A stretch of 64,000 nucleotides of DNA, taken from NCBI GenBank assembly GCA_018865545.1, contig GCA_018865545.1_3633.1. One strand, written 5' to 3'. Numbering within the stretch: the stretch's first letter is position 1; each line of letters starts with the position of its first letter. The notes under the pieces were generated by a model that saw nothing but the letters and a program-made list of their open reading frames with translations, was not told where the DNA came from and did not search any database. Source of the stretch: a phage. This document shows positions 1-64,000 of the stretch, in pieces. Both the position numbers and the translations under genes were made by a program.

Positions 1-12
1 AGTGATACGGTT

Positions 13-708
13 TTGTGCATGTTTGACGGATCAGGCATCATGGGTTACGAATGGGCAAAAAACGGGTATAAAGTAATATGCCTTAACTATGATGATGCTG
101 ACCACGGCGGTTATGAAAGTATCCGAGTAAAACATAAAAATATAGAATACATTAATGTTTGGATAGATGACCAGTTTAACCCAACAGAGATAGGGATCTG
201 TAAGCCAAGTATTATATTCGCATTTCCACCATGTACTGACATGGCTGTTAGTGGTGCAGCGCATTTCGCAAGAAAAGCTGCAAAAGACCCTTTATTCCAG
301 ATAAAGGCTGTAAATACAGCAAAGGTGGCAGCAAGGTTGGCAGATGAATACGACTGCCCTTACATGATAGAAAATCCTGTTAGTGTTCTATCTTCTCTGT
401 GGCGTAAACCAGATCATTCATTTCATCCTTATGAGTACGGCGGGTATCTATCAGAGAATGATGTTCATCCGTTTTTTCCAGAATACATAAAACCCAGAGA
501 TGCCTACCCTAAGAGGACTTGTTTGTGGACAGGCAATGGTTTTAAGATGCCGGAGAAATTACCTGTCCCCGTGTTAAGAGGGTATTCTGAGCAGCACCTA
601 AAATTGGGTGGTAAATCAAAAAAGACAAAGGTTATAAGATCGTTAACCCCAAGAGGATTTGCCAAAGCTGTATTCCTATATAATGATTTTAGGAGGGCTG
701 GTGGATAA
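13..708 (+). CDS. Putative DNA (cytosine-5)-methyltransferase-like protein (may be 5'-truncated by window edge)
   Basis: 231 aa ORF; FDGSG near N-terminus (motif I-like), FPPCTDMAVSG with Pro-Cys (motif IV-like catalytic Cys), IENPV (ENV motif VI-like), in the order expected for C5-MTases. Confidence 0.45.
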   Translation: MCMFDGSGIMGYEWAKNGYKVICLNYDDADHGGYESIRVKHKNIEYINVWIDDQFNPTEIGICKPSIIFAFPPCTDMAVSGAAHFARKAAKDPLFQIKAVNTAKVAARLADEYDCPYMIENPVSVLSSLWRKPDHSFHPYEYGGYLSENDVHPFFPEYIKPRDAYPKRTCLWTGNGFKMPEKLPVPVLRGYSEQHLKLGGKSKKTKVIRSLTPRGFAKAVFLYNDFRRAGG

Positions 709-859
709 AAATGTCAAGATTCTCACAGGAACTAGTATTTCAGAATTAGAATTAAAGCTAAACACTTGGTTTAGAAAAGGTTACTGTATTTCAGGTGGTA
801 TATCTGTGTGTAATGGCTGGTATATGGCTGTAGTTACCAAACCCTTCTAAGGAGAAGAG

Positions 860-2860
860 ATGAAGATGACAAAATGGGGGGCTGGTGCATACTTTGAAGG
901 TGAGAACCCAAAAGCATTCCGACCTACAAAAAGTGGTGGTAAAGTGAATTATCAGAAAAAAGAAGAAGAAACTGTAGAGTCTGTCCTAGATAGTACAAGG
1001 ATCTTGGCTGTCCCCCAAATGGATATTAGTTTAGATGCAGCTAAGTACTTCAAGATCAGATCTGCAACAGATTTGAAAGACGGTACTACAGTGGTGGCAA
1101 CATATCTTCCATATTATGACAAATATGGGAAATTGACAGGGTACAAAAAACGAGACTGGACTGTTCCGAAAGAGAAAAAGGGGCATTTCTCTGTTGTTGG
1201 CACAGTAAAGGCTTCCTCTCAATTTTTTGGTCAACATGAGGCCTCTATGGGATCTGGTAAAAAACAGATCTTTATTGTTGAGGGGGAAGGTGATGTAACG
1301 GCTGGCTGGCAAGCTGGGTTTGAGTATATTAAATTCCTTCATAGCAATCCTAACACGTCACGTTCAGTACGTGAGTGGGCAAACAATGCTTTAAAAGGCA
1401 TCAAAGCAATTCAGGATGGGGAAGAGGTTTCTAATTGCCCGACATTACCTTTTATCGGGTTGAACTGTGGTACAGCCAATGCTGTGGATACATTCGCCCA
1501 CAACGAAAAGTTTATCAGGGAATATGAAAAGATTGTCCTTGGCTTAGACAATGATGAAGCCACAGCAAGGGAAAAAGAACACAGAATTAAGAAAGGTAAG
1601 GAAGCCACAGATGATGTCGCAGGTTTTTTACTGTCTGACAACATCTATGTTGCACGATACCCAAATGAGCGCAATGACCCAAATGGTGTTAAAGATATCC
1701 GGGATATTTACAAAAAAGGTAAATGGATGGATATCTGGAATATGTTTGCTAAAGCGCAGGATAAATATGTTCCAGACAAATTGATTGGGTTGGAGAGAAT
1801 ATCTATTGAAAATCTCCGTAAAAAGAAAAAAGATGGCGTTCCGTTGCCGTGCTTTCCTCGTTTGTATGAACTAACAAGAGGCCCACGAACAGGAGAATTG
1901 TGGACACTGACAGGCCCATCTGGAGCTGGGAAATCAACTTTCTCAAGAAAGATTGAGTATGCAATTATCGAGTACCTCCGTAACATGGATATTCCCCGAT
2001 TAGACGGTTGGAAAGAGAACGAGAAAATTGCAATTATTCGTCTAGAGGAGGATGAGGAGGAGTCTGTAAACAGCTTATATGCTGAGGAGCTAAAGATTGA
2101 CCCGAAAGCATTTGTTGCAGACCCAGAACAATTCCTTACCGATGAGCAGCACTTAGCTATACACCAACGATGGATTGCCGAAGATAAGGTTAAAATTTTC
2201 GATCACTTTGGTTCAATACCAACTGACCAATTACTACAAAAATTGAAACAGATGGTTTTCCTTGATGGGTGTAGATGGATTATCTTAGATCACTTATCGA
2301 TGGTGATATCAGGATTAAAATCCGATAACGAGCGAAGAGATTTAGATAACATCATGACGGAATTGGCTGCCTTCTGCAAAAAATATGACGTGTTTATCCT
2401 CAGTATCAGCCATATGAAGCGTAAAGAGATCCAGATTCCAAAAGACAAAGATGGTAATCTCTTACCGTTTTGGTATCCTGTGCGGAAAGAGGATCTCCGT
2501 GGGTCAGCAGCACTCGAACAGTTATCATGGGTTGTATTAGGTGTTGAACCTGAAGAACTCCCTGATCGCTCTCGTGGGCGTATTCGTAGCGTTGTAATGA
2601 AAAACCGTCCACATAAAAAATTAGGTATAGCGGATACTCTGATTATGGATGATAATGGTCAGTTTTCTGATGCGTCAGGATGGGTGTGGGAAGACAATAT
2701 GTTTAAACTCAACGGGGAGGTAATGCTAAGACCTAAATCAATGGTTCAAAGTTTAGAGCTTGAAACACCTGTGGGTAAAATTGCTGTTTCTGTTCCTCAA
2801 CAAGAACCTGCTGTTGTTATTGAGGAACCTGAAGATTTGGACAACGACACACCATTTTGA
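860..2860 (+). CDS. Bifunctional DNA primase/helicase (TOPRIM primase + DnaB-family helicase)
   Basis: 666 aa ORF; IVEGEGDVTAGWQAG (TOPRIM-like acidic motif), Walker A TGPSGAGKST, Walker B-like IILDHLS; RBS aaggagaag upstream of ATG. Confidence 0.8.
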   Translation: MKMTKWGAGAYFEGENPKAFRPTKSGGKVNYQKKEEETVESVLDSTRILAVPQMDISLDAAKYFKIRSATDLKDGTTVVATYLPYYDKYGKLTGYKKRDWTVPKEKKGHFSVVGTVKASSQFFGQHEASMGSGKKQIFIVEGEGDVTAGWQAGFEYIKFLHSNPNTSRSVREWANNALKGIKAIQDGEEVSNCPTLPFIGLNCGTANAVDTFAHNEKFIREYEKIVLGLDNDEATAREKEHRIKKGKEATDDVAGFLLSDNIYVARYPNERNDPNGVKDIRDIYKKGKWMDIWNMFAKAQDKYVPDKLIGLERISIENLRKKKKDGVPLPCFPRLYELTRGPRTGELWTLTGPSGAGKSTFSRKIEYAIIEYLRNMDIPRLDGWKENEKIAIIRLEEDEEESVNSLYAEELKIDPKAFVADPEQFLTDEQHLAIHQRWIAEDKVKIFDHFGSIPTDQLLQKLKQMVFLDGCRWIILDHLSMVISGLKSDNERRDLDNIMTELAAFCKKYDVFILSISHMKRKEIQIPKDKDGNLLPFWYPVRKEDLRGSAALEQLSWVVLGVEPEELPDRSRGRIRSVVMKNRPHKKLGIADTLIMDDNGQFSDASGWVWEDNMFKLNGEVMLRPKSMVQSLELETPVGKIAVSVPQQEPAVVIEEPEDLDNDTPF

Positions 2861-3054
2861 GAGAAAAAGAGGATACGTGTAAAATATGATGAGTTAGCTA
2901 TTCGTGTTGCCAAGGGGCTTGAGGGGTACATTCCCGCCAAGAGAAGCCCTTTGGCAAAGAAACATAAATCAAAAATAGGTAGTTTTCCACATAATCTATA
3001 ACCAACTAAGAGATGGGCGACGATACAGTCAAGCCCATCTTGAATAGGAGGAGT

Positions 3055-5094
3055 ATGAAAGGGCTTTTTGTCGGAGATAACGAAGCTGACGGATTATTAG
3101 AAGAGGCAACTAAATATCACTGCACACTTTTTAAAGAATATGCTGTAAATAACTGGGTGTTGTTTCTCGATCCTGCTCACAAGGAATACCAGAGTGCAGT
3201 TAATTTTGCACGCAGCAAAGAAGGTGTTAATTTACGTATCCTTTCTTATGATGATTTTTACTCTTGGTTGCAGACCGAGCCAAGAGGGATAGCAATACAT
3301 AACCTGTTCGGCTATGATTTACGTCTGTGGAAAAAACTTTCTGGGATTGAATATGACATGTTCAAAGACCCAAAATGTATGGGGACGATAGGTAATAAAC
3401 AGGTAAATCTTTACGACACTCTTTCAATGAGTCGTGTTCTTTACCCAGATCGCCCATTGCCTAATGGCTGCCCAGATTCTGTATTGAACCCTGTAACAGG
3501 AAAACGTGACAGGGTTGGGCCACACGGCTTATTGGCATGGGGTTATCGTGTAGCAAACAAGAAAGTGCAGATTGATGATTGGCGTAATCAGCCATTGTGG
3601 GAATATGTAAACCGTGTGTGGGAAGACGTTATCATTAACGAACTTGTGTGGAAAGCTCTTATTGATGAGTCAAATGGTACGCGATGGCCTGATGACAAGC
3701 AGTTTATGTACACTGATAAACCTCACGGGATGCACCAGATTAATTGGAAAAATGCATTACGTAGGAGAATGCTCACAGACTATTTGATGATAGAGCAAGA
3801 AATACAAGGCGTATACTTTAATCGGGAGGAGGCAGAAAAATTAAGAGATCGCATAGATAAGATGATGCGAGAAATTGAAGAAGAGGTAGAACCACTTCTT
3901 CCAAAAAAAGAGATGACGAAATCTCAACAACCAAAATTCCCAGCTAACCCTTTTGACACAGCGGGTAATATATCTCATCATGGGTGGAATTGGTTGGAAT
4001 ATAAACTTGGCTATCCTGTTAACAGGGAAGCTCTGGAGTTTAAAGCTCCACCAAAAACAGCTTTTAAGAGTAATGGGGATGTAAGTGCAGCAGGGGAGAG
4101 ATATTGCATCCAGAATGGCATTGAAGATCCGGCTTTATACGGTGATTTCATTCGTTCCCAGCGAACCAAAGAGAACACACTCGAACCTTTACCGCCAGAT
4201 CTTCTAGAGAAGGCTAAAGAAGACCTTCGAAACAGAAAAATGCCAGATTTAATGGTTCCAATGAAAATCTCTAATCAAGATGATATTAAAAAATATTTGA
4301 TCAAAGATGCTGGTTGGAAACCTACACTGTGGCGTGTAAAAGATGTTACTAAGGATCAATTTAAAAAGACTCGTGAAGATTCTGAAATTGATGTACTAGT
4401 TAAGAAGTACATAGAAGAGTTGGCAGAGTCTGAGTATAAATCTCTTATTCTTGACTACCTTAATGATTCAGATGAGAAATTCAACATTTCAGAGCGTAAG
4501 TTTGACCATCGCCATGCATCTGAAAGGGGTTATTCAGAGATATTTAAGAAATTTCGGCGTAAAGCACGCCAGTTACCGACATCTCCTCAATTAAAAGATA
4601 ATTTTGGGCATCTGTGTCCAAATTTGGAGAAAATTGATGTGCATATGGCAAAACAGATTGTTAAGTGGCTATCACTTCGTAACAGGCGATCTGTTTTAGA
4701 CCCAATGGATGAGGATAAGACGGATACAGGGTTATTAAATCACCCTCGTTTAGACATTGACGGAAAACTTCCAGCACGTTTTTCTGGAATCACTAACACG
4801 GGCAGGTGCAAGCATACTGTTTGCGCAAACATGCCCAAGCCTGATCCGAAGGTTTTGTTGGGAAAAGAAATGCGGGGTCTTTGGACAGTCCCTGAAGGCT
4901 ACTACCTGATGGGTTGTGATGGATCTAACTTAGAAGGTATGATTGCAGCGGCAGGGGCTTTTGAGTTTGATGGTGGTGAGTATTTACGTATCATGATGGA
5001 AGAGGATGCCCATGAACGAAACGCAAGAGCATACACAATAGCAGCAGGAAAGGAGGTAACACGCTCTGGAGGAAAGGGGGTTACGTATGGTTAA
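3055..5094 (+). CDS. DNA polymerase, family A (T7 gp5-like), exon 1 (exonuclease + N-terminal polymerase part)
   Basis: Start chosen at ATG 3055 after aggagg RBS; N-terminus LFVGDNEADGLLEEATKYHC and HGLLAWGYRV resemble T7 gp5; ends with RSGGKGVTYG (R-x3-K-x3-YG, first half of motif B) directly before in-frame TAA. Confidence 0.8.
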   Translation: MKGLFVGDNEADGLLEEATKYHCTLFKEYAVNNWVLFLDPAHKEYQSAVNFARSKEGVNLRILSYDDFYSWLQTEPRGIAIHNLFGYDLRLWKKLSGIEYDMFKDPKCMGTIGNKQVNLYDTLSMSRVLYPDRPLPNGCPDSVLNPVTGKRDRVGPHGLLAWGYRVANKKVQIDDWRNQPLWEYVNRVWEDVIINELVWKALIDESNGTRWPDDKQFMYTDKPHGMHQINWKNALRRRMLTDYLMIEQEIQGVYFNREEAEKLRDRIDKMMREIEEEVEPLLPKKEMTKSQQPKFPANPFDTAGNISHHGWNWLEYKLGYPVNREALEFKAPPKTAFKSNGDVSAAGERYCIQNGIEDPALYGDFIRSQRTKENTLEPLPPDLLEKAKEDLRNRKMPDLMVPMKISNQDDIKKYLIKDAGWKPTLWRVKDVTKDQFKKTREDSEIDVLVKKYIEELAESEYKSLILDYLNDSDEKFNISERKFDHRHASERGYSEIFKKFRRKARQLPTSPQLKDNFGHLCPNLEKIDVHMAKQIVKWLSLRNRRSVLDPMDEDKTDTGLLNHPRLDIDGKLPARFSGITNTGRCKHTVCANMPKPDPKVLLGKEMRGLWTVPEGYYLMGCDGSNLEGMIAAAGAFEFDGGEYLRIMMEEDAHERNARAYTIAAGKEVTRSGGKGVTYG

Positions 5095-5825
5095 TGATAG
5101 CCCCCTTACAAAGTAATTTGTAAGGTGCACCCATTGAATTGCTGGGAAGTCTGACCGAGTTATGTCGAAGATAATCAGCAGGTAAGCGAATGCTTCCCTC
5201 TTACAAAAGGAGGGAGAATATGAGTACATTTTGTTGTATAATCTGCGGTGAACAATGTGTTAAAACTGGTAAAAATCAAAAAGTATGTCTCTCTGAAGGT
5301 TGTAGAAGAGAATATTCAAAGATAAAAACCAGAGAATATAGACGCAGAAAGGCCGAAAGAGAAAATAGGCTTGACAGAGTTGGCATAGGAAAAGGTGGTG
5401 GGCAGCCTCGTGGGAAATTGTCCAAATTTTATAAAAATGGCATATCGATGTTTCGTAAGTTATCCCCTGTCATAAAGGAACAGAGAAGATACTGTAATAG
5501 ATGTAATAAAGATCTTCTTTATGCAGGTAAGGATGAGTGGTGCGTTCATCATATTGACCATGATAGGACGAATAACGAAATAAGTAATTTTGAATTACTT
5601 TGTAAAAAATGCCATCAAATAGAACATAAATGTTGGGAAGCATTCGAAACTTCAACGACTAGCCGAAAGGCGTAGGGCCAAGCGGTGAGGGAAACCTCCA
5701 GTCTTTCAGACTGCCGAAGCAGTGGGCATCCTGAAAAGGATGAAGATATAGTCTGATCTGCATAGAAATATGTAGCAGTTCCTAAGAGGACGGGCATGGT
5801 GTAGCGAGCCATGTTGAACAATATG
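5095..5825 (+). mobile_element. Group I intron interrupting DNA polymerase motif B, carrying an HNH endonuclease ORF
   Basis: Exon 1 ends in U (ggT), intron ends in G (5825); P-like gaattgctgggaag (5136-5149), Q-like aatcagcagg (5173-5182), R-like tcagactgcc (5706-5715), S-like aagatatagtctg (5743-5755); ORF lies between Q and R as in canonical ORF-containing group I introns; splicing would give ...GKGVTYG-IMYGAQAPKI..., matching pol A motif B. Confidence 0.6.
5190..5675 (+). CDS. HNH homing endonuclease (intron-encoded)
   Basis: 161 aa; CVHHIDHDRTNNEISNFELLCKKCHQIEH (HNH motif with Cys pairs); located inside intron between Q and R elements. Confidence 0.8.
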   Translation: MLPSYKRRENMSTFCCIICGEQCVKTGKNQKVCLSEGCRREYSKIKTREYRRRKAERENRLDRVGIGKGGGQPRGKLSKFYKNGISMFRKLSPVIKEQRRYCNRCNKDLLYAGKDEWCVHHIDHDRTNNEISNFELLCKKCHQIEHKCWEAFETSTTSRKA

Positions 5826-6458
5826 ATCATGTATGGAGCACAAGCTCCTAAGATAGCCGCAATGCTGGGTATCCCCCTTAATAGAGCACAGGCTGTAATA
5901 GACGCATTCTGGGATAGTAACTTCGGGTTGAAAATGCGTAGAGAGTGGTTAGAAAAATTCTGGGAGGCAAATGGGAGACGCTATATTCCAGGCATGGACG
6001 GGCGTAAAATTTGGACTCGTTCTAAACATTCTCTGCTGAATGCTTACCAACAAAACGGTGGTGCTTCATTGTTTGACCTCATGGGAGTCCTGTTCCATTG
6101 GGAATTGGTGAAACGGGGATGGTACGACCAAGGTGTCAGGAGGGTTATCTACTACCACGATGAGATACAGGTACAAGTACCGGAAAGATTTAAATCAATA
6201 ACGGAGCATTCTAACTTAGAGGCTGCACAAAGCTATGTAGACATGATGCTTGAAAAAGGCCATCGTTTCGACGGGCATTATGTGAAAGCAGGTAAAGTTA
6301 TTGTTGAACCTGATGTGTATGGGAAATACAGGATACTGCATTGCCCAGTAGGAGAGCTTGCAACAAAATGTGTAGAAAAAGCATCTAAGATAATGGGACT
6401 TCCCGTTTTAATTACAGGAGAATATCTTTGTGGATACACATGGGCAGATTCCCACTGA
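5826..6458 (+). CDS. DNA polymerase, family A, exon 2 (C-terminal polymerase part)
   Basis: In-frame continuation IMYGAQAPKIAAMLGI (second half of motif B), VIYYHDEIQVQV (motif C HDE); upstream in-frame stop at 5802 shows it is not an independent long ORF. Confidence 0.75.
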   Translation: MMYGAQAPKIAAMLGIPLNRAQAVIDAFWDSNFGLKMRREWLEKFWEANGRRYIPGMDGRKIWTRSKHSLLNAYQQNGGASLFDLMGVLFHWELVKRGWYDQGVRRVIYYHDEIQVQVPERFKSITEHSNLEAAQSYVDMMLEKGHRFDGHYVKAGKVIVEPDVYGKYRILHCPVGELATKCVEKASKIMGLPVLITGEYLCGYTWADSH

Positions 6459-7068
6459 TGAAGTAGAGGAAATTTGGAAGGATATCGTAGGGTATCCTGA
6501 TTATCAAGTAAGTAATTATGGAAATGTAAGATCTTTTAAATCAGGAATGTGGAAATACTTAAAAACTAAAAGTGAAAATTTATCTCCACAATGCTATCCG
6601 AGCGTGTGCTTGTACAAAAGGGGTAAAGATTCAGGGAAAAGTTTTTCAGTCCATAGACTTGTAGCGGAGGCTTTTAAAGAGCCTCCTTCTCCAGAATTGC
6701 AGAAAGAATGTAGAAAAACTGTGCTAGGAGTTCCAATTATAAACCACATAGATGGTGACAGACATAATAATAGGGTTGAAAATCTTGAGTGGTGTACCTA
6801 TAGCCATAACAATACAGTGGCTTATGGTATGGGGAGAATCCAAAAATTTGGTGATGATTATCATTTATCTGTTCTTACAAAGGAGAAAGTTTTAGAGATT
6901 GTACGGCTTATTGATTGTGGGATAACACACAAAGCTATTGCGGAACTATTCGGAGTTTCCAGAAATACAATATCTTCTTTAAATAATGGATACTCATGGT
7001 CACATGTCACAGGAAGACCTAAGAAAGTCCAGAAAAGAAGATCAAAAACAGACCCTATATCAGAGTAA
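6430..7068 (+). CDS. Free-standing HNH homing endonuclease (HNH_3/NUMOD-type)
   Basis: 212 aa; WKDIVGYPDYQVSNYGNVRS N-terminus, HRLVAEAF...INHIDGDRHNNRVENLEW core, C-terminal HTH-like ITHKAIAELFGVSRNTISS; overlaps 3' end of DNA polymerase. Confidence 0.75.
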   Translation: MDTHGQIPTDEVEEIWKDIVGYPDYQVSNYGNVRSFKSGMWKYLKTKSENLSPQCYPSVCLYKRGKDSGKSFSVHRLVAEAFKEPPSPELQKECRKTVLGVPIINHIDGDRHNNRVENLEWCTYSHNNTVAYGMGRIQKFGDDYHLSVLTKEKVLEIVRLIDCGITHKAIAELFGVSRNTISSLNNGYSWSHVTGRPKKVQKRRSKTDPISE

Positions 7069-7078
7069 GGTAAAAATA

Positions 7079-7450
7079 ATGAAAGTAAAAGGAACCAAGA
7101 CAACAACACAACTTATTGATGTTGAAGTAAACGACTCTGAAATCAAAAGAATCATAGATAGCCAAGACAAAATAATCTTGGCAGAAGCAATTCAACAAAA
7201 ACTTTTAAACAAATTCTTCAAAAGATGCCTACCTTCAATAGACGGAGAGATTATCGTAAGAAAGGACGCTAAGGCTGGCAATAGAGGAACACGGGTCTTC
7301 GTCCATGTTGATGCCGATTGGGATTACCATAATAATGTTGGTGTGGATAAAGAAATCAGGCCATTGACACACGGAGAGATTGTGCTGTATGAGAACATCC
7401 GAAAGCTACCTGAGTATATAATGTCGTTGGATGCTGAATTGGCTAATTAA
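7079..7450 (+). CDS. Hypothetical protein
   Basis: ORF; start moved to internal ATG 7079 (MKVKGTK...) just after HNH stop. Confidence 0.45.
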   Translation: MKVKGTKTTTQLIDVEVNDSEIKRIIDSQDKIILAEAIQQKLLNKFFKRCLPSIDGEIIVRKDAKAGNRGTRVFVHVDADWDYHNNVGVDKEIRPLTHGEIVLYENIRKLPEYIMSLDAELAN

Positions 7451-7516
7451 GAACACTTGCTATAGGCAATCTGTTTGTGTATCATTTCGCTACCTGACAC
7501 TTTGTGGAGAATTTCT

Positions 7517-7936
7517 ATGAGAAATGTAAAGATACATGCAATACCAAGTGACTATTTATCACCCCCTGTACAAGGGAGTTCCTTCTGTACAGACATGGTT
7601 TCTTACGATGACTACAAGAAACTGGAGGGTATGTTCATTGACGTAGCATCAGAAAATGCACTCCTAAAGAAGTTCATTCGTGAGAGTTGTTATGTTTTTG
7701 ATGGGGAACAATCTGATATCTCTGATGCATATACCCCAGCAGATCAATCACTTTTAATGCCTGGTTTGGAAGCCACACAGAAGTTTTCTACAGAGATGAT
7801 GGCTCAAGGTGTTCATATGTACGGTATGCTCACAATCCGTATCGGAGAGCAGGAGCAAGAAGAAAGCATCATCTATGCGGGAAAGCAAGCCCTTCTTTAT
7901 GCAGAACAACTTCGTAATGGAGATTTCGAACAATGA
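7517..7936 (+). CDS. Hypothetical protein
   Basis: ORF; start at ATG 7517 preceded by ggaga; C-terminal region resembles C-terminus of ORF 11228-11683 (QGV-M ... LR-G pattern). Confidence 0.45.
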   Translation: MRNVKIHAIPSDYLSPPVQGSSFCTDMVSYDDYKKLEGMFIDVASENALLKKFIRESCYVFDGEQSDISDAYTPADQSLLMPGLEATQKFSTEMMAQGVHMYGMLTIRIGEQEQEESIIYAGKQALLYAEQLRNGDFEQ

Positions 7937-8427
7937 ATTTTGATATTACAAAGCTACATGTCTTACTACAAAGTTTTTACCTTTCTTACGATGCTTGGGT
8001 AAAAAGAGGAGCACCAGACTCTGATATTTTCTCTCGTGACTGCGGTTTGTGTGCTAATTTATATGATTGGTGTAATGTGAATCATTTGTCCGGCTACATG
8101 GATGACCTACTGGACATGCTGCATGATGATTTCGAAAAGGCGGGGCTAGATAAAAGATTGCCTTTCAACCAGACAAGCCCCTATAGTAGAGAAATGTTTA
8201 AAAATACTTGCCATAAGAACAAAGAACGCTTGCAATGGGTACAAGACAATATAGATTTGTTCAAGAAGGAGCAAGGAGCTTTAAGAAATAAGTATGAAAC
8301 TTTGAGCGACGCTGCTAAAATGGTTGTGTATACATGGGCAAGTGCGGACAGTAAACAATTTAAAGCAAGTATGGATAAAAGCGTCCCTGTATTACGAGAT
8401 ATTCTGTTCAATGAGGGGGAATCATGA
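7933..8427 (+). CDS. Hypothetical protein
   Basis: 164 aa ORF, start overlaps previous stop (ATGA), operon-like packing. Confidence 0.5.
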   Translation: MNFDITKLHVLLQSFYLSYDAWVKRGAPDSDIFSRDCGLCANLYDWCNVNHLSGYMDDLLDMLHDDFEKAGLDKRLPFNQTSPYSREMFKNTCHKNKERLQWVQDNIDLFKKEQGALRNKYETLSDAAKMVVYTWASADSKQFKASMDKSVPVLRDILFNEGES

Positions 8428-8738
8428 AAACCTTTACAAAAGAGCAGCTACTTAAGCATGTTCGCTCTAATGTTGACCATCTGAAAGACCTCCAACAGCG
8501 TGTTGGTGAGGCTGGAGATGAGTATAAGAAGATTTTTGACATGGTATCTCTTGATTTGGAGATTGCTAAGATCGCATTAAATGCATTAGAAGCAAAACCG
8601 ATTGGTGCTTTCCATATCGCAGAGCAGCAAGTCGATGGTACAAGCGATTATATCAAAGATGGGGAATGGCCCATTGATAACGGAACAATTGAAGTGTACA
8701 CTTCACCACTTGCTTTTACAAAGAGTAGCCGATATTAG
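8424..8738 (+). CDS. Hypothetical protein
   Basis: 104 aa ORF, ATGA overlap with upstream gene. Confidence 0.5.
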   Translation: MKTFTKEQLLKHVRSNVDHLKDLQQRVGEAGDEYKKIFDMVSLDLEIAKIALNALEAKPIGAFHIAEQQVDGTSDYIKDGEWPIDNGTIEVYTSPLAFTKSSRY

Positions 8739-8792
8739 ATAATTTACCAAAAATGGGTTTCTTTGGCATATTTTTCACAAATGGTTCTTATT

Positions 8793-9662
8793 ATGAAAGA
8801 TAAAGTTTTTGTTCCGCCTATAAAATCGCAAGGGATTAAGACTAAACTGGTTCCGTGGATAAAGAGAATTGTTCCTAAAAACTTTAATGGGGTATGGGTC
8901 GAGCCGTTTATGGGGACTGGAGTTGTTGCCTTTAACGTTGCTCCTAAAGATGCATTATTATGTGATACAAACCCTCATTTGATTTCTTTTTATAATGCAT
9001 TGAAAAATAAAGATATAACAGGGGATCTTGTTAAGGATTTTTTATATCGTGAAGGTGAAAAACTCTTATTAAGTAATGGTGAGTATTATTATGAAGTCAG
9101 GGAAAGGTTTAATAATTACAAGGAACCTTTAGATTTTTTATTCTTAAATAGGTCTTGTTTTAATGGTATGATTAGGTTTAATAGTAAAGGAGGGTTTAAT
9201 GTTCCTTTTTGTAAAAAACCAAACAGATTTGCACAAGCATATATTACCAAGATTTCGAATCAAGTTGATAGGATTTCTGAAATAATATCAAAAGGGAACT
9301 ATACATTCTTGTGTCAGTCATTTGAAAAAACTATTGGCATGGTAAATAGGGATGATGTTGTTTATTGTGATCCTCCATATATTGGTAGGCATGTTGATTA
9401 TTTTAATTCATGGGGAGAGCGTGACGAGCGTTTATTATTTGAAACGTTATCATCTTTGAATGCTACATTTATAACGTCTACGTGGCATCATAATGATTAT
9501 AGGGAAAATAAGTACGTTCGTGATTTATGGTCATCTTTTAGAATATTGACGAAAGAACATTTTTATCATGTTGGAGCGTCCGAAAAAAACAGATCCCCGA
9601 TGGTAGAGGCGCTAATTACAAATATCAATTACTTACCCCAGGCTGAAGCTGCGAAATGTTGA
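8793..9662 (+). CDS. dam: DNA adenine (N6) methyltransferase, Dam-like
   Basis: [11 protein letters not shown] (FxGxG AdoMet motif) and VVYCDPPY (DPPY catalytic motif); start placed at MKDKVF; gene visibly more AT-rich than neighbours. Confidence 0.75.
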
Positions 9663-9680
9663 GATTAAGGTGAAATAGTT

Positions 9681-10052
9681 ATGACCACTATTACCAAAGA
9701 ACGTCTGCTGACAATCAAGCAATGGCGCGAAACATACGGACTAGGTAGCAACGTTGTACTGCCAGCAGAAGAAGCGCAAGAACTGGCTCGAATTGCTCTG
9801 GCATCGCTGGAAACAGAGCCTGTAGCATGGATGTGTGAGGACGCAGATGGTCGTGAGTATAACGCTCGCAATGAATTTTCTGGTGGGAGGAAAGGAACCC
9901 CACTCTACACCTCTCCTAACGTGCAGGTAGTGCCGGAAGAAATGTATTGGCAGGATGCGCCAGTTGAAGGCAGCAGCAAAGCGGCTGCATACGCTACAGG
10001 CTGGAATGCCTGCCGCGCCGCTATGCTCAAAAAGAAGGGGATGAATCAATGA
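9681..10052 (+). CDS. Hypothetical protein
   Basis: 123 aa ORF in co-directional early block. Confidence 0.45.
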   Translation: MTTITKERLLTIKQWRETYGLGSNVVLPAEEAQELARIALASLETEPVAWMCEDADGREYNARNEFSGGRKGTPLYTSPNVQVVPEEMYWQDAPVEGSSKAAAYATGWNACRAAMLKKKGMNQ

Positions 10053-10291
10053 CTTGGCCTGAAGCATTCACAACGGTAGGGGTTGTAATGGCTGTAGCCT
10101 TTGCAGTGTACTCAGTTTGTCGATGGGGGTGATGATGATAAAAGAACAACTAGGGAATGATACTCAAAAATCACGTTTTCAGCAGTGGTTGGAACAACAA
10201 CATGACCAGATTGATGTGGATTGTGGTTGTGTTTCTATTGAAACATTCATGTATTGGTTACAAGTGGCGTATGAGGCAGGAGGAGATTTAA

Positions 10292-10678
10292 ATGAGCAAT
10301 GGTTATCAACCTGTCATCTCGGAAATGACTAATGTTGCGCTTCCACCTTCGTCACCAAGCCTTAAAGCAGCAACCCAACAACCAGTTGCTTGGCGCTATC
10401 GTTATGTAAAACAGGGAAATCTGTGGACTGGTGACTGGAAATATGTCCCAACAAAAGAAGATTGTAACGACAGACCAAACTACGAAATTCAGGCGTTATA
10501 CACCACACCTGTAACTTTAGAAGGTTTGTCTAAAGCAGTGCGCTTCTATGAACAGGTTAAGCGTGAAAATCCACCAGTCGAAACAGGGGCATGGAAAGAT
10601 GCTATTGACTGGATACTCAAAGAGGCATATGATGTGGTAAATAAAACCACACAGGACTTATCGAGTTATGAAAATTGA
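10292..10678 (+). CDS. Hypothetical protein
   Basis: 128 aa ORF. Confidence 0.45.
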   Translation: MSNGYQPVISEMTNVALPPSSPSLKAATQQPVAWRYRYVKQGNLWTGDWKYVPTKEDCNDRPNYEIQALYTTPVTLEGLSKAVRFYEQVKRENPPVETGAWKDAIDWILKEAYDVVNKTTQDLSSYEN

Positions 10679-10997
10679 TTACCAAAAATTACGTAAGCTA
10701 GCGGAGATAGCAAGAGATGGTGGTACTTATCAAGAAATAACTGACTACCGTACTATGGCCACACCTCAGCTTGTGCTGGCATTAATTGAAGAAATTGAAG
10801 ATCAAGGCAAACGTATTGCAGATCTGGAGGCACGGATAGTAGATCTTCCTCAACGGTTGCAACCTGGTGCTGATGGTTATGATGATTGGTATATGCACAG
10901 CGCAGATGATGGTGAATATTTCAAAGCCGATGAGGTTATCGCGGCAATCTACGCCGCTGGCATTCGCCTCAAGGAGGCAACCAGTGAGCGGAATTAA
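10668..10997 (+). CDS. Hypothetical protein, paralog A of a tandem pair
   Basis: 109 aa; IDYQKLRKLAEIARDGG...ATPQLVLALIEEIEDQGK shared with downstream ORF. Confidence 0.5.
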   Translation: MKIDYQKLRKLAEIARDGGTYQEITDYRTMATPQLVLALIEEIEDQGKRIADLEARIVDLPQRLQPGADGYDDWYMHSADDGEYFKADEVIAAIYAAGIRLKEATSERN

Positions 10998-11235
10998 TTA
11001 CCAAGCACTGCGTGAGGCGGCGCAGAACGCGAAAGATTTAGGTGGGATTAAGAATTACAAGCGAGGCGAGCAAGCTGTTGCCGAATTTGAGTCCTTGATA
11101 ACACCACACATTGTGCTGGCGCTACTGGATGAAATTAAGAAGTTAGAAGACACAAATATTGACGCCATGTGTCAAATTGCAGAACTCAAAACTAATGTCA
11201 AGTTATTGAAGGAAGGGGTAACTAGCCATGACTGA
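10984..11235 (+). CDS. Hypothetical protein, paralog B of a tandem pair
   Basis: GTG start 10984 after aaggagg RBS; INYQALREAAQNAKDLGG...ITPHIVLALLDEIKKLED parallels upstream gene. Confidence 0.45.
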   Translation: MSGINYQALREAAQNAKDLGGIKNYKRGEQAVAEFESLITPHIVLALLDEIKKLEDTNIDAMCQIAELKTNVKLLKEGVTSHD

Positions 11236-11683
11236 GAAATCGGTGCATATTGATGAAATCAAACGTCTTGGTGCTAAATGTGCAACTCTTTTAGAAGAGA
11301 AATACCATGATAAAAAGAAAATCTCCGAACTTGCGACTCGTTGTGCAGAGCTAGTCGCTGAAAATATAGTGCTGCACAGGGCAATTAAAGCTGTCCACAA
11401 TGTTGCTGATAACTCCAGTGGGGTTGCCGATTGGCATTTGAATGGCGATATCTCTGCATGGGAAGAGGTTCTTCCTGAAATTTATGATATCAAAACCCCA
11501 GCTACCGATGCTTTCCTGGCTGAAGTACGGGCGCAGGGCGTGGAGATGCTGGCAAAAAATCATCAGAGTATCGTCAATGCACTTAAGGGAGATTCTTTAT
11601 TTTCTGATGGTGAAAACCGACATGCAGCTATTGTTTCCGCAGCCGTATATTTCGCCGCAGAGCTTCGCAAAGGGGGTGAGTAA
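11228..11683 (+). CDS. Hypothetical protein
   Basis: 151 aa ORF. Confidence 0.45.
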   Translation: MTEKSVHIDEIKRLGAKCATLLEEKYHDKKKISELATRCAELVAENIVLHRAIKAVHNVADNSSGVADWHLNGDISAWEEVLPEIYDIKTPATDAFLAEVRAQGVEMLAKNHQSIVNALKGDSLFSDGENRHAAIVSAAVYFAAELRKGGE

Positions 11684-11864
11684 TGCGTGTGGCATGTATC
11701 GGCCTGTTACCGTATCCGATTCGATTTTGGGCATCTGCGCCAATTGCAAATCCGAATATCCTGATGGCTGACAACATCATCTCGGCACAGAAGCGCCATA
11801 CCGGTATTGCAGCGGCACGACGAGCAGCCAAGAAACGCAGAAAGTCAAAACATAAGAGGAAATA

Positions 11865-12030
11865 ATGAAAGAAATATTATTTGCATTCATATTTGCACTT
11901 GTAAGTGTTCCTGTGGCGATGGTTATGGCTGGTTTACCAGTTCATAAAGGGCTGCTTTTTGCGGGGCATATAGGAGCTTTTGTCATAGGTTTGCTCACTT
12001 GTCTACAGGTGGTTGCTAAAGATGTGTAAA
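11865..12030 (+). CDS. Small hydrophobic membrane protein (54 aa)
   Basis: Below ORF-track cutoff; ATG after aagagga RBS; MKEILFAFIFALVSVPVAMVMAGLP...GAFVIGLL has two hydrophobic segments. Confidence 0.4.
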
Positions 12031-12678
12031 AATCGTTTTTACATGATGTGCTTGCGTGAAACTGTAGGTAATAACGCCTCATTCCATTGCCATAACGGTA
12101 ATGGTTACAGTTCTGATATCGATCGCGCTCATGTTTACACGCTGGAAGAAGCCCAAAAAGCCTGGAATTGTGGTCGAGATATCGATCAACCTGTTTGTGC
12201 CGATAGTGTGGATGCAATGGCTGTGTGGCACGTTGATTGCCAGTACATCCCTACAGAAAGCCTGATTGAGTCAGATTGCACTGCGTATGTGGCCTACAAA
12301 AAAGGTAGCTGGAACGGCAACGATGTTTACTGGCTTCAACACGGTGGATTGCCAACAGATGACTTCAGTAAAGCAACCATCTTTAGCGTCACCAACAGAA
12401 ACGAACCAGGAATAGTTTGGTTGCCATTTTCCATTGCTGATTCAGCAAAGCGCAGGACGTTCAATATCAATAACTTTAACCGCAGAACAATGGCTCAGGG
12501 CGCAGGTTTGATCATGCCTGACTGGTTGAAAAAGCAGAACAGAAGAAAGAAGTCACGAACCGGGAAGGTGCGTTGGAATTGTCCGTATTGCGGAAAAATA
12601 GTCTGGCAGTACAGTCCCTATGATTTTGAAGGATGTCGTGATCACAACTGTGAAGGGTGGGTATATGGAAGATTTTAA
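12022..12678 (+). CDS. Hypothetical Cys/His-rich protein
   Basis: ORF; FHCHNGNG and C-terminal CPYCGKIVW...CRDHNCEGW suggest metal-binding. Confidence 0.45.
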   Translation: MCKNRFYMMCLRETVGNNASFHCHNGNGYSSDIDRAHVYTLEEAQKAWNCGRDIDQPVCADSVDAMAVWHVDCQYIPTESLIESDCTAYVAYKKGSWNGNDVYWLQHGGLPTDDFSKATIFSVTNRNEPGIVWLPFSIADSAKRRTFNINNFNRRTMAQGAGLIMPDWLKKQNRRKKSRTGKVRWNCPYCGKIVWQYSPYDFEGCRDHNCEGWVYGRF

Positions 12679-12874
12679 AATTAAACAAGGTTGTTTATAC
12701 AAGTCTAAATTATCTTGGGATCCAGAGCAGAAATACCTTGTTACTGCCGTTGGTTTAAATCATGTCTTGATTACTGACTACCCTTTGATTAAAATTAACG
12801 AGGGTTATTTAGAGCACTGTTTAACATACAAACAGTTCAAAGAAGACTTTATCTATGTTGGGGAGGTAGAATAA
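12665..12874 (+). CDS. Hypothetical protein
   Basis: ORF, start placed at internal ATG to avoid long overlap. Confidence 0.35.
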   Translation: MEDFKIKQGCLYKSKLSWDPEQKYLVTAVGLNHVLITDYPLIKINEGYLEHCLTYKQFKEDFIYVGEVE

Positions 12875-13404
12875 TGGAACTTTCTAAATTCGCAGACTTG
12901 GTTAACCATATAGCCTCTTTACGTGGGAAACAATATCAGGATCCAGACACTAAAGTAACAATTGTTATTCATTCCCCAAGTACTGTTGGAGCAACACCTT
13001 CGGTTGATGTTCAATCTATACATGCAGGATTCGATTGGGATAGTGGACAAATAATGATTTTCCCATCTCAACCACTCACTGTGCTCTCAAAAGAGCAAGT
13101 AGAGGCCATTTGTGAAAGTGTTCATAAAGGACAATCTTGGCACGCTTTTCAAGAATACAAAAGACATAAGGAAGAAATTGAAAAAGCACAGGCTCGTATT
13201 AAAGAGCTTGAAGAAGATCTTGGAAATATAAAACTTGTTGCTTCGGGTCTGCTCTCTGAATATCTCATGAATAAAGGTACTGATCTGGAATTTATCGCCT
13301 GTGTGACTCCATCGAAAAACACAATAGGTAATGGTGGTGTGTGGGATATGTGGCGAAAACTGGATAAGATGATTGGAGATAAAGATGAAAAATCGCAAAG
13401 CTAA
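12874..13404 (+). CDS. Hypothetical protein
   Basis: 176 aa ORF with coiled-coil-like stretch (EEIEKAQARIKELEEDLGN). Confidence 0.45.
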   Translation: MELSKFADLVNHIASLRGKQYQDPDTKVTIVIHSPSTVGATPSVDVQSIHAGFDWDSGQIMIFPSQPLTVLSKEQVEAICESVHKGQSWHAFQEYKRHKEEIEKAQARIKELEEDLGNIKLVASGLLSEYLMNKGTDLEFIACVTPSKNTIGNGGVWDMWRKLDKMIGDKDEKSQS

Positions 13405-13594
13405 AATCCTTCTCCTGCCAAGGAAAAGGGAATCCCAAGTATTAAAAGTAAGCAATAGACGTGTTGTTTTATTTAAGTATTATGGCGCAATGGTTGCCGG
13501 AGAGAGAAAAAAGTTAAGCATAAAACAAAAGATTAAATACAGGAAACTCGAAAAAATATTTAATAATGCAATGGCAAAATTGAGGAATAACTAG
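13385..13594 (+). CDS. Hypothetical small basic protein
   Basis: ORF, Lys/Arg-rich; ATG 13385 after ggaga. Confidence 0.35.
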   Translation: MKNRKAKILLLPRKRESQVLKVSNRRVVLFKYYGAMVAGERKKLSIKQKIKYRKLEKIFNNAMAKLRNN

Positions 13595-13888
13595 ATGACC
13601 AAAGAAATGTGGGAACATCACGAGGATTTGTTTGGTGAAAACCAAGTTATTGTTAAAGGTAGTCTTGAGAAAGAGGGAAACGGAATGGAGAGCTACTCCC
13701 CAATCTGTACCGCTGAAAACGGGAATCTAGCTTTGGCTATTGCAATGTGTCCCTTGATTGTGGATGCTCTCGAACAAGCCCTACCATATGTAAAAGCGGC
13801 AGCAAAAACTGATGGACATGCCAACGGAACTTATCAGCTTGCAGCTAACATTGTTTCTGACTGGAAGAGATATATGAATAAAGGATAG
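13595..13888 (+). CDS. Hypothetical protein
   Basis: 97 aa ORF. Confidence 0.45.
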   Translation: MTKEMWEHHEDLFGENQVIVKGSLEKEGNGMESYSPICTAENGNLALAIAMCPLIVDALEQALPYVKAAAKTDGHANGTYQLAANIVSDWKRYMNKG

Positions 13889-13892
13889 AAAC

Positions 13893-14249
13893 ATGATGTC
13901 TTTTTTAGAGTGGGTCCAGGTGCATAATAACTGGTTCCCTGCTTTATCGTTTTATGTGTTGTGTTCTATTTGGGCTTTCATTTTATCGTATAAAGGGACA
14001 TGGAAACACGTTGTTGTCTCTTTTGTTATGTTCGTTATTCTTGGGGCAACAACTATTAACTACTTTCTCCTTTACGAGGATGGCTACAAAGAGTACACAA
14101 AAAACTGGGAATCGTGCACAACACAAAAAGCATTGGATGAAATGTATGTCTTCGATAATGTAAAAGAGAAATGTATGAAGCCTGTTGTTGGCTTTGTACC
14201 AACAGAGAGCGTAGATATACTGGAAATTAAAAATGGAGATTGGACATGA
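13893..14249 (+). CDS. Hypothetical membrane protein
   Basis: 118 aa; two hydrophobic segments (WFPALSFYVLCSIWAFILS, VVSFVMFVILGATTINYFLL). Confidence 0.45.
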   Translation: MMSFLEWVQVHNNWFPALSFYVLCSIWAFILSYKGTWKHVVVSFVMFVILGATTINYFLLYEDGYKEYTKNWESCTTQKALDEMYVFDNVKEKCMKPVVGFVPTESVDILEIKNGDWT

Positions 14250-14521
14250 CAAACAAAAAGTTAACAGGTGCACAACTTGTTGAGAATCTCAAAGAGAAAC
14301 TTCGCAACAACCCCTCTTTGGAAGAGGAATTGCTACTTAAATATTTCGAAGATAATGTGGATATGCTCCCTGTGGAATATGGTTGTCCAGAGGGTTTCCA
14401 CAAAGCATTTCGACAAGTGGATGTGTGTAAGAAAGGCTATCAAGATATGGTTATTTGGAGTATCCTTTCAGGAGGGGATTCGGAAAGGGTTTGGGAAGTT
14501 ATAGAAGAGTTTTTCTCTTGA
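14240..14521 (+). CDS. Hypothetical protein
   Basis: 93 aa ORF. Confidence 0.45.
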   Translation: MDMTNKKLTGAQLVENLKEKLRNNPSLEEELLLKYFEDNVDMLPVEYGCPEGFHKAFRQVDVCKKGYQDMVIWSILSGGDSERVWEVIEEFFS

Positions 14522-14528
14522 GGTTTTT

Positions 14529-14720
14529 ATGAGATTTTTATCTGCGTTAAGCATTCTCTTCATAGCGTTGAAGTTGTGTGAGATTATAGACTGGTCTTGG
14601 TGGTTAGTTCTTGCCCCTCTATACCTACCATGGGCAATTGTTGTCATGCCCCCTTTGATTATAGCGGTTACAGCATTTGTCCTGTCTTTTCTCCAAGAAA
14701 AAGACAAAAAATCATCTTGA
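14529..14720 (+). CDS. Small membrane protein
   Basis: 63 aa, almost entirely hydrophobic (two predicted TM helices). Confidence 0.4.
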   Translation: MRFLSALSILFIALKLCEIIDWSWWLVLAPLYLPWAIVVMPPLIIAVTAFVLSFLQEKDKKSS

Positions 14721-14745
14721 CATACATGCATGCATAGTGTAAGAT
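14717..14745 (+). promoter_or_regulatory. Sigma70-like promoter candidate (TTGACA-N17-TAAGAT)
   Basis: ttgaca 14717-14722, 17 nt spacer, taagat 14740-14745, about 30 nt upstream of ORF 14777. Confidence 0.4.
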
Positions 14746-14776
14746 GTGATACTCAACAACCTTGTAAGGAATAGAC

Positions 14777-15118
14777 ATGCCTAAAGAAAAACAAACACCT
14801 GAAAATAAAGAGGATATCCGTTTTCTTGATCTTGATGAAGGGCAGTTTGGAACAATCGTATACTTGTCCAGCGCCAGTCACCAGATGGGAACAGTAATCG
14901 GGTCGAAAGAAATTCGAGAAGAGATGCTAAAGCTCATCCAAAGTGGTAACTATAAAACGGTAGAGGATGCAATTTCATGGATCCGAGGACACCGCAACAA
15001 TTTGTTGAAATTAAATACTGCTTCCACTTTTGCATTGAACCTGCTAAATCAAGTTGAAGATTTAGTGGTAGATAAAATGTTGAGCGTTGGAAACGAAACT
15101 GCTGAAGGCGTTAAGTAA
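14777..15118 (+). CDS. Hypothetical protein
   Basis: 113 aa ORF downstream of promoter candidate. Confidence 0.5.
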   Translation: MPKEKQTPENKEDIRFLDLDEGQFGTIVYLSSASHQMGTVIGSKEIREEMLKLIQSGNYKTVEDAISWIRGHRNNLLKLNTASTFALNLLNQVEDLVVDKMLSVGNETAEGVK

Positions 15119-15132
15119 TAAAAGGAGAGAGA

Positions 15133-16350
15133 ATGAGCGTAATCAATGAATTTAAGAATCCAATCAACGGAAAAGTTGATTATTTTGCGAAAGGTTTTAT
15201 CAAGTATGTTAATATTCGTCCAGTGAAAAACGCTGACGCAGATGGTATCCGGCGTACCCATATCCCTGCTCGCAACGGGCAACCAGCTAAAGTTATTGAG
15301 GCTACGCACTCAATCAGTTTCCTGATGCAAGAGGTTGACGATAATAACAACGTTATTGACCCACAGAGCCAAGGTGAGTGGATTTCTATGGGTGAGAAAA
15401 AACTTCACCCAAGCCATGCAGACAAAATTCAGGTGAAATTTGATTCTGGATACAAAGATATTGTGGCGGGGATGGTTGTTTCTTTCCCTCTCAAAATTAC
15501 TAAGAGTGGGGATAAAACGTATACAAACGGCACTTTAAACGGAAAGACCTTCAGCATTCTCGATGAAAGTAAAGTTGGTCAAAGTGCTCCTCGCCAGCAA
15601 TCTTCGACCCAATCACCTGCAAATGCCCAAGTTAAAGGCACTAAAATTTATGGTGAGATTGCTGCAATCGTTGGCAATGTGGTGACAGTTAATGATGAGA
15701 AGAATGGTCAAGGAAACCTTGTCCTCACAGATGAGCAATTGGCGCAAGTTGTAGTAGGTGGTCGTGTCACTGCGATTGTTAACCTAAGTGATGGTACGGT
15801 CTTAAGTGGATTTAAAGCCTATGGTCCTGCTGGGCAGACTAAGAAGTCATCTGGCGGCTATGATGCTTTAGGTGTTGCTTGTGGACACGGCATCAACGGT
15901 GTGAAGGAACTCATTAAAGCTGGTTTTAAGATCGAGGATCGTCTCTCTGCCGCGAAGATGGTTCACAACGCTACAGTAGCTATGAAGGCTTTTGTGGCAG
16001 AGAAAACAGGAAAAGATGTGGAATCTAATGCGGTGGGCGCTAGTGCGGGTAATGCTATCTTAGTGGCTTGTGCTTTGTATCATCAAACCGATAAACTAAC
16101 AGAAGATAGTATTCTGAATGCCGCCAAAGATGTTTACCTAACACTATCAGAGCCGTTTTACGAGTTCTTATCTAAAGGTGATGGGAAGACACAACAAAAG
16201 AACAAACAGCATGCTAAGGAACCTTTGAACAGTTCCAATAGCGATATTCCGAATATGGAATCGCCAGCACCTGAATTTGACTATGATGAAGATATCCCTT
16301 TCAGTCCTGTAGGTCTACAGTACGGTAAACATCGGGTATACATCCTGTAA
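15133..16350 (+). CDS. Putative single-stranded DNA-binding protein-like
   Basis: 405 aa; acidic FDYDEDIPF near C-terminus resembles the SSB C-terminal tip (DDDIPF) but is followed by 15 more residues; RBS aaggagaga. Confidence 0.35.
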   Translation: MSVINEFKNPINGKVDYFAKGFIKYVNIRPVKNADADGIRRTHIPARNGQPAKVIEATHSISFLMQEVDDNNNVIDPQSQGEWISMGEKKLHPSHADKIQVKFDSGYKDIVAGMVVSFPLKITKSGDKTYTNGTLNGKTFSILDESKVGQSAPRQQSSTQSPANAQVKGTKIYGEIAAIVGNVVTVNDEKNGQGNLVLTDEQLAQVVVGGRVTAIVNLSDGTVLSGFKAYGPAGQTKKSSGGYDALGVACGHGINGVKELIKAGFKIEDRLSAAKMVHNATVAMKAFVAEKTGKDVESNAVGASAGNAILVACALYHQTDKLTEDSILNAAKDVYLTLSEPFYEFLSKGDGKTQQKNKQHAKEPLNSSNSDIPNMESPAPEFDYDEDIPFSPVGLQYGKHRVYIL

Positions 16351-16363
16351 ATACCTCATAAAA

Positions 16364-16390
16364 ATGGAGGGGAGATCCCCTCCATTTTTT
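16364..16390 (+). terminator. Rho-independent terminator
   Basis: ggagggg-agat-cccctcc hairpin followed by attttttg, right after stop of 15133-16350. Confidence 0.7.
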
Positions 16391-16535
16391 GATTAAAGTC
16401 TAGGTGTTTATTAGGGATTTATACAACAGTGGCGATCTTATGATAATTACATACTCCTATAAAGTGTGGATTATTTGTAATAAATATTTACTTGTAAAAA
16501 TAAGTGATGTCCTACAAAATTATAAAAGAGCTTTA

Positions 16536-17168
16536 TTAAACCACCGTTACTGTTTCTTTGTGGGTGGCAGAAACATCTTTGTATGTACCTTTTAATCCAC
16601 ATTGTGCCTCACCAGAGGATATGCATGTAAATATCCCGCTAGGAGCCATGCTTATGATGTTAGGTGTTTCTGCAAACCCATAGACAGAGAAGTCATCTTC
16701 TTCCATGATCTCTGGCGGGAATACATCAAAACCAACCATATTAGGGGATGGGTTGCCAGGATCAAAAGAAGGATCGCCTCTATAGACAAACCAGAACCTG
16801 TCCCCGATTGATCTATTTCCTATAGGGTCAACGTCCAATCTCAACTCTTCTACATTTCCAGTTATAACATCGGATAAAGTTATATCTCCAACTGTCTTTG
16901 CTGTCATCAATATACTGAAGTAACCTTCTGAAATAAAGGATATTTCCCCATCTTTATTAACAGAGACCGAATCCGGCGTATTAGCTTCAAAAGTTATATC
17001 ATATATATCAGCCCCTTCGGGGGAAACCGCATACGCCAGCTTTTTAGAACTACCTTTTAATGCAATACCTATAGGTTGTAAAGTTATGGATTGTGCCGCT
17101 ATCTTGTTAATAATTGTATTATAGAAACAAGGAATTGGATACATTAAACCTCCTAAAACAAAGGCCAC
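16536..17168 (-). CDS. Tail-associated protein with Ig-like (Big_2-type) domain
   Basis: 210 aa; pattern LAYAVSPEGADIYDITFEANTPDSVSVNKDGEISFISEGYFSILMTAKTVGDITL typical of bacterial Ig-like domains. Confidence 0.4.
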   Translation of the reverse strand: MAFVLGGLMYPIPCFYNTIINKIAAQSITLQPIGIALKGSSKKLAYAVSPEGADIYDITFEANTPDSVSVNKDGEISFISEGYFSILMTAKTVGDITLSDVITGNVEELRLDVDPIGNRSIGDRFWFVYRGDPSFDPGNPSPNMVGFDVFPPEIMEEDDFSVYGFAETPNIISMAPSGIFTCISSGEAQCGLKGTYKDVSATHKETVTVV

Positions 17169-17185
17169 TGCTGTGGCCTTTTACA

Positions 17186-18940
17186 TTATGGTTGTGGTCT
17201 ACGGACAATAACAGTGTCGATAACCCCACCTTCAACACCATTAAAGGTTAATTGAAGGATGGTGACTGAATTTGCTGTTGTATTAACAGTTTCACTGTTA
17301 AGGACAACATAATTAGGATCCAGAGTCACACTGTGCCCACCTGTGGCATCCTGCGTCAGATAAATCATAGCGGAGAAAGGTTGCTGTGGATCAGGCCATG
17401 CTCCGATTGTCAGATTTTTATTTACTGTGACATTATAAATGTTGGATGTGCCGCTTGGTGTCCATGTTGCTGTCGGATCGTCAACTTCTTCCGATTGTAA
17501 AGTTAGGAAACTTACATTGGTGGAAGAAAGTTGTGTCTGGCCGTTAACAAATAACTGATTTGTCGTTACACTGCTTTGAGCAGAAAGAGATGCTACGTTT
17601 ACGTTTTGTCCTGTCAAATCAAACGTAATACCAGATACAGTCCCCTTAACAATCAGGTTGTTTACTGTTGTTGTGCCAGAAGATCTATTTAAAGTCACAT
17701 CGCCATCAGATATTATCTTACCAAGGGTTGAAGTTCCGTTGACAGTTAGATCACCACCTACAGACCCGTCACCAGTCGCAGTGAATCCCTCCCCTAAAGT
17801 TAATAGCCCTGTGACATTACCAGTTGTAGAGGAGAAATCTTTGAGACTGGCTTGTCCATTAACAACAAGGTTGTTAGTAACTTCTAAGCTCTCACATGTT
17901 GTACTGTTGAGATTGGTGTTACCATTGACTTGTAAATCACCACCTACAGTAATCCCTTGTGCCGTTGTTACAGAATTAGGCGAGATATCTTCCCCATTGA
18001 CAGAAAAAGAAAGTCCTGTTACAGTACCTGTAATCTTTAAGTTTTCAAGTTCTGTTATCCCAGAAACTTTAAGACGAGCTTCAGAAGGGTCTTTTTTAGA
18101 GTTACCTGTAATGTAAACATAGTCGAAGGTATTATTACCAAGACCTGTGAAAGACATTGTTGTATTGTCTGCTACTGGCACACCGTTTATGATGATGTCT
18201 GTATGTAACTGATGTGTCTGCGCTGAGTATGCTTCAAGCCTTGTTTTTATAAACGTCGGGTTAGAATCATCACTGTAGGCAAAAGATAGACTTGAATTAT
18301 CTTTTGTTAAGATAAGATTCTGGAATTTTCCTGTTTGATTTTCAGCATTAACAGGCCCATTAAATGTTGACACACCGCCAACAGAAAGCGTATTAAGACT
18401 CGCTAAACCTGTTACAGTAAGATCCGCGAATGTACCGTTGCCACCCGCAATTCCAGCCAAAGCAGTAGCAATAGCTCTAGTAACGAATTGTGTTGTTGCC
18501 AGAGTTGTACTGTTACTATCCGCTGATGGTGTTGGTGCTTGAGGGTTCCCTGTAAAAATAGGGCTGTCAATAGGCGCAAATAGCTGAGACATAGATTCTG
18601 AATCGTTGTATAATCTCCAGTTAACATTATTGACTGGATTAGGAGGTAGTGTTACAGGCGAACTCTCTGTCGCACCGGGTGCATACCACCATTGGACACC
18701 TCTTTCCCCTGTATAGGCATACAACTGATTAAATACCGTCGTCTGTTGTCCAGCAACCCACGGCAGTGGAGGTGTTTTAAAGAATAAATTGTCAAGAAAT
18801 GCTTTTCTGACTGTAGGTATCAGACTGCCATCCTCTGTAACTACAGTTTCAGTAGCTGCCCCATTGACAACTTTATGAAGGCGTTCAGAATCTTCTACAA
18901 CCTGATCTACCGCCTGTTCAAATTTAGTCATGTCCGCCAC
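17186..18940 (-). CDS. Tail fiber protein
   Basis: 584 aa; SPIFTGNPQAPTPSADSNSTTLATTQFV motif shared with two other fiber ORFs; Gly/Thr/Asn/Val-rich repetitive body. Confidence 0.65.
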   Translation of the reverse strand: MADMTKFEQAVDQVVEDSERLHKVVNGAATETVVTEDGSLIPTVRKAFLDNLFFKTPPLPWVAGQQTTVFNQLYAYTGERGVQWWYAPGATESSPVTLPPNPVNNVNWRLYNDSESMSQLFAPIDSPIFTGNPQAPTPSADSNSTTLATTQFVTRAIATALAGIAGGNGTFADLTVTGLASLNTLSVGGVSTFNGPVNAENQTGKFQNLILTKDNSSLSFAYSDDSNPTFIKTRLEAYSAQTHQLHTDIIINGVPVADNTTMSFTGLGNNTFDYVYITGNSKKDPSEARLKVSGITELENLKITGTVTGLSFSVNGEDISPNSVTTAQGITVGGDLQVNGNTNLNSTTCESLEVTNNLVVNGQASLKDFSSTTGNVTGLLTLGEGFTATGDGSVGGDLTVNGTSTLGKIISDGDVTLNRSSGTTTVNNLIVKGTVSGITFDLTGQNVNVASLSAQSSVTTNQLFVNGQTQLSSTNVSFLTLQSEEVDDPTATWTPSGTSNIYNVTVNKNLTIGAWPDPQQPFSAMIYLTQDATGGHSVTLDPNYVVLNSETVNTTANSVTILQLTFNGVEGGVIDTVIVRRPQP

Positions 18941-18950
18941 AAGAATCTCC

Positions 18951-19214
18951 TTATTGGTCTGACTCTTCCCTACGTTGTGCTTCTACACCCCAGCGTAGAG
19001 ATATTAACTTACTTATTAACTGCGGGGCAGCTACTGTGGGGGCATACACCCACATATACCACTCCGTTAATGTGCCTTTGAAACCCCAATCCAAAAAAAC
19101 TGCTGTCATTGCAGCTAATCCGATATTGCTCCAAAATTTTGTGTGGGAGGCTTTCTCTGGATTTACTGGGGATCTGACAAGATCTTTTAAAAATTTCAAT
19201 ATTGATTTTATCAT
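18951..19214 (-). CDS. Hypothetical small membrane protein
   Basis: 87 aa, one hydrophobic segment (GLAAMTAVFLDWGF). Confidence 0.3.
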   Translation of the reverse strand: MIKSILKFLKDLVRSPVNPEKASHTKFWSNIGLAAMTAVFLDWGFKGTLTEWYMWVYAPTVAAPQLISKLISLRWGVEAQRREESDQ

Positions 19215-19229
19215 AATACATTAGAATCC

Positions 19230-19703
19230 TCAATAATTTACTCCAGGAACAATTCTGGCTATAATTATGAAACCAACAACAACAGAAGTTTTAAACAATT
19301 CTTTTATTGTACCTGTTTTGTATGCAGCGCATAATAAAAGAACTTCCATAAATGTTGGATATGATGAATTTATCGTGAAGCCTAATGCGTTCGGTAAAAT
19401 AAATGGGAACTGCATAATTAAAATTTGGCAAAACAAAACAGGTAGAGATAGTGCAAGCATTAGCTTTTTTCTCCATCCTGTCAAAACACATGCAGTAAAG
19501 AAAATCAGAGATATATCCAAAAACCAACAAAAAGTTAGGTAGAGTGATAAATCAAATGCGTAGATATGGGAACTGAACCACCAGTACAATATATTCTCTA
19601 TCAGGATATGAACCATGCCAAGTACTGACATGGTTCGGATACCTTTATCATTATCAAGAAGTAGCACTGCAAAGCATATAAAGTACAGTGCAGAACTTAT
19701 CAT
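19230..19703 (-). CDS. Hypothetical integral membrane protein
   Basis: 157 aa with about four hydrophobic helices. Confidence 0.4.
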   Translation of the reverse strand: MISSALYFICFAVLLLDNDKGIRTMSVLGMVHILIENILYWWFSSHIYAFDLSLYLTFCWFLDISLIFFTACVLTGWRKKLMLALSLPVLFCQILIMQFPFILPNALGFTINSSYPTFMEVLLLCAAYKTGTIKELFKTSVVVGFIIIARIVPGVNY

Positions 19704-20014
19704 TTCATTTGGCTCTCTATAAGAATTTTAAGCTGGTCTATAAGATCAACTCTCAAACTGCTTACATCCTCTTTTAAGTCTTTTCTAAAATCTGAAACAT
19801 CATCGCGGACAGCTTTCAGTTTTTTATCAAGAATCTCATCAAGTTTTTCTTTAGTGACCATTTCTGCCTTAATTCTTATGATGTCCCTATCAAGTTCATC
19901 AAGACGTTGTTGTGTCTTTTTATAGTCTGAGTATGTTAACTTCAGAACACCAACTAAGAAAAACGTCAATACGCCCCATACGGCTTTTAAGATAGCAAAT
20001 AGGTCAATAGACAT
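19700..20014 (-). CDS. Membrane-anchored coiled-coil protein
   Basis: 104 aa; N-terminal TM (FAILKAVWGVLTFFLVGVL) then charged coiled-coil region. Confidence 0.4.
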   Translation of the reverse strand: MSIDLFAILKAVWGVLTFFLVGVLKLTYSDYKKTQQRLDELDRDIIRIKAEMVTKEKLDEILDKKLKAVRDDVSDFRKDLKEDVSSLRVDLIDQLKILIESQMK

Positions 20015-20026
20015 TCCTTAGCTCCT

Positions 20027-20611
20027 TTACTCAACTGACGGTCTTATAGCCCATGTTATGTTAGGAGCATCCTCAGTTTTAATGCTTAATACCTCACAAC
20101 GATAAATCTTTAATTTCTTAAGAATATCTGCCATGTGCTCTGGTAGTTTTTTACCTGTTACCTGCTCATAGTCTTCATATGTCTGAATATATTGACTTGC
20201 CCATGCAATTTCCTTATCCTTGTGAAGTTTTGCCTCTTGTATAGATCGGAAATAGGTATAAACAAATTTGCCATCTTTTAATGCCACGTCACCGAGGTCA
20301 TACTCAATGCCTTTAGGCAAATTTTCTACCGGAACAACCGCTATTTTCCAGCCGCTGAAAGGAGTGCACCCATCAAAACCTTCATAGCAAACGCAGCAAA
20401 CCCTATCGTCGAGATCCAGCGAAAGAAAAGCATATTTCCCCGGCTCTGTTTGGGATTTCAATTCTTCGGCTATTTCATAATAGTCTTTCCCCGTAGATTC
20501 TTCATAGAAAAAAGGGGCGAAAGGGTTAGCTTCCAACAATCTTTTCGTAGCTCCTGTTGCATTATCAGGAAGTGGAGAATAAGGGAAAAATGGTCCAAAT
20601 ATTTTGTTCAT
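20027..20611 (-). CDS. Hypothetical protein
   Basis: 194 aa ORF. Confidence 0.45.
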   Translation of the reverse strand: MNKIFGPFFPYSPLPDNATGATKRLLEANPFAPFFYEESTGKDYYEIAEELKSQTEPGKYAFLSLDLDDRVCCVCYEGFDGCTPFSGWKIAVVPVENLPKGIEYDLGDVALKDGKFVYTYFRSIQEAKLHKDKEIAWASQYIQTYEDYEQVTGKKLPEHMADILKKLKIYRCEVLSIKTEDAPNITWAIRPSVE

Positions 20612-20628
20612 GCAACTCTCCTGAATGA

Positions 20629-21723
20629 TTAAACTCTACTTACGTTGTGCCAGACACCATTTACTTGTTTCTGGATATACGCATAGTAAACCCCACCAAT
20701 GTTGTCTGCTGAGTTTTTACCAACATCTTGAGGATAGATACCTGTCATAACTGCACCCGCTGGCGCTTGCCAGTTCCAAGATACTAGGTTACTACCAGGC
20801 CAGTACCATGTGTTACCTGTTAATCTAACATCTTGAACACCGCCAGTTTGGATATTAACATTGCCGTTACCATCCGCACCTACACCATTAACAGATCTTA
20901 CGATATTTCTCCCAGCAACCGTAGCAGAGTTATTATTTACAATTAACGCATTTACGTTTGCTGTTCCATTAACTCTTGCAGATGGTGTTGTTAATGAGCT
21001 TGTTGCTACAACAGTCTGACCTTGAATTTGCCCTGTAGCCGTCAAAGAGGATGTTCTTGTTGTGGTGAATGTTGCATTTGTGCCATTAACATTTGTTCCT
21101 TGTACAGTTCCTGTGGCAACAACATTTCCTGTTACTTTACACAAAGCCGCTGAGGAGCTAATAGCATTAAGCTCCATCATAGTGAACATCCCAGAGTTAC
21201 CTGAAGGAGAGAATCGGAAACGTATAGAATCTACACCGTTTGTCCCTGCTGTTCCCGGATTATCTCCAAGAACAAAATCCCAGTACGTCCAGTCAGAAGC
21301 CGGATTTGTAGTTGTAATATACGCAGTATCTGTTTCAGAAGGTTGAAAATTCAATCTCGGCAATGACAAAGCTCCTGTCATTGTATCTCCCGTTACATTC
21401 ACGTAACGGTTGTCGGCCTCTGATCTGCTCCACACATCAAGGTTGACTCTGGATGTTTCCTTGTCAGCTAAATCAGACAGATTTTCACTTCTTCTTAAAA
21501 ATCTTGTATCTAATTCAGGAATTTGATCCCCTGTAACATATTTTATCCAACTTGTCATCATATGAAGAACATAGTTAAATTCTTCACAAGCTGGTTTTTC
21601 TCCCATATCCCAACCTTTTAACCAAAGGTCGTCAATAGGTCTTATTTTATTCTCCCCGTGAGTATTAGGGAGAATTACATCCCCCGCTGCCCAAATCTCG
21701 ATTGGTATACTTGGTGTAGCCAT
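20629..21723 (-). CDS. Tail fiber / receptor-binding protein candidate
   Basis: 364 aa; Thr/Asn/Gly/Val-rich repetitive C-terminal half typical of fiber shafts. Confidence 0.45.
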   Translation of the reverse strand: MATPSIPIEIWAAGDVILPNTHGENKIRPIDDLWLKGWDMGEKPACEEFNYVLHMMTSWIKYVTGDQIPELDTRFLRRSENLSDLADKETSRVNLDVWSRSEADNRYVNVTGDTMTGALSLPRLNFQPSETDTAYITTTNPASDWTYWDFVLGDNPGTAGTNGVDSIRFRFSPSGNSGMFTMMELNAISSSAALCKVTGNVVATGTVQGTNVNGTNATFTTTRTSSLTATGQIQGQTVVATSSLTTPSARVNGTANVNALIVNNNSATVAGRNIVRSVNGVGADGNGNVNIQTGGVQDVRLTGNTWYWPGSNLVSWNWQAPAGAVMTGIYPQDVGKNSADNIGGVYYAYIQKQVNGVWHNVSRV

Positions 21724-21738
21724 AAAAGTATCTCCTTC

Positions 21739-23802
21739 TTAAACTTCTGGTGGGGTATCTTTTAAATACCCTTTCAATGCTGTATGCCCCATATGAAAGA
21801 CTGCGGATTGAGAGTTGTGCACTGTTATAGAATCATGCATTACTTGTGGATACGCCCATATGTATTGATAAATACCTGGAAACTTAAACTCATTAAGAAC
21901 GATGTTCCCTATAATCATTTTCCAAAGATATTCTCTATAATTAGAATTAGGGTCAAATCCGTATAATGGTGCTAGCCCTTCGTCTGGAACAAATCCTGCC
22001 AGATAATGTATCTTATCTTCTTTAAATTTTAAGACATCTCGCGGAATGGTGATGGCCTGGAATGATTTTTCCATTTTTCCTTGAAGTAACCAGTCATAGC
22101 ACTCGGAGCAATAAAAATCAAAATTCTCAGGTGTATAACTACCACTAGGGAAATTTATCTTTTCCATAATACCATTACCAATAATGGATGGTAAAAACGG
22201 TAAAAGTGTTATTTTTGCATTAGGATAAGATTTTTTAAGATCAGCACCGAATTTTACCACTCGCTCCCCTAAGCACTGTCTTAGAAAATCTACATACTCA
22301 TCATAGGGTGTTCCGGTCTTAAAGTCATAAATTGTTCCCATGTCTTGAGCATACAATCCAGTCTCTTCATTAAAACGAACTTTTGTAGTATAATCATAGA
22401 CACAAGGTAAGTTAGTAGCTGTATTATACCACCACCAAGGTTCTCCTATCTGAATGATAACAACTTGGTTAACTTGTTCGCACGTAGCTGCTATTTTATT
22501 TATCACACTTTGGATATATTGCATACCCTCATTAATATTAGGTGATAATACCCAACTAGGAGGTGTATAGCCTGTTTCAGCCAATGCATCATTCCAATCA
22601 TGCTGCACCCATTCTGCCGGACATACAGTGCTCATCAACTCAAAACTAATAGAATTGATAACCTTATAACCATTTGCTCGTGTCAGTGCGAAATAGTTAT
22701 TCATCCATTGTAGGGTTGCATTATTGACAGGGACATCTTTGTTCAGTTTCCATGCGGAGCTTTCCCAAGAGAACTCGTAATAATGCGACATACCATTATA
22801 GTGGTTTATCATATCCCTGTACCCAAGTTTCAAGCAGTTGTCCACCACTCGTTCAGGTGTCAGGTTATACATGTCATCATAGGATGTACACATACGCACA
22901 TCATGTGCAGGAATTGTCAAATTATTAACTCTCATCATTGTATAGCCTGTATCAGGCTCTTTAAGAGTTATTTTCAACATAAGGTTCTGATTTTCTTTAG
23001 GGACAACATCTTCTCCTTCTGCATACTTCTCAGATATCATAGAAAAGAAAAACTGATCCACTTGAGAGGTATCCACTGGCACGTTCACATCAGGGCCAGA
23101 TTTTAAATTTGAAAAATCAAGTTTGATTGTGGCTCTTTTATAATCCTCGCTGATATTTTCAGCATAAGCGTACAGAGGGATATAATGGGTCGCCCCATCT
23201 AAAAGTTTAAGGGTTAATGTCGGGGTCAATTTCTCATTATTGAAATCAGGCATTCCGTCGCCCAACTCTATATCGAACCACAGTTTAGCGTTTCGAAGAT
23301 CTGCGTGATCTTGAAAAGAGATCCCTTTATGATCATACTTATCTTTTGTGCTCCAAATAACCCCTGCTAAACCGCTTACAGTTCTATTAGTCATATAAGC
23401 TGTAAGTATATTACCATTAGATATTATAGAGCAACTTTCTGTGGGTTGAGAATCAATTGTCCAATATTTAGGTAGAAACATTTTCTCTTCTTTTGTTCCC
23501 CACCCCAACTCAGACATATCCTCCTTGGTGCTAATAACACATCTGGAAGCCAGCCTGTCTAGCCTTGCACCAAAAGACGGATTACTCATTTTTAAGGTAA
23601 ATTCTCTTGGTAATGAGTTTTTAGGATGTTGTTTTATCTCCACAGGTATCTGTACAGACTTTTCCCCTTTAGGAATTGTTGCCGTACCTACTTTGGGTGT
23701 ATAATCTCTTCCAGCAATAGCTGTGTTTGATATTGTTTCATAGTCAAAGCTGACAGCTACAGAGTCATCTTCTCTTCTGGCTGTGAAAATAGCCTCTGCC
23801 AT
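21739..23802 (-). CDS. Baseplate/tail protein with possible C-terminal hydrolase-like domain
   Basis: 687 aa; C-terminal region rich in Trp/Tyr with IIQIGEPWWWY (inferred glycoside-hydrolase-like signature, unverified). Confidence 0.4.
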   Translation of the reverse strand: MAEAIFTARREDDSVAVSFDYETISNTAIAGRDYTPKVGTATIPKGEKSVQIPVEIKQHPKNSLPREFTLKMSNPSFGARLDRLASRCVISTKEDMSELGWGTKEEKMFLPKYWTIDSQPTESCSIISNGNILTAYMTNRTVSGLAGVIWSTKDKYDHKGISFQDHADLRNAKLWFDIELGDGMPDFNNEKLTPTLTLKLLDGATHYIPLYAYAENISEDYKRATIKLDFSNLKSGPDVNVPVDTSQVDQFFFSMISEKYAEGEDVVPKENQNLMLKITLKEPDTGYTMMRVNNLTIPAHDVRMCTSYDDMYNLTPERVVDNCLKLGYRDMINHYNGMSHYYEFSWESSAWKLNKDVPVNNATLQWMNNYFALTRANGYKVINSISFELMSTVCPAEWVQHDWNDALAETGYTPPSWVLSPNINEGMQYIQSVINKIAATCEQVNQVVIIQIGEPWWWYNTATNLPCVYDYTTKVRFNEETGLYAQDMGTIYDFKTGTPYDEYVDFLRQCLGERVVKFGADLKKSYPNAKITLLPFLPSIIGNGIMEKINFPSGSYTPENFDFYCSECYDWLLQGKMEKSFQAITIPRDVLKFKEDKIHYLAGFVPDEGLAPLYGFDPNSNYREYLWKMIIGNIVLNEFKFPGIYQYIWAYPQVMHDSITVHNSQSAVFHMGHTALKGYLKDTPPEV

Positions 23803-23814
23803 ATGTGGTCTCCT

Positions 23815-24492
23815 CTACTCTGTTGCATCTACAGAAATATTGTCAACATAAATAAGGATGTCATCCGATGTTCTTGGTGGATCCGGTACGTAAACTAGAT
23901 GGGCTAAACCGCCATCCCCAGTTCTTGATTTCTCTGCCACAGATCCGAATCCAAGTGCATGTTTGTCATTCTTAAAGCCAAACGCCAAACCCACAGACTC
24001 TGTTAGTCTAAGGTGAGTTGGTAACGGTAATAGGTCAAGTATCTCATCTATCGCTGCTGCTAAGTCGAAACAGCTTTTCGATACGTTTACGTCAAAACGG
24101 TAATTATCCCCTTTGTAAGTTGTAAAATTTCCAACACCAAACAGTTGATCTAATGTTTCAATAAACTCTGGTCTTGTACCGTGTCTTGCAGATCCAGCAG
24201 CCAAGATCATTATTATTGCCCTATAGGTGGCATCATCAAGCCCGTTTCTCTCAATACCAACCTGATTACCTATCTCATCAAGATTCAGCCCTGCGGCATT
24301 CCTTAATAATCTACCTTCTGATAGCTTTACAAGCATCTCATCAATAGCTTTCAATCTTTCAAGGTATATTGTCAGAAATTTTACAAGATTCTTTTTCTCT
24401 TTCAGAAAATCACCAGGGAGATAATCAATACCTCCCTCAACGAAATCTGGCAGTGTGTGTATATGATTTACATCTTTTAAATAGTCTGCCAT
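23815..24492 (-). CDS. Baseplate protein (putative)
   Basis: 225 aa ORF immediately downstream of baseplate J-like gene. Confidence 0.4.
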   Translation of the reverse strand: MADYLKDVNHIHTLPDFVEGGIDYLPGDFLKEKKNLVKFLTIYLERLKAIDEMLVKLSEGRLLRNAAGLNLDEIGNQVGIERNGLDDATYRAIIMILAAGSARHGTRPEFIETLDQLFGVGNFTTYKGDNYRFDVNVSKSCFDLAAAIDEILDLLPLPTHLRLTESVGLAFGFKNDKHALGFGSVAEKSRTGDGGLAHLVYVPDPPRTSDDILIYVDNISVDATE

Positions 24493-24502
24493 AATAACAT
24501 CC

Positions 24503-25996
24503 TTAAAGAACTTGCTGGAAAGTTATGTCATTTAACTCTACAGCGAAAACTTCTGTCATAGTAGCAACAATATCATCATTAGTGTACGTACTGTCTGGCT
24601 CACCTTTGTTTTTGACATCTACTAAAAGTTGAGTAAATCTGCCTGATGAGATGGATGACCCCACAGCAGAAACAAGTTGGATATTGTACAACGTATCTGC
24701 AATGTTAAGAGGATCAACAACAGCTTTAAGGGAATCCCTGATCGTGTTCTGTTCTGTAAGGGATAGTAATTTACCTTTATATCTGACACGAATTTCAAGT
24801 TGCCTTACTTTTGCCTTGCTATGATAAATTCTTTCTACTTGGTCATCTTCTGTAGTCACATCATAGAATACATCACCATAAGTAGCATTAGAGAGTGCTA
24901 TAGTATTATAAAGTGCCTTACTGATATCTTCTGTGGCCCCACCATAGACTACTGTCTCAAACTTATACGCTGGAACACCGTACTCGTTTGTCACACCAGT
25001 ATTGTTGGAGAAAATTTTAACCTTACTTACACCAGGCACATTTAAAACAGCAGAAACAATAGCAGGTCGTGTTGCGGCAGCGCCCGCTGATGTGGTGTTC
25101 GAAGCCCTCAGCTTATATTCTGTATCCGTCTCAACATCTGTACCATCACTAAATGCTTCCCTGTTCGTCAAGCTAACAAAACCACTTGGTGTCGGGCTTA
25201 TGTTAGTAACTGTCTCTGCTTCTCTAGATATTTCTCCTGCTTCAACAGCAATAACATCCATGGTTATTGTTCTTTGACCAAGTAGGGGTGATGTTCTAAA
25301 GTCCACAGGAGCATTAAGACCAATCATTTTCTTATTTTGATCATAACCTATAAACATACTTCCTGAAGAAGATTCGATAAAGATCTTATCTTCGTTCAGA
25401 TAAGTTGTATTATCGACTATAAACTCTTTCATAGCCATCATAAAAGAGTTTAATTCGGTACTGTTTGGAGTTTTGTTTTTCAGAGATAGGTTCAGTGTCT
25501 TTGTTGTCCCATCATTCTGGTTAACTATCTGGATGGTGTAGTTACCAAGAACCCAATCTTGATTGGTTATTTGCTGCGCTATGATATTGCCAGCAACGGC
25601 GGTATCTTCTGTTAACACAAAATTTCCACCGTCAATACTGTATGTTGCGGCATCATAAATCATGTTATACGGCACTGTGTTATTAATTACCATTTGAACA
25701 GTACCGGACCCTTTGGTTTTTCCTCTACGGAATATGCCACGACGACCAAGAATCTCGTCAAGATATATACCTTCTGCCCCTGCTAGCGTTTGTGCTGCAT
25801 AAATAGATGCAGCCAAAAGAATTAATTGATATTCCCTTTCGTTGAAAATAGTAGTGATCTTATCAACAACAGAGTTAGTTTGGGTGTTAAAGTTTTCACC
25901 AAAAGCTCTAATAAGGGATTGCTTAGTGTCTGTTATCAAGTCATCAAGGGACGGAATTGAAAAACCGTAGTCATTTAATCCAAATTGAGCAGCCAC
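24503..25996 (-). CDS. Baseplate wedge protein (gpJ-like)
   Basis: 497 aa; N-terminus FSIPSLDDLITDTKQSLIRAFGENF resembles the baseplate J family start; position in baseplate cluster. Confidence 0.55.
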   Translation of the reverse strand: MAAQFGLNDYGFSIPSLDDLITDTKQSLIRAFGENFNTQTNSVVDKITTIFNEREYQLILLAASIYAAQTLAGAEGIYLDEILGRRGIFRRGKTKGSGTVQMVINNTVPYNMIYDAATYSIDGGNFVLTEDTAVAGNIIAQQITNQDWVLGNYTIQIVNQNDGTTKTLNLSLKNKTPNSTELNSFMMAMKEFIVDNTTYLNEDKIFIESSSGSMFIGYDQNKKMIGLNAPVDFRTSPLLGQRTITMDVIAVEAGEISREAETVTNISPTPSGFVSLTNREAFSDGTDVETDTEYKLRASNTTSAGAAATRPAIVSAVLNVPGVSKVKIFSNNTGVTNEYGVPAYKFETVVYGGATEDISKALYNTIALSNATYGDVFYDVTTEDDQVERIYHSKAKVRQLEIRVRYKGKLLSLTEQNTIRDSLKAVVDPLNIADTLYNIQLVSAVGSSISSGRFTQLLVDVKNKGEPDSTYTNDDIVATMTEVFAVELNDITFQQVL

Positions 25997-26065
25997 GATT
26001 ATGCCTCCTCTTGTAAATTATTATAAGATGTGGTTATTTTACCACAATATGTCTTAATTATAAAT

Positions 26066-26095
26066 AGTAAACACAAATAAAGGGGCATAAGCCCC
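26066..26095 (-). terminator. Rho-independent terminator candidate (minus strand)
   Basis: aaaggggc-ataa-gccccttt hairpin, T-rich on minus strand just downstream of 26102 stop. Confidence 0.45.
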
Positions 26096-26101
26096 TTTCC
26101 A

Positions 26102-26629
26102 TTATTCATTAGTTGCCCACTTATTCCACCAAGTTGCGTCACCTGTACGAGGTAAACGGAAATTGATGAGGTAATAGAGTTTGTTAGCCCAAAGTATCCA
26201 GCCATCATCATCGCAAAGGATTGTTGTCCCTGCATCAGCTTCTGGATAATAATACTCATCCTGCCCTATAAAGGCAATCCTAACAACCTCTTGTTCTTTG
26301 GTTGTCACTTCAAAATATGCTTGATAGCTTCTTGTCCCTGAATCCATTGTGGAATGAAAATAAGTTATTTCCAAAACGTCCGGTTCCTGCCTTGTTACCT
26401 CTTTTATCTTATTATCAAGTACAGTCTTCATAACCTTCTTGCTAATATATGTTCGATATGGAAATCCGAATGTCTCATCGAAATACCAGTCTCCTTGCCA
26501 GACATTAAACCTTAGCCACAAACGTTGACGAAGACTAACTTGGTTTGATTCTATCAGTTTAAGACCTTCTGAGACATCGAGATCCCCAGTAACAGGATCC
26601 ATTAATAAATCAGAATAGAGAGTTGCCAT
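26102..26629 (-). CDS. Baseplate wedge protein (gpW/gp25-like, putative)
   Basis: 175 aa ORF between spike-like and J-like genes. Confidence 0.4.
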   Translation of the reverse strand: MATLYSDLLMDPVTGDLDVSEGLKLIESNQVSLRQRLWLRFNVWQGDWYFDETFGFPYRTYISKKVMKTVLDNKIKEVTRQEPDVLEITYFHSTMDSGTRSYQAYFEVTTKEQEVVRIAFIGQDEYYYPEADAGTTILCDDDGWILWANKLYYLINFRLPRTGDATWWNKWATNE

Positions 26630-26638
26630 TTACACTCC

Positions 26639-27340
26639 TTATTTGTTAGGGACATTTGTGTCACTTTCACCAGATGGGTCTGTCCAAATATAGTGATGTG
26701 TGTGTCTTGTAAACCAGTCGTAGAAATCATTTAGATTCACACCTCTAGCTGTCACGATATTCCCATCTGGTGTAACCTTCGCCCCATTCATCTCTATATT
26801 CCCATCAGGCTTCGCTGTCAATGTCGCAGACCCGTTGGTAAAAGACATTTTACCATCTTTATCAACAGTAAATGTTCCCACTGGGCCTTTTAATACAAAA
26901 TCTCCTTCAGGGGCAAGAGAGAAATGAACTTGGTCGTTCCATAATTCCACATTGTTTGGGTCGATAACCATTGCATTCCCATCACTGTGAACACCAATGA
27001 TTGACCACCCAGGAAATAAACCGTGTGTCGTTAAGTCATTAGCATCTGACTCATTTCTCTCTGAAAAAGATAACCCGACAATATCACCTGGTTTAACAGG
27101 CAATGTAAGTCTTGCCTTACCGCCGTTTGCGCTTGGCATCGAAAGCGGCACATCGAAAACAGCAGGATATGCATCTACTGTTCCGTCATCGAAATTAGTG
27201 GATGCTAAAGGTTGTACAGTTGCTGAGGGTATGCTATAATCAACCTCAACAACCTTCGCCCTTAATCCTGTGTGGATGTCTCTAGCTTGTCTCGCAAACC
27301 ACTGATTCAATGCTGCGTCCATTCTTTGAATTGCTGCCAT
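26639..27340 (-). CDS. Baseplate spike/hub protein (gpV-like, putative)
   Basis: 233 aa; PVKPGDIVGLSFSERNESD resembles the OB-fold region of gpV-type spikes. Confidence 0.45.
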   Translation of the reverse strand: MAAIQRMDAALNQWFARQARDIHTGLRAKVVEVDYSIPSATVQPLASTNFDDGTVDAYPAVFDVPLSMPSANGGKARLTLPVKPGDIVGLSFSERNESDANDLTTHGLFPGWSIIGVHSDGNAMVIDPNNVELWNDQVHFSLAPEGDFVLKGPVGTFTVDKDGKMSFTNGSATLTAKPDGNIEMNGAKVTPDGNIVTARGVNLNDFYDWFTRHTHHYIWTDPSGESDTNVPNK

Positions 27341-28338
27341 TATTCCTCCACAACACCACCACGGGCTTCAGCAAGGCCAATTTCGGAAATCCAATCTCCA
27401 CCTTCAAGTTGCCCTTTGTGTGTCAAATATACTACTTTATAAAAACCTGTATATTTATGACTCTTCAAATAAATTGTGCTCTCAGGAATAATTGCCCCAT
27501 TAAGCTCTGTGGTTACAACCAACCCAGCGTCTTCTTTTATTCTTGCTCTACTTGGTCTTGTATCCGTGCCAGGTTTAGGTTTCCTTTTTTTCTTTTTGCT
27601 TTCTTTCTCAAGTCTTCTTTTAGCAGGTTCTGGATTCTGTGGGGTTGGAGAATCATGCATCCCAGATTCTGCGCTTATTTCAAAAACAGCGTTCTTAAAT
27701 CTTTTACCTTGGGTTGTCCAGTACACAGCACCGTCTTGGACACTAAATGTGGAACCTGTATTTCTAGCTAATCTCTCAAGATTATTAGCAGCATTCCCTG
27801 TGAATGCCATTGATTGTTGAAGAGTCTTATTCCCGAATTTAACAACTTTTCCGATAGGTAATTTTAAATCAGAAATTAAATCATTAAGAACAGTATCTAA
27901 AGGTGTTCCTTTTTTATATGATCTTGCTGTTTTAGCAGTCATAATATTTGTGGTTGCATCACCAAGGATCATTTTTGTTTGGCGAGTATTTCCATCCCAT
28001 TTATCCTGAACAAACTCTACTGTCCCAGAGAATAACATTTGGTTTTCACCATCAAACCCAGCCTCCAACACTATGGCTAGAGATTCTCTCTGATTAGCAT
28101 CTAGATAGCTAACGGTCTCATCACTTAAATTGTAAATTGTTACGTAACCTTTGTTGGGGTCTTTTGAGTTGTCTTTTTTAACTTCAAATTCTATATTTGC
28201 AGAACCGTACTCATTACTTACAACATAAGCATCCTTATTATTCTGATTTGTATAATCTGAAATATTCGTTGGCTTCTCTCCAATGTATACTGGTTTACCT
28301 ATTGTTAGTTTATATGTTCTTGTTCTGTAAGATGGCAT
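27340..28338 (-). CDS. Baseplate hub / tail protein (putative)
   Basis: 332 aa; internal Lys-rich stretch KRRLEKESKKKKRKPKPG. Confidence 0.4.
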   Translation of the reverse strand: MPSYRTRTYKLTIGKPVYIGEKPTNISDYTNQNNKDAYVVSNEYGSANIEFEVKKDNSKDPNKGYVTIYNLSDETVSYLDANQRESLAIVLEAGFDGENQMLFSGTVEFVQDKWDGNTRQTKMILGDATTNIMTAKTARSYKKGTPLDTVLNDLISDLKLPIGKVVKFGNKTLQQSMAFTGNAANNLERLARNTGSTFSVQDGAVYWTTQGKRFKNAVFEISAESGMHDSPTPQNPEPAKRRLEKESKKKKRKPKPGTDTRPSRARIKEDAGLVVTTELNGAIIPESTIYLKSHKYTGFYKVVYLTHKGQLEGGDWISEIGLAEARGGVVEE

Positions 28339-28343
28339 AATTA

Positions 28344-28694
28344 TTACTCCTCACCTGTTAACTCCTCATCAGGAGATGAATAAAGAAGTTGGAGATCTGC
28401 AAGAAATCCGATATTGTATCTTCCGACACGTTTTGTAGATTGTTTAAAAGAAAAAACAGACAATTGACCAGATGGTATATTCTCAAGGTATTTGAATGGC
28501 TCAAAGATATCAAATATTGTTGTTAATTTAAAAGATATCGTAGGTGTTGAACCAACATCCCCAAAATACACCAACCAAGATTCATCCCTCTCATTCCATT
28601 GAAATCTCATCTCGTATGTTTTACTGTCCAAGACAACTCTCATTGTTTGATCAGCAAACCCATCTATATCCCAGACAAAAGTTATTTTAGACAT
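28344..28694 (-). CDS. Hypothetical tail protein
   Basis: 116 aa ORF in tail cluster. Confidence 0.4.
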   Translation of the reverse strand: MSKITFVWDIDGFADQTMRVVLDSKTYEMRFQWNERDESWLVYFGDVGSTPTISFKLTTIFDIFEPFKYLENIPSGQLSVFSFKQSTKRVGRYNIGFLADLQLLYSSPDEELTGEE

Positions 28695-28704
28695 CTATAG
28701 TTCC

Positions 28705-29571
28705 TTACTTACCAAACTTCATAGGGTTCCCATCCAGATCTTTAAATTCCCCAGACGGAGTAAGTGTATATGACCCAACTTTCTGTAGAGAAGTAACATC
28801 ATCTAAATTATGGTGTCTGCTCTCTGACCAGTTTTTCCAGAAATCAGCTTGGTCTCCAGAGTATAATGTTTTTCTAGCCATAATATCAACTTCTTGTTGG
28901 GTAGCGGATGATTGAACAGAACCTTTCTGTTTTGTTTTCCCTGACTTCTTAGGATCTGTGTAGATGGTGGCTAAAACAGTCTTTCCTAATGTGAATGTAC
29001 GGAACTCTGTAAACTCTAATTGAAAAACTAATGCCGCGCCATCTGAATTGCTACGAGATGCCTCCATTGAAGTAAGGATATAATTATCTAAGATTCTATC
29101 CTCTGTCACAAGAGTTACAATTTGTCTTTGGTCTATGAGGCGCTCAAGCACTTCCAGAGCTTTTTCTGGTCTTTTTGAAGCAGCGGGGTTCTGATTATCG
29201 GTATCTTTATCTATGTAATTAAACTGAATAATTGAAAGTGGTGATGAGCTAACCCTTGCACTAAAAGAGAATTTCCCATCTTCTATTACACCGTGATCAC
29301 TAAACTTAACCCTATCTTCAACTGCATAAGAAGTCTTATCCACAGTTCTCGTATAGGAGTGTTCTTCAACAACATCAAAAATTATAGCTAAATCGTCTGT
29401 ATAATTTTTATCTTTCAGTTCAATATTACGACCACCATAATTCAAACCGCTGGCAAAAAGTGTATACTTAACACCAGAGCTTGTTTCTTGTGCATTACTT
29501 ACCTTTCTTTCGACATTTGCTGTAGCTTTACCTTGCTGCGGTTTTGACTGGTTATTGGAAACTGAAGCCAT
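28705..29571 (-). CDS. Hypothetical tail protein
   Basis: 288 aa ORF in tail cluster. Confidence 0.4.
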   Translation of the reverse strand: MASVSNNQSKPQQGKATANVERKVSNAQETSSGVKYTLFASGLNYGGRNIELKDKNYTDDLAIIFDVVEEHSYTRTVDKTSYAVEDRVKFSDHGVIEDGKFSFSARVSSSPLSIIQFNYIDKDTDNQNPAASKRPEKALEVLERLIDQRQIVTLVTEDRILDNYILTSMEASRSNSDGAALVFQLEFTEFRTFTLGKTVLATIYTDPKKSGKTKQKGSVQSSATQQEVDIMARKTLYSGDQADFWKNWSESRHHNLDDVTSLQKVGSYTLTPSGEFKDLDGNPMKFGK

Positions 29572-29617
29572 AAGAACCTCACTTGTTATTGTATGATTTT
29601 ATCATAAATCTTTTATT

Positions 29618-29647
29618 AAAACAACAAAAAGGGGCAAAAGCCCCTTC
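29618..29647 (-). terminator. Rho-independent terminator candidate (minus strand)
   Basis: aaggggc-aaaa-gcccctt hairpin; on minus strand followed by tttttgtt, directly after the tape-measure stop. Confidence 0.5.
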
Positions 29648-29650
29648 AAA

Positions 29651-30771
29651 TTATTGAGGGACAGCAAGAATAAGATTAATGTTATCCATATTAGCTGTCT
29701 CTATTTGCTGATCAATCATATTCCGTAATTCTCCAGCATCTATTTTAATTGTTATTTCACCACTGACAGGCTCGGTAGGAATAACCATAGGAGCTACAAT
29801 TTGACCCGCAGTAGATCCGCCCGGCATCAAATTATGGGATTGAAGATAGTTGGCTTTATCCTGCATATGCCCAGCCCAAAGCGATGTCCACCAACTACTT
29901 AACATCCCTCCGGTAACAGCCATTAAGTCACCACCACCAAATGAATAAGCATTTCCAAGATCTTGTTTTTTAGCGTTCTTTTCACTATCGTTGGAATTTA
30001 CGTAGTCGTATCCCATAAGGGCAGCAGCAACGTAGGGATTTCGTATAGACCACCCTAGCAGCTTACCAAAAACCCCACTTCGTTTCCCACCACCTTTCCT
30101 ATCCCACGGTCCATTACCACCGCTATTACCTCCCCCAGATTTTGGTACGTCCGGCCCACCAAAAATTTCTTTAAGAATTTTTAATGTTCCCGTTATTCCA
30201 GCAATTTTAGCCAAGATTCTGAATACTCTAACCAAGGAAGCTGCGAAGAATAGAGCACCGAGACCCCAACCTACCCAGTTAGTCGCTTTTTGGAATGTCT
30301 CACTTTTCTTTATCCATTGTGGGATATACATGTTTAATTCTGCATTTATAAAAATGCAGACATTAGATATCGTATGTGCGATATCCATAAAGCCCTTTAT
30401 GAATCCAGAAGTAAATTGTCCAACTTTCTCAGCTAACGGTCCTTTAGCATCCAACATGTGGGACAAATCATTAAACGTCTTAGTTAATTCATCCCCAAAT
30501 CCACTTTCAAATATCTTATTTTGAAAGTTCATCCATGTTTGTTGTAAACGCTGCATAGCAACACGGTTGCTTTGTTGTGCCTTGGTAAGTGCACCACCTT
30601 TTCTTGCGGCCTCGGCATAATACTTAGCGACCAAAGGAAGAATTTTTGAAGCCTTTAGCTCCCCATTCTTCATCATATCCATTAATTTTGCAATGTCTAT
30701 AGATGAATCATTGAATGCTTCTTGTGTGGCTTTAAGGAATACATCAAGGGAACCAGGGATGCCCTCGGCTA
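29651..30771 (-). CDS. Tail tape measure protein, exon 2
   Basis: Frame stays open upstream of the ORF-track Met to 30771: AEGIPGSLDVFLKATQEAF...MDMMKNGELKASKILPLV; hydrophobic and Gly-rich segments typical of tape measure C-terminal regions. Confidence 0.55.
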
Positions 30772-31601
30772 CTTATTGTCCCCTCAGTTCGCTACACTGA
30801 GGCGGTGTGCTAAAACACCCGCCACATGTTTCCATGTGGAACAGACTATATCTTCCTCTGATTTTACAGAGGCCAACCATTTCGGAGCGGCTTCGCCCCT
30901 ACTCTCCTACACTCATCGGAGATAGTCGTTGAGCACATAACTTAAAGATTTTTTAATAAACGTCGCCAAGCATTTTTATGTTTTATCCTGTGGATAGTTG
31001 ATCTTGTTACACCAAACTCATTCATTAAAGATGTTGTATCCTCAAAACGCCTGTGGTAAATCCTAATAACTTGATCTTCTGTTAATTTGCAATTAGGATT
31101 TCTTTTTCCATCTACGGAGTTTAGACCTTTTGAGAAAGCATGTTTTTGGTTCTGCGACCTAGTAACATACTCCAGATTATCTTTGTGGTTGTTGGCCTTA
31201 TTACCATCTTTATGGTTAACTTCCATTTTTGGATGTGGCGGTTCACCAATGAATGTTAATGCGACTATCCTGTGTACAAGATACAATACACACTTTCCGT
31301 CTACCCTAAAGTAAACTCTTTTATATCCATTGTGTATTGTTTGCTCAGTTAGTTTCTTCCATGTACCTCTTTTTGTTGAAAAGATTGCACCATCTTCTCG
31401 ACAAAAGTACCCGTTATGTCCAGGCACGGGTCTAATCTCTAAGTTACTTCGCTGCGGATTGTCCATTGTTACATCTCCAAACTTTTTACTATACCTGAGA
31501 TAGTTATTCTCAGCCATTATTATGTTACCATAATAATTTAGTATTTGGTAGCTTTAGGAGTTCCCCGCAATTAGATTGGTTTTACAACAGCTAGTATGTC
31601 A
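30772..31601 (-). mobile_element. Group I intron in tape measure gene, carrying an HNH endonuclease ORF
   Basis: On minus strand: exon 1 ends ...CAGU (31602), intron ends in G (30772); P AAUUGCGGGGA (revcomp of 31562-31575), Q AAUCCGCAGCGAAG (revcomp of 31447-31460), R GCUCAACGACUAUCUCC (30915-30930), S AAGAUAUAGUCUG (30838-30852); splice gives ...IMAEELKQQL-AEGIPGSLDVF... Confidence 0.6.
30942..31517 (-). CDS. HNH homing endonuclease (HNH_3/NUMOD-type), intron-encoded
   Basis: 191 aa; LVHRIVALTFIGEPPHPKMEVNHKDGNKANNHKDNLEYV core and C-terminal HTH-like GVTRSTIHRI; annotated N-terminus overlaps intron Q element so the true start may be internal. Confidence 0.75.
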   Translation of the reverse strand: MAENNYLRYSKKFGDVTMDNPQRSNLEIRPVPGHNGYFCREDGAIFSTKRGTWKKLTEQTIHNGYKRVYFRVDGKCVLYLVHRIVALTFIGEPPHPKMEVNHKDGNKANNHKDNLEYVTRSQNQKHAFSKGLNSVDGKRNPNCKLTEDQVIRIYHRRFEDTTSLMNEFGVTRSTIHRIKHKNAWRRLLKNL

Positions 31602-32901
31602 ACTGTTGTTTTAATTCTTCAGCCATGATCTGACCTTTACCCATCATTTGTTGGATAGCGGTAATACCACGCTGGAATTTTACAGGATCAACCTGAAGTG
31701 CAGTAGCATATTCTGAGAAACCTTTGAACAGTTCGTCATTTTGCGCCTTGCTCAAAACACCTTTGGCAGATATGGACATTTGGGTATAACCTTGGGCGGC
31801 GGTTTTTAAATCCAAACCCAATCTGTAAGATTGCTCCCGAACAAACTGTATTCTTTTCGCTGCTTCTTCTGAGTCATCAGAAACCATTAACATGGTAGCT
31901 TCCATGCCTTGAAAGAATTGTCCTGTTTTCACAACACTTGCGGCAGCATTAAAAGCTCCGTATGCAGCAGAAACACTAATTAATGTGCTACGAAGGTTTT
32001 TCAATCCTTGATCAAGAGATAGTGTATTTGCCTTAGCTTTGCGGAGTCCTGTTTCCATTGCTGCCAATTCAGCACGGAAATTAGAAGCTCTCATAGTCTG
32101 GCTTTGCATAAATCTCTTTTCCAGATCATCATAACCTTTAATTTTAGACCTGAAATCATCACCATACTTAGCACGAAGTCTTACAGCAGCATTAGCAATT
32201 GTTGATTGTTTTGCAGCCTTTATCCTTTCTGCTCTTAACGCTTCTCTTTCTTTCTTCTTATTAGCATCTTTTTCTGCCTTAATCTCATCCGCTGTTTTTT
32301 CTTTCGGAATAGATTTATGATAGCGTTCCATAGCAGAGTTCTGGGCAGCCACAAGACTTGGATCGTGACGACTATTAGGATCCCCAACAATACCAGAGGC
32401 AGACCCTGAAGACTTTCTTGCTGCAAGTTCTTGCTGCAATCTTGCTTGACGGGCAGCAGATATTTCTGGATTTGTTCCATATCCAGAACCTGTTTTTTCC
32501 ATCTGCTTCAACTTTGATTTTAATGCATTATATTCTTTTTGTTCTTCAGGTGTTCTTCTGTTTGTTAGTCTGGCTACTGCTTGCTTTCTTCTCGCGCTCT
32601 CAACTTTGGCTATTTGTTCACGAGCACGAGCTTCCTTTTTTGCCATTGCAATAGCATGTGCCGTAGATTTTGCTTGCTCTGCACGTTCAGTTTGGTGTAA
32701 TCTTTTAGCTACAAGACGAGCCTCTTGCGCAGAACGTTTATAAATTGCTGCCGGATTACTTTTATTAGAAGTGAAAGCTCTGTTAGTCTTTTCCCATTCC
32801 TTCTTCAGGGATTTTATAGCTTTCATTGCACGACCGTAACTGGTGCGATCTACAGACCACTCGACAGCATTTACGGTTTTAGTTACTATGATATTCGCCA
32901 T
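31602..32901 (-). CDS. Tail tape measure protein, exon 1
   Basis: Long coiled-coil, Ala/Lys/Glu-rich N-terminal part then ...GITAIQQMMGKGQIMAEELKQQL, typical of tape measure proteins; in-frame stop follows the proposed 5' splice site. Confidence 0.6.
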
Positions 32902-32952
32902 AGATTTTCCTCAATAAAAAAGCCAGGTTCCGAGAAGGAACCTGGCTTGAGA

Positions 32953-33195
32953 TTAACCTCTTCTACCTCGGCGCGACCTATTTGCAGCGGCGGCAGCATT
33001 GGCTGCACTTTGTTCCTCTCTCTCCTGTACGTCTTGGATAAACTCTTCAATATCAAGATATTCGTTCAGTTTAAGCAGGTAGGCCATGTCAGCAGACTCA
33101 AGTGAGGAATAAGACTCACCTTTAAAACTCTTCAGAGCACGACACCACAAATAATCGAACCAAGTCAATGAGCTATTTTTTCTTGCATAATTCAT
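32953..33195 (-). CDS. Hypothetical protein (possible tail assembly chaperone component)
   Basis: 80 aa ORF immediately upstream of tape measure. Confidence 0.35.
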   Translation of the reverse strand: MNYARKNSSLTWFDYLWCRALKSFKGESYSSLESADMAYLLKLNEYLDIEEFIQDVQEREEQSAANAAAAANRSRRGRRG

Positions 33196-33230
33196 AGCTC
33201 TCAGGACAACTTTCGAAATATTAGACGGTG

Positions 33231-33764
33231 TTACTCCGCTTCCTCTGCCTGATCCATCGTGTTCAGTTGATGGGTCTGACCCAGGCGTCCCAGAAGATCC
33301 TGAAGGTTTGCGAAACCGTCTTTCGTGAAAAAACAGCCGTAGTTAACCTCCAGCACTTTTGCCACGAGTTTGATAAGGTCCATCATCTTCCCTTGGAAAA
33401 TATCATCAATGTCTACCTTACCTGCCATACCATCAACAGATACATCGTCCAGAATTAAGGCAAAAAGTTCTTCAATATTATCTTGCTCCATCTGGTCAAA
33501 TAGGTATAATACTGCTGTTGGAATAGCATCAGAAAGATTCTGCCCACCAGACATAAGTGCTCCAGAAATGGATGCCATTGGAACAGCAATATAACGTCCT
33601 ATCTTAGGAATATTTTTAAATGCTTTTGTTGGGGACCAATGTGTAATAACAAAGTTGTGACCCGCTAGGTCAATTTCAGTTGTTTGTCTGATTTTCATGC
33701 ACGCTCCTGCGTCTTTAGAAGTTGAACTATCCTTACGTGTATAAAGGCCACATCCATGTGGCAC
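33231..33764 (-). CDS. Tail assembly chaperone-like protein (putative)
   Basis: 177 aa ORF between tail tube and tape measure, the usual chaperone position. Confidence 0.4.
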   Translation of the reverse strand: MPHGCGLYTRKDSSTSKDAGACMKIRQTTEIDLAGHNFVITHWSPTKAFKNIPKIGRYIAVPMASISGALMSGGQNLSDAIPTAVLYLFDQMEQDNIEELFALILDDVSVDGMAGKVDIDDIFQGKMMDLIKLVAKVLEVNYGCFFTKDGFANLQDLLGRLGQTHQLNTMDQAEEAE

Positions 33765-33773
33765 ACGAAATTA

Positions 33774-34247
33774 TTAAATAATACCGGAAAGTCCAGCGAG
33801 GCCGAAGCCAACAGAGGACAGAGTATCAGGACTCAACCAAGCATCCAGAATACCAATTTCCCAGTCCATCTGACCAACTTCCGTTCCGTAAGTAAGGTCA
33901 GGCTGTTTCTGAATCCATCCAATTGTACTCAAGCCCATACCTTGAGAACCTTCCAGAAGAACAGGGAAGAAAATAAGGCCAGTTACGGATGCTTGTTTTT
34001 GCCAGTTTGCTAAATTACCATTCCATGATGCTGTATTCTGAAGAGAAACCGTCATAACACCAGATTGGTTACGGGACAGTGCAGCAGATAGCTCACCATC
34101 AACCCCCATGTGGGGGATGATATTGTCTTCATTACGGGACACAACAATTTTCGTGTCCGCTGCGAATCCTGTTACTCTTTGAGTCATCAGATACAATTTT
34201 ACTTTTTTAGGGTCATATGCATACGGCGTTAGAATAGCTGTATTCAT
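33774..34247 (-). CDS. Tail tube protein (putative)
   Basis: 157 aa ORF directly downstream of sheath-like gene. Confidence 0.5.
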   Translation of the reverse strand: MNTAILTPYAYDPKKVKLYLMTQRVTGFAADTKIVVSRNEDNIIPHMGVDGELSAALSRNQSGVMTVSLQNTASWNGNLANWQKQASVTGLIFFPVLLEGSQGMGLSTIGWIQKQPDLTYGTEVGQMDWEIGILDAWLSPDTLSSVGFGLAGLSGII

Positions 34248-34250
34248 TTA

Positions 34251-35663
34251 TTACACTCCTGCTGTTACTGTCTGTGCGTTACCAGAATTTGAACCTGTTT
34301 TGTCCAGCATGACAGTCATACGGATCTTGACAAAATGTAGTGGTGTGTTGTATACCAGTTCCACTTTCACGTTGTTAAGTGTACGTGCTGCCAGATCGTT
34401 AGTAGGTATGCTTCCACGCAGAGGGATTGTGATTACAGGGTCGAAGAAGACCTTGTTAACCTCATCATAACCTGTTAAAATAGCTCCGTTAGAAATACCT
34501 ACGTTGATAGGGTTATTCATGATGACAGACTTCAGGTTAGGGAGGTCATCATCACTCATTTTAACAGACAGCCCCATGTTGGATCTGCGGGACATATATC
34601 CGAAAACACTTTCTTCGGTGCGGAACTTAAGCCAGTGACCAAATCTCACAACATCTACATAATTGCCGGAAGCGCATTTGCCTTCATAGAAGGATCCTAC
34701 ACCATTAATCATGCGGTAGAAGTTCAGATTCTTACCCCAGATAGTCATACGTTCCGTTGCACTCAAGGTTGGAGCAACAACCCCGTCCATAGTCTTCAGG
34801 TGGATAGAATCCCCATAGGAAGGATCATTTGAGGCCATCGCCCCGATAATTCCTCCTTCTGGATAGGCACTGTCTGCCAGCGGATCGTACATACCAATAG
34901 AGGTGTCGTATTGCAGAGCTTTCAGTTCATCTGCGATGGAATCACTATCAGCAGTTTTAGATTTTTCATCCGCAGTTGAGTAGACATGCATCTTGTAATT
35001 TGCAGCGGCGAATGCGGCGGCACTTAAGATAGATGTTTTTGTGTGTGACTCAGTGCTGACAAAATACCAGTTCTCATTTGCGGTCATAACCTGCGGAAGA
35101 ACAGAAGAAACTGTCTCATCGGAGGTATTGGTGATGACCATATTTCCGCTGTCTTTACCAACACTAAACTTGCCACTATCTTTTGGGGCAATTGTTACTT
35201 TAGCCTCGCTTGCTGTTGCCGTAAGTACAGTCTTCAGCGTTGTATCCGCATTAATAGCGTCAGCCAGAGATGTAGCAATTGTAGAAGGCTCTGAAGATGC
35301 ATTTACATTGACAAGTATGCTCTTTTGATAAGCCCCTGTCACAAAGTTTAGAGCTACAGGTGTTTCTGGGTCTGTGTTTGTCTGGTCTGTAAAATCCACA
35401 ATCGTATTGGTGAAGCCTTGGCGACCAATCATCAGATATTGTGGACGGAATGTTCCAGAAAATGCCTTAGATGCATAATTATATGCAGGTGTTCCAACAG
35501 CAAATCCATCATCAACTAATTGACTAAGTTCGGTATAAGCACGAACTCTTTCTGGGAAGATATTATGGATCGCAAGGAACAGTGGGGTTTCAAACCCTTT
35601 TGTGTCGATTGGTTGAGTACCAAGTGTGACTGTTACATCAACCACCTTGTCATTATAAGCCAT
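34251..35663 (-). CDS. Tail sheath protein (putative)
   Basis: 470 aa ORF, size and sheath-tube-chaperone-tape measure order typical of contractile tails. Confidence 0.55.
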   Translation of the reverse strand: MAYNDKVVDVTVTLGTQPIDTKGFETPLFLAIHNIFPERVRAYTELSQLVDDGFAVGTPAYNYASKAFSGTFRPQYLMIGRQGFTNTIVDFTDQTNTDPETPVALNFVTGAYQKSILVNVNASSEPSTIATSLADAINADTTLKTVLTATASEAKVTIAPKDSGKFSVGKDSGNMVITNTSDETVSSVLPQVMTANENWYFVSTESHTKTSILSAAAFAAANYKMHVYSTADEKSKTADSDSIADELKALQYDTSIGMYDPLADSAYPEGGIIGAMASNDPSYGDSIHLKTMDGVVAPTLSATERMTIWGKNLNFYRMINGVGSFYEGKCASGNYVDVVRFGHWLKFRTEESVFGYMSRRSNMGLSVKMSDDDLPNLKSVIMNNPINVGISNGAILTGYDEVNKVFFDPVITIPLRGSIPTNDLAARTLNNVKVELVYNTPLHFVKIRMTVMLDKTGSNSGNAQTVTAGV

Positions 35664-35789
35664 CGATTTCCTCTTTTATTTCTGTACGTACAGTTATTGA
35701 CCAGCACTTATTTGTGCTGTGTTGTGGGTTATTTCTCCACATCGTGATCACCAATAAGCCAGTGCTTATCAATAACCAAAATATTTCTT

Positions 35790-36320
35790 TTAATCCTCTT
35801 TCGGAAAATGATATGAAAGTTGCGCATTGAGGGTTTCCAAATCTTCGAAAACTCCAGTGTCTGTTTCTGCAAAGCAAACATTAAAAGTTATCAGCACTAC
35901 AGCCCGAGTTTCATATTTTTGGACATTCAAAGGAACTCTCAACCGAGATATTGTTGAAGAGGAGGAATATGCAAAAGGTGAATTAGTTGGGAAATACTTA
36001 TCGTATATAAAAGGTAAGTTCATAGCTTGTAAAATACGACTTAGGGCATTTGGTGCTTTACCACGATAAGCAGTCAATGTATATACAATTTCATAGTTAT
36101 GAACTGTCATCGCTCGACCATCATCAGTAAATCCATCGTCTGATTGCCAGTCAAGCTGATCTACAGCAGTAAGATCCACTAGAATAAACTCACCATCAAC
36201 TTTAGGTATTTCATCTTCCCCTGCCAGCACGACTTTCCTACCAGTAACTTCTTTACAAAAAGAACCTATTGTTTTCGTCAAAGCATCGAAGATTTCATCT
36301 GTACTGATAAAATCAGTCAT
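35790..36320 (-). CDS. Neck / tail completion protein (putative)
   Basis: 176 aa ORF between head and sheath genes. Confidence 0.4.
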   Translation of the reverse strand: MTDFISTDEIFDALTKTIGSFCKEVTGRKVVLAGEDEIPKVDGEFILVDLTAVDQLDWQSDDGFTDDGRAMTVHNYEIVYTLTAYRGKAPNALSRILQAMNLPFIYDKYFPTNSPFAYSSSSTISRLRVPLNVQKYETRAVVLITFNVCFAETDTGVFEDLETLNAQLSYHFPKED

Positions 36321-36754
36321 TAAATACCTCCGTTTGTCCCTTCTGGTATTGCCACCACATAAGCTCTGAACCTAGAGACACCTGTGGTCTGATACAAATC
36401 AGATTTAATAACTGTGAACCACTCCATCTCACCACGAGAGTTCATTAATAGGATCTGATCAGCCATGTTATCAGACCCTTCAACTGGGCCTTTCAACATC
36501 ACAGATGAATACACAGTAAAGGAATCATACTGCCTACCACCTTCAGGAACTAATTGGGACGTATAATCCCTAGCTGCTTTACCACTAATAGGTTGAACGA
36601 CACATTCAGGTACATCAAATTCAACATACTCAATATCCAACCCACCATTTTCAAATGGATTATCTAAGTCTGTCTTTTTGAACTGTCTGTGTCTACCTTT
36701 CATGGTGACTCTGGGTATCAATTTGTTCTTGCCTATGAGTTTGTATCCCGCCAT
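36320..36754 (-). CDS. Neck / head-tail connector protein (putative)
   Basis: 144 aa ORF, start-stop overlap with neighbour. Confidence 0.4.
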   Translation of the reverse strand: MAGYKLIGKNKLIPRVTMKGRHRQFKKTDLDNPFENGGLDIEYVEFDVPECVVQPISGKAARDYTSQLVPEGGRQYDSFTVYSSVMLKGPVEGSDNMADQILLMNSRGEMEWFTVIKSDLYQTTGVSRFRAYVVAIPEGTNGGI

Positions 36755-36757
36755 AAT

Positions 36758-37234
36758 TTACGCCCCTGAACCTCTTCTGTTCGAAATTTTATAAGTTGTG
36801 GAATCTCTTAAATCCCCATAATGATACATAGCTGCGCTAAAACCTTTGACATCTGCCCATGCATCTGATACAGTATTATGAGGGAAAAGACCAGAGTCTA
36901 TTACAAACTTAATTTTTTCAGCACCTGCTTTACCAATTTTTTTCAGCATTGGGGTTGGATTATTACTTCCAGATGCTAACGTGCCGAATAACTCCTTCTG
37001 TAATTTCTCCAAATCCTTTTGAAAGGACACAGCCGCGCTAGTTATGAATGTACGGGCTGGAAGATTATTCCAGCCTTGTTCATGGATAGCTGCCAGAGTT
37101 GCAGTATTTAGTCCTGAATAGTGTGGGTCATCATAATAACCATAGGAGACTTGTTTTTTATCAAGTTGCTGTACAGAGTTATAAAAATTCTCCAAAGCAC
37201 TTAAATCTTGATGAGATTTAAATTTTGTTCTCAT
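36758..37234 (-). CDS. Head-tail connector protein (putative)
   Basis: 158 aa ORF in neck cluster. Confidence 0.4.
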   Translation of the reverse strand: MRTKFKSHQDLSALENFYNSVQQLDKKQVSYGYYDDPHYSGLNTATLAAIHEQGWNNLPARTFITSAAVSFQKDLEKLQKELFGTLASGSNNPTPMLKKIGKAGAEKIKFVIDSGLFPHNTVSDAWADVKGFSAAMYHYGDLRDSTTYKISNRRGSGA

Positions 37235-37299
37235 AAGAACTCCCGTTAAGGTATTTTACCACATTATCCAAGCAAAATCAATAATTAGGAATACGATTG

Positions 37300-37818
37300 T
37301 CAATAATACCTGTGTTTTGGGTATCTCCGAGGAATACCGGGAACTCCTGTTTGAGGAACTATACCGGAAACATCAAACGGGCTTCTTGAGTTAGGATTAC
37401 TCTTAACACGCCAAAACTCATCCTGTCGCACACCGCCCACAATAACCAAACCAGAGACACCATTCAGGCAGCTATTGACGTAATCAGGGTTTTGCAGTAG
37501 CCAGTCCAGAAAATCTTTCCAGTTCTGATAGGAAGATCCACCTTTTACCTGTATCGTCTCATCACCTATCTTTTCCAATCTTTCTGTGATGGATGCCTCG
37601 CCAGAATTTATCTCTTGAAGAATTAACCATCTTAATACAGCCACCATTGTGTTATAGACCACTTTCCACATGTCGCAAGGCGTGGATGATGGGTTAGGCC
37701 AGTTTGCTCTTTTTTTCTCTATCTCAAGGAATGCCATGATAACTTCATCAGGTAGTGCCTCTGGGGATATTGACCCAAGCAGGAGCCTGATGTAATCAAC
37801 AATTTCTTGGTCTGTCAT
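37300..37818 (-). CDS. Head-tail connector / head completion protein (putative)
   Basis: 172 aa ORF in neck cluster. Confidence 0.4.
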   Translation of the reverse strand: MTDQEIVDYIRLLLGSISPEALPDEVIMAFLEIEKKRANWPNPSSTPCDMWKVVYNTMVAVLRWLILQEINSGEASITERLEKIGDETIQVKGGSSYQNWKDFLDWLLQNPDYVNSCLNGVSGLVIVGGVRQDEFWRVKSNPNSRSPFDVSGIVPQTGVPGIPRRYPKHRYY

Positions 37819-37890
37819 CTAACTCTCCATTTTATGTTACTTGTCAGTAACTATATTATCACAAAATACAATTTTTGTCATTAAAAACGC

Positions 37891-37918
37891 TTGACACGAA
37901 AAATTCCGTAGGTAAGAT
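37891..37918 (+). promoter_or_regulatory. Sigma70-like promoter candidate (TTGACA-N16-TAAGAT)
   Basis: ttgaca 37891-37896, 16 nt spacer, taagat 37913-37918, upstream of plus-strand ORF 37946. Confidence 0.45.
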
Positions 37919-37945
37919 AAACACAACAATTGCTATGGAGGATTT

Positions 37946-38350
37946 ATGAAAAATATTTTAAAAATTACAATTGGTCTGTGCGTCTGTGCTGTTATTGCAG
38001 CGGGAACTCTCCAATATGTGAAAAAGAACCCAGATATTAATGATTATAAATCTGTCGAGGCAAGTTGGTTGTCGCCAGAAGAAAAAGATGAGGCAATTAG
38101 CCGTATTGTACAATTATCTTGCGATAAGAGATTCAGAGAAGCATTTAAACCAGGCGTTATTGTTGTGTCATCAGGTTTCGAGGGTAGGATAGCAGAACAG
38201 GCGGAAGCATATCAATATTTTGATGATGTCGCAATTATCTCAGGAAAACAATCTTACACTGGAAAATACATCTGCACTTTTTACAAAGATGGGCGGGAAG
38301 TGTATATTAATGCAAACTTGGATAAAGGAGTGCAAGGAATCCTAAAATAA
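37946..38350 (+). CDS. Secreted or membrane-anchored small protein on opposite strand inside the late module
   Basis: 134 aa; N-terminal hydrophobic segment ILKITIGLCVCAVIAAGTL; own promoter candidate and terminator; AT-rich; convergent with flanking tail genes. Confidence 0.5.
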   Translation: MKNILKITIGLCVCAVIAAGTLQYVKKNPDINDYKSVEASWLSPEEKDEAISRIVQLSCDKRFREAFKPGVIVVSSGFEGRIAEQAEAYQYFDDVAIISGKQSYTGKYICTFYKDGREVYINANLDKGVQGILK

Positions 38351-38372
38351 AAGACCCCGAAGGGTCTTTTTA
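38351..38372. terminator. Bidirectional rho-independent terminator
   Basis: agacccc-gaag-gggtct hairpin flanked by A-run and T-run, between convergent genes. Confidence 0.6.
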
Positions 38373-38630
38373 TCACGACATAATACCAGCGGCTTTCAAT
38401 TTGGCAAGCAAAGCATTAAAATCGTTGACCAACGTAGAGACATCTGAAGCCACAGAATCTGCTTGTGTTTGTGCTTTCTTAACACCTCCTAATACTGATT
38501 CCGTAGCCGCTGGAAGAACATAGCTATCTGAGCCTCCAGCAACAATATCTTCGATTTTCACAGATTTTCCAGTTTTTATATCAATAAGGCTTGATGCATA
38601 TACTTTACCTGCTACGCCATTTGTTGCCAT
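38373..38630 (-). CDS. Small protein paralogous to tail fiber N-terminal domain
   Basis: 85 aa; GVAGKVYASSLIDIKTGKSVKIEDIVAGG parallels the N-terminus of ORF 40815-42065 (GVGGLIYGRALVDQKTGKKINFDELGGG). Confidence 0.45.
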   Translation of the reverse strand: MATNGVAGKVYASSLIDIKTGKSVKIEDIVAGGSDSYVLPAATESVLGGVKKAQTQADSVASDVSTLVNDFNALLAKLKAAGIMS

Positions 38631-38641
38631 ATTTTCTCCTT

Positions 38642-40252
38642 TTAACTTGTGTAACTATATTGAACAACATAGTTAAATTCATGTGAGGCTTCATCAGCAC
38701 CTGCTTCGGGTATTACTCCAGCTAACCCAGAATTACCAGCCCCACGAAGAAGTTTCTTGATTTCCTTTGTCTCAGGGTCGATGGTATGCGTGGGAACTGT
38801 TGGTAGAATAAGCCATACAGCCACTGTAGGTTTCTCTGATCCGACAACCTTGGGGTATTCTGCATAGATATCGTAATCAAGATATGTACCATCTTCCATA
38901 CAAGGTAGTTCTCTCAAGCGAACATCTGTAATAACATTTGTGCTGCCAGCAGGCGCGCTATACAGGGTGACTGTTGTTTTCAAATATATAGAAGACCCAG
39001 ACCTCCCTACCGCTTTATCAGCCGAAGGTGTATCTCTATAATTGAAAGAAAAATTCCCAGATGTTGCTGACAACCTCATAGACGGCTGAGGGGAAAATGG
39101 GATATTAAAGCTCGCTTGTTGACTTGAATCATCTGTCATTGTAAAAGTTAGTGTAACCTGTTGTGCGTTATCAACTTCTTTCACAACAGCATTAACAGAT
39201 TTTATTGTTTGACCATCAGGTGCTTTTGGTATTCCCAAATTTAAGACCTGTGATGGTGATTGACCAGTTATTTCAATAGTAGGTTGTGATCCACTATCTA
39301 AAACAGTAACTGTGCCAGCAGACAGTGTGTAAGCATTATCAGAGATCTGCTTTTTAACAAATTCTACGTTGGCAATCTGGGTTCCTATTGCTGAGTCACT
39401 TGGTGTCGGGCTTTGTGGTGTACCAGTGAACACAGGGCCATCAAGATCTGCCTTAAGGGAGATAAGACGTTTTAGTCCTTCAACATCAACCTTCAGGTTT
39501 TCCCATCCGATGAGATAACCACTACCAGTTGTATGATAACGGTTGTACCAAAAATCCCCGTTAACACCGAAAAAGAATATCCCTTTCTCTTCGTATTGTG
39601 GACCAGAACTGTTCCGTGATGTACTAATATATTTTATTTCGATAAGTCCGTTGAATACCACTCCTGGAATTATTTTATCTTCCCCTGCCAATTGTGATAC
39701 TTGGTAAACCCCTGGTGTTGCTGCTCTAACCCATGTTAAGAACTCTGATGTTCCAGAGTTGCCACTAAAATTTTTTGTACTAGTGAGTATTGCTCCAAAA
39801 CCAAACGCACCAGGTATAGCGGCAACACCTTCTGTACGATCATAAAGCCATTCTTGTACTTTAGTAGGTGCAACATACAACCCCTCTTCACCTTCAGAAG
39901 TTAGATTTGTTAAAGTATTTCCTTCTTTAGGAGATATAGGGATATTTATTTCGGGCGCTGTTACATATAATGCCCCTTGTTTCAACTCCAACAGGTTATT
40001 TGCAGCAGGGCTAACCTTAACAGCTAACCCATTATCTCCAGCTTGGAGAGCATTATTTTCATCTTCTGCCACCACAACAACACCTTTAAGTGGTGTTGCT
40101 TTTTCACCATTACCTGAAAGTTTTATGGTCGCGGTGTCTTCTGTGTATAATTTAAAAGATTGGCTTGGGAGTCCTGATCCTCCAATACTATGCCCATCTG
40201 GAAGTATGACTTCAGCATTGACAACTTTATCCTTATAATCCATAACTACCAC
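38642..40252 (-). CDS. Tail fiber protein
   Basis: 536 aa; GPVFTGTPQSPTPSDSAIGTQIANVEFV motif shared with ORFs 17186-18940 and 40815-42065. Confidence 0.6.
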   Translation of the reverse strand: MVVMDYKDKVVNAEVILPDGHSIGGSGLPSQSFKLYTEDTATIKLSGNGEKATPLKGVVVVAEDENNALQAGDNGLAVKVSPAANNLLELKQGALYVTAPEINIPISPKEGNTLTNLTSEGEEGLYVAPTKVQEWLYDRTEGVAAIPGAFGFGAILTSTKNFSGNSGTSEFLTWVRAATPGVYQVSQLAGEDKIIPGVVFNGLIEIKYISTSRNSSGPQYEEKGIFFFGVNGDFWYNRYHTTGSGYLIGWENLKVDVEGLKRLISLKADLDGPVFTGTPQSPTPSDSAIGTQIANVEFVKKQISDNAYTLSAGTVTVLDSGSQPTIEITGQSPSQVLNLGIPKAPDGQTIKSVNAVVKEVDNAQQVTLTFTMTDDSSQQASFNIPFSPQPSMRLSATSGNFSFNYRDTPSADKAVGRSGSSIYLKTTVTLYSAPAGSTNVITDVRLRELPCMEDGTYLDYDIYAEYPKVVGSEKPTVAVWLILPTVPTHTIDPETKEIKKLLRGAGNSGLAGVIPEAGADEASHEFNYVVQYSYTS

Positions 40253-40818
40253 CCAATTTTTATCCTTTGTAATTCCTCAACCGTAGAGGCTGAAAGCACT
40301 TGATCTTTCATTTCTCGTTGCTTGATGTATATTGAATCATTCTTAGTTGCCAACTCGGAAGACATAGCCACAACAAGATTTTCAAATTCAGAGTTACTCA
40401 TCTCTACAGGTTTGTTATCAACATCTCTCCAAACCACAGCTTGTCTAGCCGAGGATGCTTTTTGTGCTAATAATACTGGATAAATACGACCAAGGGTTGC
40501 ATTATTGACATCATACCTTGCACCATTATAAGAAACAATAGCTGTAGAGCTTTCTTCCAGTTTTCTCCACTCTTTTATTTCTGATAACATCTGTTGCTTT
40601 AATGCCTCGATAAATTGAGGGTTTACTACATACGGGGCAATCTCCCCAAAATTACCAGATTGTAAGGAATCCCAAACTGCCTTTCCTGTTTCGCTACAGT
40701 CGTTGCTGGAAGCGGTGTATGGGAGATAATCAGAGAAACCCTCAAAAAGGACGAGGCAATCAACGTCACCATTAAGAAGATACTGTGGAGACTTGATAGC
40801 TTTAATATCTAGCATCAT
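40246..40818 (-). CDS. Hypothetical protein between tail fiber genes (possible fiber assembly factor)
   Basis: 190 aa ORF overlapping both neighbours by a few nt. Confidence 0.4.
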   Translation of the reverse strand: MMLDIKAIKSPQYLLNGDVDCLVLFEGFSDYLPYTASSNDCSETGKAVWDSLQSGNFGEIAPYVVNPQFIEALKQQMLSEIKEWRKLEESSTAIVSYNGARYDVNNATLGRIYPVLLAQKASSARQAVVWRDVDNKPVEMSNSEFENLVVAMSSELATKNDSIYIKQREMKDQVLSASTVEELQRIKIGW

Positions 40819-42065
40819 GCAATCCTCATAAAAAGGCCAATATAACCTGTATCAGTACCATTTCTATTGCTTGGTGAACCGGATAAGGCTATAAACGTAC
40901 CTCTCTGTGTTTCAGTACTGTGTGTAACAGAAACTGGTGTACTTTGATATGCACCTGTTGCGGAAACATTGCTATAAAGCGTTATACACCCTATGCGGGA
41001 ACCTGGGATAGTCTGACCACGAACAAGTTTTCTGTTTGAATCACTATCCGACTCGCCAAGATACACTCCTAACATTATTCCTCCAACATCAGGACTCCCC
41101 CAAGAATTGCCTACCGTAGACTGCAAAGAAGAGAATTGCCCTTTTATATTCACCCAGTCACCATTGGCAAAAATAGTCAGTAAGCGATAAAGGTACAACT
41201 CCCCATTTATGCCATAAAAATAGGCATGTTTACTATTTTTTGCTGCCTGCTCTGCATTCTCTGCTGGATATGGTGACAATACCTCAACCATACCTCTAAA
41301 AGTGATCCCTTCAATAATACGTGTACCACCTGAAGGTAAATCTTGGCGAACAAGGTAACGACCAGGTTGTGCACTTCTCAACCAAGAAACCCATTCCTCT
41401 GGCCCATTCTTCTCTTGAAAAACAACTTCTTTCTCGGCAGGGATAAACGCCCCAAAACCAAATGCCCCTGGTAAAGATACTACCCCATCGGTGGCATCAT
41501 AGATATCGTTTTGTACATCTTTTGTAGCGGCGGTTTTTATCCCCAGATAATCAAGAACCCCAGTTTTTGAGTCTTGCCCTATAATAACTCGACCAACAGC
41601 GGAGAGATTTGCCAAAGCCATTACGTTTTTGTCACTGAAATAAGCTAGTTTATTTCCAGCAGTAATCAATCCTGACAAAGATGTCAGTATTTCACTCAAT
41701 GGTTGTTTACCCGCAAGCGCGTTAGTCATGGTGGTCGCAAAGTTAGGGTCATCACCTAATGCCTTCGCCAATTCATTGAGAGTATCTAATGTTTCAGGCG
41801 CTGAGTCAGCCAATTTTGCAATTAAACCCCTCACATATTCTACATTAGCTATTTCCTTTCCAATAGCATCATCCAACGGTGTTGGTGCTTGAGGGTTCCC
41901 TGTAAATGAAGGGCTTTCTATTGGGGCTTTAGATGCAATAAGATCTGTTATATCTTCTGGAATATTCCCGCCACCCAGTTCATCAAAATTTATTTTCTTT
42001 CCTGTCTTCTGGTCAACCAATGCACGACCATAAATTAAACCACCAACACCTGTTGTTGCTGTCAT
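40815..42065 (-). CDS. Tail fiber protein
   Basis: 416 aa; SPSFTGNPQAPTPLDDAIGKEIANVEYV motif; shares ...PGAFGFGA... segment with 38642-40252. Confidence 0.6.
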   Translation of the reverse strand: MTATTGVGGLIYGRALVDQKTGKKINFDELGGGNIPEDITDLIASKAPIESPSFTGNPQAPTPLDDAIGKEIANVEYVRGLIAKLADSAPETLDTLNELAKALGDDPNFATTMTNALAGKQPLSEILTSLSGLITAGNKLAYFSDKNVMALANLSAVGRVIIGQDSKTGVLDYLGIKTAATKDVQNDIYDATDGVVSLPGAFGFGAFIPAEKEVVFQEKNGPEEWVSWLRSAQPGRYLVRQDLPSGGTRIIEGITFRGMVEVLSPYPAENAEQAAKNSKHAYFYGINGELYLYRLLTIFANGDWVNIKGQFSSLQSTVGNSWGSPDVGGIMLGVYLGESDSDSNRKLVRGQTIPGSRIGCITLYSNVSATGAYQSTPVSVTHSTETQRGTFIALSGSPSNRNGTDTGYIGLFMRIA

Positions 42066-42092
42066 TGCTTAACTCCTTGAAAAAAAAACATT

Positions 42093-42602
42093 TTAAAATG
42101 CTTCTAATTCAGATTTAAGATCAGCAATCATCTTTTCAAAGGATTTGTTCTTAGTCAGTGTAACACCTTTAGAAAGTGCAAACTCAACTAATCTATCTTT
42201 ACTACCTTTTTTATCAGCTTCATCATTCAGAGACATTGCTTCCTCTAAAATCAGGTCAATAGATAGATTTTCTTTATCATCCTTTTTATCTTGCACTTCT
42301 ACAATCTTGGCATCAACTACCTTACCCATACTATTTGGGCTAGGGATATCTTTGTTGAAGAACACGATATAAGATCCCATACGAATAGTAGAGTGCTGTG
42401 CATCAACATCAAGACCAGACATCTCAGCAAGAGCAGTGAAAAACTCAACAGTGTTTCTGAATGCTTTGTGTTGTGTTCCCACACATAAACCATTCAAAGG
42501 CAGTCTTGCAGATACCGCTGCATTCAATTGTGGTGCATATGCTCCGAAAAACTTAAACAGTTCCACTTTATTAGGGAAAATACGATAATTTTGATTTGCC
42601 AT
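42093..42602 (-). CDS. Hypothetical protein
   Basis: 169 aa ORF downstream of major capsid terminator. Confidence 0.45.
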   Translation of the reverse strand: MANQNYRIFPNKVELFKFFGAYAPQLNAAVSARLPLNGLCVGTQHKAFRNTVEFFTALAEMSGLDVDAQHSTIRMGSYIVFFNKDIPSPNSMGKVVDAKIVEVQDKKDDKENLSIDLILEEAMSLNDEADKKGSKDRLVEFALSKGVTLTKNKSFEKMIADLKSELEAF

Positions 42603-42675
42603 AAAATCTCCTTTTATTCCTTAGTAAAAACCACTTGACAACACAGGATAAGTGGCTATTATTAAGGTCAGAATG

Positions 42676-42709
42676 TGAAAAAAGGGGAGGTGATAATTCA
42701 CCTCCCCTC
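42676..42709 (-). terminator. Rho-independent terminator (minus strand) downstream of major capsid gene
   Basis: ggggaggtga-taat-tcacctcccc hairpin followed on minus strand by tttttt. Confidence 0.65.
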
Positions 42710-42733
42710 ATTAGAGGTAGCATTTAAGCTATC

Positions 42734-43747
42734 TTATGCGAAAGTACCAGTAGAACGCACAACCAGTTCAGGACGGGTGTTAACCGTCAAGAAGGAAGTT
42801 TCAGATTCAACTTTCTCTTCACGCAGATATGCAGAAGATTTGTACCACAGATACAGTTCTTCAGCTACAGTGTTTGCTTCACGAACATCATCTGCCGGAG
42901 CATAGTGGATCTGGAACATATCATCAATACCTTGCGGCAGGATGTATGCTTCACCATCTGGGATATATCCAGAGATGTCTTCAATGTAGGTTACGTTCTT
43001 ATGAACAAACATACGGTTGTTGGCATTCTCAGAACCCATACCCAGACGACGACGCAGCGGCTCTTGGGTAGAAGAATAATACTGGTATGCATTCATGATC
43101 AGCGGATGGGCGATCAGAGCAGAGAACCATTTACGAGAAGCCAGAACAATGATATTGTAGTTATTGCCGTTATCACCTGCATTGTCGATGATGTATGCAC
43201 GAGCGTCTTTCTCAATCAGATCAGACGGGTCAACAGCGACATCTGTGAAGTCGATATTGGCAGTATGCTGGGTAACTCCCCACTCAGTAAAGTAGTTGTA
43301 CTGTGCGGTCGGATCTTGTGGAGACCATGATTTACCCATGATTGCCTGAACCATTGCTTTTTCTTTCAGTTGTTCATGAGAAACGCGAATACGCTTAACT
43401 ACGCGAGCAACTACGTCTTCAACAGTTCTCGGAGCGTCCGTAGTGAAATATTTACGGAAGTTCTGAACATCTGCCGCAGTGATCTGACGATCCAGAGGGA
43501 AGAACGGAATGTTGAAGTTCTTGATTTGAGCTTTTTCACTACCCACATAGTTACGTTCTCCACCACGACGACGTGCAGGAATATCCGCAACAATTTCGTC
43601 AACACGCTCAACACGAGCAATTGTGGTTTCACCATGGTAAGCGGTGAACAGATCCATGTTGGTAATCAGGCGATACTGACGTGGAACAAGTTCCAGTGCT
43701 GCGCCAAGGTTTACGATTTGAAAGTCGTTAGTCTGTACTGCTGCCAT
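42734..43747 (-). CDS. Major capsid protein (putative, HK97-fold type)
   Basis: 337 aa; position after scaffold/protease; visibly higher GC and biased codon use; strong terminator downstream. Confidence 0.6.
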   Translation of the reverse strand: MAAVQTNDFQIVNLGAALELVPRQYRLITNMDLFTAYHGETTIARVERVDEIVADIPARRRGGERNYVGSEKAQIKNFNIPFFPLDRQITAADVQNFRKYFTTDAPRTVEDVVARVVKRIRVSHEQLKEKAMVQAIMGKSWSPQDPTAQYNYFTEWGVTQHTANIDFTDVAVDPSDLIEKDARAYIIDNAGDNGNNYNIIVLASRKWFSALIAHPLIMNAYQYYSSTQEPLRRRLGMGSENANNRMFVHKNVTYIEDISGYIPDGEAYILPQGIDDMFQIHYAPADDVREANTVAEELYLWYKSSAYLREEKVESETSFLTVNTRPELVVRSTGTFA

Positions 43748-43770
43748 TTATAAATTCTCCTTGATGCAAA

Positions 43771-44193
43771 TTAGCTGATAGCCGTTACTTTAATATCTTC
43801 AGAACCATCGTAATATTTATCGGTGATTTTCAGACCTCTTGCCTCAAGAGCTTTAATAGCAGTCTCGTCAATTCCAGTGGAACCGTCGGAGAACACAATC
43901 TTGGACTTATTCAGAGTAACGCCACGAACAGCAACAACAAAATTATATTTGGTTCCTACTTTGTACGGGGTAACTGGCTCGTAAGCAGGTACAAGATCAT
44001 GGTCAACAAGAACACCATAAGCATCCGCACCACTTCCAGAAGCGACCAGAGTACCGTCTTCTTTAACAATCATACCTGCTTTCATACCTGCTGCGTACTG
44101 AATCTCCATTTCCTTGAAGCTATAGCCTTGGTCAGAAGAATCAACTTTACCCAGTACAATGTCAGAGTAGAAACCTTGAATTGGATTAGCCAT
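43771..44193 (-). CDS. Head decoration / auxiliary capsid protein (putative)
   Basis: 140 aa ORF between scaffold and major capsid genes. Confidence 0.35.
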   Translation of the reverse strand: MANPIQGFYSDIVLGKVDSSDQGYSFKEMEIQYAAGMKAGMIVKEDGTLVASGSGADAYGVLVDHDLVPAYEPVTPYKVGTKYNFVVAVRGVTLNKSKIVFSDGSTGIDETAIKALEARGLKITDKYYDGSEDIKVTAIS

Positions 44194-44211
44194 TTATTTA
44201 ATCTCCTCGAA

Positions 44212-45213
44212 TTACGCGTTCATTGCAGCCGCTTCGCGTGCACGGGCGCGAGCTTTTTCTACGTTGGCTTTCAGAATATCTTCAGCAGACTTATTAATGT
44301 CGTCTGTAGCAGCTTCAGCACCGGAACCATGTTCAGCGGTAGCAAATTCTTTTTTCACAGTCTTAACTTCTTCTTCAAGCTCCTGAATACGAGCCTGTGC
44401 TTTTTCCAGAATAGCCACCACAGGAGCATTAGCTTTCTCGATAATAAAGTTAGCCAGTGCTTCATGATCAGAGTCAGCAGCGAAAGTGAAAGTTTTTGCT
44501 TTATTCAGAGCTTCTTTCTTTTCCACTTCAACGGCAGCTTTGATGATTTCATCAGCTTTAGCAGCTTTGGCTTCAGCTTCTTCTAATTTTTTAACCAGAT
44601 CTAGATATTCCTGAGATTTGGTCACATCAACATTATTAGACACTGAGGTCTCCTCTTTTTTCTTGGATTTATCAACTACAGGTTTTGAACCTGCTTCTTT
44701 GACGACCCCAGTCACCTGGAGATCTTTATCATCACCCTCTACGAAAGTGACTCCTAATTCTGCAACACCTTTTTCAAACAATTGTTGTAATTTTAGCAAC
44801 TCATATTGTTTAGCGAGATCTAATTCTTTACCTTCGTGAGCAGCTTTAGCAATTGTTATTGCTTGCACGCGTTCTTCAAGAAATTCTTGATGTTGTGCAT
44901 TCCACGCCACAATAAATTCATCATCAGGGTTTTGCGCCGCATCGTATTCAAGTTCAGTTTCAAAACCAAGAAGTTTTGCCAGCAGTTCTGCATCATCATG
45001 CCACATGTAGAAGAATCTACGCAGAAATTCTTCAAAGCTCATTGTAACAGTTACTTGCTGGAGGGCTTTGATAACGTCTTTAGTAAGCTGCTCAGGTTTA
45101 AGATCAGACTTCATAAGAAGTGATACTGGTCTTAAATTAGCAGAATACCCTTGAAGCTCATGACACAGTGCAATACCCTTCTCCTTAATGGCTTTGGCCT
45201 TTACAATTGTCAT
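44212..45213 (-). CDS. Scaffolding protein (putative)
   Basis: 333 aa, strongly Ala/Glu/Lys-rich coiled-coil (EEAEAKAAKADEIIKAAVEVEKKEALNKAK), upstream of capsid gene. Confidence 0.55.
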   Translation of the reverse strand: MTIVKAKAIKEKGIALCHELQGYSANLRPVSLLMKSDLKPEQLTKDVIKALQQVTVTMSFEEFLRRFFYMWHDDAELLAKLLGFETELEYDAAQNPDDEFIVAWNAQHQEFLEERVQAITIAKAAHEGKELDLAKQYELLKLQQLFEKGVAELGVTFVEGDDKDLQVTGVVKEAGSKPVVDKSKKKEETSVSNNVDVTKSQEYLDLVKKLEEAEAKAAKADEIIKAAVEVEKKEALNKAKTFTFAADSDHEALANFIIEKANAPVVAILEKAQARIQELEEEVKTVKKEFATAEHGSGAEAATDDINKSAEDILKANVEKARARAREAAAMNA

Positions 45214-45899
45214 TCGTCCTCTTCCTCTGTTTCATCTAGATAACCCAGACATTCGATACCGAAATCAACATCTGTTATTTCTCCTGTTGCTGTGTCCACA
45301 CGCCCAGAGCACTGGATGCTTAAACCACCAACAACATTTGCTTTTTTCAAATTCCACAAATCAGGATCATTATACTTAACCTTGGCTACCCATGTTCCTG
45401 CTTTAATTATCTGTTCCGTCCCAATGACCACAACATCCAGTTCTTCTTGAATCCAAGTTTTTTCAATAGTGAATGCATCAGTCTCGCTAAGATGGAATAA
45501 ATTTTCTTTCACCAAACCAGCAGCGAGTGCCTTATCGTAAGATTCTTTTGCCTTTACTATCGTTTCAGGAGACATCCACTCTCCATGGGCATCCTTGGTG
45601 TTTGGCTCATAAATAACCTCATAAGAGATCATTTGTTCCGCATCTTTTTGGATATTAACTACAGATGTTTCTTTATTAAGACTCTTTTTAAGATTTAGAG
45701 ATAAAACTCTCTCAGAAGCCTTTTCTACAGAAATTTCTGGAGAATGGCCTGAAGCAATCAGGCCATTAGCGATATTCAGTATCTTGCTCTTTTGAACAAG
45801 AGACAGATCAGATACTGATGAAGGAAGGTCTTTAATGCTTTTAAATTTCATTATTTCCCCATTAACAGTTATTTTAACATCGTTCTTTTTCTTTTGCAA
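45210..45899 (-). CDS. Prohead protease (putative)
   Basis: 229 aa ORF between portal and scaffold; acidic C-terminal tail ETEEEDE. Confidence 0.4.
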   Translation of the reverse strand: MQKKKNDVKITVNGEIMKFKSIKDLPSSVSDLSLVQKSKILNIANGLIASGHSPEISVEKASERVLSLNLKKSLNKETSVVNIQKDAEQMISYEVIYEPNTKDAHGEWMSPETIVKAKESYDKALAAGLVKENLFHLSETDAFTIEKTWIQEELDVVVIGTEQIIKAGTWVAKVKYNDPDLWNLKKANVVGGLSIQCSGRVDTATGEITDVDFGIECLGYLDETEEEDE

Positions 45900-45920
45900 G
45901 TTATTTCAGAAAGTTGAGTG

Positions 45921-47462
45921 TTAATTCTCTAAATTAGAAACAGAATTATCCCTCACTGTTGATATTTTTGATGTTCCGTTACCTGTTGACCCTGGAGTCA
46001 TCCCATCACCAGAACGACTTACATCCTGACCAAGAATTTGCAACAACTCTTCAAGGTCCATATCTTCTGGGATTTCTTCGTCAAAACCACCAACCTCAAG
46101 AATTTTATTAATAACTGTAGGTGTCTTAGGCAAGTACCCAACAGCACCGATACGCTGAACAAATTTAGAGAAGCCTTCCATATCAACTTCTTGAATAAGC
46201 CCAGGTTTTAATCTTGGCATATCTTCGTCAGACAATCTTATATCGTTCAAAGCAAGAAGTTGAGGTATTAAGTTCTTATTGAACGCCTCAACAATAATAT
46301 CAATATCTCTCTGGACAAAATGACCATGAATAGTTTGTTTTGATTCTGAAAGATTATAAGATCCTTGCCCATCGTTACCTAAGTTAATAAACCCCGCACC
46401 AAAACGATCAAGAATAGCCTTCTTACGAGAGTTAACAAGCTCTTGTGTGCTGTATTGTTTACCTGCGCCATCGATCCCTTTAAGGGACATTTCATATTGT
46501 TTACCACCTTGATTATTGAGGTCAGATGGTAAGATAAAATAGGCTTGTTCCCCAGCGTGTGCGTTTGCAGCATCTGCCATTAGTCCTTGCACCATAGCAG
46601 CTTCTGGTGATGTTGGGTCTATTGCTGCTTTATTAAGGATCTGGGAGGGTATCTTAAGTTCTATGATACCACCAAGATCTTTAGATGCTCCGATAGTCTC
46701 CAAATTTTCTATAAGGATCTTCTCTCGGAATGCCCTATAACAACCAACCAAAGGTGATACCCCAGCAGGGTTGGATTCCGTACCCCCCAAACTCATTATC
46801 ATCAACTTATTAACTGGAATAAAAACATCATCACCATTAGTCAATTTACGGATAATGTTTAAAGTATCCCCCAGCATTCCGTTTTGTAAATTGGAGAAAG
46901 CCAAACTGCTTTGGTTAATGCCCTTCAGCGTCTTACCATCGGCATCAAATACCCAAGGCTTTGATCTAGAAAGACTGCACTGTGGCCTGAATGCAATTTT
47001 ATCAATCGTAATATACCCAGCATACCTTGAAGTCTCTGGCTCAGTACGATAAACTTTTTCAAATATCGAAAACCCATACTCATTGAACGTTGCTGCGCTT
47101 CGGGCTATGTCACGTAGAGTTTGTTGGTTAGCAAGATTCTTCAGTGCATACTCCACAAACTCAGCAGCTTTCTTAGATTTTCTGCTATCTCTGTTATACA
47201 AGATTTTAAAATCATTGAAGGCTTTGGTCACAAAGACATACTTTGTATCAAGGGCTGTGGAAACTGTATGGTCTTGCTTCATAGCTTCAACAGTGGCGAT
47301 GAAATTAGGCCATCTCAACTCCTTAACTTTCATAATCTCTGATTCAGCCCTGAGTTGAGAAAGAGCACCGGAGCCTAATTCTCCGGTACGAAGACGACTA
47401 ACAGCAAGTCTCTCATTACCTGCTTTAGAAATCTCTTCTTGTTGTGCAAATCTTGTTGACAC
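45921..47462 (-). CDS. Portal protein (putative)
   Basis: 513 aa ORF immediately downstream of terminase large subunit, size typical of portals. Confidence 0.6.
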   Translation of the reverse strand: MSTRFAQQEEISKAGNERLAVSRLRTGELGSGALSQLRAESEIMKVKELRWPNFIATVEAMKQDHTVSTALDTKYVFVTKAFNDFKILYNRDSRKSKKAAEFVEYALKNLANQQTLRDIARSAATFNEYGFSIFEKVYRTEPETSRYAGYITIDKIAFRPQCSLSRSKPWVFDADGKTLKGINQSSLAFSNLQNGMLGDTLNIIRKLTNGDDVFIPVNKLMIMSLGGTESNPAGVSPLVGCYRAFREKILIENLETIGASKDLGGIIELKIPSQILNKAAIDPTSPEAAMVQGLMADAANAHAGEQAYFILPSDLNNQGGKQYEMSLKGIDGAGKQYSTQELVNSRKKAILDRFGAGFINLGNDGQGSYNLSESKQTIHGHFVQRDIDIIVEAFNKNLIPQLLALNDIRLSDEDMPRLKPGLIQEVDMEGFSKFVQRIGAVGYLPKTPTVINKILEVGGFDEEIPEDMDLEELLQILGQDVSRSGDGMTPGSTGNGTSKISTVRDNSVSNLEN

Positions 47463-47477
47463 GAATTATCCCCTCTG

Positions 47478-48263
47478 TTATATTCTTTTATACAAGGTAG
47501 GAGCTACAATTTTTGGAATAACAACAGGTTTGACTATTTCTTCTTTTTCAAGATAATTTATCCCAGAAGAAATGGCGTCGACCCAATCGTCTTTTCTTGT
47601 CGTAGTACTCCTTTCCCCATTGAACTTTTCAAGCTCTGTCATAAGGGCTTCATAAGTTTTAGGATCAAAACTATCACGAACTATTCTCACCATACCTGCT
47701 TGAGCAAGTTTTGCAAACGGTGTGAATCGTGTTAATTTTGATTTATTGCTTGGTGTAGGATCTTTTTCTACTGTAAACCCTTCCGCTATTAATTCACGGG
47801 AGCTTGTTAAAAATTCACTTATTCCTGCTTGTCCTGGGTCAACACTGAAAATTATAGTGACATCATCACCATCAAAATAAGCCTGTTTCTTAATGATAAC
47901 ATCACGTTCCCCAGCTTTTTTACAGAATCTTCCCTGCGTTTGAGTCGAATATCTACCATCATCAAAAAATTCAGGACAATAATCACCAGACAAGTAGTAA
48001 AAGCCATCATTGTCTTTACTTACCTTAACAGATGCTGTAAAGTCAGGATATCTGTTTCCAGATGTTCTTTCTGTACCTGCTTTATCATACGGGCGAACAG
48101 ATACAACACCGAGAGGTAAGCAGGGAACCTCTTTTAAATAAGATCTCTGGAAATAGTTTGCCCCTTCAGGTCTTGCGTTCCAGTTCCCATGCAACAACTG
48201 GGCTTTTTCTACCTCTGGAAGACCTTCAAGGAATGCTAGATAATCTGGGTTATTCTCCAGCAT
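47478..48263 (-). CDS. terL: Terminase large subunit, last exon (nuclease domain); true 5' edge a few codons upstream
   Basis: VTIIFSVDPGQAG and RKDDWVDAISSGINYL resemble RNase H-like nuclease motifs of large terminases; in-frame stop about 27 nt upstream of first Met marks the limit of the open frame. Confidence 0.65.
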   Translation of the reverse strand: MLENNPDYLAFLEGLPEVEKAQLLHGNWNARPEGANYFQRSYLKEVPCLPLGVVSVRPYDKAGTERTSGNRYPDFTASVKVSKDNDGFYYLSGDYCPEFFDDGRYSTQTQGRFCKKAGERDVIIKKQAYFDGDDVTIIFSVDPGQAGISEFLTSSRELIAEGFTVEKDPTPSNKSKLTRFTPFAKLAQAGMVRIVRDSFDPKTYEALMTELEKFNGERSTTTRKDDWVDAISSGINYLEKEEIVKPVVIPKIVAPTLYKRI

Positions 48264-49250
48264 GGGAGGATTATCGAATCCTTGTATTCAAGGTTGGACG
48301 CAACGCCAACCCCCGCACCACTACGTGCTGCTGCATGTCACCATGCAGAGTAGACTATATCACCACCCACACATAATGGGTGCTTCGCTTTTCGAACGCC
48401 ATTAGCTTGCGATCTACTCCCTTGCGGGATAGTCGTTGAACTACATTACCATTCATAGTTGTTTGAGATATAGATGTAAGTTTTTCTATCTTTTATTCTT
48501 CTAACAAGATTAAAACTAACACCCCATTTTTTAGATATCTTATTAATGCTTAGGATACCGTCTCTCAGATCTTCACATATCCCTATAACTTTGGATTCAC
48601 TAATTCTGTTGGAAGAAGGAACCATCCTGAAATTAAACTCTTTAGAAATGTCTGGGTAGACTCTCCCAGCTTTGATACTACTAACCACAGTCTGCCCAAT
48701 ACCAAACATCTCACTGATATCCTTTACTCTAGCACCCTGCTCAAGTAATCTGCATATCTCAAGGGCAGTGTTATCATCAAGAGGCCTGTAACTGTTTACA
48801 TAAGACTTCTTAAGCCCTATTTCATGTGCGTGATGTGTGTTTTCCTTTGCAGTTGTCCACTCAAGATTCCACGCTGCGTTATTAAGTTTGTTTCCATCTA
48901 AATGGTTCACTTGAGTTTTTGTATCAGGGCTATCATTCTCGACAAAAGCAAAAGCAATAACCCTATGGACAAGAACTTGAAACTTTTTACCATCCTCACA
49001 CAACGTTAACATTGCATAGCCAGTTTTCTTATGGACATTAGGATGTAAAAATTTGTGGGAATACAAACTATAAATTCTTCCATCATACGTCGCACAATAA
49101 TGGGAATACCCTAAAAATCCTAAATTTTTCATCTCAAACATTCTCCCTACTACAGTTTCGGAAAAGTAATTATAGCTGCTGATTGCCCTTATACAAAGGG
49201 TTTCCCAGCAATTAACGAAGTTATTCGACATGCATTACTGCATGAAGCCA
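48264..49250 (-). mobile_element. Group I intron-like insertion in terminase gene with HNH ORF (5' boundary unresolved)
   Basis: R GUUCAACGACUAUCCC (revcomp of 48426-48441) and S GAUAUAGUCUACUC (48335-48350) on minus strand; HNH ORF upstream of R; 3' segment repeated at 49606-49650. Confidence 0.5.
48446..49231 (-). CDS. HNH homing endonuclease (HNH_3/NUMOD-type), intron-encoded
   Basis: 261 aa; NLGFLGYSHYCATYDGRIYS N-terminus, LVHRVIAFAFVENDSPDTKTQVNHLDGNKLNNAAWNLEW core, HTH-like GIGQTVVSSIK. Confidence 0.75.
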   Translation of the reverse strand: MSNNFVNCWETLCIRAISSYNYFSETVVGRMFEMKNLGFLGYSHYCATYDGRIYSLYSHKFLHPNVHKKTGYAMLTLCEDGKKFQVLVHRVIAFAFVENDSPDTKTQVNHLDGNKLNNAAWNLEWTTAKENTHHAHEIGLKKSYVNSYRPLDDNTALEICRLLEQGARVKDISEMFGIGQTVVSSIKAGRVYPDISKEFNFRMVPSSNRISESKVIGICEDLRDGILSINKISKKWGVSFNLVRRIKDRKTYIYISNNYEW

Positions 49251-49572
49251 CTATTCTTTTAATGGTTGCGGAAATGAAGGAAAATGAAAGTGGTTTAGGC
49301 TTTCTTTTCTCATCCTTGCCATCCCAATACTTTTCAATTAATTCTTGCTCTGATTCACCCCAGATAAACTCCCCGTCACGTCTTATAAACCATCTAATCA
49401 CCCCGTCACGTTCAGGTATAGGATACCCCTCATCGTCTAAATACCAAGAAATCAACTCCTTAATCTTATGATCTGGATCAGGGTTACAAGAGATAACCAT
49501 CCTACTCGGGTATTTAGAGTTTGAACGTAGACGAGATATCAGATAATCTATCTGTGACCATGTGAATTGTGT
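49189..49572 (-). CDS. terL: Terminase large subunit, middle exon (ATPase domain C-terminal part); 3' limit is the ORF stop, real 5' splice site lies somewhere upstream of it
   Basis: Reading frame opens at 49572 after intron terminal G (49573): TQFTWSQIDYLISRLRSNSKYPSRMVISCNPDP, the post-Walker B R-x-R and (S/T)xNP region of large terminases. Confidence 0.5.
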   Translation of the reverse strand, partial: TQFTWSQIDYLISRLRSNSKYPSRMVISCNPDPDHKIKELISWYLDDEGYPIPERDGVIRWFIRRDGEFIWGESEQELIEKYWDGKDEKRKPKPLSFSFISATIKRIVASCSNACRITSLIAGKPFV

Positions 49573-49922
49573 CGTTTTTGTTCAGATAAGATCGCTACTC
49601 TTATCCCGCACCACTACGTGCTGCTGCATGTCACCATGCAGATCAGACTATATCTTGTGTGTTATTACACACCCCCCCTGTTTCGGCGGTTGATAATCAA
49701 CCGGAGGTTTCCCTCACCGCTTGGCCCTAACGCCCGTAAGCGATAGTCGTTGAACGTTCATCCCGTAGGGATGCTTCGCTGCGGATTGTCTAAACATTCA
49801 CACTGTTACTATACTCAACGTCATTACCGTTGACCATAAATATGTTACCATACCTACTTAGTGGTGATATGTATAAAGAGTTACCCGTCAATTAAAGGGG
49901 TTTATAGAGAGCACACTGTTCT
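49573..49922 (-). mobile_element. ORF-less group I intron in terminase gene
   Basis: Minus-strand P AAUUGACGGGUAAC (revcomp of 49880-49893), Q AAUCCGCAGCGAAG (49774-49787), R GUUCAACGACUAUCG (49741-49756), S AAGAUAUAGUCUGAUCUG (49636-49650); preceding exon ends in U, intron ends in G. Confidence 0.5.
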
Positions 49923-49955
49923 ACCCTCATCGAAACCTATAAAGGTATATTGCAA
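49923..49955 (-). CDS. terL: Terminase large subunit mini-exon (Walker B region), inferred
   Basis: Minus-strand frame LQYTFIGFDEG, hydrophobic run plus DE = Walker B-like, in frame with exon starting 49572 to give ...FIGFDEG-TQFTWSQIDYL...; bounded by intron-like sequence on both sides. Confidence 0.4.
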
Positions 49956-50194
49956 CTTATTGTCCCCTCAGTTCGCTACACTGAGGCGGTGTGCTAAAAC
50001 ACCCGCCACATGTTTCCATGTGGAACAGACTATATCTTCCATCCTTGGCGTGCCGTTTGGATCACCAATCGCTTGTGATTCTACTCTCCTACACTCATCG
50101 GAGATAGTCGTTACACCCAGAGTTTATATTTCCATATTCTGTGGCACGGTATTTTCCCATAGGGAGTTCCACCGTTATAGGCACGAAGGGCAAG
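49956..50194 (-). mobile_element. Group I intron-like element (3' core only recognisable) between terminase exon 1 and mini-exon; 5' boundary unresolved
   Basis: R (50095-50110) and S (50025-50040) elements; 85 bp at 49956-50040 nearly identical to the 3' end of the tape-measure intron (30772-30856); no P/Q recognised. Confidence 0.4.
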
Positions 50195-51277
50195 CTATTC
50201 ACCCTGATGATCTAATTTGTTATTCTCATACTCCATGTGTCTCCACAACACCTTTGCCCCAGATGGGAAAATTGCTTCCAGAGCTTTCTCCCTGAACTTC
50301 GGCTTCCATTCCTTATCGAGTTGCAAATAAATACTTTTCGCTGTATCAAAAAGTCCACCTGCACCTGTCAATTGAGGTGTTGTCCTACGAAACATTATAC
50401 ATGCTGTCTGCGGGTCATCGACATAAGCAAGCGGCATCAATTGTAGGAGATATGATTTTCCACTATTCCCAGTGACAACCACACAATCTTCCAGTCTGGT
50501 AACAAAGAAACCTGTTTGTGTTACAAAGCAGTATTTAAACCCATCCGTAGGTATAAACTCTTTAAGCTCAACTTTCTCTTTATCGTTTAATGCTCTTAAT
50601 GACCCGCCATTAACGTTTACATTAACAATGTACTCTGAGCCAATCTTCTTCAAAGAAGATTCACAATCGAAGCAGGAAACAACAAACTGGATAAAATCAG
50701 CAGTGGATTTGTTACTGGAAGAATACATACCACCTTGTGCTATAATGGCATCCATGATTACATCAAGTTGATGCCTTGAGCAGTTATAATAGTCCTCTGT
50801 TATCTCACCACACAACACTCGCTCTCTGATTGTTTCATCATCCAAATCCAAACCTGCACCAGAATAATTGAATGTTGTGATAAATTTTCCTTCCCAACCA
50901 CCGCTAGAATTTTTATGTGTCTCCGCAATTTCCGAAAATAATTGCGTTTTTGGTGGGGTATGGTAATCTTCTTTAAACAGGACAGTGTGTTCGTCAGATA
51001 GCTCTTGACAAATGCCATTACCTTCTATTCTTGTAAGTTTTTCGCAAGGGAGTTTAACAAACTCTAAAGGAGGGATAAATTTAGCCTCCCCAGTGGCTTT
51101 ATCATATTGCAGAATGTCCTGCCCTGACCATTCTGATATCTTAATCCAGCCAGATGGTGTCAACACCTCGTGGTCTTTAGACAAACACCCGGCGGCCCCG
51201 CCAATTATTAGAATTTGGGCTTTACTCTCCAAAATCATTTTTTGTTTAGGACTGGCAGGTCCAAATACTTTACTCAA
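50195..51277 (-). CDS. terL: Terminase large subunit, exon 1 (ATPase N-terminus) containing an intein in the Walker A motif
   Basis: 360 aa ORF; N-extein ...ILIIGGAAG, C-extein SGKSYLLQ... join to GGAAGSGKS Walker A; 3' end of ORF probably runs into intron. Confidence 0.7.
   Translation of the reverse strand: MSKVFGPASPKQKMILESKAQILIIGGAAGCLSKDHEVLTPSGWIKISEWSGQDILQYDKATGEAKFIPPLEFVKLPCEKLTRIEGNGICQELSDEHTVLFKEDYHTPPKTQLFSEIAETHKNSSGGWEGKFITTFNYSGAGLDLDDETIRERVLCGEITEDYYNCSRHQLDVIMDAIIAQGGMYSSSNKSTADFIQFVVSCFDCESSLKKIGSEYIVNVNVNGGSLRALNDKEKVELKEFIPTDGFKYCFVTQTGFFVTRLEDCVVVTGNSGKSYLLQLMPLAYVDDPQTACIMFRRTTPQLTGAGGLFDTAKSIYLQLDKEWKPKFREKALEAIFPSGAKVLWRHMEYENNKLDHQGE
50465..51187 (-). other. Intein (about 241 aa) inserted in terminase Walker A P-loop
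   Basis: Starts with Cys (CLSKDHEVLTPSGWIKI, block A-like), ends ...VVVTGN followed by Ser; host Walker A is complete only after excision. Confidence 0.6.
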
Positions 51278-51372
51278 AAGACCTCCATATTTTCTATTCC
51301 TACCATAGAAGGTAGTTTACCACGAATAACGATAAAAATAAAGCCCTTATCATTAAATAAGGGCATTGTCAA

Positions 51373-51666
51373 CTACTTATCTGAAGAAAATATTGTCTTC
51401 ACATACTGCTGTAACGTTCTTAATTTCATACGATCTTCAGCAGCCTTAATGTTGTTTTTCTTAATCACCTCGATAGCATCTGCATTACTAAGACCACCTG
51501 GCAATTTTTCAGGTTCTTTCGGTGGTATCATAGCCTCAGCGGGTGGTCTTGCTAAGATATCGCTTATTATGATCTCTTTTGCAACAGGAACAACTCTCTC
51601 AGGTGGTGAAGTGCACCCTGTTAACATAAACAATAGAAGAGGAACCATGATAACATACTTTTTCAT
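51373..51666 (-). CDS. o-spanin (outer-membrane lipoprotein, Rz1-like)
   Basis: 97 aa; signal peptide with lipobox LTGC, Pro-rich mature region; 4 nt overlap with upstream i-spanin-like gene. Confidence 0.55.
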   Translation of the reverse strand: MKKYVIMVPLLLFMLTGCTSPPERVVPVAKEIIISDILARPPAEAMIPPKEPEKLPGGLSNADAIEVIKKNNIKAAEDRMKLRTLQQYVKTIFSSDK

Positions 51667-52064
51667 TTAGACCCCAAACTGTCGTTATAGATATCAACAA
51701 ACTGGTTATCGAGGCAAACCTGTTTTCCTGCTTGTGTTTTGCTATAACTTTTAACCTTTTTATCAAGGTCTTCTTTCAGTTGGTTATTAATTTCTCTCTC
51801 TTTCACCAACATGGTTGACAACTCATCGATCTTATCCTGCTGTTGTTTTTTAAAAGCGTTATTACGATCCAGAACTTGCTGGTTAACCCTCTCCCATTTA
51901 AGATCCGTGTCGCTGACACCTGCGTTGTAGGACGATGTTAACTGGTCATTATACCAATGTTTTATCCCCAAGATACCACAGACGAGAACCACACAACACA
52001 AAACAACACCTATCTGTTTTATGTTCTTAGAAAAGAAAGTTAACAGCGTTTTAAACCATATCAT
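51663..52064 (-). CDS. i-spanin (Rz-like, N-terminal TM + periplasmic coiled coil)
   Basis: 133 aa; hydrophobic IGVVLCCVVLVCGILGI then charged coiled-coil region; paired with downstream lipoprotein. Confidence 0.5.
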   Translation of the reverse strand: MIWFKTLLTFFSKNIKQIGVVLCCVVLVCGILGIKHWYNDQLTSSYNAGVSDTDLKWERVNQQVLDRNNAFKKQQQDKIDELSTMLVKEREINNQLKEDLDKKVKSYSKTQAGKQVCLDNQFVDIYNDSLGSK

Positions 52065-53479
52065 GATATATCCCCATCACACTCAATAATGTTTTCAATT
52101 TTCAGTGTTGTTTTTCTGTTTTCAGAAATACACAAATCATTAAAATAACCTATATCGTATTGGATCTTTGACGTATCGCTTACAGAAACCTCTAACAGAA
52201 CTGCACCGGGCTTATACATTGTAAACCCATAATCATCTGTCTCCCCGTTCTCACACAGAATTTTGTACTCTCCTCTTGCCTCCGTTTCATCAACATAAAG
52301 TCTGAGAGTTGGAAAATTATTTGCTATATCTTCTTTGTGAAGCCCAATATGATGTGTATCTTTTGTTGGCATCATGAGATAGAAAACTTCAGCAGGACAA
52401 ACTCCATATAGTTTTGTAAAGTATTTCCTGCCTGTTGCTTTTCTTAATCTTTGGAAAATACTGAACATATTAACTTTAGATACATCATTAAACGGCAACG
52501 GTTGCACAGGGGTAACATTTTTGTCTATCTGCTGGCAACCAGATTCTAATCTGTCCAAGCACTCAACCAAAGAATCAAGGGAAAACTGTTTCGTATCATC
52601 AAAGATATCAGACAGTTTCATTCCGTACATTCCACTAAGATGTGACTTTGCCGATTCCCAACTTTCTATCTGAAGACTAGCAATGGTCATAGCTAGTTTC
52701 ATTGTCTCTTTTTTCGAAATTGTATATCCACGAGATTTGTATTTTTCAGATCTCAAAAGTGACATAATCGGGTATTCAGTCTTATGATTTACAACTAAGA
52801 CCCTTTGAGCAATATGTTTTAAGAAGTTGCTATCAAATTCCCACACACCATCCTTGAAGTTAAAAGCACCCATGTTGATTGTAAAATCAATTTTACTAAA
52901 GATGTCTTCTGTTGTTTTGAATACATCCACAGCAACACACTGTAATACAGGGTCTTTCCCAAAGTACAGCATCACACTCTTATCGGTTACACCAACTCTG
53001 GTAAGGTTTGGAAGATCTTCATCTTCAAAATGAAGATTTTTACATCTTGACAAAGGATCTGTGAAACCTAAATGAGAACCCTGCCCATTATCAAGGTTAT
53101 AAAAATACCTAAAAGTTCTTTTTTGATTTCCCCATCCGTTTGTCTGTGCGGCTAAATCATACTTTCCACCTAAGAGATTTTTATCCATCATGTACGCAAT
53201 GAATATCTCAAGGCTTTCCCAAGATGGGAAATACAAATCAAGATCGTTGACTTTACTATTAGAGAACAAAGAGGTTATTGCCCCGCCAGCTATCTTAACA
53301 TCCAGCTTCGACAATAAATCATAAACACCTTTTGGTATAAAAGAGCACAAAATGTCGTACTCTCTTTGAAAATCTTCTTTTTTGAAAACATGCAACATCT
53401 TAGCTATCCTTGAGTACAAAACAAGATGCGTAAAGACTAGCACATAAAGAAAAACCCCGCAAGAGGCGGGGTTAGGCAT
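52061..53479 (-). CDS. Predicted nucleotidyltransferase-fold protein (pol-beta superfamily-like), function unknown
   Basis: 472 aa; GGAITSLFSNSKVNDLDLYF fits the G[GS]-x(9-13)-DxD signature; likely real start at internal Met (MLHVF...); lies between spanins and tRNA cluster. Confidence 0.4.
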   Translation of the reverse strand: MPNPASCGVFLYVLVFTHLVLYSRIAKMLHVFKKEDFQREYDILCSFIPKGVYDLLSKLDVKIAGGAITSLFSNSKVNDLDLYFPSWESLEIFIAYMMDKNLLGGKYDLAAQTNGWGNQKRTFRYFYNLDNGQGSHLGFTDPLSRCKNLHFEDEDLPNLTRVGVTDKSVMLYFGKDPVLQCVAVDVFKTTEDIFSKIDFTINMGAFNFKDGVWEFDSNFLKHIAQRVLVVNHKTEYPIMSLLRSEKYKSRGYTISKKETMKLAMTIASLQIESWESAKSHLSGMYGMKLSDIFDDTKQFSLDSLVECLDRLESGCQQIDKNVTPVQPLPFNDVSKVNMFSIFQRLRKATGRKYFTKLYGVCPAEVFYLMMPTKDTHHIGLHKEDIANNFPTLRLYVDETEARGEYKILCENGETDDYGFTMYKPGAVLLEVSVSDTSKIQYDIGYFNDLCISENRKTTLKIENIIECDGDIS

Positions 53480-53609
53480 AGGAGAGGAGATTGATTGGAT
53501 TATTATTATTATAGTTATTAGAGAAAAGTGGCGAAGGAACCTTTACATGTCGAGAGTGTCTTACCGTTTACTCAGCCACGACCTTCCTTAGTGTCCACTT
53601 TAATTCTAG

Positions 53610-53682
53610 TTGCGAGTATTGGAATCGAACCAATCTGGACTGGCTTATGAGACCAGCGAAGTCACCAGACTTCAAACTCGCA
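53610..53682 (-). tRNA. tRNA-Met (anticodon CAU; could also be Ile-lysidine type)
   Basis: Manual fold: acceptor TGCGAGT/ACTCGCA, D stem GAAG/CTTC, anticodon stem CTGGT/GCCAG, loop CTCATAA, T arm ATTGG-TTCGATT-CCAAT. Confidence 0.75.
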
Positions 53683-53686
53683 ATGT

Positions 53687-53917
53687 TCATTTATTACCAA
53701 GAGAAATCCTTCTAGGTGGATGACCAAAATGGATCTCATAAGTGCCATCAAGTCTTCCTTTCTTTGTCCGACAATATTTATCTACTTTCTTGTAGTTCTT
53801 CACTTCTTGAGTAGTATACCTAGAATCGGCAATAAGTAGAATAAGAGGCCACCCAGCACAAAATTTTCTAACTGTCTCTATTTTTTGGATATATGCACTC
53901 TTCAATTTTCTTCGCAT
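53687..53917 (-). CDS. Hypothetical small protein within tRNA cluster
   Basis: 76 aa ORF between tRNA genes. Confidence 0.3.
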   Translation of the reverse strand: MRRKLKSAYIQKIETVRKFCAGWPLILLIADSRYTTQEVKNYKKVDKYCRTKKGRLDGTYEIHFGHPPRRISLGNK

Positions 53918-53935
53918 GATCTATTTCCTGTTTGG

Positions 53936-54008
53936 TGTGACGGACAGGGTTCGAACCTGTGACCACCTAGTCTTCAGCAAGGCACTCTACCAACTGAGTT
54001 ACCGTCAC
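53936..54008 (-). tRNA. tRNA-Phe (GAA)
   Basis: Acceptor GTGACGG/CCGTCAC, D arm ACTC-AGTTGGTA-GAGT, anticodon loop CTGAAGA, T arm ACAGG-TTCGAAC-CCTGT; CCA encoded. Confidence 0.8.
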
Positions 54009-54016
54009 ATGATTGG

Positions 54017-54090
54017 TAGGCGATGAGGGACTCGAACCCCCAAAATTCAGGTTCTAAGCCTGACATGTATACCAATTCCATCAATCGCCC
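54017..54090 (-). tRNA. tRNA with anticodon UAG (Leu by anticodon) but short variable arm, atypical
   Basis: Acceptor GGGCGAT/ATCGCCT (G1-U72), anticodon stem TCAGG/CCTGA, loop CTTAGAA, 5 nt variable region, T arm GGGGG-TTCGAGT-CCCTC; CCA encoded. Confidence 0.5.
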
Positions 54091-54104
54091 ATTTATATCA
54101 ACAG

Positions 54105-54296
54105 TTATGGTTTTCCACGATACACAGAAATAGTTTTCCCATTGGCATTGATAACATAAGCTGTCTGATCCTCAGACAAAAACACTTTTTGGTCAATACC
54201 TGAAATAGCTATAGACTTTTGATGAGCACAATACCCAACAATTTTCCCACAAAAAATTTGTTCATCATTTGGAGATACGACTTTAACTGTTAACAT
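54105..54296 (-). CDS. Hypothetical small protein within tRNA cluster
   Basis: Start moved to internal ATG 54296 because the annotated N-terminus overlaps tRNA-Pro. Confidence 0.3.
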   Translation of the reverse strand: MLTVKVVSPNDEQIFCGKIVGYCAHQKSIAISGIDQKVFLSEDQTAYVINANGKTISVYRGKP

Positions 54297-54341
54297 GGTA
54301 TCCTCTGTACATTTCTGCTTTGATATGTATATGTTTGTTGG

Positions 54342-54416
54342 TCTGTCCGGTTGGATTTGAACCAACGACCTGATCATCCCAAGTGACCCGCGCTACCCAA
54401 GCTGCGCTACGGACAG
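54342..54416 (-). tRNA. tRNA-Pro (UGG)
   Basis: Acceptor CTGTCCG/CGGACAG, D arm GCGC-AGCTTGGGTA-GCGC, anticodon stem GGTCA/TGATC, loop CTTGGGA, T arm GTTGG-TTCAAAT-CCAAC; CCA encoded. Confidence 0.8.
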
Positions 54417-54503
54417 AGAAATGTAGATTTTAATTGTCCCAGAATCTACTAACTGGTATCGCTGGCTAGGTGATATCTGTGACTTGATTAAGTCAAGAAT
54501 TGG

Positions 54504-54591
54504 CGGTTCCTGAAGGATTCGAACCTTCGGTGGGGAGATTCCTCCCAACGGCTTAACAGGCCGTCACCATCGACCACTCGGTCAAAGAACC
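54504..54591 (-). tRNA. Type II (long variable arm) tRNA with anticodon GUU (Asn by anticodon), atypical
   Basis: Acceptor GGTTCTT/AGGAACC, 3 bp D stem with GAGTGGTCGA loop, anticodon stem ACGGC/GCCGT, loop CTGTTAA, variable hairpin GGGAG-GAAT-CTCCC, T arm GAAGG-TTCGAAT-CCTTC, discriminator G, CCA encoded. Confidence 0.5.
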
Positions 54592-54603
54592 AGAATATTT
54601 TGG

Positions 54604-54677
54604 TGGATCTGGTTAGATTCGAACTAACAATCCCTCGATTAAAAGTCGAGTGCCTTAAACCATTTGGCTACAGATCC
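54604..54677 (-). tRNA. tRNA-Lys (UUU)
   Basis: Acceptor GGATCTG/CAGATCC, anticodon stem CTCGA/TCGAG, loop CTTTTAA, T arm GTTAG-TTCGAAT-CTAAC; CCA encoded. Confidence 0.75.
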
Positions 54678-54907
54678 TTTAAATTATCTTTAAAATAGCT
54701 AATTACTCGCACATAATTAGCTATACGCAACAGCCCTCTAGGGAGGGCACACTAATGATAGATTACGATTACATGACCATCATGAGTGTTTGACTTACGC
54801 CAGTAAAGAGCGGACTGCTCTGGGGTATCGGTAAAGTGGTTACCGCCACTTGCCGAAGATTTACTCTGCTAAAGTAAGAATAACAAGCTACATTAAAGAT
54901 AACTTGG

Positions 54908-54993
54908 AGGAGGCTGACAGAATCGAACTGTCACCATATCTCTACAGCGGGACTGGGTTCAAACCAGCTTGTGCACCATGCACCCCAGCCTCC
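54908..54993 (-). tRNA. tRNA-Ser (UGA), type II, atypical D arm
   Basis: Acceptor GGAGGCT/AGCCTCC, anticodon stem GCTGG/CCAGT, loop TTTGAAC, long variable region, T arm GACAG-TTCGATT-CTGTC; D region forms a tight GTGCA/TGCAC hairpin; CCA encoded. Confidence 0.55.
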
Positions 54994-55074
54994 AAAAATT
55001 GCCTCTGCCGAGAATATACACCCAACAAAGACGGCGCTCAGGTCCGAAGAAATCTGAGCCTTGACATACAGTGG

Positions 55075-55165
55075 AGGAAGATGCCAGACTTGAACTGGCA
55101 CACCCATTTCTGGGTTACTATCTCCTTAGCAGGGAGACCCCTTACCAAATTAGGGTTAATCTTCC
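55075..55165 (-). tRNA. tRNA-Ser (GCU), type II
   Basis: Acceptor GGAAGAT/ATCTTCC, anticodon stem TCTCC/GGAGA, loop CTGCTAA, long variable arm, T arm GCCAG-TTCAAGT-CTGGC; CCA encoded. Confidence 0.65.
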
Positions 55166-55189
55166 AATACCTTAGTAATTAAAAACTGG

Positions 55190-55276
55190 CGGAGAAGGAG
55201 AGAATCGAACTCTCAAGCCGTTTTACCAGTCAGCACATTTCCAATGTGTTTTCGTCGCCAATCGATTTGCTTCTCC
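55190..55276 (-). tRNA. tRNA-Ser (GGA)-like, type II, tentative
   Basis: Acceptor GGAGAAG/CTTCTCC, T arm GAGAG-TTCGATT-CTCTC, candidate anticodon loop TTGGAAA with imperfect stem; CCA encoded; D arm not well resolved. Confidence 0.45.
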
Positions 55277-55288
55277 GTTTTAACTTGG

Positions 55289-55361
55289 CAGGGGATGGTT
55301 GATTCGAACAACCGATCACGGGGTCAAAGCCCGTTGCATTAGGCCACTATGCTAATCCCCT
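55289..55361 (-). tRNA. tRNA-Gln (UUG)
   Basis: Acceptor AGGGGAT/ATCCCCT, D arm GCAT-AGTGGCCTA-ATGC, anticodon stem ACGGG/CCCGT, loop CTTTGAC, T arm GGTTG-TTCGAAT-CAACC; CCA encoded. Confidence 0.8.
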
Positions 55362-55365
55362 TTTG

Positions 55366-55444
55366 CACGAGAGTGAGGAATCGAACCTCTTAGTCACTGG
55401 TTTTGGAGGCCAGCCTTCACCCAGTGAAGTTACGCTACTCTCAT
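55366..55444 (-). ncRNA. tRNA-like sequence, unassigned
   Basis: Acceptor-like pairing ATGAGAG/CTCTCGT and T arm GAGG-TTCGATT-CCTC, but central region forms a long CACTGG/CCAGTG helix instead of canonical D and anticodon arms. Confidence 0.3.
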
Positions 55445-55450
55445 TAAAAA

Positions 55451-56008
55451 CTATTTTCGGAAAGGACTTATGAAAAATGCCAACATCACTCTCTCTCTTG
55501 AAAAAGCTCTGTCTTCAGGAACCACACTCTTCAGTTTCCAACCGACATAAATTCGCCAGTAAAATTGTTTTCCAAACAATCTAAAAGACGGGACAAACGC
55601 GAATACACCCCACGCATTGTCATTCCACATCAACAAATAGCCTTGTTGATTATCCTCCACATCAGAGCTTACATGGATGTTTCCTTTCCACTTTGTCACA
55701 GATGTGATTTCACGTCCAAGTGCGTGATAGGAGAAATTGTAGGCTTTATTTCTCCACAACCAAGCAACTCGTTGCAGATAAACACCAAAACTCCCTATCT
55801 TACGAACTTCTGCCCATCTCTCTATGTGTCCTTTATCACCATCTATAGGATTATCATATGTTTCCATCCACCTGAAAATATAAGGTAGATGCCCTGTCTT
55901 CTCATTATAGAACGGAACAACAAAAGGAGCCAGAATAACACAGAGAACCGACATAACTGGGTCAAGAGGTGCTAACAGAATCCACGATAAATATTTCAAG
56001 TATCTCAT
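55451..56008 (-). CDS. Hypothetical membrane protein
   Basis: 185 aa; N-terminal hydrophobic helices (LSWILLAPLDPVMSVLCVILAPFVVPF); Trp-rich. Confidence 0.45.
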   Translation of the reverse strand: MRYLKYLSWILLAPLDPVMSVLCVILAPFVVPFYNEKTGHLPYIFRWMETYDNPIDGDKGHIERWAEVRKIGSFGVYLQRVAWLWRNKAYNFSYHALGREITSVTKWKGNIHVSSDVEDNQQGYLLMWNDNAWGVFAFVPSFRLFGKQFYWRIYVGWKLKSVVPEDRAFSRERVMLAFFISPFRK

Positions 56009-56235
56009 GCAGGATCAAGCCTAGATATAATGTACTGGTTTAAATCTGAATATGGGAAGATACTTTCAAAGATAACCTGTTTAAATCTGAAACCGCACAA
56101 ACCGAAAAGTACCTTCTGACACTCCCCAAAAGAACAATCTTTACCAACTTTTATCACAACCGTATCGGCAACCTGCACACTTTCTATCTCTTTAGGTTCA
56201 TGATGCCGTACTATGATTACTTTAGAAACCATCAT
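56005..56235 (-). CDS. Hypothetical protein
   Basis: 76 aa ORF overlapping downstream gene start by 4 nt. Confidence 0.4.
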   Translation of the reverse strand: MMVSKVIIVRHHEPKEIESVQVADTVVIKVGKDCSFGECQKVLFGLCGFRFKQVIFESIFPYSDLNQYIISRLDPA

Positions 56236-56363
56236 ACTCGTCCGTATTAAAGCCTTCTACTATAGATAGTAGATGTCTAGGGTTGGACCGCAAACTCAAC
56301 CCCATGGAATTTGTTACGGTCTTCAGTTGACCCAAGCGGATTTCATTGACATCTTTTAACTGG

Positions 56364-56435
56364 AGCATCCAGAGGGTATCGAACCCTCGACTACAGCTTG
56401 GAAGGCTGTAGTTTTCCCAATTAAACTATGGATGC
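56364..56435 (-). tRNA. tRNA-Gly (UCC)
   Basis: Acceptor GCATCCA/TGGATGC, D stem GTTT/AAAC, anticodon stem ACAGC/GCTGT, loop CTTCCAA, T arm GAGGG-TTCGATA-CCCTC, discriminator U as expected for Gly; CCA encoded. Confidence 0.8.
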
Positions 56436-56443
56436 ATATTTGG

Positions 56444-56516
56444 TGGGAGTGGTAGGCTCTGCCCCTACGTCCTCTCGATTATCGGTCGAGCGATCTACTA
56501 ACTGATCTACACTCCC
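56444..56516 (-). tRNA. tRNA-Ile (GAU) with unusual T loop
   Basis: Acceptor GGGAGTG/CACTCCC, D arm GATC-AGTTAGTA-GATC, anticodon stem CTCGA/TCGAG, loop CCGATAA, T stem GTAGG/CCTAC but loop GGCAGAG lacks TTC; CCA encoded. Confidence 0.6.
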
Positions 56517-56587
56517 AAACTGTACTGACCCAACAACCACGATTGGAGGGTATCGTCACACATCAAAGCCAGTACAGATTCAGTTGG

Positions 56588-56674
56588 TGTGCCGTGATAG
56601 AGTCGAACTACCCGAGTCCCTTTCGAGACAGGAGATTTACAGTCTCCCCCGCTACCCCTACGGTCTAACGACAC
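56588..56674 (-). tRNA. tRNA-Tyr (GUA), type II
   Basis: Acceptor GTGTCGT/ACGGCAC, anticodon stem GGAGA/TCTCC, loop CTGTAAA, long variable arm, T arm GGTAG-TTCGACT-CTATC; CCA encoded. Confidence 0.65.
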
Positions 56675-56675
56675 A

Positions 56676-57023
56676 TTAACCTTGTTTGAATTGAACAATA
56701 TCCGTCGAGAATGGTTTAGCTGCCTTAATAGGAGCTTTTTCTGAGTTATCTTTTTCGAGTAACTCTTCGTTTTCCTCATCAAAGTAATCAGAAAGCATCT
56801 GCTCACCTTTCTCAATAACATAACGAGCGATATTTTCTCTGATATTGTCTTTTGTATTCACATTCTTCATCAAATCCCTAAGAACCTGATGAGCTTCAGG
56901 AATCATTGCAATCAGATTCGTTTTCAAATCTAGGATATTTTTCTCTAACTGAATTGCATTAGATTCCTCTTTCAGAGGACGACCTTTCCCTCTTCTACGT
57001 TTTGTAAGCTGCTTAGTAGCCAT
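56676..57023 (-). CDS. Hypothetical protein
   Basis: Start moved to internal ATG 57023 (MATKQLTKRRRGKGRP...) because the annotated 5' part overlaps tRNA-Cys. Confidence 0.45.
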   Translation of the reverse strand: MATKQLTKRRRGKGRPLKEESNAIQLEKNILDLKTNLIAMIPEAHQVLRDLMKNVNTKDNIRENIARYVIEKGEQMLSDYFDEENEELLEKDNSEKAPIKAAKPFSTDIVQFKQG

Positions 57024-57111
57024 TTTAAAACCCCACTTAATGATATTATCAAATAAAAACATATCTGTCAAGTGGTATTTTAACATATTTACCAAGAAAT
57101 TGAAAGTTTGG

Positions 57112-57185
57112 AGCACGGTGTCGGACTTGAACCGACATATATCTGTTTTGCAGACAGATCCGTAACCAAATTCCGGCAACCGTGC
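57112..57185 (-). tRNA. tRNA-Cys (GCA)
   Basis: Acceptor GCACGGT/ACCGTGC, anticodon stem TCTGT/ACAGA, loop CTGCAAA, T arm GTCGG-TTCAAGT-CCGAC, discriminator U as expected for Cys; CCA encoded. Confidence 0.8.
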
Positions 57186-57264
57186 AATAAGTACCCCGAG
57201 TAGAGAACCTATAGAGTGGGTCTTACGAGCCGCGCTGACGATTCTCAAGTTGGGGTTAATCTGG

Positions 57265-57338
57265 TCGAGGAGACAGGATTCGAACCTGTGACCTACGGCT
57301 TAGAAGGCCGCTGCTCTATCCAACTGAGCTACACCCCG
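57265..57338 (-). tRNA. tRNA-Arg (UCU)
   Basis: D arm GCTC-AGTTGGATA-GAGC, anticodon stem GCGGC/GCCGT, loop CTTCTAA, T arm ACAGG-TTCGAAT-CCTGT; acceptor has one U-U mismatch; CCA encoded. Confidence 0.7.
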
Positions 57339-57538
57339 AGAATAAGAATGCTTTATAGTGTATGGTTACTCAACCTCACCCCAACTTCCACAGTTGGTGC
57401 TCTACGAGCATGACTACGTTTGAAATCAACGTTGCGCACCGATAGCTTTCTCACGCATTGTATGCCTCATTCCCAACAAATGCTGATCAGGCATTTATAT
57501 CGAATAATATAAGCTAATACACTATAAAACAAACTTGT

Positions 57539-57635
57539 GGCTGGGTGATGGAATCGAACCACCTATGTATTCAACGGCTAGCCCGTCTATTTTCAGGATT
57601 ATAAATCCTCGCCCTTGCCAAAGGGCTTACCCAGC
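57539..57635 (-). ncRNA. tRNA-like sequence with oversized variable region, anticodon uncertain (possibly UAU)
   Basis: Acceptor GCTGGGT/ACCCAGC, perfect D arm GCCC-TTTGGCAA-GGGC, T arm GGTGG-TTCGATT-CCATC, but about 30 nt between anticodon arm and T arm. Confidence 0.35.
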
Positions 57636-57640
57636 ATTGG

Positions 57641-57712
57641 TGCTCGCAGCAGGTTTCGAACCTGCAACCCCCTGCTTACAAGGCAGGTGCTCTACCGTTG
57701 AGCTATACGAGC
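57641..57712 (-). tRNA. tRNA-Thr (UGU)
   Basis: Acceptor GCTCGTA/TGCGAGC, D arm GCTC-AACGGTA-GAGC, anticodon stem CCTGC/GCAGG, loop CTTGTAA, T arm GCAGG-TTCGAAA-CCTGC; CCA encoded. Confidence 0.8.
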
Positions 57713-58077
57713 AATAAGACATTGCTTCCGATTAACAGCCTTGAGGCTTTACAGACCATATCTTGTGAGCCATAACCTGTGCCAAGGATTTCAGATGATA
57801 AACGAAATTTTATCTTTCAAGAATTAACTTTCAAGTTTCATCTTTTACATTTGACCATTGACCTTTATTGTATGAACTTTTACTTAGTGGAAACAACAAG
57901 GCATCTTCGTGTGCCTCGCTGCATCTATGTCCTGTATTATCCTCATACATATACGATACATGGTGGGGAATATTTAACCTCCAATCCCCAGGAGGCAAGA
58001 TGATGTAAACTTCGTTAATCAAAAGCAATGTTTTAAATTTCAAAACAAAGGAACGATAATGATATTATCAGAGCCTT

Positions 58078-58725
58078 TTAGAGAGAGTGCTCAATCTCAA
58101 TTTCTGTCTTAGCGTTTGACTCAGACAACGCAAAATCAACGTTAGACAAGAAATCTTCAATCTCTTCTTCAAGAGAACGAATCTTAGAAGCCAGTTCAAG
58201 AGGATCCACAACCGATGGTGTGTTCATCATTCGAATGGGAGCTTCCACAGTCTTAATCTGCTCTGCATCTGGCGCTTTATCACGTTGGATATATGGCGCT
58301 CTGGCATTTTCAAGTTTATCTTCCAGAGATTTTTCTTCTTTTGCCAGAAGAAGCTGTGCAGAAGCACGCTGTGCACAAAGTTTGTTTAACAACTCTTGTT
58401 TAAAGCAAATCGTCCGTTTGCGTTCGATTGCCTCAGCAACTGTCATAGACACCTTACCAATTTTGACAATTGTCTCAGCATTAGACTTGACAATTTTTGC
58501 CTTCAGTTCATCGCGAACTGCCAAGAGGTCTTGCAGACTTTGATAGTCGTTGATCGCAGATTTCTTAAAATCATCAACAGAGCCGATATAACCAGGAATC
58601 TTACAATTATTCTCAGTTCCTTTTGCAATCTTAATACATTCAAGGTTATAAATACGCTTATTGATCTTATCTTCAATCTTAGAGATAGAAGCAAGTGCAC
58701 GAGTTACGGAAATCTTAGTAGACAT
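58078..58725 (-). CDS. Hypothetical protein
   Basis: 215 aa ORF, predicted coiled-coil segments. Confidence 0.45.
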   Translation of the reverse strand: MSTKISVTRALASISKIEDKINKRIYNLECIKIAKGTENNCKIPGYIGSVDDFKKSAINDYQSLQDLLAVRDELKAKIVKSNAETIVKIGKVSMTVAEAIERKRTICFKQELLNKLCAQRASAQLLLAKEEKSLEDKLENARAPYIQRDKAPDAEQIKTVEAPIRMMNTPSVVDPLELASKIRSLEEEIEDFLSNVDFALSESNAKTEIEIEHSL

Positions 58726-59066
58726 TCAATCTCTCCTATGTAAATTAGCTTTGATAAAGTAACTATACAGAAAAACAAAAACTATGTCAAGAAAAATTTT
58801 AATCTTTTACAGCATCTTTTATAGAATCACAAAGATCTTGGACAAGATCAGATGTCGGTGACAAAATCATCTCGTCTGCTGCTGCTATAGCATCTGATGC
58901 TAAATCAACAAACGGAGTTGTTACCGCAGCAGTCACTTCAACAGCCGTTGTTGTTACATCGCTTGCAATCTTAAGCAAAGATCCTATCATAATCTCAACC
59001 CTCCTGAATGTCCGTGATTCCCTTTGTTTAATGACGCTGGCTCACGGTGGCACTCTCGTCAGTAAA

Positions 59067-59390
59067 TTATTTTTTAGTTTTCTTAACGTTTTCTACAGGA
59101 GTGCTTGTTTTCTGTTTCACTTCTCGTTCACGCTTTGTTTTCCCAGTACGGATACGATAGGAAGCAGAAATCACTTCACCACCAATGACACGAGACACAG
59201 ATTCATAATACATTTCAGTATTACCGTCTTCATCTTTGCGTTTTTTCAGAACTGCTACAGTTTGCGTTTTGCCACCAAGACGCACATCGTGCGGTGCAGA
59301 ATGTGTCTGCGTGGATTTTGATTCAAACTGAAAAGGTTGCTTGATCGCCTCGATAGCTGATACCTTTTTAGCAGACTGTTTCTTAGCCAT
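59067..59390 (-). CDS. Hypothetical basic protein (possible nucleic-acid binding)
   Basis: 107 aa, Lys/Arg-rich N- and C-termini. Confidence 0.4.
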   Translation of the reverse strand: MAKKQSAKKVSAIEAIKQPFQFESKSTQTHSAPHDVRLGGKTQTVAVLKKRKDEDGNTEMYYESVSRVIGGEVISASYRIRTGKTKREREVKQKTSTPVENVKKTKK

Positions 59391-59445
59391 TAAGTTTTCT
59401 CCTCCGAAAACAATAAACCTAGTTTATTTCGTGTGCCACATTTGG

Positions 59446-59518
59446 TGGCCCCTGCTGGACTTGAACCAGCGACCAAGCGATTATGAGTCACCTGCTCTAA
59501 CCACTGAGCTAAGGGGCC
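59446..59518 (-). tRNA. tRNA-Met (CAU), second copy (initiator, elongator or Ile-lysidine type not resolved)
   Basis: Acceptor GGCCCCT/AGGGGCC, D arm GCTC-AGTGGTTA-GAGC, anticodon loop CTCATAA, T arm GCTGG-TTCAAGT-CCAGC; CCA encoded. Confidence 0.75.
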
Positions 59519-59851
59519 GTATCTCTTTGGTATGAGATGATGTTATCCTGTATGATCTACATTGTCAAGAGATATTTTAAAATTTTATACATCCCAGTTT
59601 TCTTCTTGATGACACCCTTCCCCGAAACCAACTTCTTTTTCAAAATCAATACCTTTTTTCATACATTCCTCACATTAAGAGATATTATTTTCAAACTCAA
59701 AACGTAAAATACGAACTCTGTCAATGCATTGTTGTAATCTACAAAGCAACAACTCAACTTGTCTATGCGTCTCTTCAGTATACGTTTTGGTCATCTTGCT
59801 TTTCTCCGCGATCTTTTCATTGCAGCTTCTGCACGTCTTTGTTTACGATTT

Positions 59852-60100
59852 TTATACGGTTGTTCTAAGGATCCTGATAACGTACTTTGTTGTACTAATC
59901 CCTTCGATGGGGTAGAAATAATATAACCCGCCTTCTTCACCGAACGATGCAATATATTTCCAGGATTCAATTCCAAAACCAGTTGTAGAAAAAGCGACAT
60001 CATCCGCTTCTTCAAGCGCATCATCATGTGTTTTATGAAAAGACTCATGTTCTACGTACTCCCCGTTATCAGACTTAAGAACCATTTTTAATTTAAACAT
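59852..60100 (-). CDS. Hypothetical small acidic protein
   Basis: 82 aa ORF; alternative overlapping frame 59791-60048 not favoured. Confidence 0.35.
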   Translation of the reverse strand: MFKLKMVLKSDNGEYVEHESFHKTHDDALEEADDVAFSTTGFGIESWKYIASFGEEGGLYYFYPIEGISTTKYVIRILRTTV

Positions 60101-60168
60101 AACAAATCACCACTAACTTTATTTTTATCTTGTTATTAGATCTTATCAGTGGTGTTTATTTTTGTCAA

Positions 60169-60375
60169 TTAAACTATTCCAGAAGCCTTGACACCACGTT
60201 CGTATTCTGATACTGCAATCTCATGAAGGGAAAGGTCACATGAGGCATCCTTGCAAAGACCTACTTCGATGTAGTGTTCTTCTAGTCCGTCAAGGATATC
60301 TGGCTCCCACGCTTTTTTCATGTCTGTGTGGACTGATGCACGGTTTCTGTCGTGCTTGACTACGAAATTTCTCAA
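60169..60375 (-). CDS. Hypothetical small protein
   Basis: 68 aa ORF immediately downstream of NAMPT terminator. Confidence 0.35.
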   Translation of the reverse strand: MRNFVVKHDRNRASVHTDMKKAWEPDILDGLEEHYIEVGLCKDASCDLSLHEIAVSEYERGVKASGIV

Positions 60376-60391
60376 AACGCTCTCCTAGAGA

Positions 60392-60417
60392 TGAAAAACC
60401 CCTCCGTGCGGAGGGGA
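60392..60417 (-). terminator. Rho-independent terminator candidate (minus strand) after NAMPT gene
   Basis: cccctccg-tgcg-gagggg hairpin; minus strand has T-run after the hairpin. Confidence 0.5.
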
Positions 60418-60429
60418 ATGATTATGCTG

Positions 60430-62145
60430 TTAAAGCTGTGACAAAGCTCTTTGGCGAATTTCTTCAAGATCCTCATCCACAAGCAGCTTACCATTAACAA
60501 AAACTGTTCTAAGCTCGTTATCAGGGTCAGATACCTGATTAATACCAAGATTATCTACCAGCTTCAACTCACCATCATCACCACGAATAACTTTAACAAA
60601 ACCTTTCGCAGATTTCTTCCCAAGATCAGTCTTAGGCTCTTTTACAACCATTACTTGTCTGCCATCAATCACAGCACCAGTAGCTTTTACAGCCATCCCA
60701 AGAGAATCACGAGTTGTATATTGCGTTGTATAAGATCCTACACCAAACACAATGTTGCTGGAAGCAAAGCCTCGTTCTTCAAGGCGCTCAAAGATCTCTT
60801 TAGCACGAGAGATTGTGATAGAGTCTCCGTAGATTAAACCAACATGGCTATCAAGAACTTTGTAACCCAAAGAGTTTACACTACCACCAAAGATTTCCCA
60901 CAAGCATTGTACAGCACCCTTAACCTCCTCTTTGGTCAGATAATTTGTAAACTCATCACCTGTCAAAGATTTCCAATCTACGAGGTTGCCTTCCGAATCT
61001 CGCATCCATGAAGTGTCTCTGGACATCTCGTACAGAGTAACATATTTGCCATTCTTAAACAGCACAGCATCCATGTCACAGCACTGACCAGTTGCCCATT
61101 CTTCCTGGGAGCACACACGATAGCCAGCAATAATGTGCTCTGGGATCCCACTGTCCGGTCGAAAGACCAGCTTGCCATCACGAGACATAATCTCATCTTT
61201 CAGGATTTTGGCTGCCTGTGTAATGATTGCCCAAAAATCATAGCTGTCTGCGACGTATGAAGCATAGCCTGACGGAAAAATCTCTGTTGCATAACGCTTT
61301 AAGAACTCAACTTCAGCACGAAAACGTGCTTCAGCAAGCGACATATCAGGATTTTCCTGCTGGATACGCTCAACAATAAAACCAATGTTCGTTGTCGCTA
61401 CGCTATGCTCAGATGCGGGAATAGACCCAGCAACAAAGCGACCTTTCATGTTGTAATAGCGATTTGCGTAAACAATCGCTGGAATTGTATCTGTGCCCAT
61501 TGAGCTAATCAGTTGCCCAAATTCGCTCTGTGCTGCGTCATGTGTTCCAGCTTCACCACGGTATGCAAAACAATGGTTCTGGAAAGGAACGTGATCGTTG
61601 TTATCACATGTTTTCTTTGCCCACAGTTCTGATAGTTTACGGTATTGCCAGAAAGTCGTTGCCGTGGTAATCGTCTTCCAAGTCTCCGAAGAGATCACGC
61701 TCTCAAGGAAGTTTGGCAGCCAGTAAAAATCAGGGTGCGTATTCTGAATCGTGAACATAGGAACCTGAACAGGAACAAGAGTTCCTTCAGGCAAGGCTCT
61801 AATTTCAATTGGGAGATAGCCAAGATCATGCAATCTCTCAAAACCCCAAGTTTCAACAGCACCCTTCCCAATGCTCAAATCACAAATCTCTTTGTAATCC
61901 TGAATCGCCTTTTCTTTCGGTAAAGCAAAGAAATTATTATTAAACATGTCAATCAGGAACCACTTGATAAATCCCTGAAGACCAGCAAACATCACACGAT
62001 GGTCATCATCTGCAAAGTGTACAAAGTGTTTCGCATTGCGTGGTGTCATGTTGTCTTGAACAAACTGTGAACGTTTGTCGTACATCGAGATGTGACTTGG
62101 TTTATAAAAATCTGCAAACAGCAATGGACTTTCTTTGTGAAGCAT
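60430..62145 (-). CDS. nadV: Nicotinamide phosphoribosyltransferase (NAMPT/NadV-like)
   Basis: 571 aa, size and many conserved stretches typical of NAMPT family (e.g. GSIPASEHSV, YGDSITISRA, GVGSYTTQY); adjacent to PRPP synthetase. Confidence 0.8.
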   Translation of the reverse strand: MLHKESPLLFADFYKPSHISMYDKRSQFVQDNMTPRNAKHFVHFADDDHRVMFAGLQGFIKWFLIDMFNNNFFALPKEKAIQDYKEICDLSIGKGAVETWGFERLHDLGYLPIEIRALPEGTLVPVQVPMFTIQNTHPDFYWLPNFLESVISSETWKTITTATTFWQYRKLSELWAKKTCDNNDHVPFQNHCFAYRGEAGTHDAAQSEFGQLISSMGTDTIPAIVYANRYYNMKGRFVAGSIPASEHSVATTNIGFIVERIQQENPDMSLAEARFRAEVEFLKRYATEIFPSGYASYVADSYDFWAIITQAAKILKDEIMSRDGKLVFRPDSGIPEHIIAGYRVCSQEEWATGQCCDMDAVLFKNGKYVTLYEMSRDTSWMRDSEGNLVDWKSLTGDEFTNYLTKEEVKGAVQCLWEIFGGSVNSLGYKVLDSHVGLIYGDSITISRAKEIFERLEERGFASSNIVFGVGSYTTQYTTRDSLGMAVKATGAVIDGRQVMVVKEPKTDLGKKSAKGFVKVIRGDDGELKLVDNLGINQVSDPDNELRTVFVNGKLLVDEDLEEIRQRALSQL

Positions 62146-62210
62146 GGTCTCAACCCTCCAATCCTAAAAAGCGTATTTTTTCACTAAAACGTATCTTTGT
62201 CAATACCTAC

Positions 62211-63014
62211 TTAAAAATTTTCTGTCCAGTCGTAATACGCATAAATTTCGTCAACACCACCGTCGAGAATAAATTCTTTCCCACGAGAGAAAATTCCATG
62301 CGTAACATACAAAATAACACGTTTTGCACCAGCAGCTTTCAAGGCTTGAGCTAAGTTTGTAAACGTAAACCCACCATCGCAGATATCATCGACAATCAGG
62401 CATGTCTTCCCATCGACATCACCAAACACTGTTGTACCTGTGATTGCCCCTGTCGAAACATCACGGACTTTACCAGCCTCCACCACACACAAATCCAAAG
62501 CATCAGCAACTTTCTGGGCCTTCTTGCGTGCTCCTGCATCTGGAGCAATCAGAACAAGTGATTTAAGCAGGTTAAAATCAAAATTCATTCCAAGAAACAA
62601 CTCCGCTTGAGAACGAATTTTCACGTTATCAATCAGTGCTGCGGATACGTCACTGTGCGGGTCATCGACAATGACTTTGTGGAAACCAAGTGAATTAATC
62701 ATTGTGGCAAAGACTTTCACCGATAGAGATTCTCCAGGGTTCATAACTCGGTCTTGTCGAGCATACGGAATGTACGGCAGGTGTAAAACCTTTTCCACAC
62801 CAACATCCAAATTGCCAAGACGATTAACTGCATCAACAAGCAGTGCCAAACACATCACATCCTGTGAGTTCTTGAGTCTAGCGAAGATATCAACAAAACC
62901 AATCGAACCATGCGGAACATGACGCATATCGATCTTAATCTGCTCCTCACCACCACTAAATGTGAAATGGTCAACTGGCACATGTAGCTTGTTCAAACTC
63001 AAACGAATATTCAT
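62211..63014 (-). CDS. prs: Ribose-phosphate pyrophosphokinase (PRPP synthetase)
   Basis: 267 aa; CLIVDDICDGGFTF (PRPP-binding DDI-DGG-T motif) and overall Prs-like layout. Confidence 0.8.
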   Translation of the reverse strand: MNIRLSLNKLHVPVDHFTFSGGEEQIKIDMRHVPHGSIGFVDIFARLKNSQDVMCLALLVDAVNRLGNLDVGVEKVLHLPYIPYARQDRVMNPGESLSVKVFATMINSLGFHKVIVDDPHSDVSAALIDNVKIRSQAELFLGMNFDFNLLKSLVLIAPDAGARKKAQKVADALDLCVVEAGKVRDVSTGAITGTTVFGDVDGKTCLIVDDICDGGFTFTNLAQALKAAGAKRVILYVTHGIFSRGKEFILDGGVDEIYAYYDWTENF

Positions 63015-63436
63015 GATTTATCTCCTCTGATACGATTGACGATAATATAATTTCTTGGTTTCACGTTACCATCAGAATCCTGAAATCCTGATCTAACACG
63101 CCTGATATAACCAAAGCTCTCCATCCGGGACAGAAATTCAGACACTTTGGTTCGTGAGTTTTCATTCCACCCCAACAGGCCACACAAGGATTGTTGTGAC
63201 GGAAAGAATACCAGTTCCCCACCCAGAGGGTTCAGATTCTTGAAATACTCGTACCTCCACAACAAGCGTATCAGTCTTTGCAGATCGCTTGGTGATAAGC
63301 GTTCATCAAAAACCCACTCTGTCGGGACAGCGATGTACGACCCAGGTTTCGGATTTACATGGAAACCCCCAACAATAGATTTCAAGGCAAACTCCGGTGT
63401 GTAATCCAACACCGAGAATGCTACCCATAACCCCAC
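63011..63436 (-). CDS. Hypothetical protein
   Basis: 141 aa ORF, 4 nt overlap with prs-like gene (operon). Confidence 0.45.
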   Translation of the reverse strand: MGLWVAFSVLDYTPEFALKSIVGGFHVNPKPGSYIAVPTEWVFDERLSPSDLQRLIRLLWRYEYFKNLNPLGGELVFFPSQQSLCGLLGWNENSRTKVSEFLSRMESFGYIRRVRSGFQDSDGNVKPRNYIIVNRIRGDKS

Positions 63437-63439
63437 ACA

Positions 63440-63800
63440 ATGTCAACCCTCCCATATGTCCCCATTTCAGGGACATGGGTATGTCCCCGTTTTGGGGACA
63501 CAATACTAACTTATCAAATTAAACTAACTTATAAGATCTATTAAATATAATACTACGTATTATAATACTATGATCTATTTAATATATTATATATTATACT
63601 ACGTATAATATAATTTAATATGATCTAATATAATATAAATTATATAATATAATACTACGTATTATATATTATAATATATTATATAAAATTTATTTAAAAT
63701 ACATTAAGTCTTGAGGAATGTCAAGACTTGATTTTAAATATTTTTGTTGTTATGATTCGATTGAGTCGAATCGTATGGTTCGATGATTTCGAATCATAGA
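63440..63800. repeat. AT-rich noncoding region with tandem hairpins, direct repeats and iteron-like inverted repeats
   Basis: Two similar hairpins (atgtcccc...ggggacat at 63456-63476 and 63481-63501); three copies of aatactacgtat(t)ataata; hairpin aagtcttga...tcaagactt; four gattcga/tcgaatc motifs at 63754-63797; no ORF. Confidence 0.5.
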
Positions 63801-64000
63801 GTTCATAGTGTTTTGCCTGAAAGTGTGAGTCGATGAGACTCTTCAGGCAATACGTGAGTGTGTAAGATGCTCACTGCGCTGATAGCTTGTGACCATCTAA
63901 CCCTCATGAGCCATTCTGAGATAAACCCACATCAACAAACCCTACAGGTTTGTCTCTGTGTGTTGATCTCAATCATGGATTCGGGTTGTCACAAGTCACT

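Follow-up and report, generated by a model that had tools for sequence, protein, structure and literature searches.

Capture of a methylase gene is an already known counter-defense trick of phages. The virulent lactococcal phage phi50 captured the LlaI methylase domain from plasmid pTR2030 (Hill et al. 1991, cited in PMC4190342) and became resistant to that R-M system; orphan methyltransferases (MTases) are also carried by 936-type phages (PMC4190342). Phage Dam enzymes (T4 Dam, T2, T1, P1) and E. coli Dam share a common fold and family (PF02086, TIGR00571).

Here we analyze a window, the whole 64,000-nt stretch of DNA under study, from a virulent Avunavirus (Vequintavirinae; rV5-like myovirus) with ~96% identity to phage Av-05. 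The window contains two MTase-like genes of different origin, and both are present where a preliminary description had placed them (13-708 and 8763-9662). We assign a probability of roughly 0.8 to the joint reading that the second gene, ecoRVM, was captured from a pLG13-type plasmid and plays an anti-EcoRV role, and that the first (hereinafter designated ORF1) is an ancestral gene of the C5-MTase fold. As with phi50 and LlaI, a virulent phage has gained only the methylase, or its functional part, from an R-M plasmid in near-identical sequence; unlike that case, the host is E. coli, the phage is an rV5-like myovirus and the enzyme belongs to another class. While resistance is documented for phi50, protection is predicted from sequence here; conversely, the junction microhomologies, the spread across backbones and the purifying selection can be read directly from the present sequences. 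The case is clean and recent, and no report of M.EcoRV in any phage or in Avunavirus was found in the literature.

Results

The Dam-like gene encodes M.EcoRV with a phage-derived tail

By sequence, the gene first described as Dam-like is that of M.EcoRV, the methylase belonging to the EcoRV type II system. The segment in common with EcoRV plasmids (8746-9625, + strand) comprises 47 nt upstream of ecoRVM plus codons 1-278, and is 99.5% identical to a 'DNA adenine methylase' gene in six small E. coli plasmids (876 of 880 nt for pSCU-484-3) and 99.4% identical to the original EcoRV plasmid, pLG13 (NC_005019). These donor-type plasmids are mobilizable plasmids of the pLG13-type ColE1/Mbe kind, in which the divergent neighbor of the methylase gene is R.EcoRV (PDB 1eo3 match, 1e-167, 245 aa). 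The phage ORF (8793-9662, +) encodes 289 aa, and the exact protein is on record as WP_115447828.1; the most likely start is ATG 8793 (MKDKVF), as in M.EcoRV, and ATG 8781 is also called. Over residues 1-278 the protein matches the common plasmid allele WP_001570854 exactly, and the pLG13 allele except for W22C. The protein is not the full-length 298-aa M.EcoRV, since residues 279-298 are exchanged for 11 phage-derived ones, residues 279-289 and the stop codon being encoded by phage sequence.

The gene at 8.8-9.7 kb had been assigned to the Dam type on the basis of FxGxG and DPPY motifs, and the assignment holds. The translation contains FMGTG followed by DPPY, the order of the D12 (alpha) class and of plasmid M.EcoRV, and matches PF02086 (5.5e-63, profile positions 2-252 of 253) and TIGR00571 (5.7e-81, positions 2-267 of 267, 272 bits versus a cut-off of 114.85). 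The TIGR00571 match stops at the junction and the DpnM structure (284 aa) aligns as far as query residue 278, which puts the end of the conserved Dam-family fold right at the junction, before the replaced tail. Although DpnM, EcoDam and T4Dam are its structural relatives, the captured protein shares about 30% identity or less with the phage Dams and scores 104.9 bits against the E. coli Dam equivalog NF008152, versus a cut-off of 441. Its target should be GATATC rather than the GATC of true Dam, because residues 1-278, which include the catalytic and DNA-recognition part, are identical to M.EcoRV. The preliminary description had left both specificities open; for the Dam-like gene, this expected target now takes the place of that statement.

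Unlike its plasmid counterpart, the phage gene is solitary. Apart from the first 8 C codons inside the captured segment, tblastn detected no R.EcoRV or C.EcoRV homologue in the 64-kb window, and the methylase gene is an orphan there, with neither cognate R nor C gene.

Composition and direction of transfer

The same gene had been described as markedly AT-rich and horizontally acquired. Windowed GC bears out the first claim: the gene lies in the lowest 880-bp stretch of the 64 kb (z = -3.1; window mean 0.403, sd 0.025 in 880-bp windows), and its GC of 0.332 departs from that of both flanks (0.398 and 0.458). The captured segment as a whole (0.325) is close to the plasmid R-M block (0.317). The second claim finds support in the 99.5% DNA identity to the EcoRV-plasmid methylase and in the absence of the gene from the closest phages. 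A search of 50,697 phage records did not recover the captured gene, the best tblastn match being 48% identical. Because the segment is absent from Av-05, 18-1-2 and these phage records and its GC is plasmid-like, sequence comparison establishes that the transfer ran from plasmid to phage.

Insertion site and junctions

In Av-05, 18-1-2 and their relatives, the captured segment is absent and two tiny ORFs occupy the spot in its place. Three-way sequence comparison delimits, on the left, a 25-nt stretch diverging from Av-05 (8721-8745, +), whose terminal ATAATTTACC is left over from the beginning of the small ORF Av05_00125 (ATGTTCAATAATTTGCC); a microhomology of ACC (8746-8748) follows. On the right, ACAAATATCAATTACT (9618-9633, +) is identical to the Av-05 ORF Av05_00124 (L001 14033-14048), and its first 8 nt double as the last 8 nt of plasmid homology, constituting the right-junction microhomology ACAAATAT (9618-9625). 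The mostly deleted Av05_00124 continues as a 3'-end remnant and then an intergenic stretch (9634-9680, +), and the next gene downstream of the insert is DUF551-like (9681-10052). The insert therefore sits between remnants of both displaced small phage ORFs. On the plasmid side, homology breaks off within the C gene at one end and within the 3' end of M at the other, and the captured segment retains the initial 8 codons of the annotated C/HTH gene, which is encoded on the opposite strand.

This anatomy is consistent with capture from a pLG13-type plasmid while the phage was infecting a plasmid-bearing E. coli. The route would have been illegitimate recombination mediated by microhomology (left, ACC; right, ACAAATAT), which would have displaced the two tiny phage ORFs while the endonuclease gene, the C-protein gene and the bulk of the native promoter stayed with the plasmid. 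Elsewhere in the window, an Rfam search of the interrupted DNA polymerase gene (5095-5810) found no group I intron.

Spread and constraint across related contigs

The same left junction (an identical 90-mer) and the same right junction recur in seven further, independent contigs drawn from NCBI, ENA and Logan samples, found via exact-protein look-ups of neighboring genes. These contigs are 3-82 kb long, come from different samples and assemblers and reach coverage of up to 23x. Left- and right-junction sequences had no matches in IMG/VR and JGI metagenomes, nor had the right-junction sequence any in GTDB genomes. Insert sequences in these contigs diverge by 0-3 per 880 nt. For the left backbone the count is 19-27 differences per 1621 nt, except in L010, which is identical to the window, and for the right backbone it reaches 44 per 1151 nt. 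The gene has persisted and its protein is constrained: the window and all seven contigs have an intact ORF encoding the same protein, on backbones that differ by 1-4%, and all six ORF substitutions since capture are synonymous (P ~7e-5 under neutrality with 20% synonymous sites). The cassette, its junctions unchanged, later spread over diverged backbones of the clade and is retained under purifying selection.

Expression of the captured gene

The native promoter of ecoRVM was probably lost, because just 43-47 nt (about 45 nt) of native upstream sequence is retained. A sigma-70 promoter-like site, TTTACA-17-GATAAT (8715-8743, +; 10/12 matches), ends just before the left junction. It scores highest in the interval 8000-10200, where the number of such sites is not above shuffled expectation; its -35 hexamer is phage sequence in common with Av-05, and its -10 element lies in the 25 nt that are not. 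As a candidate promoter, the site could drive the captured gene, and transcription would proceed from phage signals, either this site or read-through of the + strand operon. We infer that the methylase is expressed.

GATATC sites and predicted protection from EcoRV

GATATC is not avoided in the 64 kb, with 33 sites observed versus 34.6 expected (roughly 0.5/kb), and relatives without the captured gene have the same density. Of the 64 palindromic hexamers, 20 are absent from the window, including AAGCTT, GAATTC, CTGCAG and CAGCTG. Vequintavirinae are reported to be exceptionally susceptible to R-M systems, EcoRV being especially potent (PMC8594841). The captured enzyme, its C terminus altered, is predicted to methylate GATATC: it would N6-methylate the first adenine of each site in replicating phage DNA, about 60 per ~120-kb genome when extrapolated from 33 in 64 kb, and progeny would exit any host pre-modified and resist R.EcoRV at the next entry. 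Protection from EcoRV, likewise a prediction, would fit the unavoided GATATC sites, the purifying selection and the spread of the cassette. EcoRV plasmids occur in 6 of 5,426 complete E. coli genomes; with plasmids this rare, selection must act locally or episodically.

ORF1 is an ancestral gene resembling C5-methyltransferases

ORF1 (1-708, +; stop at 706-708), a divergent C5-cytosine-methyltransferase-like gene, is truncated at the edge of the window: its reading frame (frame 1) is already open at base 1, with ~11 codons of the 5' end lying outside. TTG 13 was rejected as its start and is a listing artifact, given this open frame and the Av-05 orthologue (246 aa), which starts 33 nt further upstream. 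Of the two motifs originally attributed to ORF1, PC is present, within PPC, and the supposed ENV reads ENP in the sequence. Together with FDGSG these form motifs I, IV and VI of C5-MTases. All 35 homologues keep F19-G21-S22-G23, P87-P88-C89 and E135-N136-P137 without change; in motif VI of this family, Pro takes the place of the Val of Glu-Asn-Val.

ORF1 matches PHROG 757 'DNA methyltransferase' at 8e-87, and 20 of the 35 family members match PF00145 weakly (best 1.3e-6). Neither the window protein nor the Av-05 protein has a Pfam or NCBIfam match, both remaining below the PF00145 threshold, and neither phmmer nor the 35-sequence profile found a match among PDB sequences. The best matches of its AlphaFold model (pLDDT 88) are C5-cytosine MTases, with about 180-190 residues aligning to the catalytic domains of 290-350-aa enzymes and no separate target-recognition domain (TRD, located between motifs VIII and IX in C5-MTases) evident; one of these best matches is a C5-carboxymethyltransferase. 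ORF1 is thus placed only by PHROGs, the weak PF00145 matches in relatives and the fold search. Compared with the C5-MTases of PF00145 (M.HhaI, M.HaeIII, DNMT3), it is short (about 246 aa), lacks a recognizable TRD, shares 10-16% identity and falls below Pfam thresholds. Fold and catalytic motifs nevertheless agree with the original C5-MTase-like call, for a short and divergent family.

Homologues occur in many Vequintavirinae, and ORF1 is an ancestral, widely conserved phage gene. A related phage gene is the putative cytosine methylase of Certrevirus CB7, and the Certrevirus 'cytosine methylase' has the same HHpred-type match, 3QV2 (PMC7344957). The most likely function of ORF1 is SAM-dependent DNA modification at cytosine C5, with a catalytic Cys (PPC) and Glu (ENP). 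BASEL Vequintavirinae are reported to be without effective protection from the R-M systems assayed (PMC8594841); should they have ORF1 homologues, the ORF1 protein is not broadly protective.

Discussion

The anti-EcoRV reading has to be weighed against the possibility that the methylase is an inactive or neutral passenger, persisting only because it is recent. The replacement of the last 20 residues of M.EcoRV, the retention of just about 45 nt of native upstream DNA and the very low insert divergence are all compatible with this. It is nonetheless unlikely in view of the intact ORF and identical protein on backbones 1-4% apart, the exclusively synonymous substitutions (six of six, P ~7e-5), a conserved Dam-family fold that ends exactly where the phage tail begins, and the 33 unavoided target sites in the phage. 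An active enzyme could instead bring a benefit other than EcoRV protection, such as regulation of phage expression or replication, or protection through relaxed specificity from other defenses (GAT-overlapping or methylation-sensitive ones). E. coli hosts supply Dam themselves, which argues against such a benefit, and selection by the cognate endonuclease is the simplest explanation. The rarity of EcoRV plasmids among complete E. coli genomes and the relatedness of M.EcoRV to Dam, with a substrate specificity described as overlapping (PMC4417163), speak in its favor. We consider it quite improbable, as the gene comes straight from an EcoRV system at 99.5% identity and the donor host therefore necessarily carried R.EcoRV at capture.

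A mis-join of plasmid reads into a phage contig is very hard to reconcile with the data, even though one low-coverage contig, L005, resembles such a chimera, or a true recombinant. The 3-8 nt in common at the junctions are too little for an assembler to cross, both junctions recur in the seven further contigs from different samples and assemblers at up to 23x, and the reading frame continues cleanly into the phage-derived tail. Scarcely credible at all is the converse history, in which the gene was ancestral to the genus and lost by Av-05 and its relatives, or the plasmids acquired it from phages; the bare presence/absence pattern is all that would suggest it. Against it stand the 99.5% identity to plasmids compared with about 96% for the backbone to its nearest relatives, a GC content that fits the whole plasmid R-M block, homology whose two limits fall within genes (C on one side, the 3' end of M on the other), and the flanking remnants of both displaced Av-05 ORFs.

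Capture from an EcoRV plasmid turns an orphan Dam-like methylase into a concrete case, with a donor, a mechanism read from the junctions, a predicted target (GATATC) and predicted EcoRV resistance. In a phage group mostly reliant on restriction-site avoidance, the methylase would fill a gap where avoidance failed, and the cassette exemplifies spread, under purifying selection, from one diverged phage backbone to another. Members of this rV5-like clade are expected to form plaques on E. coli carrying EcoRV, unlike their relatives, which bears on phage therapy and host-range prediction.

The metagenome contig L005 (3.4 kb, coverage 2.7) carries plasmid mob-R-C-M with the phage right flank after it; within the common gene, its alleles change from plasmid to phage between 8776 and 8906. 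An extension of the plasmid alleles up to 9128 was rejected, as 8906A and 9128G are also phage alleles (compare L009 and L011). Because 880 bp are in common with EcoRV plasmids, the phage could recombine homologously with them during infection. That L005 is a real phage-plasmid cointegrate rather than an assembly chimera, or that the short, TRD-less ORF1 protein does something other than ordinary sequence-specific DNA methylation, is a long shot; a true cointegrate would mean a virulent phage carrying, and potentially transducing, a complete EcoRV system together with a mobilizable plasmid.

A Dam-like gene matching the EcoRV methylase gene

Both methyltransferase-like ORFs named in the preliminary description are present at their loci, and the Dam-like ORF (8793-9662) is, as proposed there, AT-rich relative to its neighbours (GC 0.332, compared with 0.398 and 0.458 in the flanks). 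No other 880-bp window of the 64 kb has a GC content as low as that of segment 8746-9625 (0.325, z -3.1; the windows average 0.403 with sd 0.025). The encoded protein matches PF02086 (5.5e-63) and TIGR00571 (5.7e-81), scoring below the cut-off of the E. coli Dam equivalog (104.9 vs 441 bits).

At the DNA level the gene is absent from all phage records searched, and the best tblastn match among 50,697 phage records reaches 48% identity. Among complete E. coli genomes, 8746-9625 has a counterpart only on six small ColE1/Mbe plasmids of 6.3-11.5 kb, where a 'DNA adenine methylase' gene shares 99.3-99.5% identity with it; PLSDB places the gene on five mobilisable plasmids, including pLG13. The plasmid gene divergently adjoins an HTH (C-protein) gene and a 'type-2 restriction enzyme EcoRV', the latter matching crystallised R.EcoRV over all 245 residues (1e-167). 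Because the same gene, near-identical in DNA, adjoins R.EcoRV on these plasmids, we identify the Dam-like gene, on sequence grounds, as ecoRVM. Residues 1-278 are identical to the common plasmid allele, with a single difference from pLG13 (W22C), and the complete 289-aa protein has an exact database entry, WP_115447828.1 / EHP9877542.1. No homologue of R.EcoRV or C.EcoRV was found in the window; the sole trace of either is the opening 8 codons of the C gene, which lie inside the captured stretch on the opposite strand.

Capture junctions

The first 10 kb of the window is ~96% identical in nucleotide comparison to Escherichia phage Av-05 (L001) and to four related records, 18-1-2 (L002), 19-1-2, 24-2-1 and TH18. 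Av-05 belongs to Avunavirus within the Vequintavirinae, rV5-like virulent myoviruses. Window 8721-9649 stands in place of ~350 bp of Av-05 and 18-1-2 comprising two tiny ORFs, Av05_00125 and Av05_00124. At the left junction, phage sequence ends in ATAATTTACCA, a remnant of ATGTTCAATAATTTGCCA at the start of Av05_00125, and plasmid sequence starts from AAAATGGG, with ACC (8746-8748) common to both. At the right junction, plasmid homology stops in the 8-nt ACAAATAT (9618-9625), which also forms the first 8 nt of the 16-nt ACAAATATCAATTACT identical to Av05_00124.

Past the right junction the methylase frame continues through 11 phage-derived codons to a stop at 9660-9662, and these codons stand in for the native last 20 residues of M.EcoRV. 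Family models and the alignment to the DpnM structure alike run as far as ~residue 277-278 and stop there; the conserved methylase fold is therefore intact, with the non-conserved tail alone exchanged. The native promoter is probably gone, because the captured gene retains only ~45 nt of native upstream DNA; a candidate promoter-like site recognised by consensus match only (TTTACA-17-GATAAT, 10/12) stops 3 nt short of the shared segment.

Persistence and constraint of the cassette

Seven additional contigs were recovered by exact-protein look-ups of the two flanking genes: one from an NCBI E. coli assembly (82 kb), two from ENA metagenome assemblies (79 and 70 kb) and four from Logan assemblies. 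In each of them the order 104-aa ORF, methylase, DUF551-like ORF is kept and the 90-nt left junction is the same; the right junction is unchanged in five of them and carries one SNP in the other two, and HNH-gene content varies between the window and the other contigs. An assembly artefact was considered and excluded, as the junction overlaps span only 3-8 nt and the arrangement recurs independently.

One contig (L010) equals the window throughout. The others differ from it at 19-27 of 1621 positions in the left backbone and at up to 44 of 1151 in the right, compared with 0-3 of 880 in the insert. Because the insert diverges far less than the backbones, the cassette is younger than the backbone divergence; either it has moved between related phages by flank recombination, or reshuffling of the backbones has occurred around it. 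All six ORF substitutions that postdate capture (8906, 8972, 9128, 9416, 9551 and 9633) are synonymous, an outcome with a chance of ~7e-5 under neutrality at 20% synonymous sites.

One short contig (L005; ENA ERZ4239850 NODE_31821, 3452 bp, coverage 2.7) leads from the plasmid mob genes across R.EcoRV, C and the methylase to the phage-type right junction and phage DNA. Its alleles are plasmid-type at 8749 and 8776 and phage-type at 8906A (as in the carrier contigs L009 and L011) and 9551G, so that the switch falls inside the shared gene, the 5' part of M being plasmid-type and the 3' part phage-type. Either the assembly joined plasmid and phage through the 880-bp repeat, producing a chimera, or the contig is a genuine homologous recombinant (cointegrate). 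The NCBI contig (GCA_003360955.1, QGXP01000105.1, 82,179 bp) is a virulent-type phage contig in an E. coli isolate assembly, and the methylase is named as an E. coli protein (WP_115447828.1); its presence there points to either a carrier state or a contaminated sequencing culture.

Restriction sites and proposed benefit

Restriction-site avoidance in the window is extreme. Twenty of the 64 palindromic hexamers are absent from 1-64000, among them AAGCTT, GAATTC, CTGCAG and CAGCTG (Markov-expected counts 23, 14, 13.5 and 9.7) as well as TCCGGA (0/6.9, observed/expected) and AGCGCT (0/6.7), while AGGCCT and TGGCCA are nearly absent and GATC is moderately depleted (216 vs 304 expected). AT-rich palindromes, GGATCC, AGATCT and the EcoRV site GATATC (33 sites vs 34.6 expected) occur at expectation. 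GATATC density is the same in relatives lacking the methylase gene (8-9 sites per 18 kb), and the EcoRV plasmids contain no such site.

In the BASEL study, Vequintavirinae were 'exceptionally susceptible' to R-M systems and EcoRV was especially potent, its blunt ends being suggested to be hard to repair (PMC8594841). Most likely, the phage would methylate its own GATATC sites during replication, and progeny genomes would then be pre-protected irrespective of their host of origin.

Methylase capture by a virulent phage from a resident R-M plasmid is already known from phi50 and pTR2030 (PMC4190342). Another example is the 936-type lactococcal phages, whose orphan MTases give protection from HphI and DpnII (PMC4190342). 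The capture of M.EcoRV belongs to this known phenomenon and is an unusually clear case: the donor can be named as the textbook EcoRV plasmid (99.5% identity), the sequence of both junctions can be read, and the cassette, under purifying selection, has spread within a clade seen in at least eight assemblies. In the literature searched, we found no report of M.EcoRV in Avunavirus or other phages. Such a capture would not surprise a specialist, yet it is directly testable and useful for host-range prediction.

The C5-MTase-like ORF

The window edge truncates ORF1 (1-708), which is open in frame 1 from base 1; its 246-aa Av-05 orthologue, which carries the annotation 'DNA methyltransferase', begins another 33 nt upstream. 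The family (PHROG 757) comprises 4,690 proteins at E <= 0.001, most of them 225-250 aa long, and Seunavirus is represented along with other Vequintavirinae relatives. F-x-G-S-G, P-P-C, E-N-P and R-S-L-T-P-R-G are among the invariant residues, viral structure matches are named cytosine methylases, and PF00145 is matched weakly by 20 of 35 homologues. These motifs and matches uphold the earlier C5-MTase-like assignment as regards fold and catalytic motifs; the 'cytosine methylase' of a Certrevirus was assigned by the same route (PMC7344957). ORF1 itself is short, and no target-recognition domain is evident in it.

Gene order and mobile elements

The MTase-like ORF is followed by a small ORF, primase/helicase, interrupted family-A DNA polymerase and HNH endonuclease genes, and then small early genes. 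The polymerase gene lies in two pieces (3013-5094 and 5811-6458) split by an HNH endonuclease ORF (5190-5675); an Rfam search found no group I intron in it. The polymerase of a related Certrevirus is reported to contain spliced HNH-containing introns. An additional HNH insertion, of 845 bp, is found in Av-05 (L001 10159-11002) at the point corresponding to window 6157/6159. The primase/helicase gene of 18-1-2 has a 929-bp insertion (window 2502/2507; L002 6506-7433) and is annotated as a single long CDS; the insertion may be an intein. The free-standing NUMOD4/HNH_3/HTH homing endonuclease gene (6430-7068), which overlaps the polymerase end, occurs in some contigs of the lineage and is missing from 18-1-2, L008, L012 and L016; within the clade, this mobile element is polymorphic.

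Elsewhere, on the minus strand, 14 tRNA genes are clustered at 53936-59518, and 49624-49950 matches the Rfam group I intron model RF00028 at 66 bits. The ORF Av05_00127 (~265-280 bp), present in Av-05 and 18-1-2, is absent here (window 8411-8416 vs L001 13256-13534), adding one more small indel to this hypervariable stretch of early genes. DUF551/Ea22/EaA-like small early genes at 8424-8738 and 9642-12000 share 87-97% DNA identity with prophage genes, lambdoid and Stx-converting, in thousands of E. coli genomes, a similarity showing that temperate lambdoids and this group of virulent phages have exchanged genes.

What the first reader, a model, noticed from the sequence alone, without database searches (positions are those of the whole stretch)
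3055..6458. DNA polymerase interrupted within motif B by a group I intron carrying an HNH endonuclease
Exon 1 stops at TAA immediately after RSGGKGVTYG. 731 nt downstream the frame resumes with IMYGAQAPKI, so that splicing after U5094 and G5825 rebuilds a family A motif B (R-x3-K-x3-YG-x2-YGA). P, Q, R and S elements are recognisable and the HNH ORF lies between Q and R.
Basis: partly seen in the sequence, partly recalled or inferred. Interest (0 to 1): 0.55.

Follow-up and report, generated by a model that had tools for sequence, protein, structure and literature searches.

The report
Self-splicing intron in phage DNA polymerase
The DNA polymerase gene of this rV5-like (Vequintavirinae) phage is interrupted, in its most conserved motif, by a 734-base self-splicing group I intron that carries its own HNH homing-endonuclease gene. 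The feature is real but ordinary, because the same intron sits at the same site in related phages and has been shown to splice in one of them.

Summary
The window comes from an Avunavirus-like phage, 97.7% identical to Escherichia phage Av-05 over this region.

- **Gene layout:** the family A DNA polymerase gene is exon 1 (3055-5091), a 734-nt group I intron (5092-5825) and exon 2 (5826-6458).
- **Junction:** joining U5091 to A5826 gives an 889-aa protein with an intact motif B (R-SGG-K-GVT-YG|IM-YGA). This protein is colinear and ungapped across the junction with T7 gp5 and with uninterrupted polymerases of related phages. Klebsiella phage KNP2 reads ...GVTYGIMYGAQ... contiguously.
- **Ribozyme:** the intron matches Rfam RF00028 (E 1.9e-10). 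It folds into a complete subgroup IA2-type core (P1-P10, P7.1/P7.2 joined by GUA), with 12 compensatory base pairs across six same-site copies.
- **Endonuclease:** a 151-aa zinc-ribbon HNH ORF (5220-5675) sits in the P6a loop. Its 3' end runs through R/P7 into P7.1.
- **Correction:** the 5' splice site is U5091, not "U5094" (5094 is the last A of the UAA stop).
- **Novelty:** low. The same intron and endonuclease occur in 22 GenBank phage records. The CB7 orthologue was shown to splice by RT-PCR and cDNA sequencing (PMC7344957).

The parts
3055..5091 (+). polA exon 1 (679 codons): 3'-5' exonuclease domain, thumb/palm, and the first half of motif B, ending ...RSGGKGVTYG
   Evidence: ORF and AGGAGG ribosome-binding site. 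The Av-05 annotation starts at the equivalent ATG. The spliced product aligns with T7 gp5 and with phage MiataMamis polymerase.
5092..5825 (+). Group I intron, IA2-type, 734 nt. It begins with UAA, the in-frame stop for unspliced RNA, and ends with omega-G5825.
   Evidence: Rfam RF00028 at 46.8 bits, E 1.9e-10. The insertion point is defined against intron-less KNP2. The ORF-deleted core folds with z = -5.9.
5089..5102 (+). P1: GGU|U (5089-5092) paired with AGCC (5099-5102), with the U5091-G5100 wobble at the 5' splice site. The internal guide also provides P10: AUGAU 5094-5098 pairs with exon 2 AUCAU 5826-5830.
   Evidence: Coordinates. Both helices are invariant and 100% paired in six sequences. 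All nine intron-containing alleles have GGU, while the intron-less alleles have GGC or GGG.
5104..5125 (+). P2 hairpin (9 bp)
   Evidence: Four of nine pairs show compensatory changes.
5130..5186 (+). P3 5' strand (5130-5136), P element/P4 (5139-5144), P5 (5150-5171), Q element/P4' (5176-5181), P6 5' strand (5184-5186, tentative)
   Evidence: P3 pairs with 5720-5726 and has one compensatory pair. P4 and P5 are invariant.
5187..5198 (+). P6a 5' strand (CGAAUGCUUCCC). It pairs with 5635-5646 and closes the loop that holds the HNH ORF.
   Evidence: A 12-bp long-range helix with two compensatory pairs. The changes on the 3' strand are synonymous in the ORF.
5196..5214 (+). Hairpin CCCUC-N9-GAGGG that contains the GGAGGG Shine-Dalgarno sequence of the HNH ORF
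   Evidence: Read from the sequence. A hairpin at this place is kept, with different sequence, in the phiTE and NDO71 copies. A regulatory role is inferred, not shown.
5220..5675 (+). Intron ORF of 151 aa: an N-terminal Cys cluster (zinc-ribbon-like) plus a C-terminal HNH (CxxC...HH-N-N...CxxCH) endonuclease
   Evidence: PHROG 25862 at E 8.2e-93 over the full length. Pfam HNH and HNH_3 fall just below their cut-offs. The HNH region resembles YajD-like HNH. The ORF is intact and 68-99% identical in seven orthologues.
5635..5661 (+). P6a 3' strand (5635-5646), P6 3' strand (5650-5652, tentative), R element and P7 5' strand GACUA (5657-5661). All lie inside the 3' end of the HNH ORF.
5662..5715 (+). 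P7.1 (5662-5671), the GUA linker, and P7.2 (5675-5715). P7.2 carries a 27-nt insertion with two hairpins that is specific to the Avunavirus lineage.
   Evidence: Alignment. P7.1 has one compensatory pair. P7.1 and P7.2 joined by G-U-A is the IA2 signature as quoted in PMC3428280.
5720..5825 (+). P3 3' strand (5720-5726), P8 (5727-5742), S element/P7 3' strand UAGUC (5749-5753), P9 (5758-5775), P9.1 (5778-5791), P9.2 (5793-5815), omega-G 5825
   Evidence: Rfam alignment. Compensatory pairs occur in P8, P9 and P9.2. The segment 5745-5794 is 84-92% identical to T4-like nrdB introns.
5826..6458 (+). polA exon 2 (210 codons plus stop): the second half of motif B (IMYGAQ...) and motif C (YYHDEIQV)

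Best explanation
A mobile, self-splicing group I intron (IA2-type, 5092-5825) interrupts the phage's family A DNA polymerase gene between the Gly and Ile codons of motif B (RxxxKxxxYG|IMYGA), equivalent to E. coli Pol I G763/L764.

The gene is transcribed as one pre-mRNA. The ribozyme core folds, with P3-P8 around the guanosine-binding P7. An external guanosine attacks after U5091, which is held in P1 by the U5091-G5100 wobble. The freed 3'-OH of U5091 then attacks after omega-G5825, with exon 2 aligned by the 5-bp P10. The result is an mRNA reading ...UAUGGU|AUCAUG... that encodes one 889-aa polymerase. Unspliced RNA terminates at the UAA that forms the first three intron bases.

The 151-aa HNH endonuclease is encoded in the P6a loop, and its 3' end doubles as P6a', P7 and P7.1. 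It most likely nicks or cuts intron-less polA alleles of co-infecting relatives, so that recombinational repair copies the intron in (homing).

Shown here: the sequence anatomy, the exact insertion point, the conserved and covarying ribozyme structure, and an intact HNH ORF. Shown in the literature for the orthologue in phage CB7: splicing in vivo. Inferred: self-splicing of this copy, endonuclease activity and target, and homing.
For: - **Reading frames and spliced product:**
- **Polymerase identity:** Pfam DNA_pol_A scores 39.8 bits (cut-off 34.3) over residues 578-801, spanning the junction at 679/680.
- **Alignments across the junction:** T7 gp5 aligns ungapped across it. The product is 56% identical and colinear (8-889 against 7-925) with the uninterrupted polymerase of phage MiataMamis.
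- **Intron-less relative:** KNP2 has one 905-aa ORF reading GKGVTYGIMYGAQA, with ggc|atc at the site.
- **Rfam:** RF00028 at E 1.9e-10 in a local scan and 9.3e-09 over the whole window.
- **Structure:** a canonical P1-P10 plus P7.1/P7.2 structure has 87 pairs, 99.6% of cells paired, and 12 pairs with changes on both sides. Shuffles give 6.9+/-1.5, with 0 of 500 reaching the observed count. Slid controls give 33-43% paired. RNAalifold independently recovers P1-P6a, P8 and P9-P9.2. The ORF-deleted core folds with z = -5.9.
- **Splice-site bases:** U at -1 and G at the intron end in all nine intron-containing alleles.
- **Endonuclease:** the HNH ORF matches PHROG 25862 over its full length and is intact in seven orthologues.
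- **Distribution:** the same intron and ORF sit at the same site in 22 phage records from three genera.
- **Splicing in an orthologue:** RT-PCR and cDNA sequencing show that the orthologous CB7 intron, between CB7_53 and CB7_51 and holding CB7_52, is spliced (PMC7344957; orthology).
Against: - No transcript or biochemical data exist for this phage itself.
- The Rfam score (46.8) is just under the family's gathering score (50), because the 456-nt ORF splits the core and the model's 5' half was forced into ORF sequence.
- P1 has only three exon base pairs plus one intron pair, which is short.
- P1, P4, P5, P6, P7 and P10 never vary in the six sequences, so covariation says nothing about them. 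The six sequences represent only about three or four lineages.
- The 3-bp P6 and the fine structure of P7.2 are tentative. P6 is not recoverable in the SSE121 variant.
- The HNH ORF is below Pfam's curated cut-offs, and no solved relative was found by sequence.
Confidence: 0.93

Rival explanations
1. This is a genes-in-pieces polymerase. The insertion is not spliced. Exon 1 and exon 2 are translated separately and the fragments assemble into an active enzyme, as reported for Aeromonas phage Aeh1 NrdA split by mobE.
For: GenBank records of the relatives annotate separate 'DNA polymerase' CDSs. An in-frame ATG at 5811 precedes exon 2 in the window. The CB7 paper reports one HNH insertion in another gene that did not splice.
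Against: A complete, covarying group I core is maintained. The ATG at 5811 lies inside P9.2, has no Shine-Dalgarno sequence and is absent in phiTE and CB7. The break falls in the middle of the motif B O-helix. The orthologous CB7 intron is spliced.
Confidence: 0.03
2. The ribozyme splices, but the HNH ORF is no longer an active homing endonuclease. It would be inactive, or kept for another role such as aiding splicing or competition between phages, so the intron is now inherited only vertically.
For: The ORF falls just under Pfam's HNH cut-offs. The intron is fixed in all six Avunavirus-like records found, where homing would have no targets. No cleavage data exist.
Against: The ORF is intact in seven copies at 68-99% identity. 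All Cys ligands and the HH...N...N...H catalytic residues are invariant. The intron is patchily distributed within Mydovirus: KNP2 lacks it while the K54_rec phages carry it with near-identical flanking exons. That pattern is what recent homing would give.
Confidence: 0.12
3. This is a decayed intron. The polymerase gene is a pseudogene in this genome, or the interruption is an assembly artefact.
For: None specific. The window is an unannotated sequence.
Against: The same architecture is present in independently sequenced, viable phages. Both exons and the ribozyme are intact. The polymerase is the only replicative polymerase found in this region.
Confidence: 0.01

Closest known systems
DNA polymerase intron 1 of Pectobacterium phages CB7 and phiTE (HNH CB7_52 / phiTE_009), Vequintavirinae; Buttimer et al. 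2020, PMC7344957
   Same: Orthologous element. The insertion point is the same (GKGVTYG|IMYGAQ). The ribozyme is the same, alignable over its whole length. The HNH family is the same, at 68% amino-acid identity. Splicing of the CB7 copy was shown by RT-PCR and cDNA sequencing.
   Different: The window's copy has a 27-nt two-hairpin insertion in P7.2, a shorter P7.1 and one base fewer in the P1 loop. The paper did not map the site or draw the ribozyme.
Escherichia phage Av-05 (NC_025830) and the 18-1-2/TH18 group, split polA
   Same: 97.7% identical over the region. The intron and HNH are identical in kind (98.9% over the 5' part). They are annotated as DNA polymerase / HNH endonuclease / DNA polymerase CDSs.
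   Different: These phages carry a second intron in motif C (H|D): 843 nt with an HNH in Av-05 and 317 nt without an ORF in 18-1-2. The window lacks it.
IA2 introns in polA of T7-like phages PhiI and W31 (I-TslI), Bonocora & Shub 2004, as described in PMC3428280
   Same: Phage of an enterobacterial host, family A polymerase, subgroup IA2 with P7.1/P7.2, and an HNH-superfamily ORF in P6a that overlaps the 3' core.
   Different: Those introns are at Pol I site 881 (motif C), not motif B. The endonuclease family differs.
Intron in polA of Yersinia phage Berlin (AM183667, joined CDS)
   Same: It also lies in motif B. The 3' domain of the ribozyme (P7'-P9.2) is 84% identical to the window's.
   Different: It is inserted 10 nt upstream, within the Phe codon of KTF|IYG. 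The 5' domain differs and has no P2-like hairpin. The ORF is EndoVII-type (phrog_2633) and shows no significant similarity to the window's HNH.
SPO1/SP82/Bastille/Pf-WMP3 polA introns (I-HmuI, I-HmuII, I-BasI, I-PfoP3I)
   Same: Self-splicing group I introns with nicking HNH endonucleases in conserved parts of phage family A polymerase genes. The intron begins with UAA in Pf-WMP3 as it does here.
   Different: The site differs (Pol I position 674), and the HNH is I-HmuI-type with NUMOD domains. The hosts are Gram-positive bacteria or cyanobacteria.
T4 td / nrdB / sunY introns (IA2)
   Same: The architecture is the same, with the ORF looped out of a peripheral helix and P7.1/P7.2 present. The segment 5745-5794 is 84-92% identical to T4-like nrdB introns.
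   Different: The host genes differ, and the endonucleases are GIY-YIG or other types.

Membership tests
Group I intron (Rfam RF00028) | Conserved catalytic core P3-P8 with the P7 guanosine-binding helix | tested here: met
   cmscan gives 46.8 bits, E 1.9e-10. This is 3 bits under the gathering score because the ORF splits the core. All helices were placed by hand and are 99.6% paired in six homologues. P7 itself is invariant.
Group I intron (Rfam RF00028) | U at the last exon position, wobble-paired to G of the internal guide in P1 | tested here: met
   U5091-G5100. All nine intron-bearing alleles have GGU, and the two intron-less alleles checked have GGC and GGG. P1 is short, with 3 exon pairs plus 1 intron pair.
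Group I intron (Rfam RF00028) | Terminal G (omega-G), and P10 pairing of the 3' exon with the guide | tested here: met
   G5825 ends every copy. P10 AUGAU/AUCAU is 5 bp and 100% paired.
Group I intron (Rfam RF00028) | Compensatory base changes that support the helices | tested here: met
   12 pairs with changes on both sides, in P2, P3, P6a, P7.1, P8, P9 and P9.2. No shuffle of 500 reaches this count. The caveat is that only about 3-4 independent lineages are represented.
Group I intron (Rfam RF00028) | Guanosine-dependent self-splicing, or splicing in vivo | not testable with these tools
   The orthologous CB7 intron was spliced in vivo (RT-PCR and Sanger sequencing; PMC7344957). There are no data for this phage.
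Subgroup IA2 | Extra helices P7.1 and P7.2 between P7 and P3', joined by G-U-A | tested here: met
   P7.1 is 5662-5671, GUA is 5672-5674 and P7.2 starts at 5675. The criterion is as stated in PMC3428280. No subgroup-specific model was available to score.
Family A DNA polymerase (Pfam PF00476) | Profile match above the curated cut-off | tested here: met
   The spliced product scores 39.8 bits against a cut-off of 34.3, over residues 578-801.
Family A DNA polymerase (Pfam PF00476) | Motif B RxxxKxxx(F/Y)GxxYG continuous after splicing; motif C HDE present | tested here: met
   RSGGKGVTYGIMYGA aligns ungapped to T7 RDNAKTFIYGFLYGA. YYHDEIQV aligns to T7 WVHDEIQV.
HNH (beta-beta-alpha-Me) endonuclease | HNH profile match | tested here: inconclusive
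   Pfam HNH scores 20.5 (cut-off 21.4) and HNH_3 scores 21.8 (cut-off 24.8). However, PHROG 25862 'HNH endonuclease' matches at E 8e-93 over the full length, and YajD-family HNH matches at E 1e-9.
HNH (beta-beta-alpha-Me) endonuclease | Catalytic His/Asn/His and paired CxxC zinc ligands conserved | tested here: met
   C92xxC95 ... H110 H111 ... N118 N119 ... N123 ... C128xxC131 H132 ... H136 are invariant in seven orthologues.
Homing endonuclease (functional class) | Site-specific cleavage of the intron-less allele, and intron homing | not testable with these tools
   Only indirect evidence: presence and absence within Mydovirus with near-identical flanking exons.

The most novel reading that the evidence does not exclude
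Motif B of phage family A polymerases may be a homing hotspot where ribozyme and endonuclease modules are exchanged independently.

- One IA2 ribozyme at G763|L764 carries a zinc-ribbon HNH in its P6a loop in Avunavirus, Mydovirus and Certrevirus.
- In the Seunavirus phages SSE121 and GEC_vB_MG the same ribozyme carries an unrelated NUMOD4/HNH_3-type gene, which starts in the P5 loop behind its own promoter-like sequence.
- A ribozyme with a near-identical 3' domain sits 10 nt upstream in T7-like Yersinia phage Berlin and carries an EndoVII-type gene.

If these are independent invasions of one ribozyme lineage by endonuclease genes, and a shift of that ribozyme between neighbouring sites, the set would be a natural series for testing the Bonocora-Shub model of how mobile introns form. 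It could also test whether such endonucleases act as weapons between co-infecting phages, as shown for PhiPA3 (PMC11620839).
Probability: 0.35. Interest if true: 0.35.

Novelty: already known. Interest (0 to 1): 0.15.

Why it matters
For annotation, the three adjacent CDSs (polymerase / HNH / polymerase) should be one joined polA gene plus an intron ORF. The same correction applies to Av-05, NDO71, phiTE, SSE121 and about 20 other GenBank records.

Biologically it adds nothing new in kind. HNH-bearing IA2 introns in conserved motifs of phage polymerase genes have been known since SPO1 and PhiI/W31, and this very intron was shown to splice in CB7.

Two modest points have value:
- This analysis maps the site precisely (Pol I G763|L764, inside the O-helix). 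Published lists give sites 674, 676 and 881.
- The window's phage carries intron 1 but lacks the motif C intron of its closest relatives. That gives a natural donor and recipient pair for homing experiments.

Tried and rejected
- **IMG/VR scan:** a scan with the conserved P3-J3/4-P4 pattern ATTGAATTGCTGGRAA gave 120 loci, but only one (L064, Mydovirus-like) had the intron at this site. The rest are other IA2-type introns in other genes, so they were not used for covariation.
- **Rfam alignment of the 5' half:** Rfam placed the model's 5' half (P1-P6) inside the HNH ORF (5572-5650). I rejected that in favour of the true 5' domain at 5089-5198, which is conserved and covaries.
- **RNAalifold's extra helix:** it paired CUUC 5650-5653 with GAAG 5716-5719 in place of P7. 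It cannot draw the P3/P7 pseudoknot, and the pair is invariant and non-canonical, so I set it aside. The 3-bp P6 I drew instead is also unproven.
- **P1 alternatives:** I looked for a longer P1 using the exon G-run (5075-5079) or ACCCAU. Neither is conserved in the homologues, so both were rejected.
- **PDB search with the HNH ORF:** this gave only a marginal IscB HNH hit at E 0.03.
- **Comparison with the Berlin intron ORF:** BLASTP found no significant similarity, E 0.18.
- **Promoter and terminator scan of 2800-7200:** counts were no higher than in shuffles.
- **Literature access:** Bonocora & Shub 2004 and the CB7 supplementary figures are not held in the library.
- **Large protein database searches and structure prediction:** not run, because the answer did not depend on them.
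- **Intein reading:** rejected, because of the in-frame stop at the first intron codon and the RNA core.


Full report
**What is in the sequence**

The window region 860-7068 encodes, on the + strand:
- a DnaB-type primase/helicase (860-2860);
- a long ORF that begins at ATG 3055 behind an AGGAGG and stops at TAA 5092-5094, right after ...RSGGKGVTYG;
- a 151-aa ORF (5220-5675);
- an ORF segment that reads IMYGAQAPKI... from 5826 to TGA 6458;
- a free-standing HNH gene (6430-7068).

Joining 3055-5091 to 5826-6458 gives an 889-aa protein.

**Is the joined protein a real polymerase?**

- Pfam DNA_pol_A matches residues 578-801 at 39.8 bits (cut-off 34.3), across the junction at 679/680.
- phmmer against PDB sequences finds T7 gp5 (E 4e-17) and Taq/Klenow. 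The T7 alignment runs ungapped through the junction: TRSGGKGVTYGIMYGAQAPKIAAMLG against TRDNAKTFIYGFLYGAGDEKIGQIVG. It continues to motif C, YYHDEIQV against WVHDEIQV.
- The product is colinear from end to end with the uninterrupted 925-aa polymerase of Escherichia phage MiataMamis (56% identity, no gap at the junction).

**Where exactly is the insertion?**

The window is a Vequintavirinae genome, 97.7% identical here to Escherichia phage Av-05 of genus Avunavirus. A tblastn with a junction-spanning peptide found relatives with a contiguous gene. Klebsiella phage KNP2 (Mydovirus) has a single 905-aa ORF that reads ...GKGVTYGIMYGAQA..., with DNA ...tacggc|atcatg....

Every interrupted allele reads ...taYggt | TAAT...G | atcatgta.... 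These alleles are the window, Av-05, 18-1-2, NDO71, K54_rec1, SSE121, phiTE, CB7 and one IMG/VR contig.

So the intervening sequence is 5092-5825, 734 nt. It follows a U and ends in a G, as group I chemistry requires.

Position 5094 is the last A of the stop codon, and the stop codon is the first three bases of the intron. The insertion corresponds to E. coli Pol I G763|L764, in the O-helix of the fingers. That mapping is my own, from the T7 and Klenow motif B alignment.

**Is it a group I intron?**

Rfam RF00028 matches 5572-5775 at 46.8 bits, with E 1.9e-10 in a 1.3-kb scan and 9e-9 over the whole window. That is 3 bits short of the gathering score, because the ORF splits the core. The 3' half (R, P7.1/7.2, P3', P8, S/P7', P9) is aligned convincingly. 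The model's 5' half was forced into ORF sequence.

The true 5' domain lies at 5089-5198. I placed all helices by hand and with RNAalifold on six same-site introns with the ORF loop removed:

| Helix | Window coordinates | Note |
|---|---|---|
| P1 | 5089-5092 / 5099-5102 | U5091-G5100 wobble |
| P10 | 5094-5098 / 5826-5830 | 5 bp |
| P2 | 5104-5125 | hairpin |
| P3 | 5130-5136 / 5720-5726 | |
| P4 | 5139-5144 / 5176-5181 | |
| P5 | 5150-5171 | |
| P6 | 5184-5186 / 5650-5652 | tentative |
| P6a | 5187-5198 / 5635-5646 | 12 bp, closes the ORF loop |
| P7 | 5657-5661 / 5749-5753 | |
| P7.1 | 5662-5671 | followed by the GUA linker |
| P7.2 | 5675-5715 | |
| P8 | 5727-5742 | |
| P9 | 5758-5775 | |
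| P9.1 | 5778-5791 | |
| P9.2 | 5793-5815 | |
| omega-G | 5825 | |

Counted on the alignment, 99.6% of 522 cells are standard pairs. Twelve of the 87 pairs change on both sides (shuffles give 6.9+/-1.5, and 0 of 500 reach 12). Sliding the 3' partners drops pairing to 33-43%. The ORF-deleted core folds 5.9 sd below shuffles.

P7.1 and P7.2 joined by G-U-A is the stated hallmark of subgroup IA2 (PMC3428280). The P7'-P9 segment is 84-92% identical to T4-like nrdB introns.

Weak points:
- P1 has only three exon pairs.
- P1, P4, P5, P6, P7 and P10 are invariant, so covariation neither supports nor contradicts them.
- The six sequences represent only three or four lineages.

**The intron ORF**

ATG 5220 follows a GGAGGG that sits in the 3' arm of a hairpin (5196-5214). 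A hairpin is kept at that place, with different sequence, in phiTE and NDO71. Sequestration of the ribosome-binding site, as described for other phage intron ORFs, is an inference.

The 151-aa product matches PHROG 25862 (HNH endonuclease) over its full length at E 8e-93. It scores just below Pfam's HNH and HNH_3 cut-offs, and its HNH region resembles YajD-type HNH. Seven orthologues are intact at 68-99% identity. The N-terminal Cys cluster, both CxxC pairs and the His/Asn catalytic residues are invariant.

The ORF begins 38 nt after Q. It does not end before R: its last 14 codons are also P6a', J6/7, P7 and P7.1, and the UAG stop lies in the GUA linker. Two P6a covariations are synonymous changes in the ORF (GCA UUC against GCC UUU, both Ala-Phe) matched by changes on the non-coding 5' strand.

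**Distribution and literature**

The intron with this ORF is present in 22 phage records: six Avunavirus-like, thirteen Klebsiella Mydovirus and three Pectobacterium Certrevirus. They are annotated as separate polymerase / HNH / polymerase CDSs.

Buttimer et al. 2020 (PMC7344957) showed by RT-PCR at 15-45 min after infection, and by Sanger sequencing of the cDNA products, that both HNH-containing introns of the CB7 polymerase gene are spliced. The first of these lies between CB7_53 and CB7_51 and holds CB7_52. It is the orthologue of the window's intron, with the same site, an alignable ribozyme and 68% identical HNH. That paper did not map the site or describe the ribozyme.

Published lists of polA intron sites give 674 (SPO1, SP82, Bastille, Pf-WMP3), 676 (phiL7) and 881 (PhiI, W31) (PMC3428280). 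The motif B site is therefore documented only through annotation and the CB7 experiment.

**Mechanism**

The best-supported account is ordinary group I self-splicing of the polA pre-mRNA, followed by translation of a single 889-aa polymerase. The HNH protein would act as a homing endonuclease on intron-less alleles during mixed infection.

The main rival is a non-spliced, two-piece polymerase like Aeh1 NrdA. It is disfavoured for these reasons:
- a full covarying ribozyme is maintained;
- exon 2 has no conserved start codon or ribosome-binding site (the ATG at 5811 lies inside P9.2 and is absent in phiTE and CB7);
- the break falls inside the O-helix;
- the orthologue splices.

Whether the HNH is still active cannot be decided here. 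The presence/absence polymorphism within Mydovirus, with flanking exons identical except for the -1 base (KNP2 against K54_rec1), suggests recent mobility.

**Verdict**

The element is an orthologue of an intron already present in public genomes and already shown to splice in a relative, so novelty is "already known" and interest is low.

A slightly more interesting pattern emerged around it. The same ribozyme at the same site carries an unrelated HNH gene in Seunavirus SSE121 (phrog_959). A ribozyme with an 84%-identical 3' domain sits 10 nt upstream in T7-like Yersinia phage Berlin with an EndoVII-type ORF. This suggests that ribozymes and endonuclease genes are exchanged as separate modules at a motif B hotspot.

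Noticed in passing
window 6150-6165 (site between C6158 and G6159): The window carries the intron-less allele of a second polA intron site, in motif C (YYH|DE, Pol I 881, the site reported for PhiI/W31). Its closest relatives are occupied there: Av-05 has an 843-nt intron with an HNH gene and 18-1-2 has a 317-nt ORF-less group I intron. SSE121, phiTE, CB7 and K54_rec1 also have an exon 3.
   Followed up: partly
window 6430-7068 (+): A free-standing HNH endonuclease gene (NUMOD4 + HNH_3 + HTH domains; PHROG 59). Its start overlaps the last 29 nt of polA. It is also present in Av-05. An HNH in the corresponding position in CB7 (CB7_48) is listed as free-standing in the CB7 paper.
   Followed up: partly
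window 47478-51277 (- strand): The large terminase gene appears to be in at least three pieces. They are separated by group I intron matches at 49624-49950 (66.3 bits, above the Rfam gathering score), 50006-50256 and 48331-48522. One intron holds an HNH_3+HTH ORF (48446-49231). The last piece (47478-48263) has the Terminase_6C nuclease domain. This resembles the split terminase reported for rV5 (PMC3606486).
   Followed up: partly
window 50195-51277 (- strand): The N-terminal terminase ORF reads ...IIGGAAG|CLSKDHEVL...VVVTGN|SGKSYLL.... This looks like an intein inserted in the Walker A motif (GGAAG-SGKS). It was recognised by eye only, and Pfam gave no hit for this ORF.
   Followed up: no
window 29651-32901 (- strand): The tape measure protein gene (TMP_3 domain in 31591-32901) seems to be interrupted by an HNH_3 ORF (30942-31517) next to a weak group I match (30822-31037, 32.3 bits, E 2e-4). 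It would continue in 29651-30682. An intron in a tail tape measure gene would be less usual than one in a replication gene.
   Followed up: partly
window 53600-59520 (- strand): A cluster of about 15 tRNA genes (Rfam tRNA matches of 33-74 bits).
   Followed up: no
L004 (Salmonella phage SSE121) 2928-3610: The ribozyme is at the same polA site, with the 5' 60 nt 91% identical and the 3' domain conserved. The ORF is a different HNH gene (phrog_959). It starts just upstream of the Q element, behind a TTGACA-N17-TATGAT promoter-like sequence and an AGGAGG inside an enlarged P5 loop. This points to replacement of the endonuclease gene within one ribozyme.
   Followed up: partly
L010 (Yersinia phage Berlin) 1905-2584: This T7-like phage has a group I intron in polA motif B, 10 nt upstream of the window's site (inside the Phe codon of KTF|IYG). 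It has a 6-bp P1, an EndoVII-type ORF and a 3' domain 84% identical to the window's intron. N4-like phage PhAPEC5 (L011) carries a similar 3' domain at yet another polA site.
   Followed up: partly
window 5089-5091 and homologues: All nine intron-bearing alleles use GGU for the Gly codon before the intron. The two intron-less alleles examined use GGC (KNP2) and GGG (MiataMamis). This fits the need for U at -1, or co-conversion, but the sample is small. No such pattern holds at the motif C site.
   Followed up: partly

What the first reader, a model, noticed from the sequence alone, without database searches (positions are those of the whole stretch)
11865..15118. Dense early block of small ORFs including three tiny membrane proteins
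About 12 tightly packed or overlapping small genes follow the replication genes, including an unannotated 54 aa hydrophobic ORF (11865-12030), a 63 aa double-TM ORF (14529-14720), a 118 aa membrane ORF, and a Cys/His-rich protein. None has a recognisable function. Such early small-protein blocks are where host-takeover and anti-defence factors are typically found.
Basis: inference. Interest (0 to 1): 0.4.

Follow-up and report, generated by a model that had tools for sequence, protein, structure and literature searches.

The report
Mosaic small-gene block in Avunavirus phage
This is a real but ordinary run of ten small phage genes of unknown function in an Av-05-like E. coli phage: half are recently swapped in from temperate phages, and half are a conserved backbone module that ends in a probable single-stranded-DNA-binding protein.

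Summary
Window 11865-15118 carries 10 (not ~12) + strand genes and is 97.9% coding. Most have Shine-Dalgarno sites, and 7 of 8 genes tested show purifying selection. Three encode small hydrophobic proteins (54, 118 and 63 aa). One is a Cys/His-rich 218-aa protein with a C-terminal zinc ribbon. None matches a family of known function.

The genome is an Avunavirus, 95.5% identical to Escherichia phage Av-05, where all ten genes are already annotated as hypothetical proteins.

The block is not one functional unit.
- 11683-13594 is a gene-by-gene mosaic of accessory genes. The 218-aa gene is ~95% nt identical to P7 upf87.6 and to P1-like and P22-like phage genes, and this stretch occurs in 625 of 5426 complete E. 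coli genomes.
- 13893-16350 is a Vequintavirinae backbone module, syntenic with PVP-SE1 genes 33, 34, 37, 38 and 39. It has a conserved sigma-70 promoter (14717-14745) and ends in a 405-aa protein carrying the E. coli SSB tail motif and an OB-like domain.

Host-takeover or anti-defence roles remain untested inference. The 218-aa protein gives a confident model with no structural relatives. Interest is low (0.2).

The parts
11683..11865 (+). 60-aa gene with a very basic C-terminal tail (KKRRKSKHKRK). It lies just outside the finding but belongs to the same cassette.
   Evidence: Full-length match to phrog_13831, E=2.4e-31. 86% nt identical to a 58-aa CDS in a P1-like phage. Called in one Logan contig. 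Not annotated in Av-05.
11865..12029 (+). 54-aa hydrophobic protein with two predicted TM helices; a lineage-restricted orphan.
   Evidence: RBS AAGAGGAAATA-ATG and KD/GES hydropathy. pN/pS 0.29 against Av-05, p=0.004. The only homologue is in Av-05, at 87% aa identity. Only one cluster among 1.84 billion representatives. Annotated as Av05_00118.
12022..12678 (+). 218-aa Cys/His-rich protein (phrog_2457; homologue of P7 Upf87.6 and of IME10 hkaG). It has an alpha/beta N-terminal part, a basic linker and a C-terminal zinc ribbon. It is horizontally mobile.
12665..12874 (+). 69-aa protein (phrog_20019).
   Evidence: phrog_20019, E=3e-39. ~50% identical homologues in 42-48 kb Escherichia, Salmonella and Raoultella phages such as SETP13, ST20 and RP180. 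Absent from phage 18-1-2.
12874..13404 (+). 176-aa protein: an N-terminal beta-rich domain (phrog_6026) followed by a heptad-like, probably coiled-coil stretch that hits the same PHROG (368) as the neighbouring Ead/Ea22-like genes.
   Evidence: phrog_6026 E=3.5e-50 and phrog_368 E=2e-14. The N-terminal domain occurs in 137 phage records, including the ~72-75 kb Pseudomonas phages LIT1 and LUZ7. pN/pS 0.15.
13385..13594 (+). 69-aa very basic protein (pI 11.4; phrog_1380).
   Evidence: phrog_1380, E=1e-22. 54% identical homologues in Stx phages (933W 3802-3951) and P1-like RCS47, close to the homologue of the 60-aa gene.
13595..13888 (+). 97-aa acidic protein with no family assignment.
   Evidence: No Pfam or PHROG hit. 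Homologues only in Av-05 and four ~137-147 kb Klebsiella phages, at 54-55%. Selection test not significant, p=0.09.
13893..14249 (+). 118-aa membrane protein: an N-terminal two-helix hairpin plus a ~58-aa C-terminal domain with two conserved Cys, predicted to be periplasmic. First gene of the conserved Vequintavirinae module.
   Evidence: KD/GES hydropathy. phrog_7941. Full-length homologues in 68 phage records from 8 host genera. 38% identical to PVP-SE1 gene 33, which its record notes as 2 TM, with both Cys conserved. pN/pS 0.03. The K-rich inter-helix loop (YKGTWKH) puts both termini outside by the positive-inside rule (inference).
14246..14521 (+). 91-aa acidic protein, a DUF7238 member.
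   Evidence: PF23885, 38.3 bits against a cut-off of 27, E=1.6e-9. 60% identical to PVP-SE1 gene 34.
14529..14720 (+). 63-aa membrane protein (phrog_1374) with the conserved motif LFIALKLxxxIDWSWWLVLAP.
   Evidence: phrog_1374, E=1.6e-19. Weak Tmemb_185A hit, 18 bits, below the cut-off. 249 phage records across Proteobacteria, Actinobacteria and Streptococcus phages. Motif seen in alignment A3. 74% identical over 39 aa to PVP-SE1 gene 37, noted as 2 TM. pN/pS 0.08 against 18-1-2.
14717..14745 (+). Sigma-70-type promoter (TTGACA-17-TAAGAT) in the only sizeable intergenic gap, placed to drive the 113-aa and 405-aa genes.
   Evidence: 10/12 consensus match. Both hexamers and the spacing are conserved in Av-05, 18-1-2 and PVP-SE1 while the spacers diverge. 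Function not shown.
14777..15118 (+). 113-aa acidic protein (phrog_7310).
   Evidence: phrog_7310, E=7e-51. 63% identical to PVP-SE1 gene 38. pN/pS 0.07-0.16.
15133..16350 (+). 405-aa probable ssDNA-binding protein (phrog_4477; PVP-SE1 gene 39 / rV5 gp209 family). Two beta domains, a 4-helix domain and a disordered tail carrying the SSB tip motif DYDEDIPF, here followed by a 15-aa extension.
16360..16390 (.). Bidirectional intrinsic terminator (AAAAAT-GGAGGGG-AGAT-CCCCTCC-ATTTTTT) where the + strand unit meets the - strand tail genes.
   Evidence: Read directly from the sequence. Terminator scan. PVP-SE1 has annotated bidirectional terminators at the equivalent position.

Best explanation
The block is the distal part of an ~8-kb accessory region (about 6986-15118). 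It sits inside the replication-gene transcription unit of a virulent Av-05-like Avunavirus. It has two parts with different histories.

(1) 11683-13594 (extending leftwards to about 9650) is a gene-by-gene mosaic of small, individually mobile accessory genes.
- Several are shared with temperate coliphages: the 60-aa gene, the 218-aa zinc-ribbon gene and the basic 69-aa gene. They sit among Ead/Ea22-like genes.
- Others are shared with unrelated virulent phages.
- One, the 54-aa membrane ORF, is an orphan.
- The 97-aa gene (13595-13888) is of unclear affinity; its only relatives are in Av-05 and four large Klebsiella phages.

(2) 13893-16350 is an inherited Vequintavirinae backbone module. In order it holds a 2-TM protein with a probable periplasmic disulfide domain, a DUF7238 protein, a small membrane protein, an internal sigma-70 promoter, a 113-aa protein, a probable SSB and a bidirectional terminator.

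Likely mode of action (inferred):
- The genes are transcribed by host RNA polymerase, by read-through from upstream and from the internal promoter.
- They are translated as tightly coupled cistrons.
- They act as dispensable, non-structural modifiers of the infected cell.
- The three hydrophobic proteins insert in the inner membrane.
- My best single guess for the conserved 118-aa and 63-aa pair is an envelope-level function such as superinfection exclusion, as with T4 Imm and Sp.
- The zinc-ribbon protein and the basic proteins probably bind nucleic acid or host proteins.

Shown here: the genes are real, the block is a mosaic, the right half is syntenic, the promoter is conserved, and the SSB tail motif is present. 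Inferred only: timing, dispensability of most genes, and every biochemical role.

The confidence value applies to the anatomical and evolutionary account. The specific superinfection-exclusion guess on its own is worth about 0.25.
For: Genome identity: 95.5% nt to Av-05 over the region, classified as Avunavirus. Av-05 is described as lytic (PMC4463512).

The genes are real: RBSs, pN/pS 0-0.37 with significant tests, and four independent colinear assemblies.

Mosaic structure:
- Three Avunavirus genomes differ in gene content between 9.6 and 14.2 kb. Av-05 has an extra 136-aa gene. Phage 18-1-2 lacks 11560-12027 and 12661-14218.
- Window 12028-12660 is ~95% nt identical to P7 upf87.6, a P1-like phage and a Lederbergvirus, with sharp breakpoints at the gene ends.
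- 625 of 5426 complete E. coli genomes (412 chromosomal and 317 plasmid places) match, but none covers 80% of the query; the best matches cover only window 11653-12660.
- GC of the shared genes is 0.45-0.49, against 0.40 for the window.
- Each remaining small gene has a different phage distribution.

Backbone module:
- Protein-level synteny with PVP-SE1 genes 33, 34, 37, 38 and 39 at 38-74% identity.
- The 118-aa gene is present in 68 phage records, with the 63-aa homologue ~1 kb away in the same genomes.

Promoter.

SSB-like end gene. The rV5 paper lists no SSB.

Early-expression context of the homologues:
- P7 has a C1 operator, Op(hea), upstream of upf86.8-upf87.6.
- The Lederbergvirus homologue lies between a RecT-family recombinase gene and excisionase.
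- Exo-xis region literature: PMC10834534, PMC8614690.
Against: - There are no transcript, ribosome-profiling or proteomic data for any of these genes.
- Promoter-like sites in the region are not enriched over shuffles: 28 found against 32 expected. Only the one conserved site carries weight.
- The superinfection-exclusion guess rests on size, topology and conservation alone. No PHROG annotated as an exclusion protein matched.
- Phage 18-1-2 lacks the 118-aa gene, so it is dispensable at least there.
- TM helices come from hydropathy scales only, and the first helix of the 63-aa protein is weak on the GES scale.
- The selection tests use closely related pairs with few substitutions.
Confidence: 0.6

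Rival explanations
1. One reading: the block is a host-takeover and anti-defence island, and one or more of the small proteins (for example the 218-aa zinc-ribbon protein or the basic 60- and 69-aa proteins) inhibit a bacterial immune system or shut off a host process.
For: - The genes are small, variable between close relatives and individually mobile.
- The 218-aa gene has spread across temperate and virulent phages and sits in ~11% of complete E. coli genomes. That fits a broadly useful effector.
- It folds confidently into a structure with no known relatives, as many anti-defence proteins do.
- Homologues lie in early accessory regions of temperate phages.
Against: - No homology to any characterised inhibitor.
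- No library of anti-defence proteins was available here, and PADLOC covers defence systems, not counter-defence.
- The conserved right half does not behave like an arms-race locus (pN/pS 0.03-0.16; syntenic across genera).
- The only functional literature on the neighbouring Ea22-type genes concerns the lysis-lysogeny decision, not defence (PMC7093339).
Confidence: 0.2
2. The small membrane proteins control lysis. The 63-aa protein is predicted to be N-in/C-in with a charged C-terminus, so it would be a class II holin or pinholin-like protein. The 118-aa protein, with its periplasmic domain, would be an antiholin or lysis-inhibition sensor like T4 RI.
For: - The topology and charged tail (QEKDKKSS) of the 63-aa protein resemble holins.
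- No holin homologue was found in rV5. The only candidate there (gp129) was picked by TM prediction alone.
- Holin and endolysin can be unlinked, as in T4 (established knowledge).
Against: - No holin PHROG or Pfam family matched.
- In Av-05 the endolysin lies ~20 kb upstream, next to rIIA and rIIB.
- The genes lie among replication genes, next to a consensus sigma-70 promoter that suggests early rather than late expression.
- The 63-aa family's most conserved part is helix 1 and the loop motif IDWSWW, not a typical holin feature.
Confidence: 0.1
3. The conserved right-hand genes (118 aa, DUF7238, 63 aa, 113 aa) are accessory factors of the replication machinery. They could, for example, anchor or regulate the replisome at the membrane together with the downstream SSB-like protein.
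For: - They lie between the primase/helicase and DNA polymerase genes on one side and the probable SSB on the other, on the same strand.
- Synteny is strict across genera.
- The 113-aa gene shares a conserved promoter with the SSB-like gene.
Against: - None of them resembles a known replication protein.
- Phage 18-1-2 lacks the 118-aa gene.
- PVP-SE1 has two unrelated extra genes inserted in the module, so the linkage is loose.
Confidence: 0.12
4. Some of the ORFs are not genes. In particular, the 54-aa orphan and the 97-aa ORF could be chance open frames in AT-rich DNA.
For: - The 54-aa ORF has no relatives beyond Av-05-type genomes.
- The 97-aa ORF has no PHROG hit, and its selection test is not significant, p=0.09.
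Against: - Both have an RBS and fit without gaps into the + strand gene string.
- The 54-aa ORF shows a significant deficit of non-synonymous change, p=0.004, and stays open in Av-05 at 89% nt identity.
- The 97-aa ORF has 54-55% identical homologues in four Klebsiella phages.
Confidence: 0.04

Closest known systems
Escherichia phage Av-05 genes Av05_00118 to Av05_00107 (NC_025830; Avunavirus, Vequintavirinae)
   Same: Same genes in the same order at 89-99.5% nt identity per gene. All ten are annotated there as hypothetical proteins; the 63-aa gene is labelled 'transmembrane Fragile-X-F protein'.
   Different: - Av-05 has an extra 136-aa gene (Av05_00115) between the 69-aa and 176-aa genes.
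- It has no annotated counterpart of the 60-aa gene.
- It differs in parts of 9.9-11.5 kb.
- Its SSB-like protein stops right after ...DEDIPF.
- The adjacent tail gene is different.
Salmonella phage PVP-SE1 genes 33-39 (Seunavirus, Vequintavirinae)
   Same: The order 2-TM protein, DUF7238-like protein, 2-TM protein, 113/117-aa protein, 405/409-aa SSB-tail protein, bidirectional terminator, then tail genes on the other strand. Identity is 38-74% at protein level. The TTGACA-N17-TAATAT promoter sits in the same gap.
   Different: PVP-SE1 has two extra genes (35 and 36) inside the module. It has PnuC/NadR-type NAD salvage genes upstream where this window has the mosaic accessory cassette.
Early accessory regions of temperate coliphages: the lambda/Stx exo-xis region, the P22-type ea region, and the C1-controlled operon of P7 holding upf86.8-upf88.3
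   Same: Strings of small, non-essential, early-transcribed genes of mostly unknown function, including Ead/Ea22-like coiled-coil proteins. The 218-aa, 60-aa and basic 69-aa genes have direct homologues there, up to 95% nt identical (PMC10834534, PMC8614690, PMC7093339).
   Different: - Here the genes sit in a virulent myovirus with no lysogeny decision to modulate.
- They lie downstream of the DNA polymerase gene rather than between recombination and integration genes.
- Gene order differs (60 aa, then 54 aa, then 218 aa here; 218 aa ... 60 aa in the P1-like phage).
T4 Imm and Sp (small early inner-membrane superinfection-exclusion proteins) and T4 RI
   Same: Small size, N-terminal membrane anchor(s), a short periplasmic domain (for the 118-aa protein), conservation within a virulent myovirus lineage, and location among early or middle genes. 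This rests on my own knowledge of T4 plus the topology inference; see the review PMC11436027.
   Different: No sequence similarity was detected, and no exclusion-annotated PHROG matched. No functional test exists. Resemblance is in form only.
E. coli SSB and phage SSBs with host-like acidic tips (for the flanking 405-aa protein)
   Same: A disordered C-terminal tail with the motif (PPM)DFDDDIPF, which aligns to the E. coli SSB tail. An OB-like beta domain.
   Different: - 405 aa with two beta domains plus a 4-helix domain, and no PF00436 hit.
- In this window, and in about a quarter of the family members aligned, the tip is not C-terminal but is followed by about 15 further residues (consensus APIGLQYGxxxIxxx).

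Membership tests
DUF7238 (PF23885), for the 91-aa protein 14246-14521 | Score above the Pfam gathering threshold (27 bits) | tested here: met
   38.3 bits, E=1.6e-9, covering profile positions 27-110 of 112. The same Pfam family is recorded for the identical gene in ENA/Logan contigs.
Tmemb_185A / 'Fragile-X-F' (PF10269), for the 63-aa protein | Score above the Pfam gathering threshold (23.1 bits) | tested here: not met
   18 bits, E=0.0026, covering only profile positions 144-185 of 252. A few homologues do carry a precomputed PF10269 hit. The Av-05 product name therefore rests on a sub-threshold match to one repeat unit.
Ead/Ea22-like (PF13935), for the 176-aa protein 12874-13404 | Pfam match above the 27-bit cut-off | tested here: not met
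   No PF13935 hit at E<=0.1. The protein only shares phrog_368 (E=2e-14) with neighbouring genes, one of which (10867-11235) does pass PF13935 at 31.9 bits.
phrog_2457 (P7 Upf87.6 / IME10 hkaG family), for the 218-aa protein | Full-length profile match with conserved zinc-ribbon cysteines | tested here: met
   E=4e-114 over profile positions 2-218 of 222. C187, C190 and C205 invariant and C210 at >=90% in 58 sequences. The family has no known function.
Protein tyrosine phosphatase (a note in the P7 record for Upf87.6) | CX5R active-site loop, or a match to a PTP family | tested here: not met
Holins (class II / pinholin), for the 63-aa protein | Two TM helices, N-in/C-in, with a charged C-terminus | tested here: inconclusive
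   Hydropathy and charge distribution are compatible, but helix 1 is weak on the GES scale. No topology predictor was available.
Holins (class II / pinholin), for the 63-aa protein | Homology to a holin family, or linkage to an endolysin or spanin gene | tested here: not met
   No holin PHROG or Pfam hit. The endolysin is ~20 kb upstream in Av-05, and there is no lysis gene in 6986-16350.
T4 Imm/Sp-type superinfection exclusion, for the 118-aa and 63-aa proteins | Sequence or profile similarity to Imm, Sp or other annotated exclusion proteins | tested here: not met
   Only function-unknown PHROGs matched (phrog_7941, phrog_1374). Nothing in PADLOC.
T4 Imm/Sp-type superinfection exclusion, for the 118-aa and 63-aa proteins | Expression in trans blocks DNA entry of the same or related phages | not testable with these tools
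   Needs plating and DNA-injection assays.
Anti-defence proteins (Acr, anti-RM, anti-CBASS and so on) | Homology to a characterised inhibitor, or a demonstrated rescue of phage on a defence-carrying host | not testable with these tools
Bacterial-type SSB, for the flanking 405-aa protein | Acidic C-terminal tip D-F-D-D-D-I-P-F at the end of a disordered tail | tested here: met
   D, P and F of the DIPF tip are invariant across 44 homologues and the consensus ends PPMDFDDDIPF. The profile aligns to the E. coli SSB tail, E=0.016. The tail is disordered in the AF2 model. In this window the motif is internal (DYDEDIPF plus 15 aa).
Bacterial-type SSB, for the flanking 405-aa protein | OB-fold ssDNA-binding domain / PF00436 match | tested here: inconclusive

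The most novel reading that the evidence does not exclude
The 218-aa zinc-ribbon protein (12022-12678) is a new-fold effector of general use to coliphages, for example an inhibitor of a widespread host defence or nucleic-acid-processing pathway. That would explain three things: it moves as a single-gene cassette at ~95% nt identity between P1/P7-type plasmid prophages, P22-like and Stx prophages and a virulent Vequintavirinae phage; it is present in about one in nine complete E. coli genomes; and it has no detectable structural relative despite a pLDDT-93 model.
Probability: 0.15. Interest if true: 0.55.

Novelty: new member of a known kind. Interest (0 to 1): 0.2.

Why it matters
It matters little as it stands. 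Dense strings of small function-unknown genes in the non-structural arm of large virulent phages are the rule, and these particular genes are already deposited and annotated as hypothetical proteins in Av-05.

Three modest points are useful.
- The block should not be treated as one unit in a screen. Its left half is exchangeable cargo shared with temperate phages. Its right half is a lineage-conserved module, which gives different priors for function.
- The 218-aa family is widespread, well folded and structurally unassigned, which makes it a reasonable target for a functional screen.
- The gene closing the unit is probably the missing SSB of rV5/PVP-SE1-type phages. It comes in two forms, with an exposed or a masked host-SSB-like tip. 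That improves annotation and offers a simple biochemical question.

Tried and rejected
- **Family searches.** Pfam, NCBIfam and PADLOC scans of all ten proteins gave nothing of known function. The only hits were DUF7238 and sub-threshold matches to GreA_N, CTLH and Tmemb_185A. Every PHROG hit is 'unknown function'.
- **PDB sequence searches.** Five proteins and the two family profiles gave nothing significant. A weak eL43/L37a zinc-ribbon resemblance for the 218-aa family (E~0.06) is not significant. The SSB-tail match for the 405-aa family (E=0.016) is borderline statistically but is used above as supporting evidence.
- **RNA elements and repeats.** Rfam found no RNA family in 9-16.6 kb. There are no tRNAs there. 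No meaningful repeats were found; the one 36-nt direct repeat only reflects paralogous Ea22-like genes.
- **Promoter and terminator scan.** Counts do not exceed the shuffled expectation. I therefore kept only the promoter that is conserved across genera.
- **54-aa ORF as a type I toxin.** I considered this because a promoter-like site lies antisense at 11905-11876. I rejected it as unsupported: the match is a 9/12 consensus of the kind expected by chance, with no conservation evidence.
- **P7 record note.** The 'putative tyrosine protein phosphatase' label for Upf87.6 is not supported. There is no CX5R motif and no family or fold match.
- **Assembly chimera.** I considered this because the Av-05 record itself appears to contain T4/RB69-like genes. 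I rejected it for this block, since four independent assemblies are colinear across it.
- **Literature.** Searches for hkaG, upf87.6, DUF7238, the PHROG ids and PF10269 in phages found nothing relevant.

Full report
**What is there**

Window 11865-15118 holds ten + strand genes (54, 218, 69, 176, 69, 97, 118, 91, 63 and 113 aa). They cover 97.9% of the interval. Five junctions overlap. The only real gap is 56 nt, at 14721-14776. Most starts have a GGAG/GAGG-type Shine-Dalgarno sequence.

**Are the genes real?**

- Against Av-05 or phage 18-1-2, every gene has pN/pS of 0-0.37.
- A binomial test against neutral expectation gives p<0.005 for seven of eight genes tested. That includes the 54-aa ORF (p=0.004, 18 substitutions). 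The 97-aa gene is not significant (p=0.09, 9 substitutions).
- The whole block is colinear at 98.9-99.9% in four independent ENA/Logan assemblies. It is therefore not an assembly artefact.

**Which genome**

The region is 95.5% identical to Escherichia phage Av-05 (Avunavirus, Vequintavirinae). All ten genes are annotated there as hypothetical proteins, and the 63-aa gene is called 'transmembrane Fragile-X-F protein'. Av-05 is described as lytic (PMC4463512). So the 54-aa ORF is not unannotated in the public record.

Two other genes are the ones that get missed. The 60-aa ORF at 11683-11865 is absent from the Av-05 annotation, yet it matches phrog_13831 over its full length (E=2e-31). The 63-aa gene is not called in the metagenome contigs.

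**Context**

- Upstream on the same strand lie a DNA methyltransferase (13-708), a primase/helicase (860-2860), and a DNA polymerase split by two HNH endonuclease genes (3013-7068).
- From about 6986 onwards there are small function-unknown genes, a Dam-type methylase (8763-9662) and several Ead/Ea22-like genes.
- After the 405-aa gene there is a bidirectional terminator (16360-16390), and then tail genes on the - strand.
- The finding is therefore the distal 3.3 kb of an ~8-kb accessory region.

**The membrane proteins and the Cys/His-rich protein**

- On both the Kyte-Doolittle and GES scales, the 54-aa and 118-aa proteins each have two hydrophobic segments.
- The 63-aa protein has one strong segment (residues 36-55) and a weaker N-terminal one that contains K15, E18 and D21.
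- The PVP-SE1 record notes two TM helices, by TMHMM/Phobius/Octopus, for the homologues of the 118-aa and 63-aa proteins.
- In the 118-aa protein the inter-helix loop (YKGTWKH) is the only basic stretch. By the positive-inside rule (my inference), the ~58-aa C-terminal domain should be periplasmic. Its two cysteines are conserved in PVP-SE1 gene 33.
- The 63-aa family has a strikingly conserved motif, LFIALKLxxxIDWSWWLVLAP. Part of that invariance comes from the word-based search used to collect the sequences.
- The Cys/His-rich protein is the 218-aa one, with 11 Cys and 6 His.

**Function searches**

- Pfam, NCBIfam, PHROGs and PADLOC give no known function. The only family above threshold is DUF7238, for the 91-aa protein.
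- The Tmemb_185A hit that underlies the Av-05 product name is below Pfam's cut-off (18 against 23.1 bits).
- PDB sequence searches are empty.

**The block is a mosaic of two kinds of DNA**

*Left part (11683-13594).* Window 12028-12660 is essentially the 218-aa gene, with breakpoints a few codons inside each end. It is ~95% nt identical to P7 upf87.6, a P1-like phage and a Lederbergvirus. It also matches IME10 hkaG, SJ46 and Stx phages.

- Window 11653-12660 (the 60-aa and 218-aa genes) matches 625 of 5426 complete E. coli genomes, at 412 chromosomal and 317 plasmid places. No genome covers 80% of the 3.8-kb query.
- In P7 the homologue lies in a run of upf genes behind a C1 operator. In the Lederbergvirus it lies between a RecT-family recombinase gene and excisionase, next to an Ea22 gene. 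These are the early accessory regions of temperate phages. For lambda and Stx phages the literature describes the exo-xis region as among the earliest transcribed and of largely unknown function (PMC10834534, PMC8614690, PMC7093339).
- The basic 69-aa protein has 54% identical homologues in Stx phages and in P1-like RCS47.
- The 69-aa protein at 12665 has relatives in 42-48 kb Escherichia, Salmonella and Raoultella phages.
- The N-terminal domain of the 176-aa protein occurs in 137 phage records, including the Pseudomonas phages LIT1 and LUZ7.
- The 54-aa protein is an orphan, with one cluster among 1.84 billion representatives.
- The temperate-phage-shared 60-aa and 218-aa genes have GC 0.45-0.49, against 0.40 for the window.
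- Three Avunavirus genomes differ in content here. Av-05 has an extra 136-aa gene. Phage 18-1-2 lacks 11560-12027 and 12661-14218.

The 97-aa gene (13595-13888), between the two parts, has relatives only in Av-05 and four ~137-147 kb Klebsiella phages.

*Right part (13893-16350).* The 118-, 91-, 63-, 113- and 405-aa proteins are 38%, 60%, 74%, 63% and 66% identical to PVP-SE1 genes 33, 34, 37, 38 and 39, in the same order.

- The 118-aa protein has full-length homologues in 68 records of phages infecting eight host genera.
- The 63-aa homologue lies about 1 kb away in the same genomes.
- This is inherited backbone, not cargo.

**A conserved promoter**

The 56-nt gap before the 113-aa gene contains TTGACA-17-TAAGAT. 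The hexamers and their spacing are kept in Av-05, 18-1-2 and PVP-SE1 (TAATAT in the last two), while the spacers have diverged. This is the only promoter call I trust, because promoter-like sites in general are no more frequent than in shuffled sequence. It suggests host sigma-70 transcription of the 113-aa and 405-aa genes. The function of this site has not been shown.

**The 218-aa protein**

- The family has about 205 clusters, from Enterobacterales and Acinetobacter. All are labelled hypothetical and none has a Pfam domain. Length is conserved at about 215 aa.
- In 58 sequences C187, C190 and C205 are invariant and C210 is at >=90%. There is also a GNDxYW motif.
- AlphaFold gives mean pLDDT 93.
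- The profile search gives only a non-significant likeness of the basic linker plus zinc ribbon to ribosomal protein eL43.
- The P7 record's 'putative tyrosine phosphatase' note is unsupported. The sequence has no CX5R motif.

**The 405-aa protein**

This is outside the finding, but it closes the transcription unit.

- Across 44 homologues the D, P and F of the C-terminal DIPF tip are invariant, and the consensus ends PPMDFDDDIPF.
- The family profile aligns to the E. coli SSB tail, E=0.016.
- The model has two beta domains, a four-helix domain and a disordered tail.
- The rV5 paper lists no SSB.
- I read this as the probable SSB of this phage group, at moderate confidence.
- In this window, in PVP-SE1, and in about a quarter of the family members aligned, the tip is followed by about 15 further residues (consensus APIGLQYGxxxIxxx). 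Av-05 and 18-1-2 stop exactly at IPF.
- Divergence from Av-05 starts exactly after that codon and continues through the terminator and the first tail gene. This looks like a module swap with its breakpoint at the gene end.

**How it most likely works**

Shown: the genes are real, the block is a mosaic, the right half is syntenic, one promoter is conserved, a terminator closes the unit, and the end gene carries the SSB motif.

Inferred:
- Transcription is by host polymerase, by read-through from upstream and from the internal promoter.
- Translation of the overlapping cistrons is coupled.
- The products are dispensable modifiers of the infected cell.

My best single guess for the conserved 118-aa and 63-aa membrane pair is an envelope-level role such as superinfection exclusion, by analogy with T4 Imm and Sp. 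No homology supports this, and phage 18-1-2 lacks the 118-aa gene. The anti-defence and host-takeover reading is possible for the mobile left-hand genes, especially the 218-aa protein, but nothing here tests it.

**Rivals**

The alternatives considered were lysis control, replication accessory factors and spurious ORFs. They are set out with their tests in the structured fields.

**Verdict**

This is a correct but unremarkable observation. The genes are already public as hypothetical proteins, and the type of region is well known. Its value lies in the corrected anatomy, one widespread protein family with no structural relatives, and a better annotation of the flanking SSB-like gene. Interest 0.2.

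Noticed in passing
window 15133-16350 (+): The 405-aa protein (PVP-SE1 gene 39 / rV5 gp209 family, phrog_4477) carries the E. coli SSB C-terminal tip motif and an OB-like domain. It is probably the unannotated SSB of Vequintavirinae. In this window, and in about a quarter of the family members aligned, the tip is masked by a conserved extension of about 15 residues; Av-05 and 18-1-2 end exactly at ...IPF.
   Followed up: yes
window 16303-17168: Similarity to Av-05 stops exactly after the IPF codon (16302). The terminator and the first - strand tail gene differ (210 aa here, 647 aa in Av-05). This looks like a tail-module swap with its breakpoint at the end of the SSB-like gene.
   Followed up: partly
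window 11683-11865 (+): A 60-aa ORF with a highly basic tail has no annotated counterpart in Av-05. It matches phrog_13831 over its full length and has an annotated 58-aa homologue in a P1-like phage.
   Followed up: yes
window 3013-7068 (+): The DNA polymerase gene is split into at least two ORFs (3013-5094 and 5811-6458) by HNH endonuclease genes (5190-5675 and 6430-7068). Av-05 shows the same arrangement.
   Followed up: no
window 49624-49950 (-): An Rfam group I intron hit: 66 bits against a gathering score of 50, E=1.3e-14.
   Followed up: no
window 53933-59518 (-): A cluster of 15 tRNA genes. The Av-05 paper reports only 9 tRNAs (PMC4463512).
   Followed up: no
window 13-708 and 8763-9662 (+): Two DNA methyltransferase genes in the same unit: phrog_757, and a D12-class Dam-type enzyme (PF02086, E=5e-63).
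   Followed up: no
window 7475-7936, 10668-10997, 10867-11235, 11228-11683, 12874-13404 (+): Five genes hit the same Ead/Ea22-related PHROG (368); some also hit phrog_250 or phrog_492. Together they form a set of modular, probably coiled-coil paralogues in a virulent phage. The 36-nt direct repeat 10761/11101 reflects this.
   Followed up: partly
L007 (Av-05 NC_025830) 20602-35088, i.e. record positions 99.6-114 kb: The Av-05 reference record contains a run of T4-type genes: internal head proteins, endonuclease V, valyl-tRNA synthetase modifier and a lysis-inhibition gene. Its own paper reports 97% identity to RB69. The record was assembled from 36-nt reads and may be chimeric (PMC4463512).
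   Followed up: partly
window 14529-14720 (+) and alignment A3: The 63-aa membrane protein belongs to a very widely spread small phage protein family (249 phage records, from Rheinheimera to Gordonia, Mycobacterium and Streptococcus phages). The family has a near-invariant LFIALKLxxxIDWSWWLVLAP motif and no literature.
   Followed up: partly
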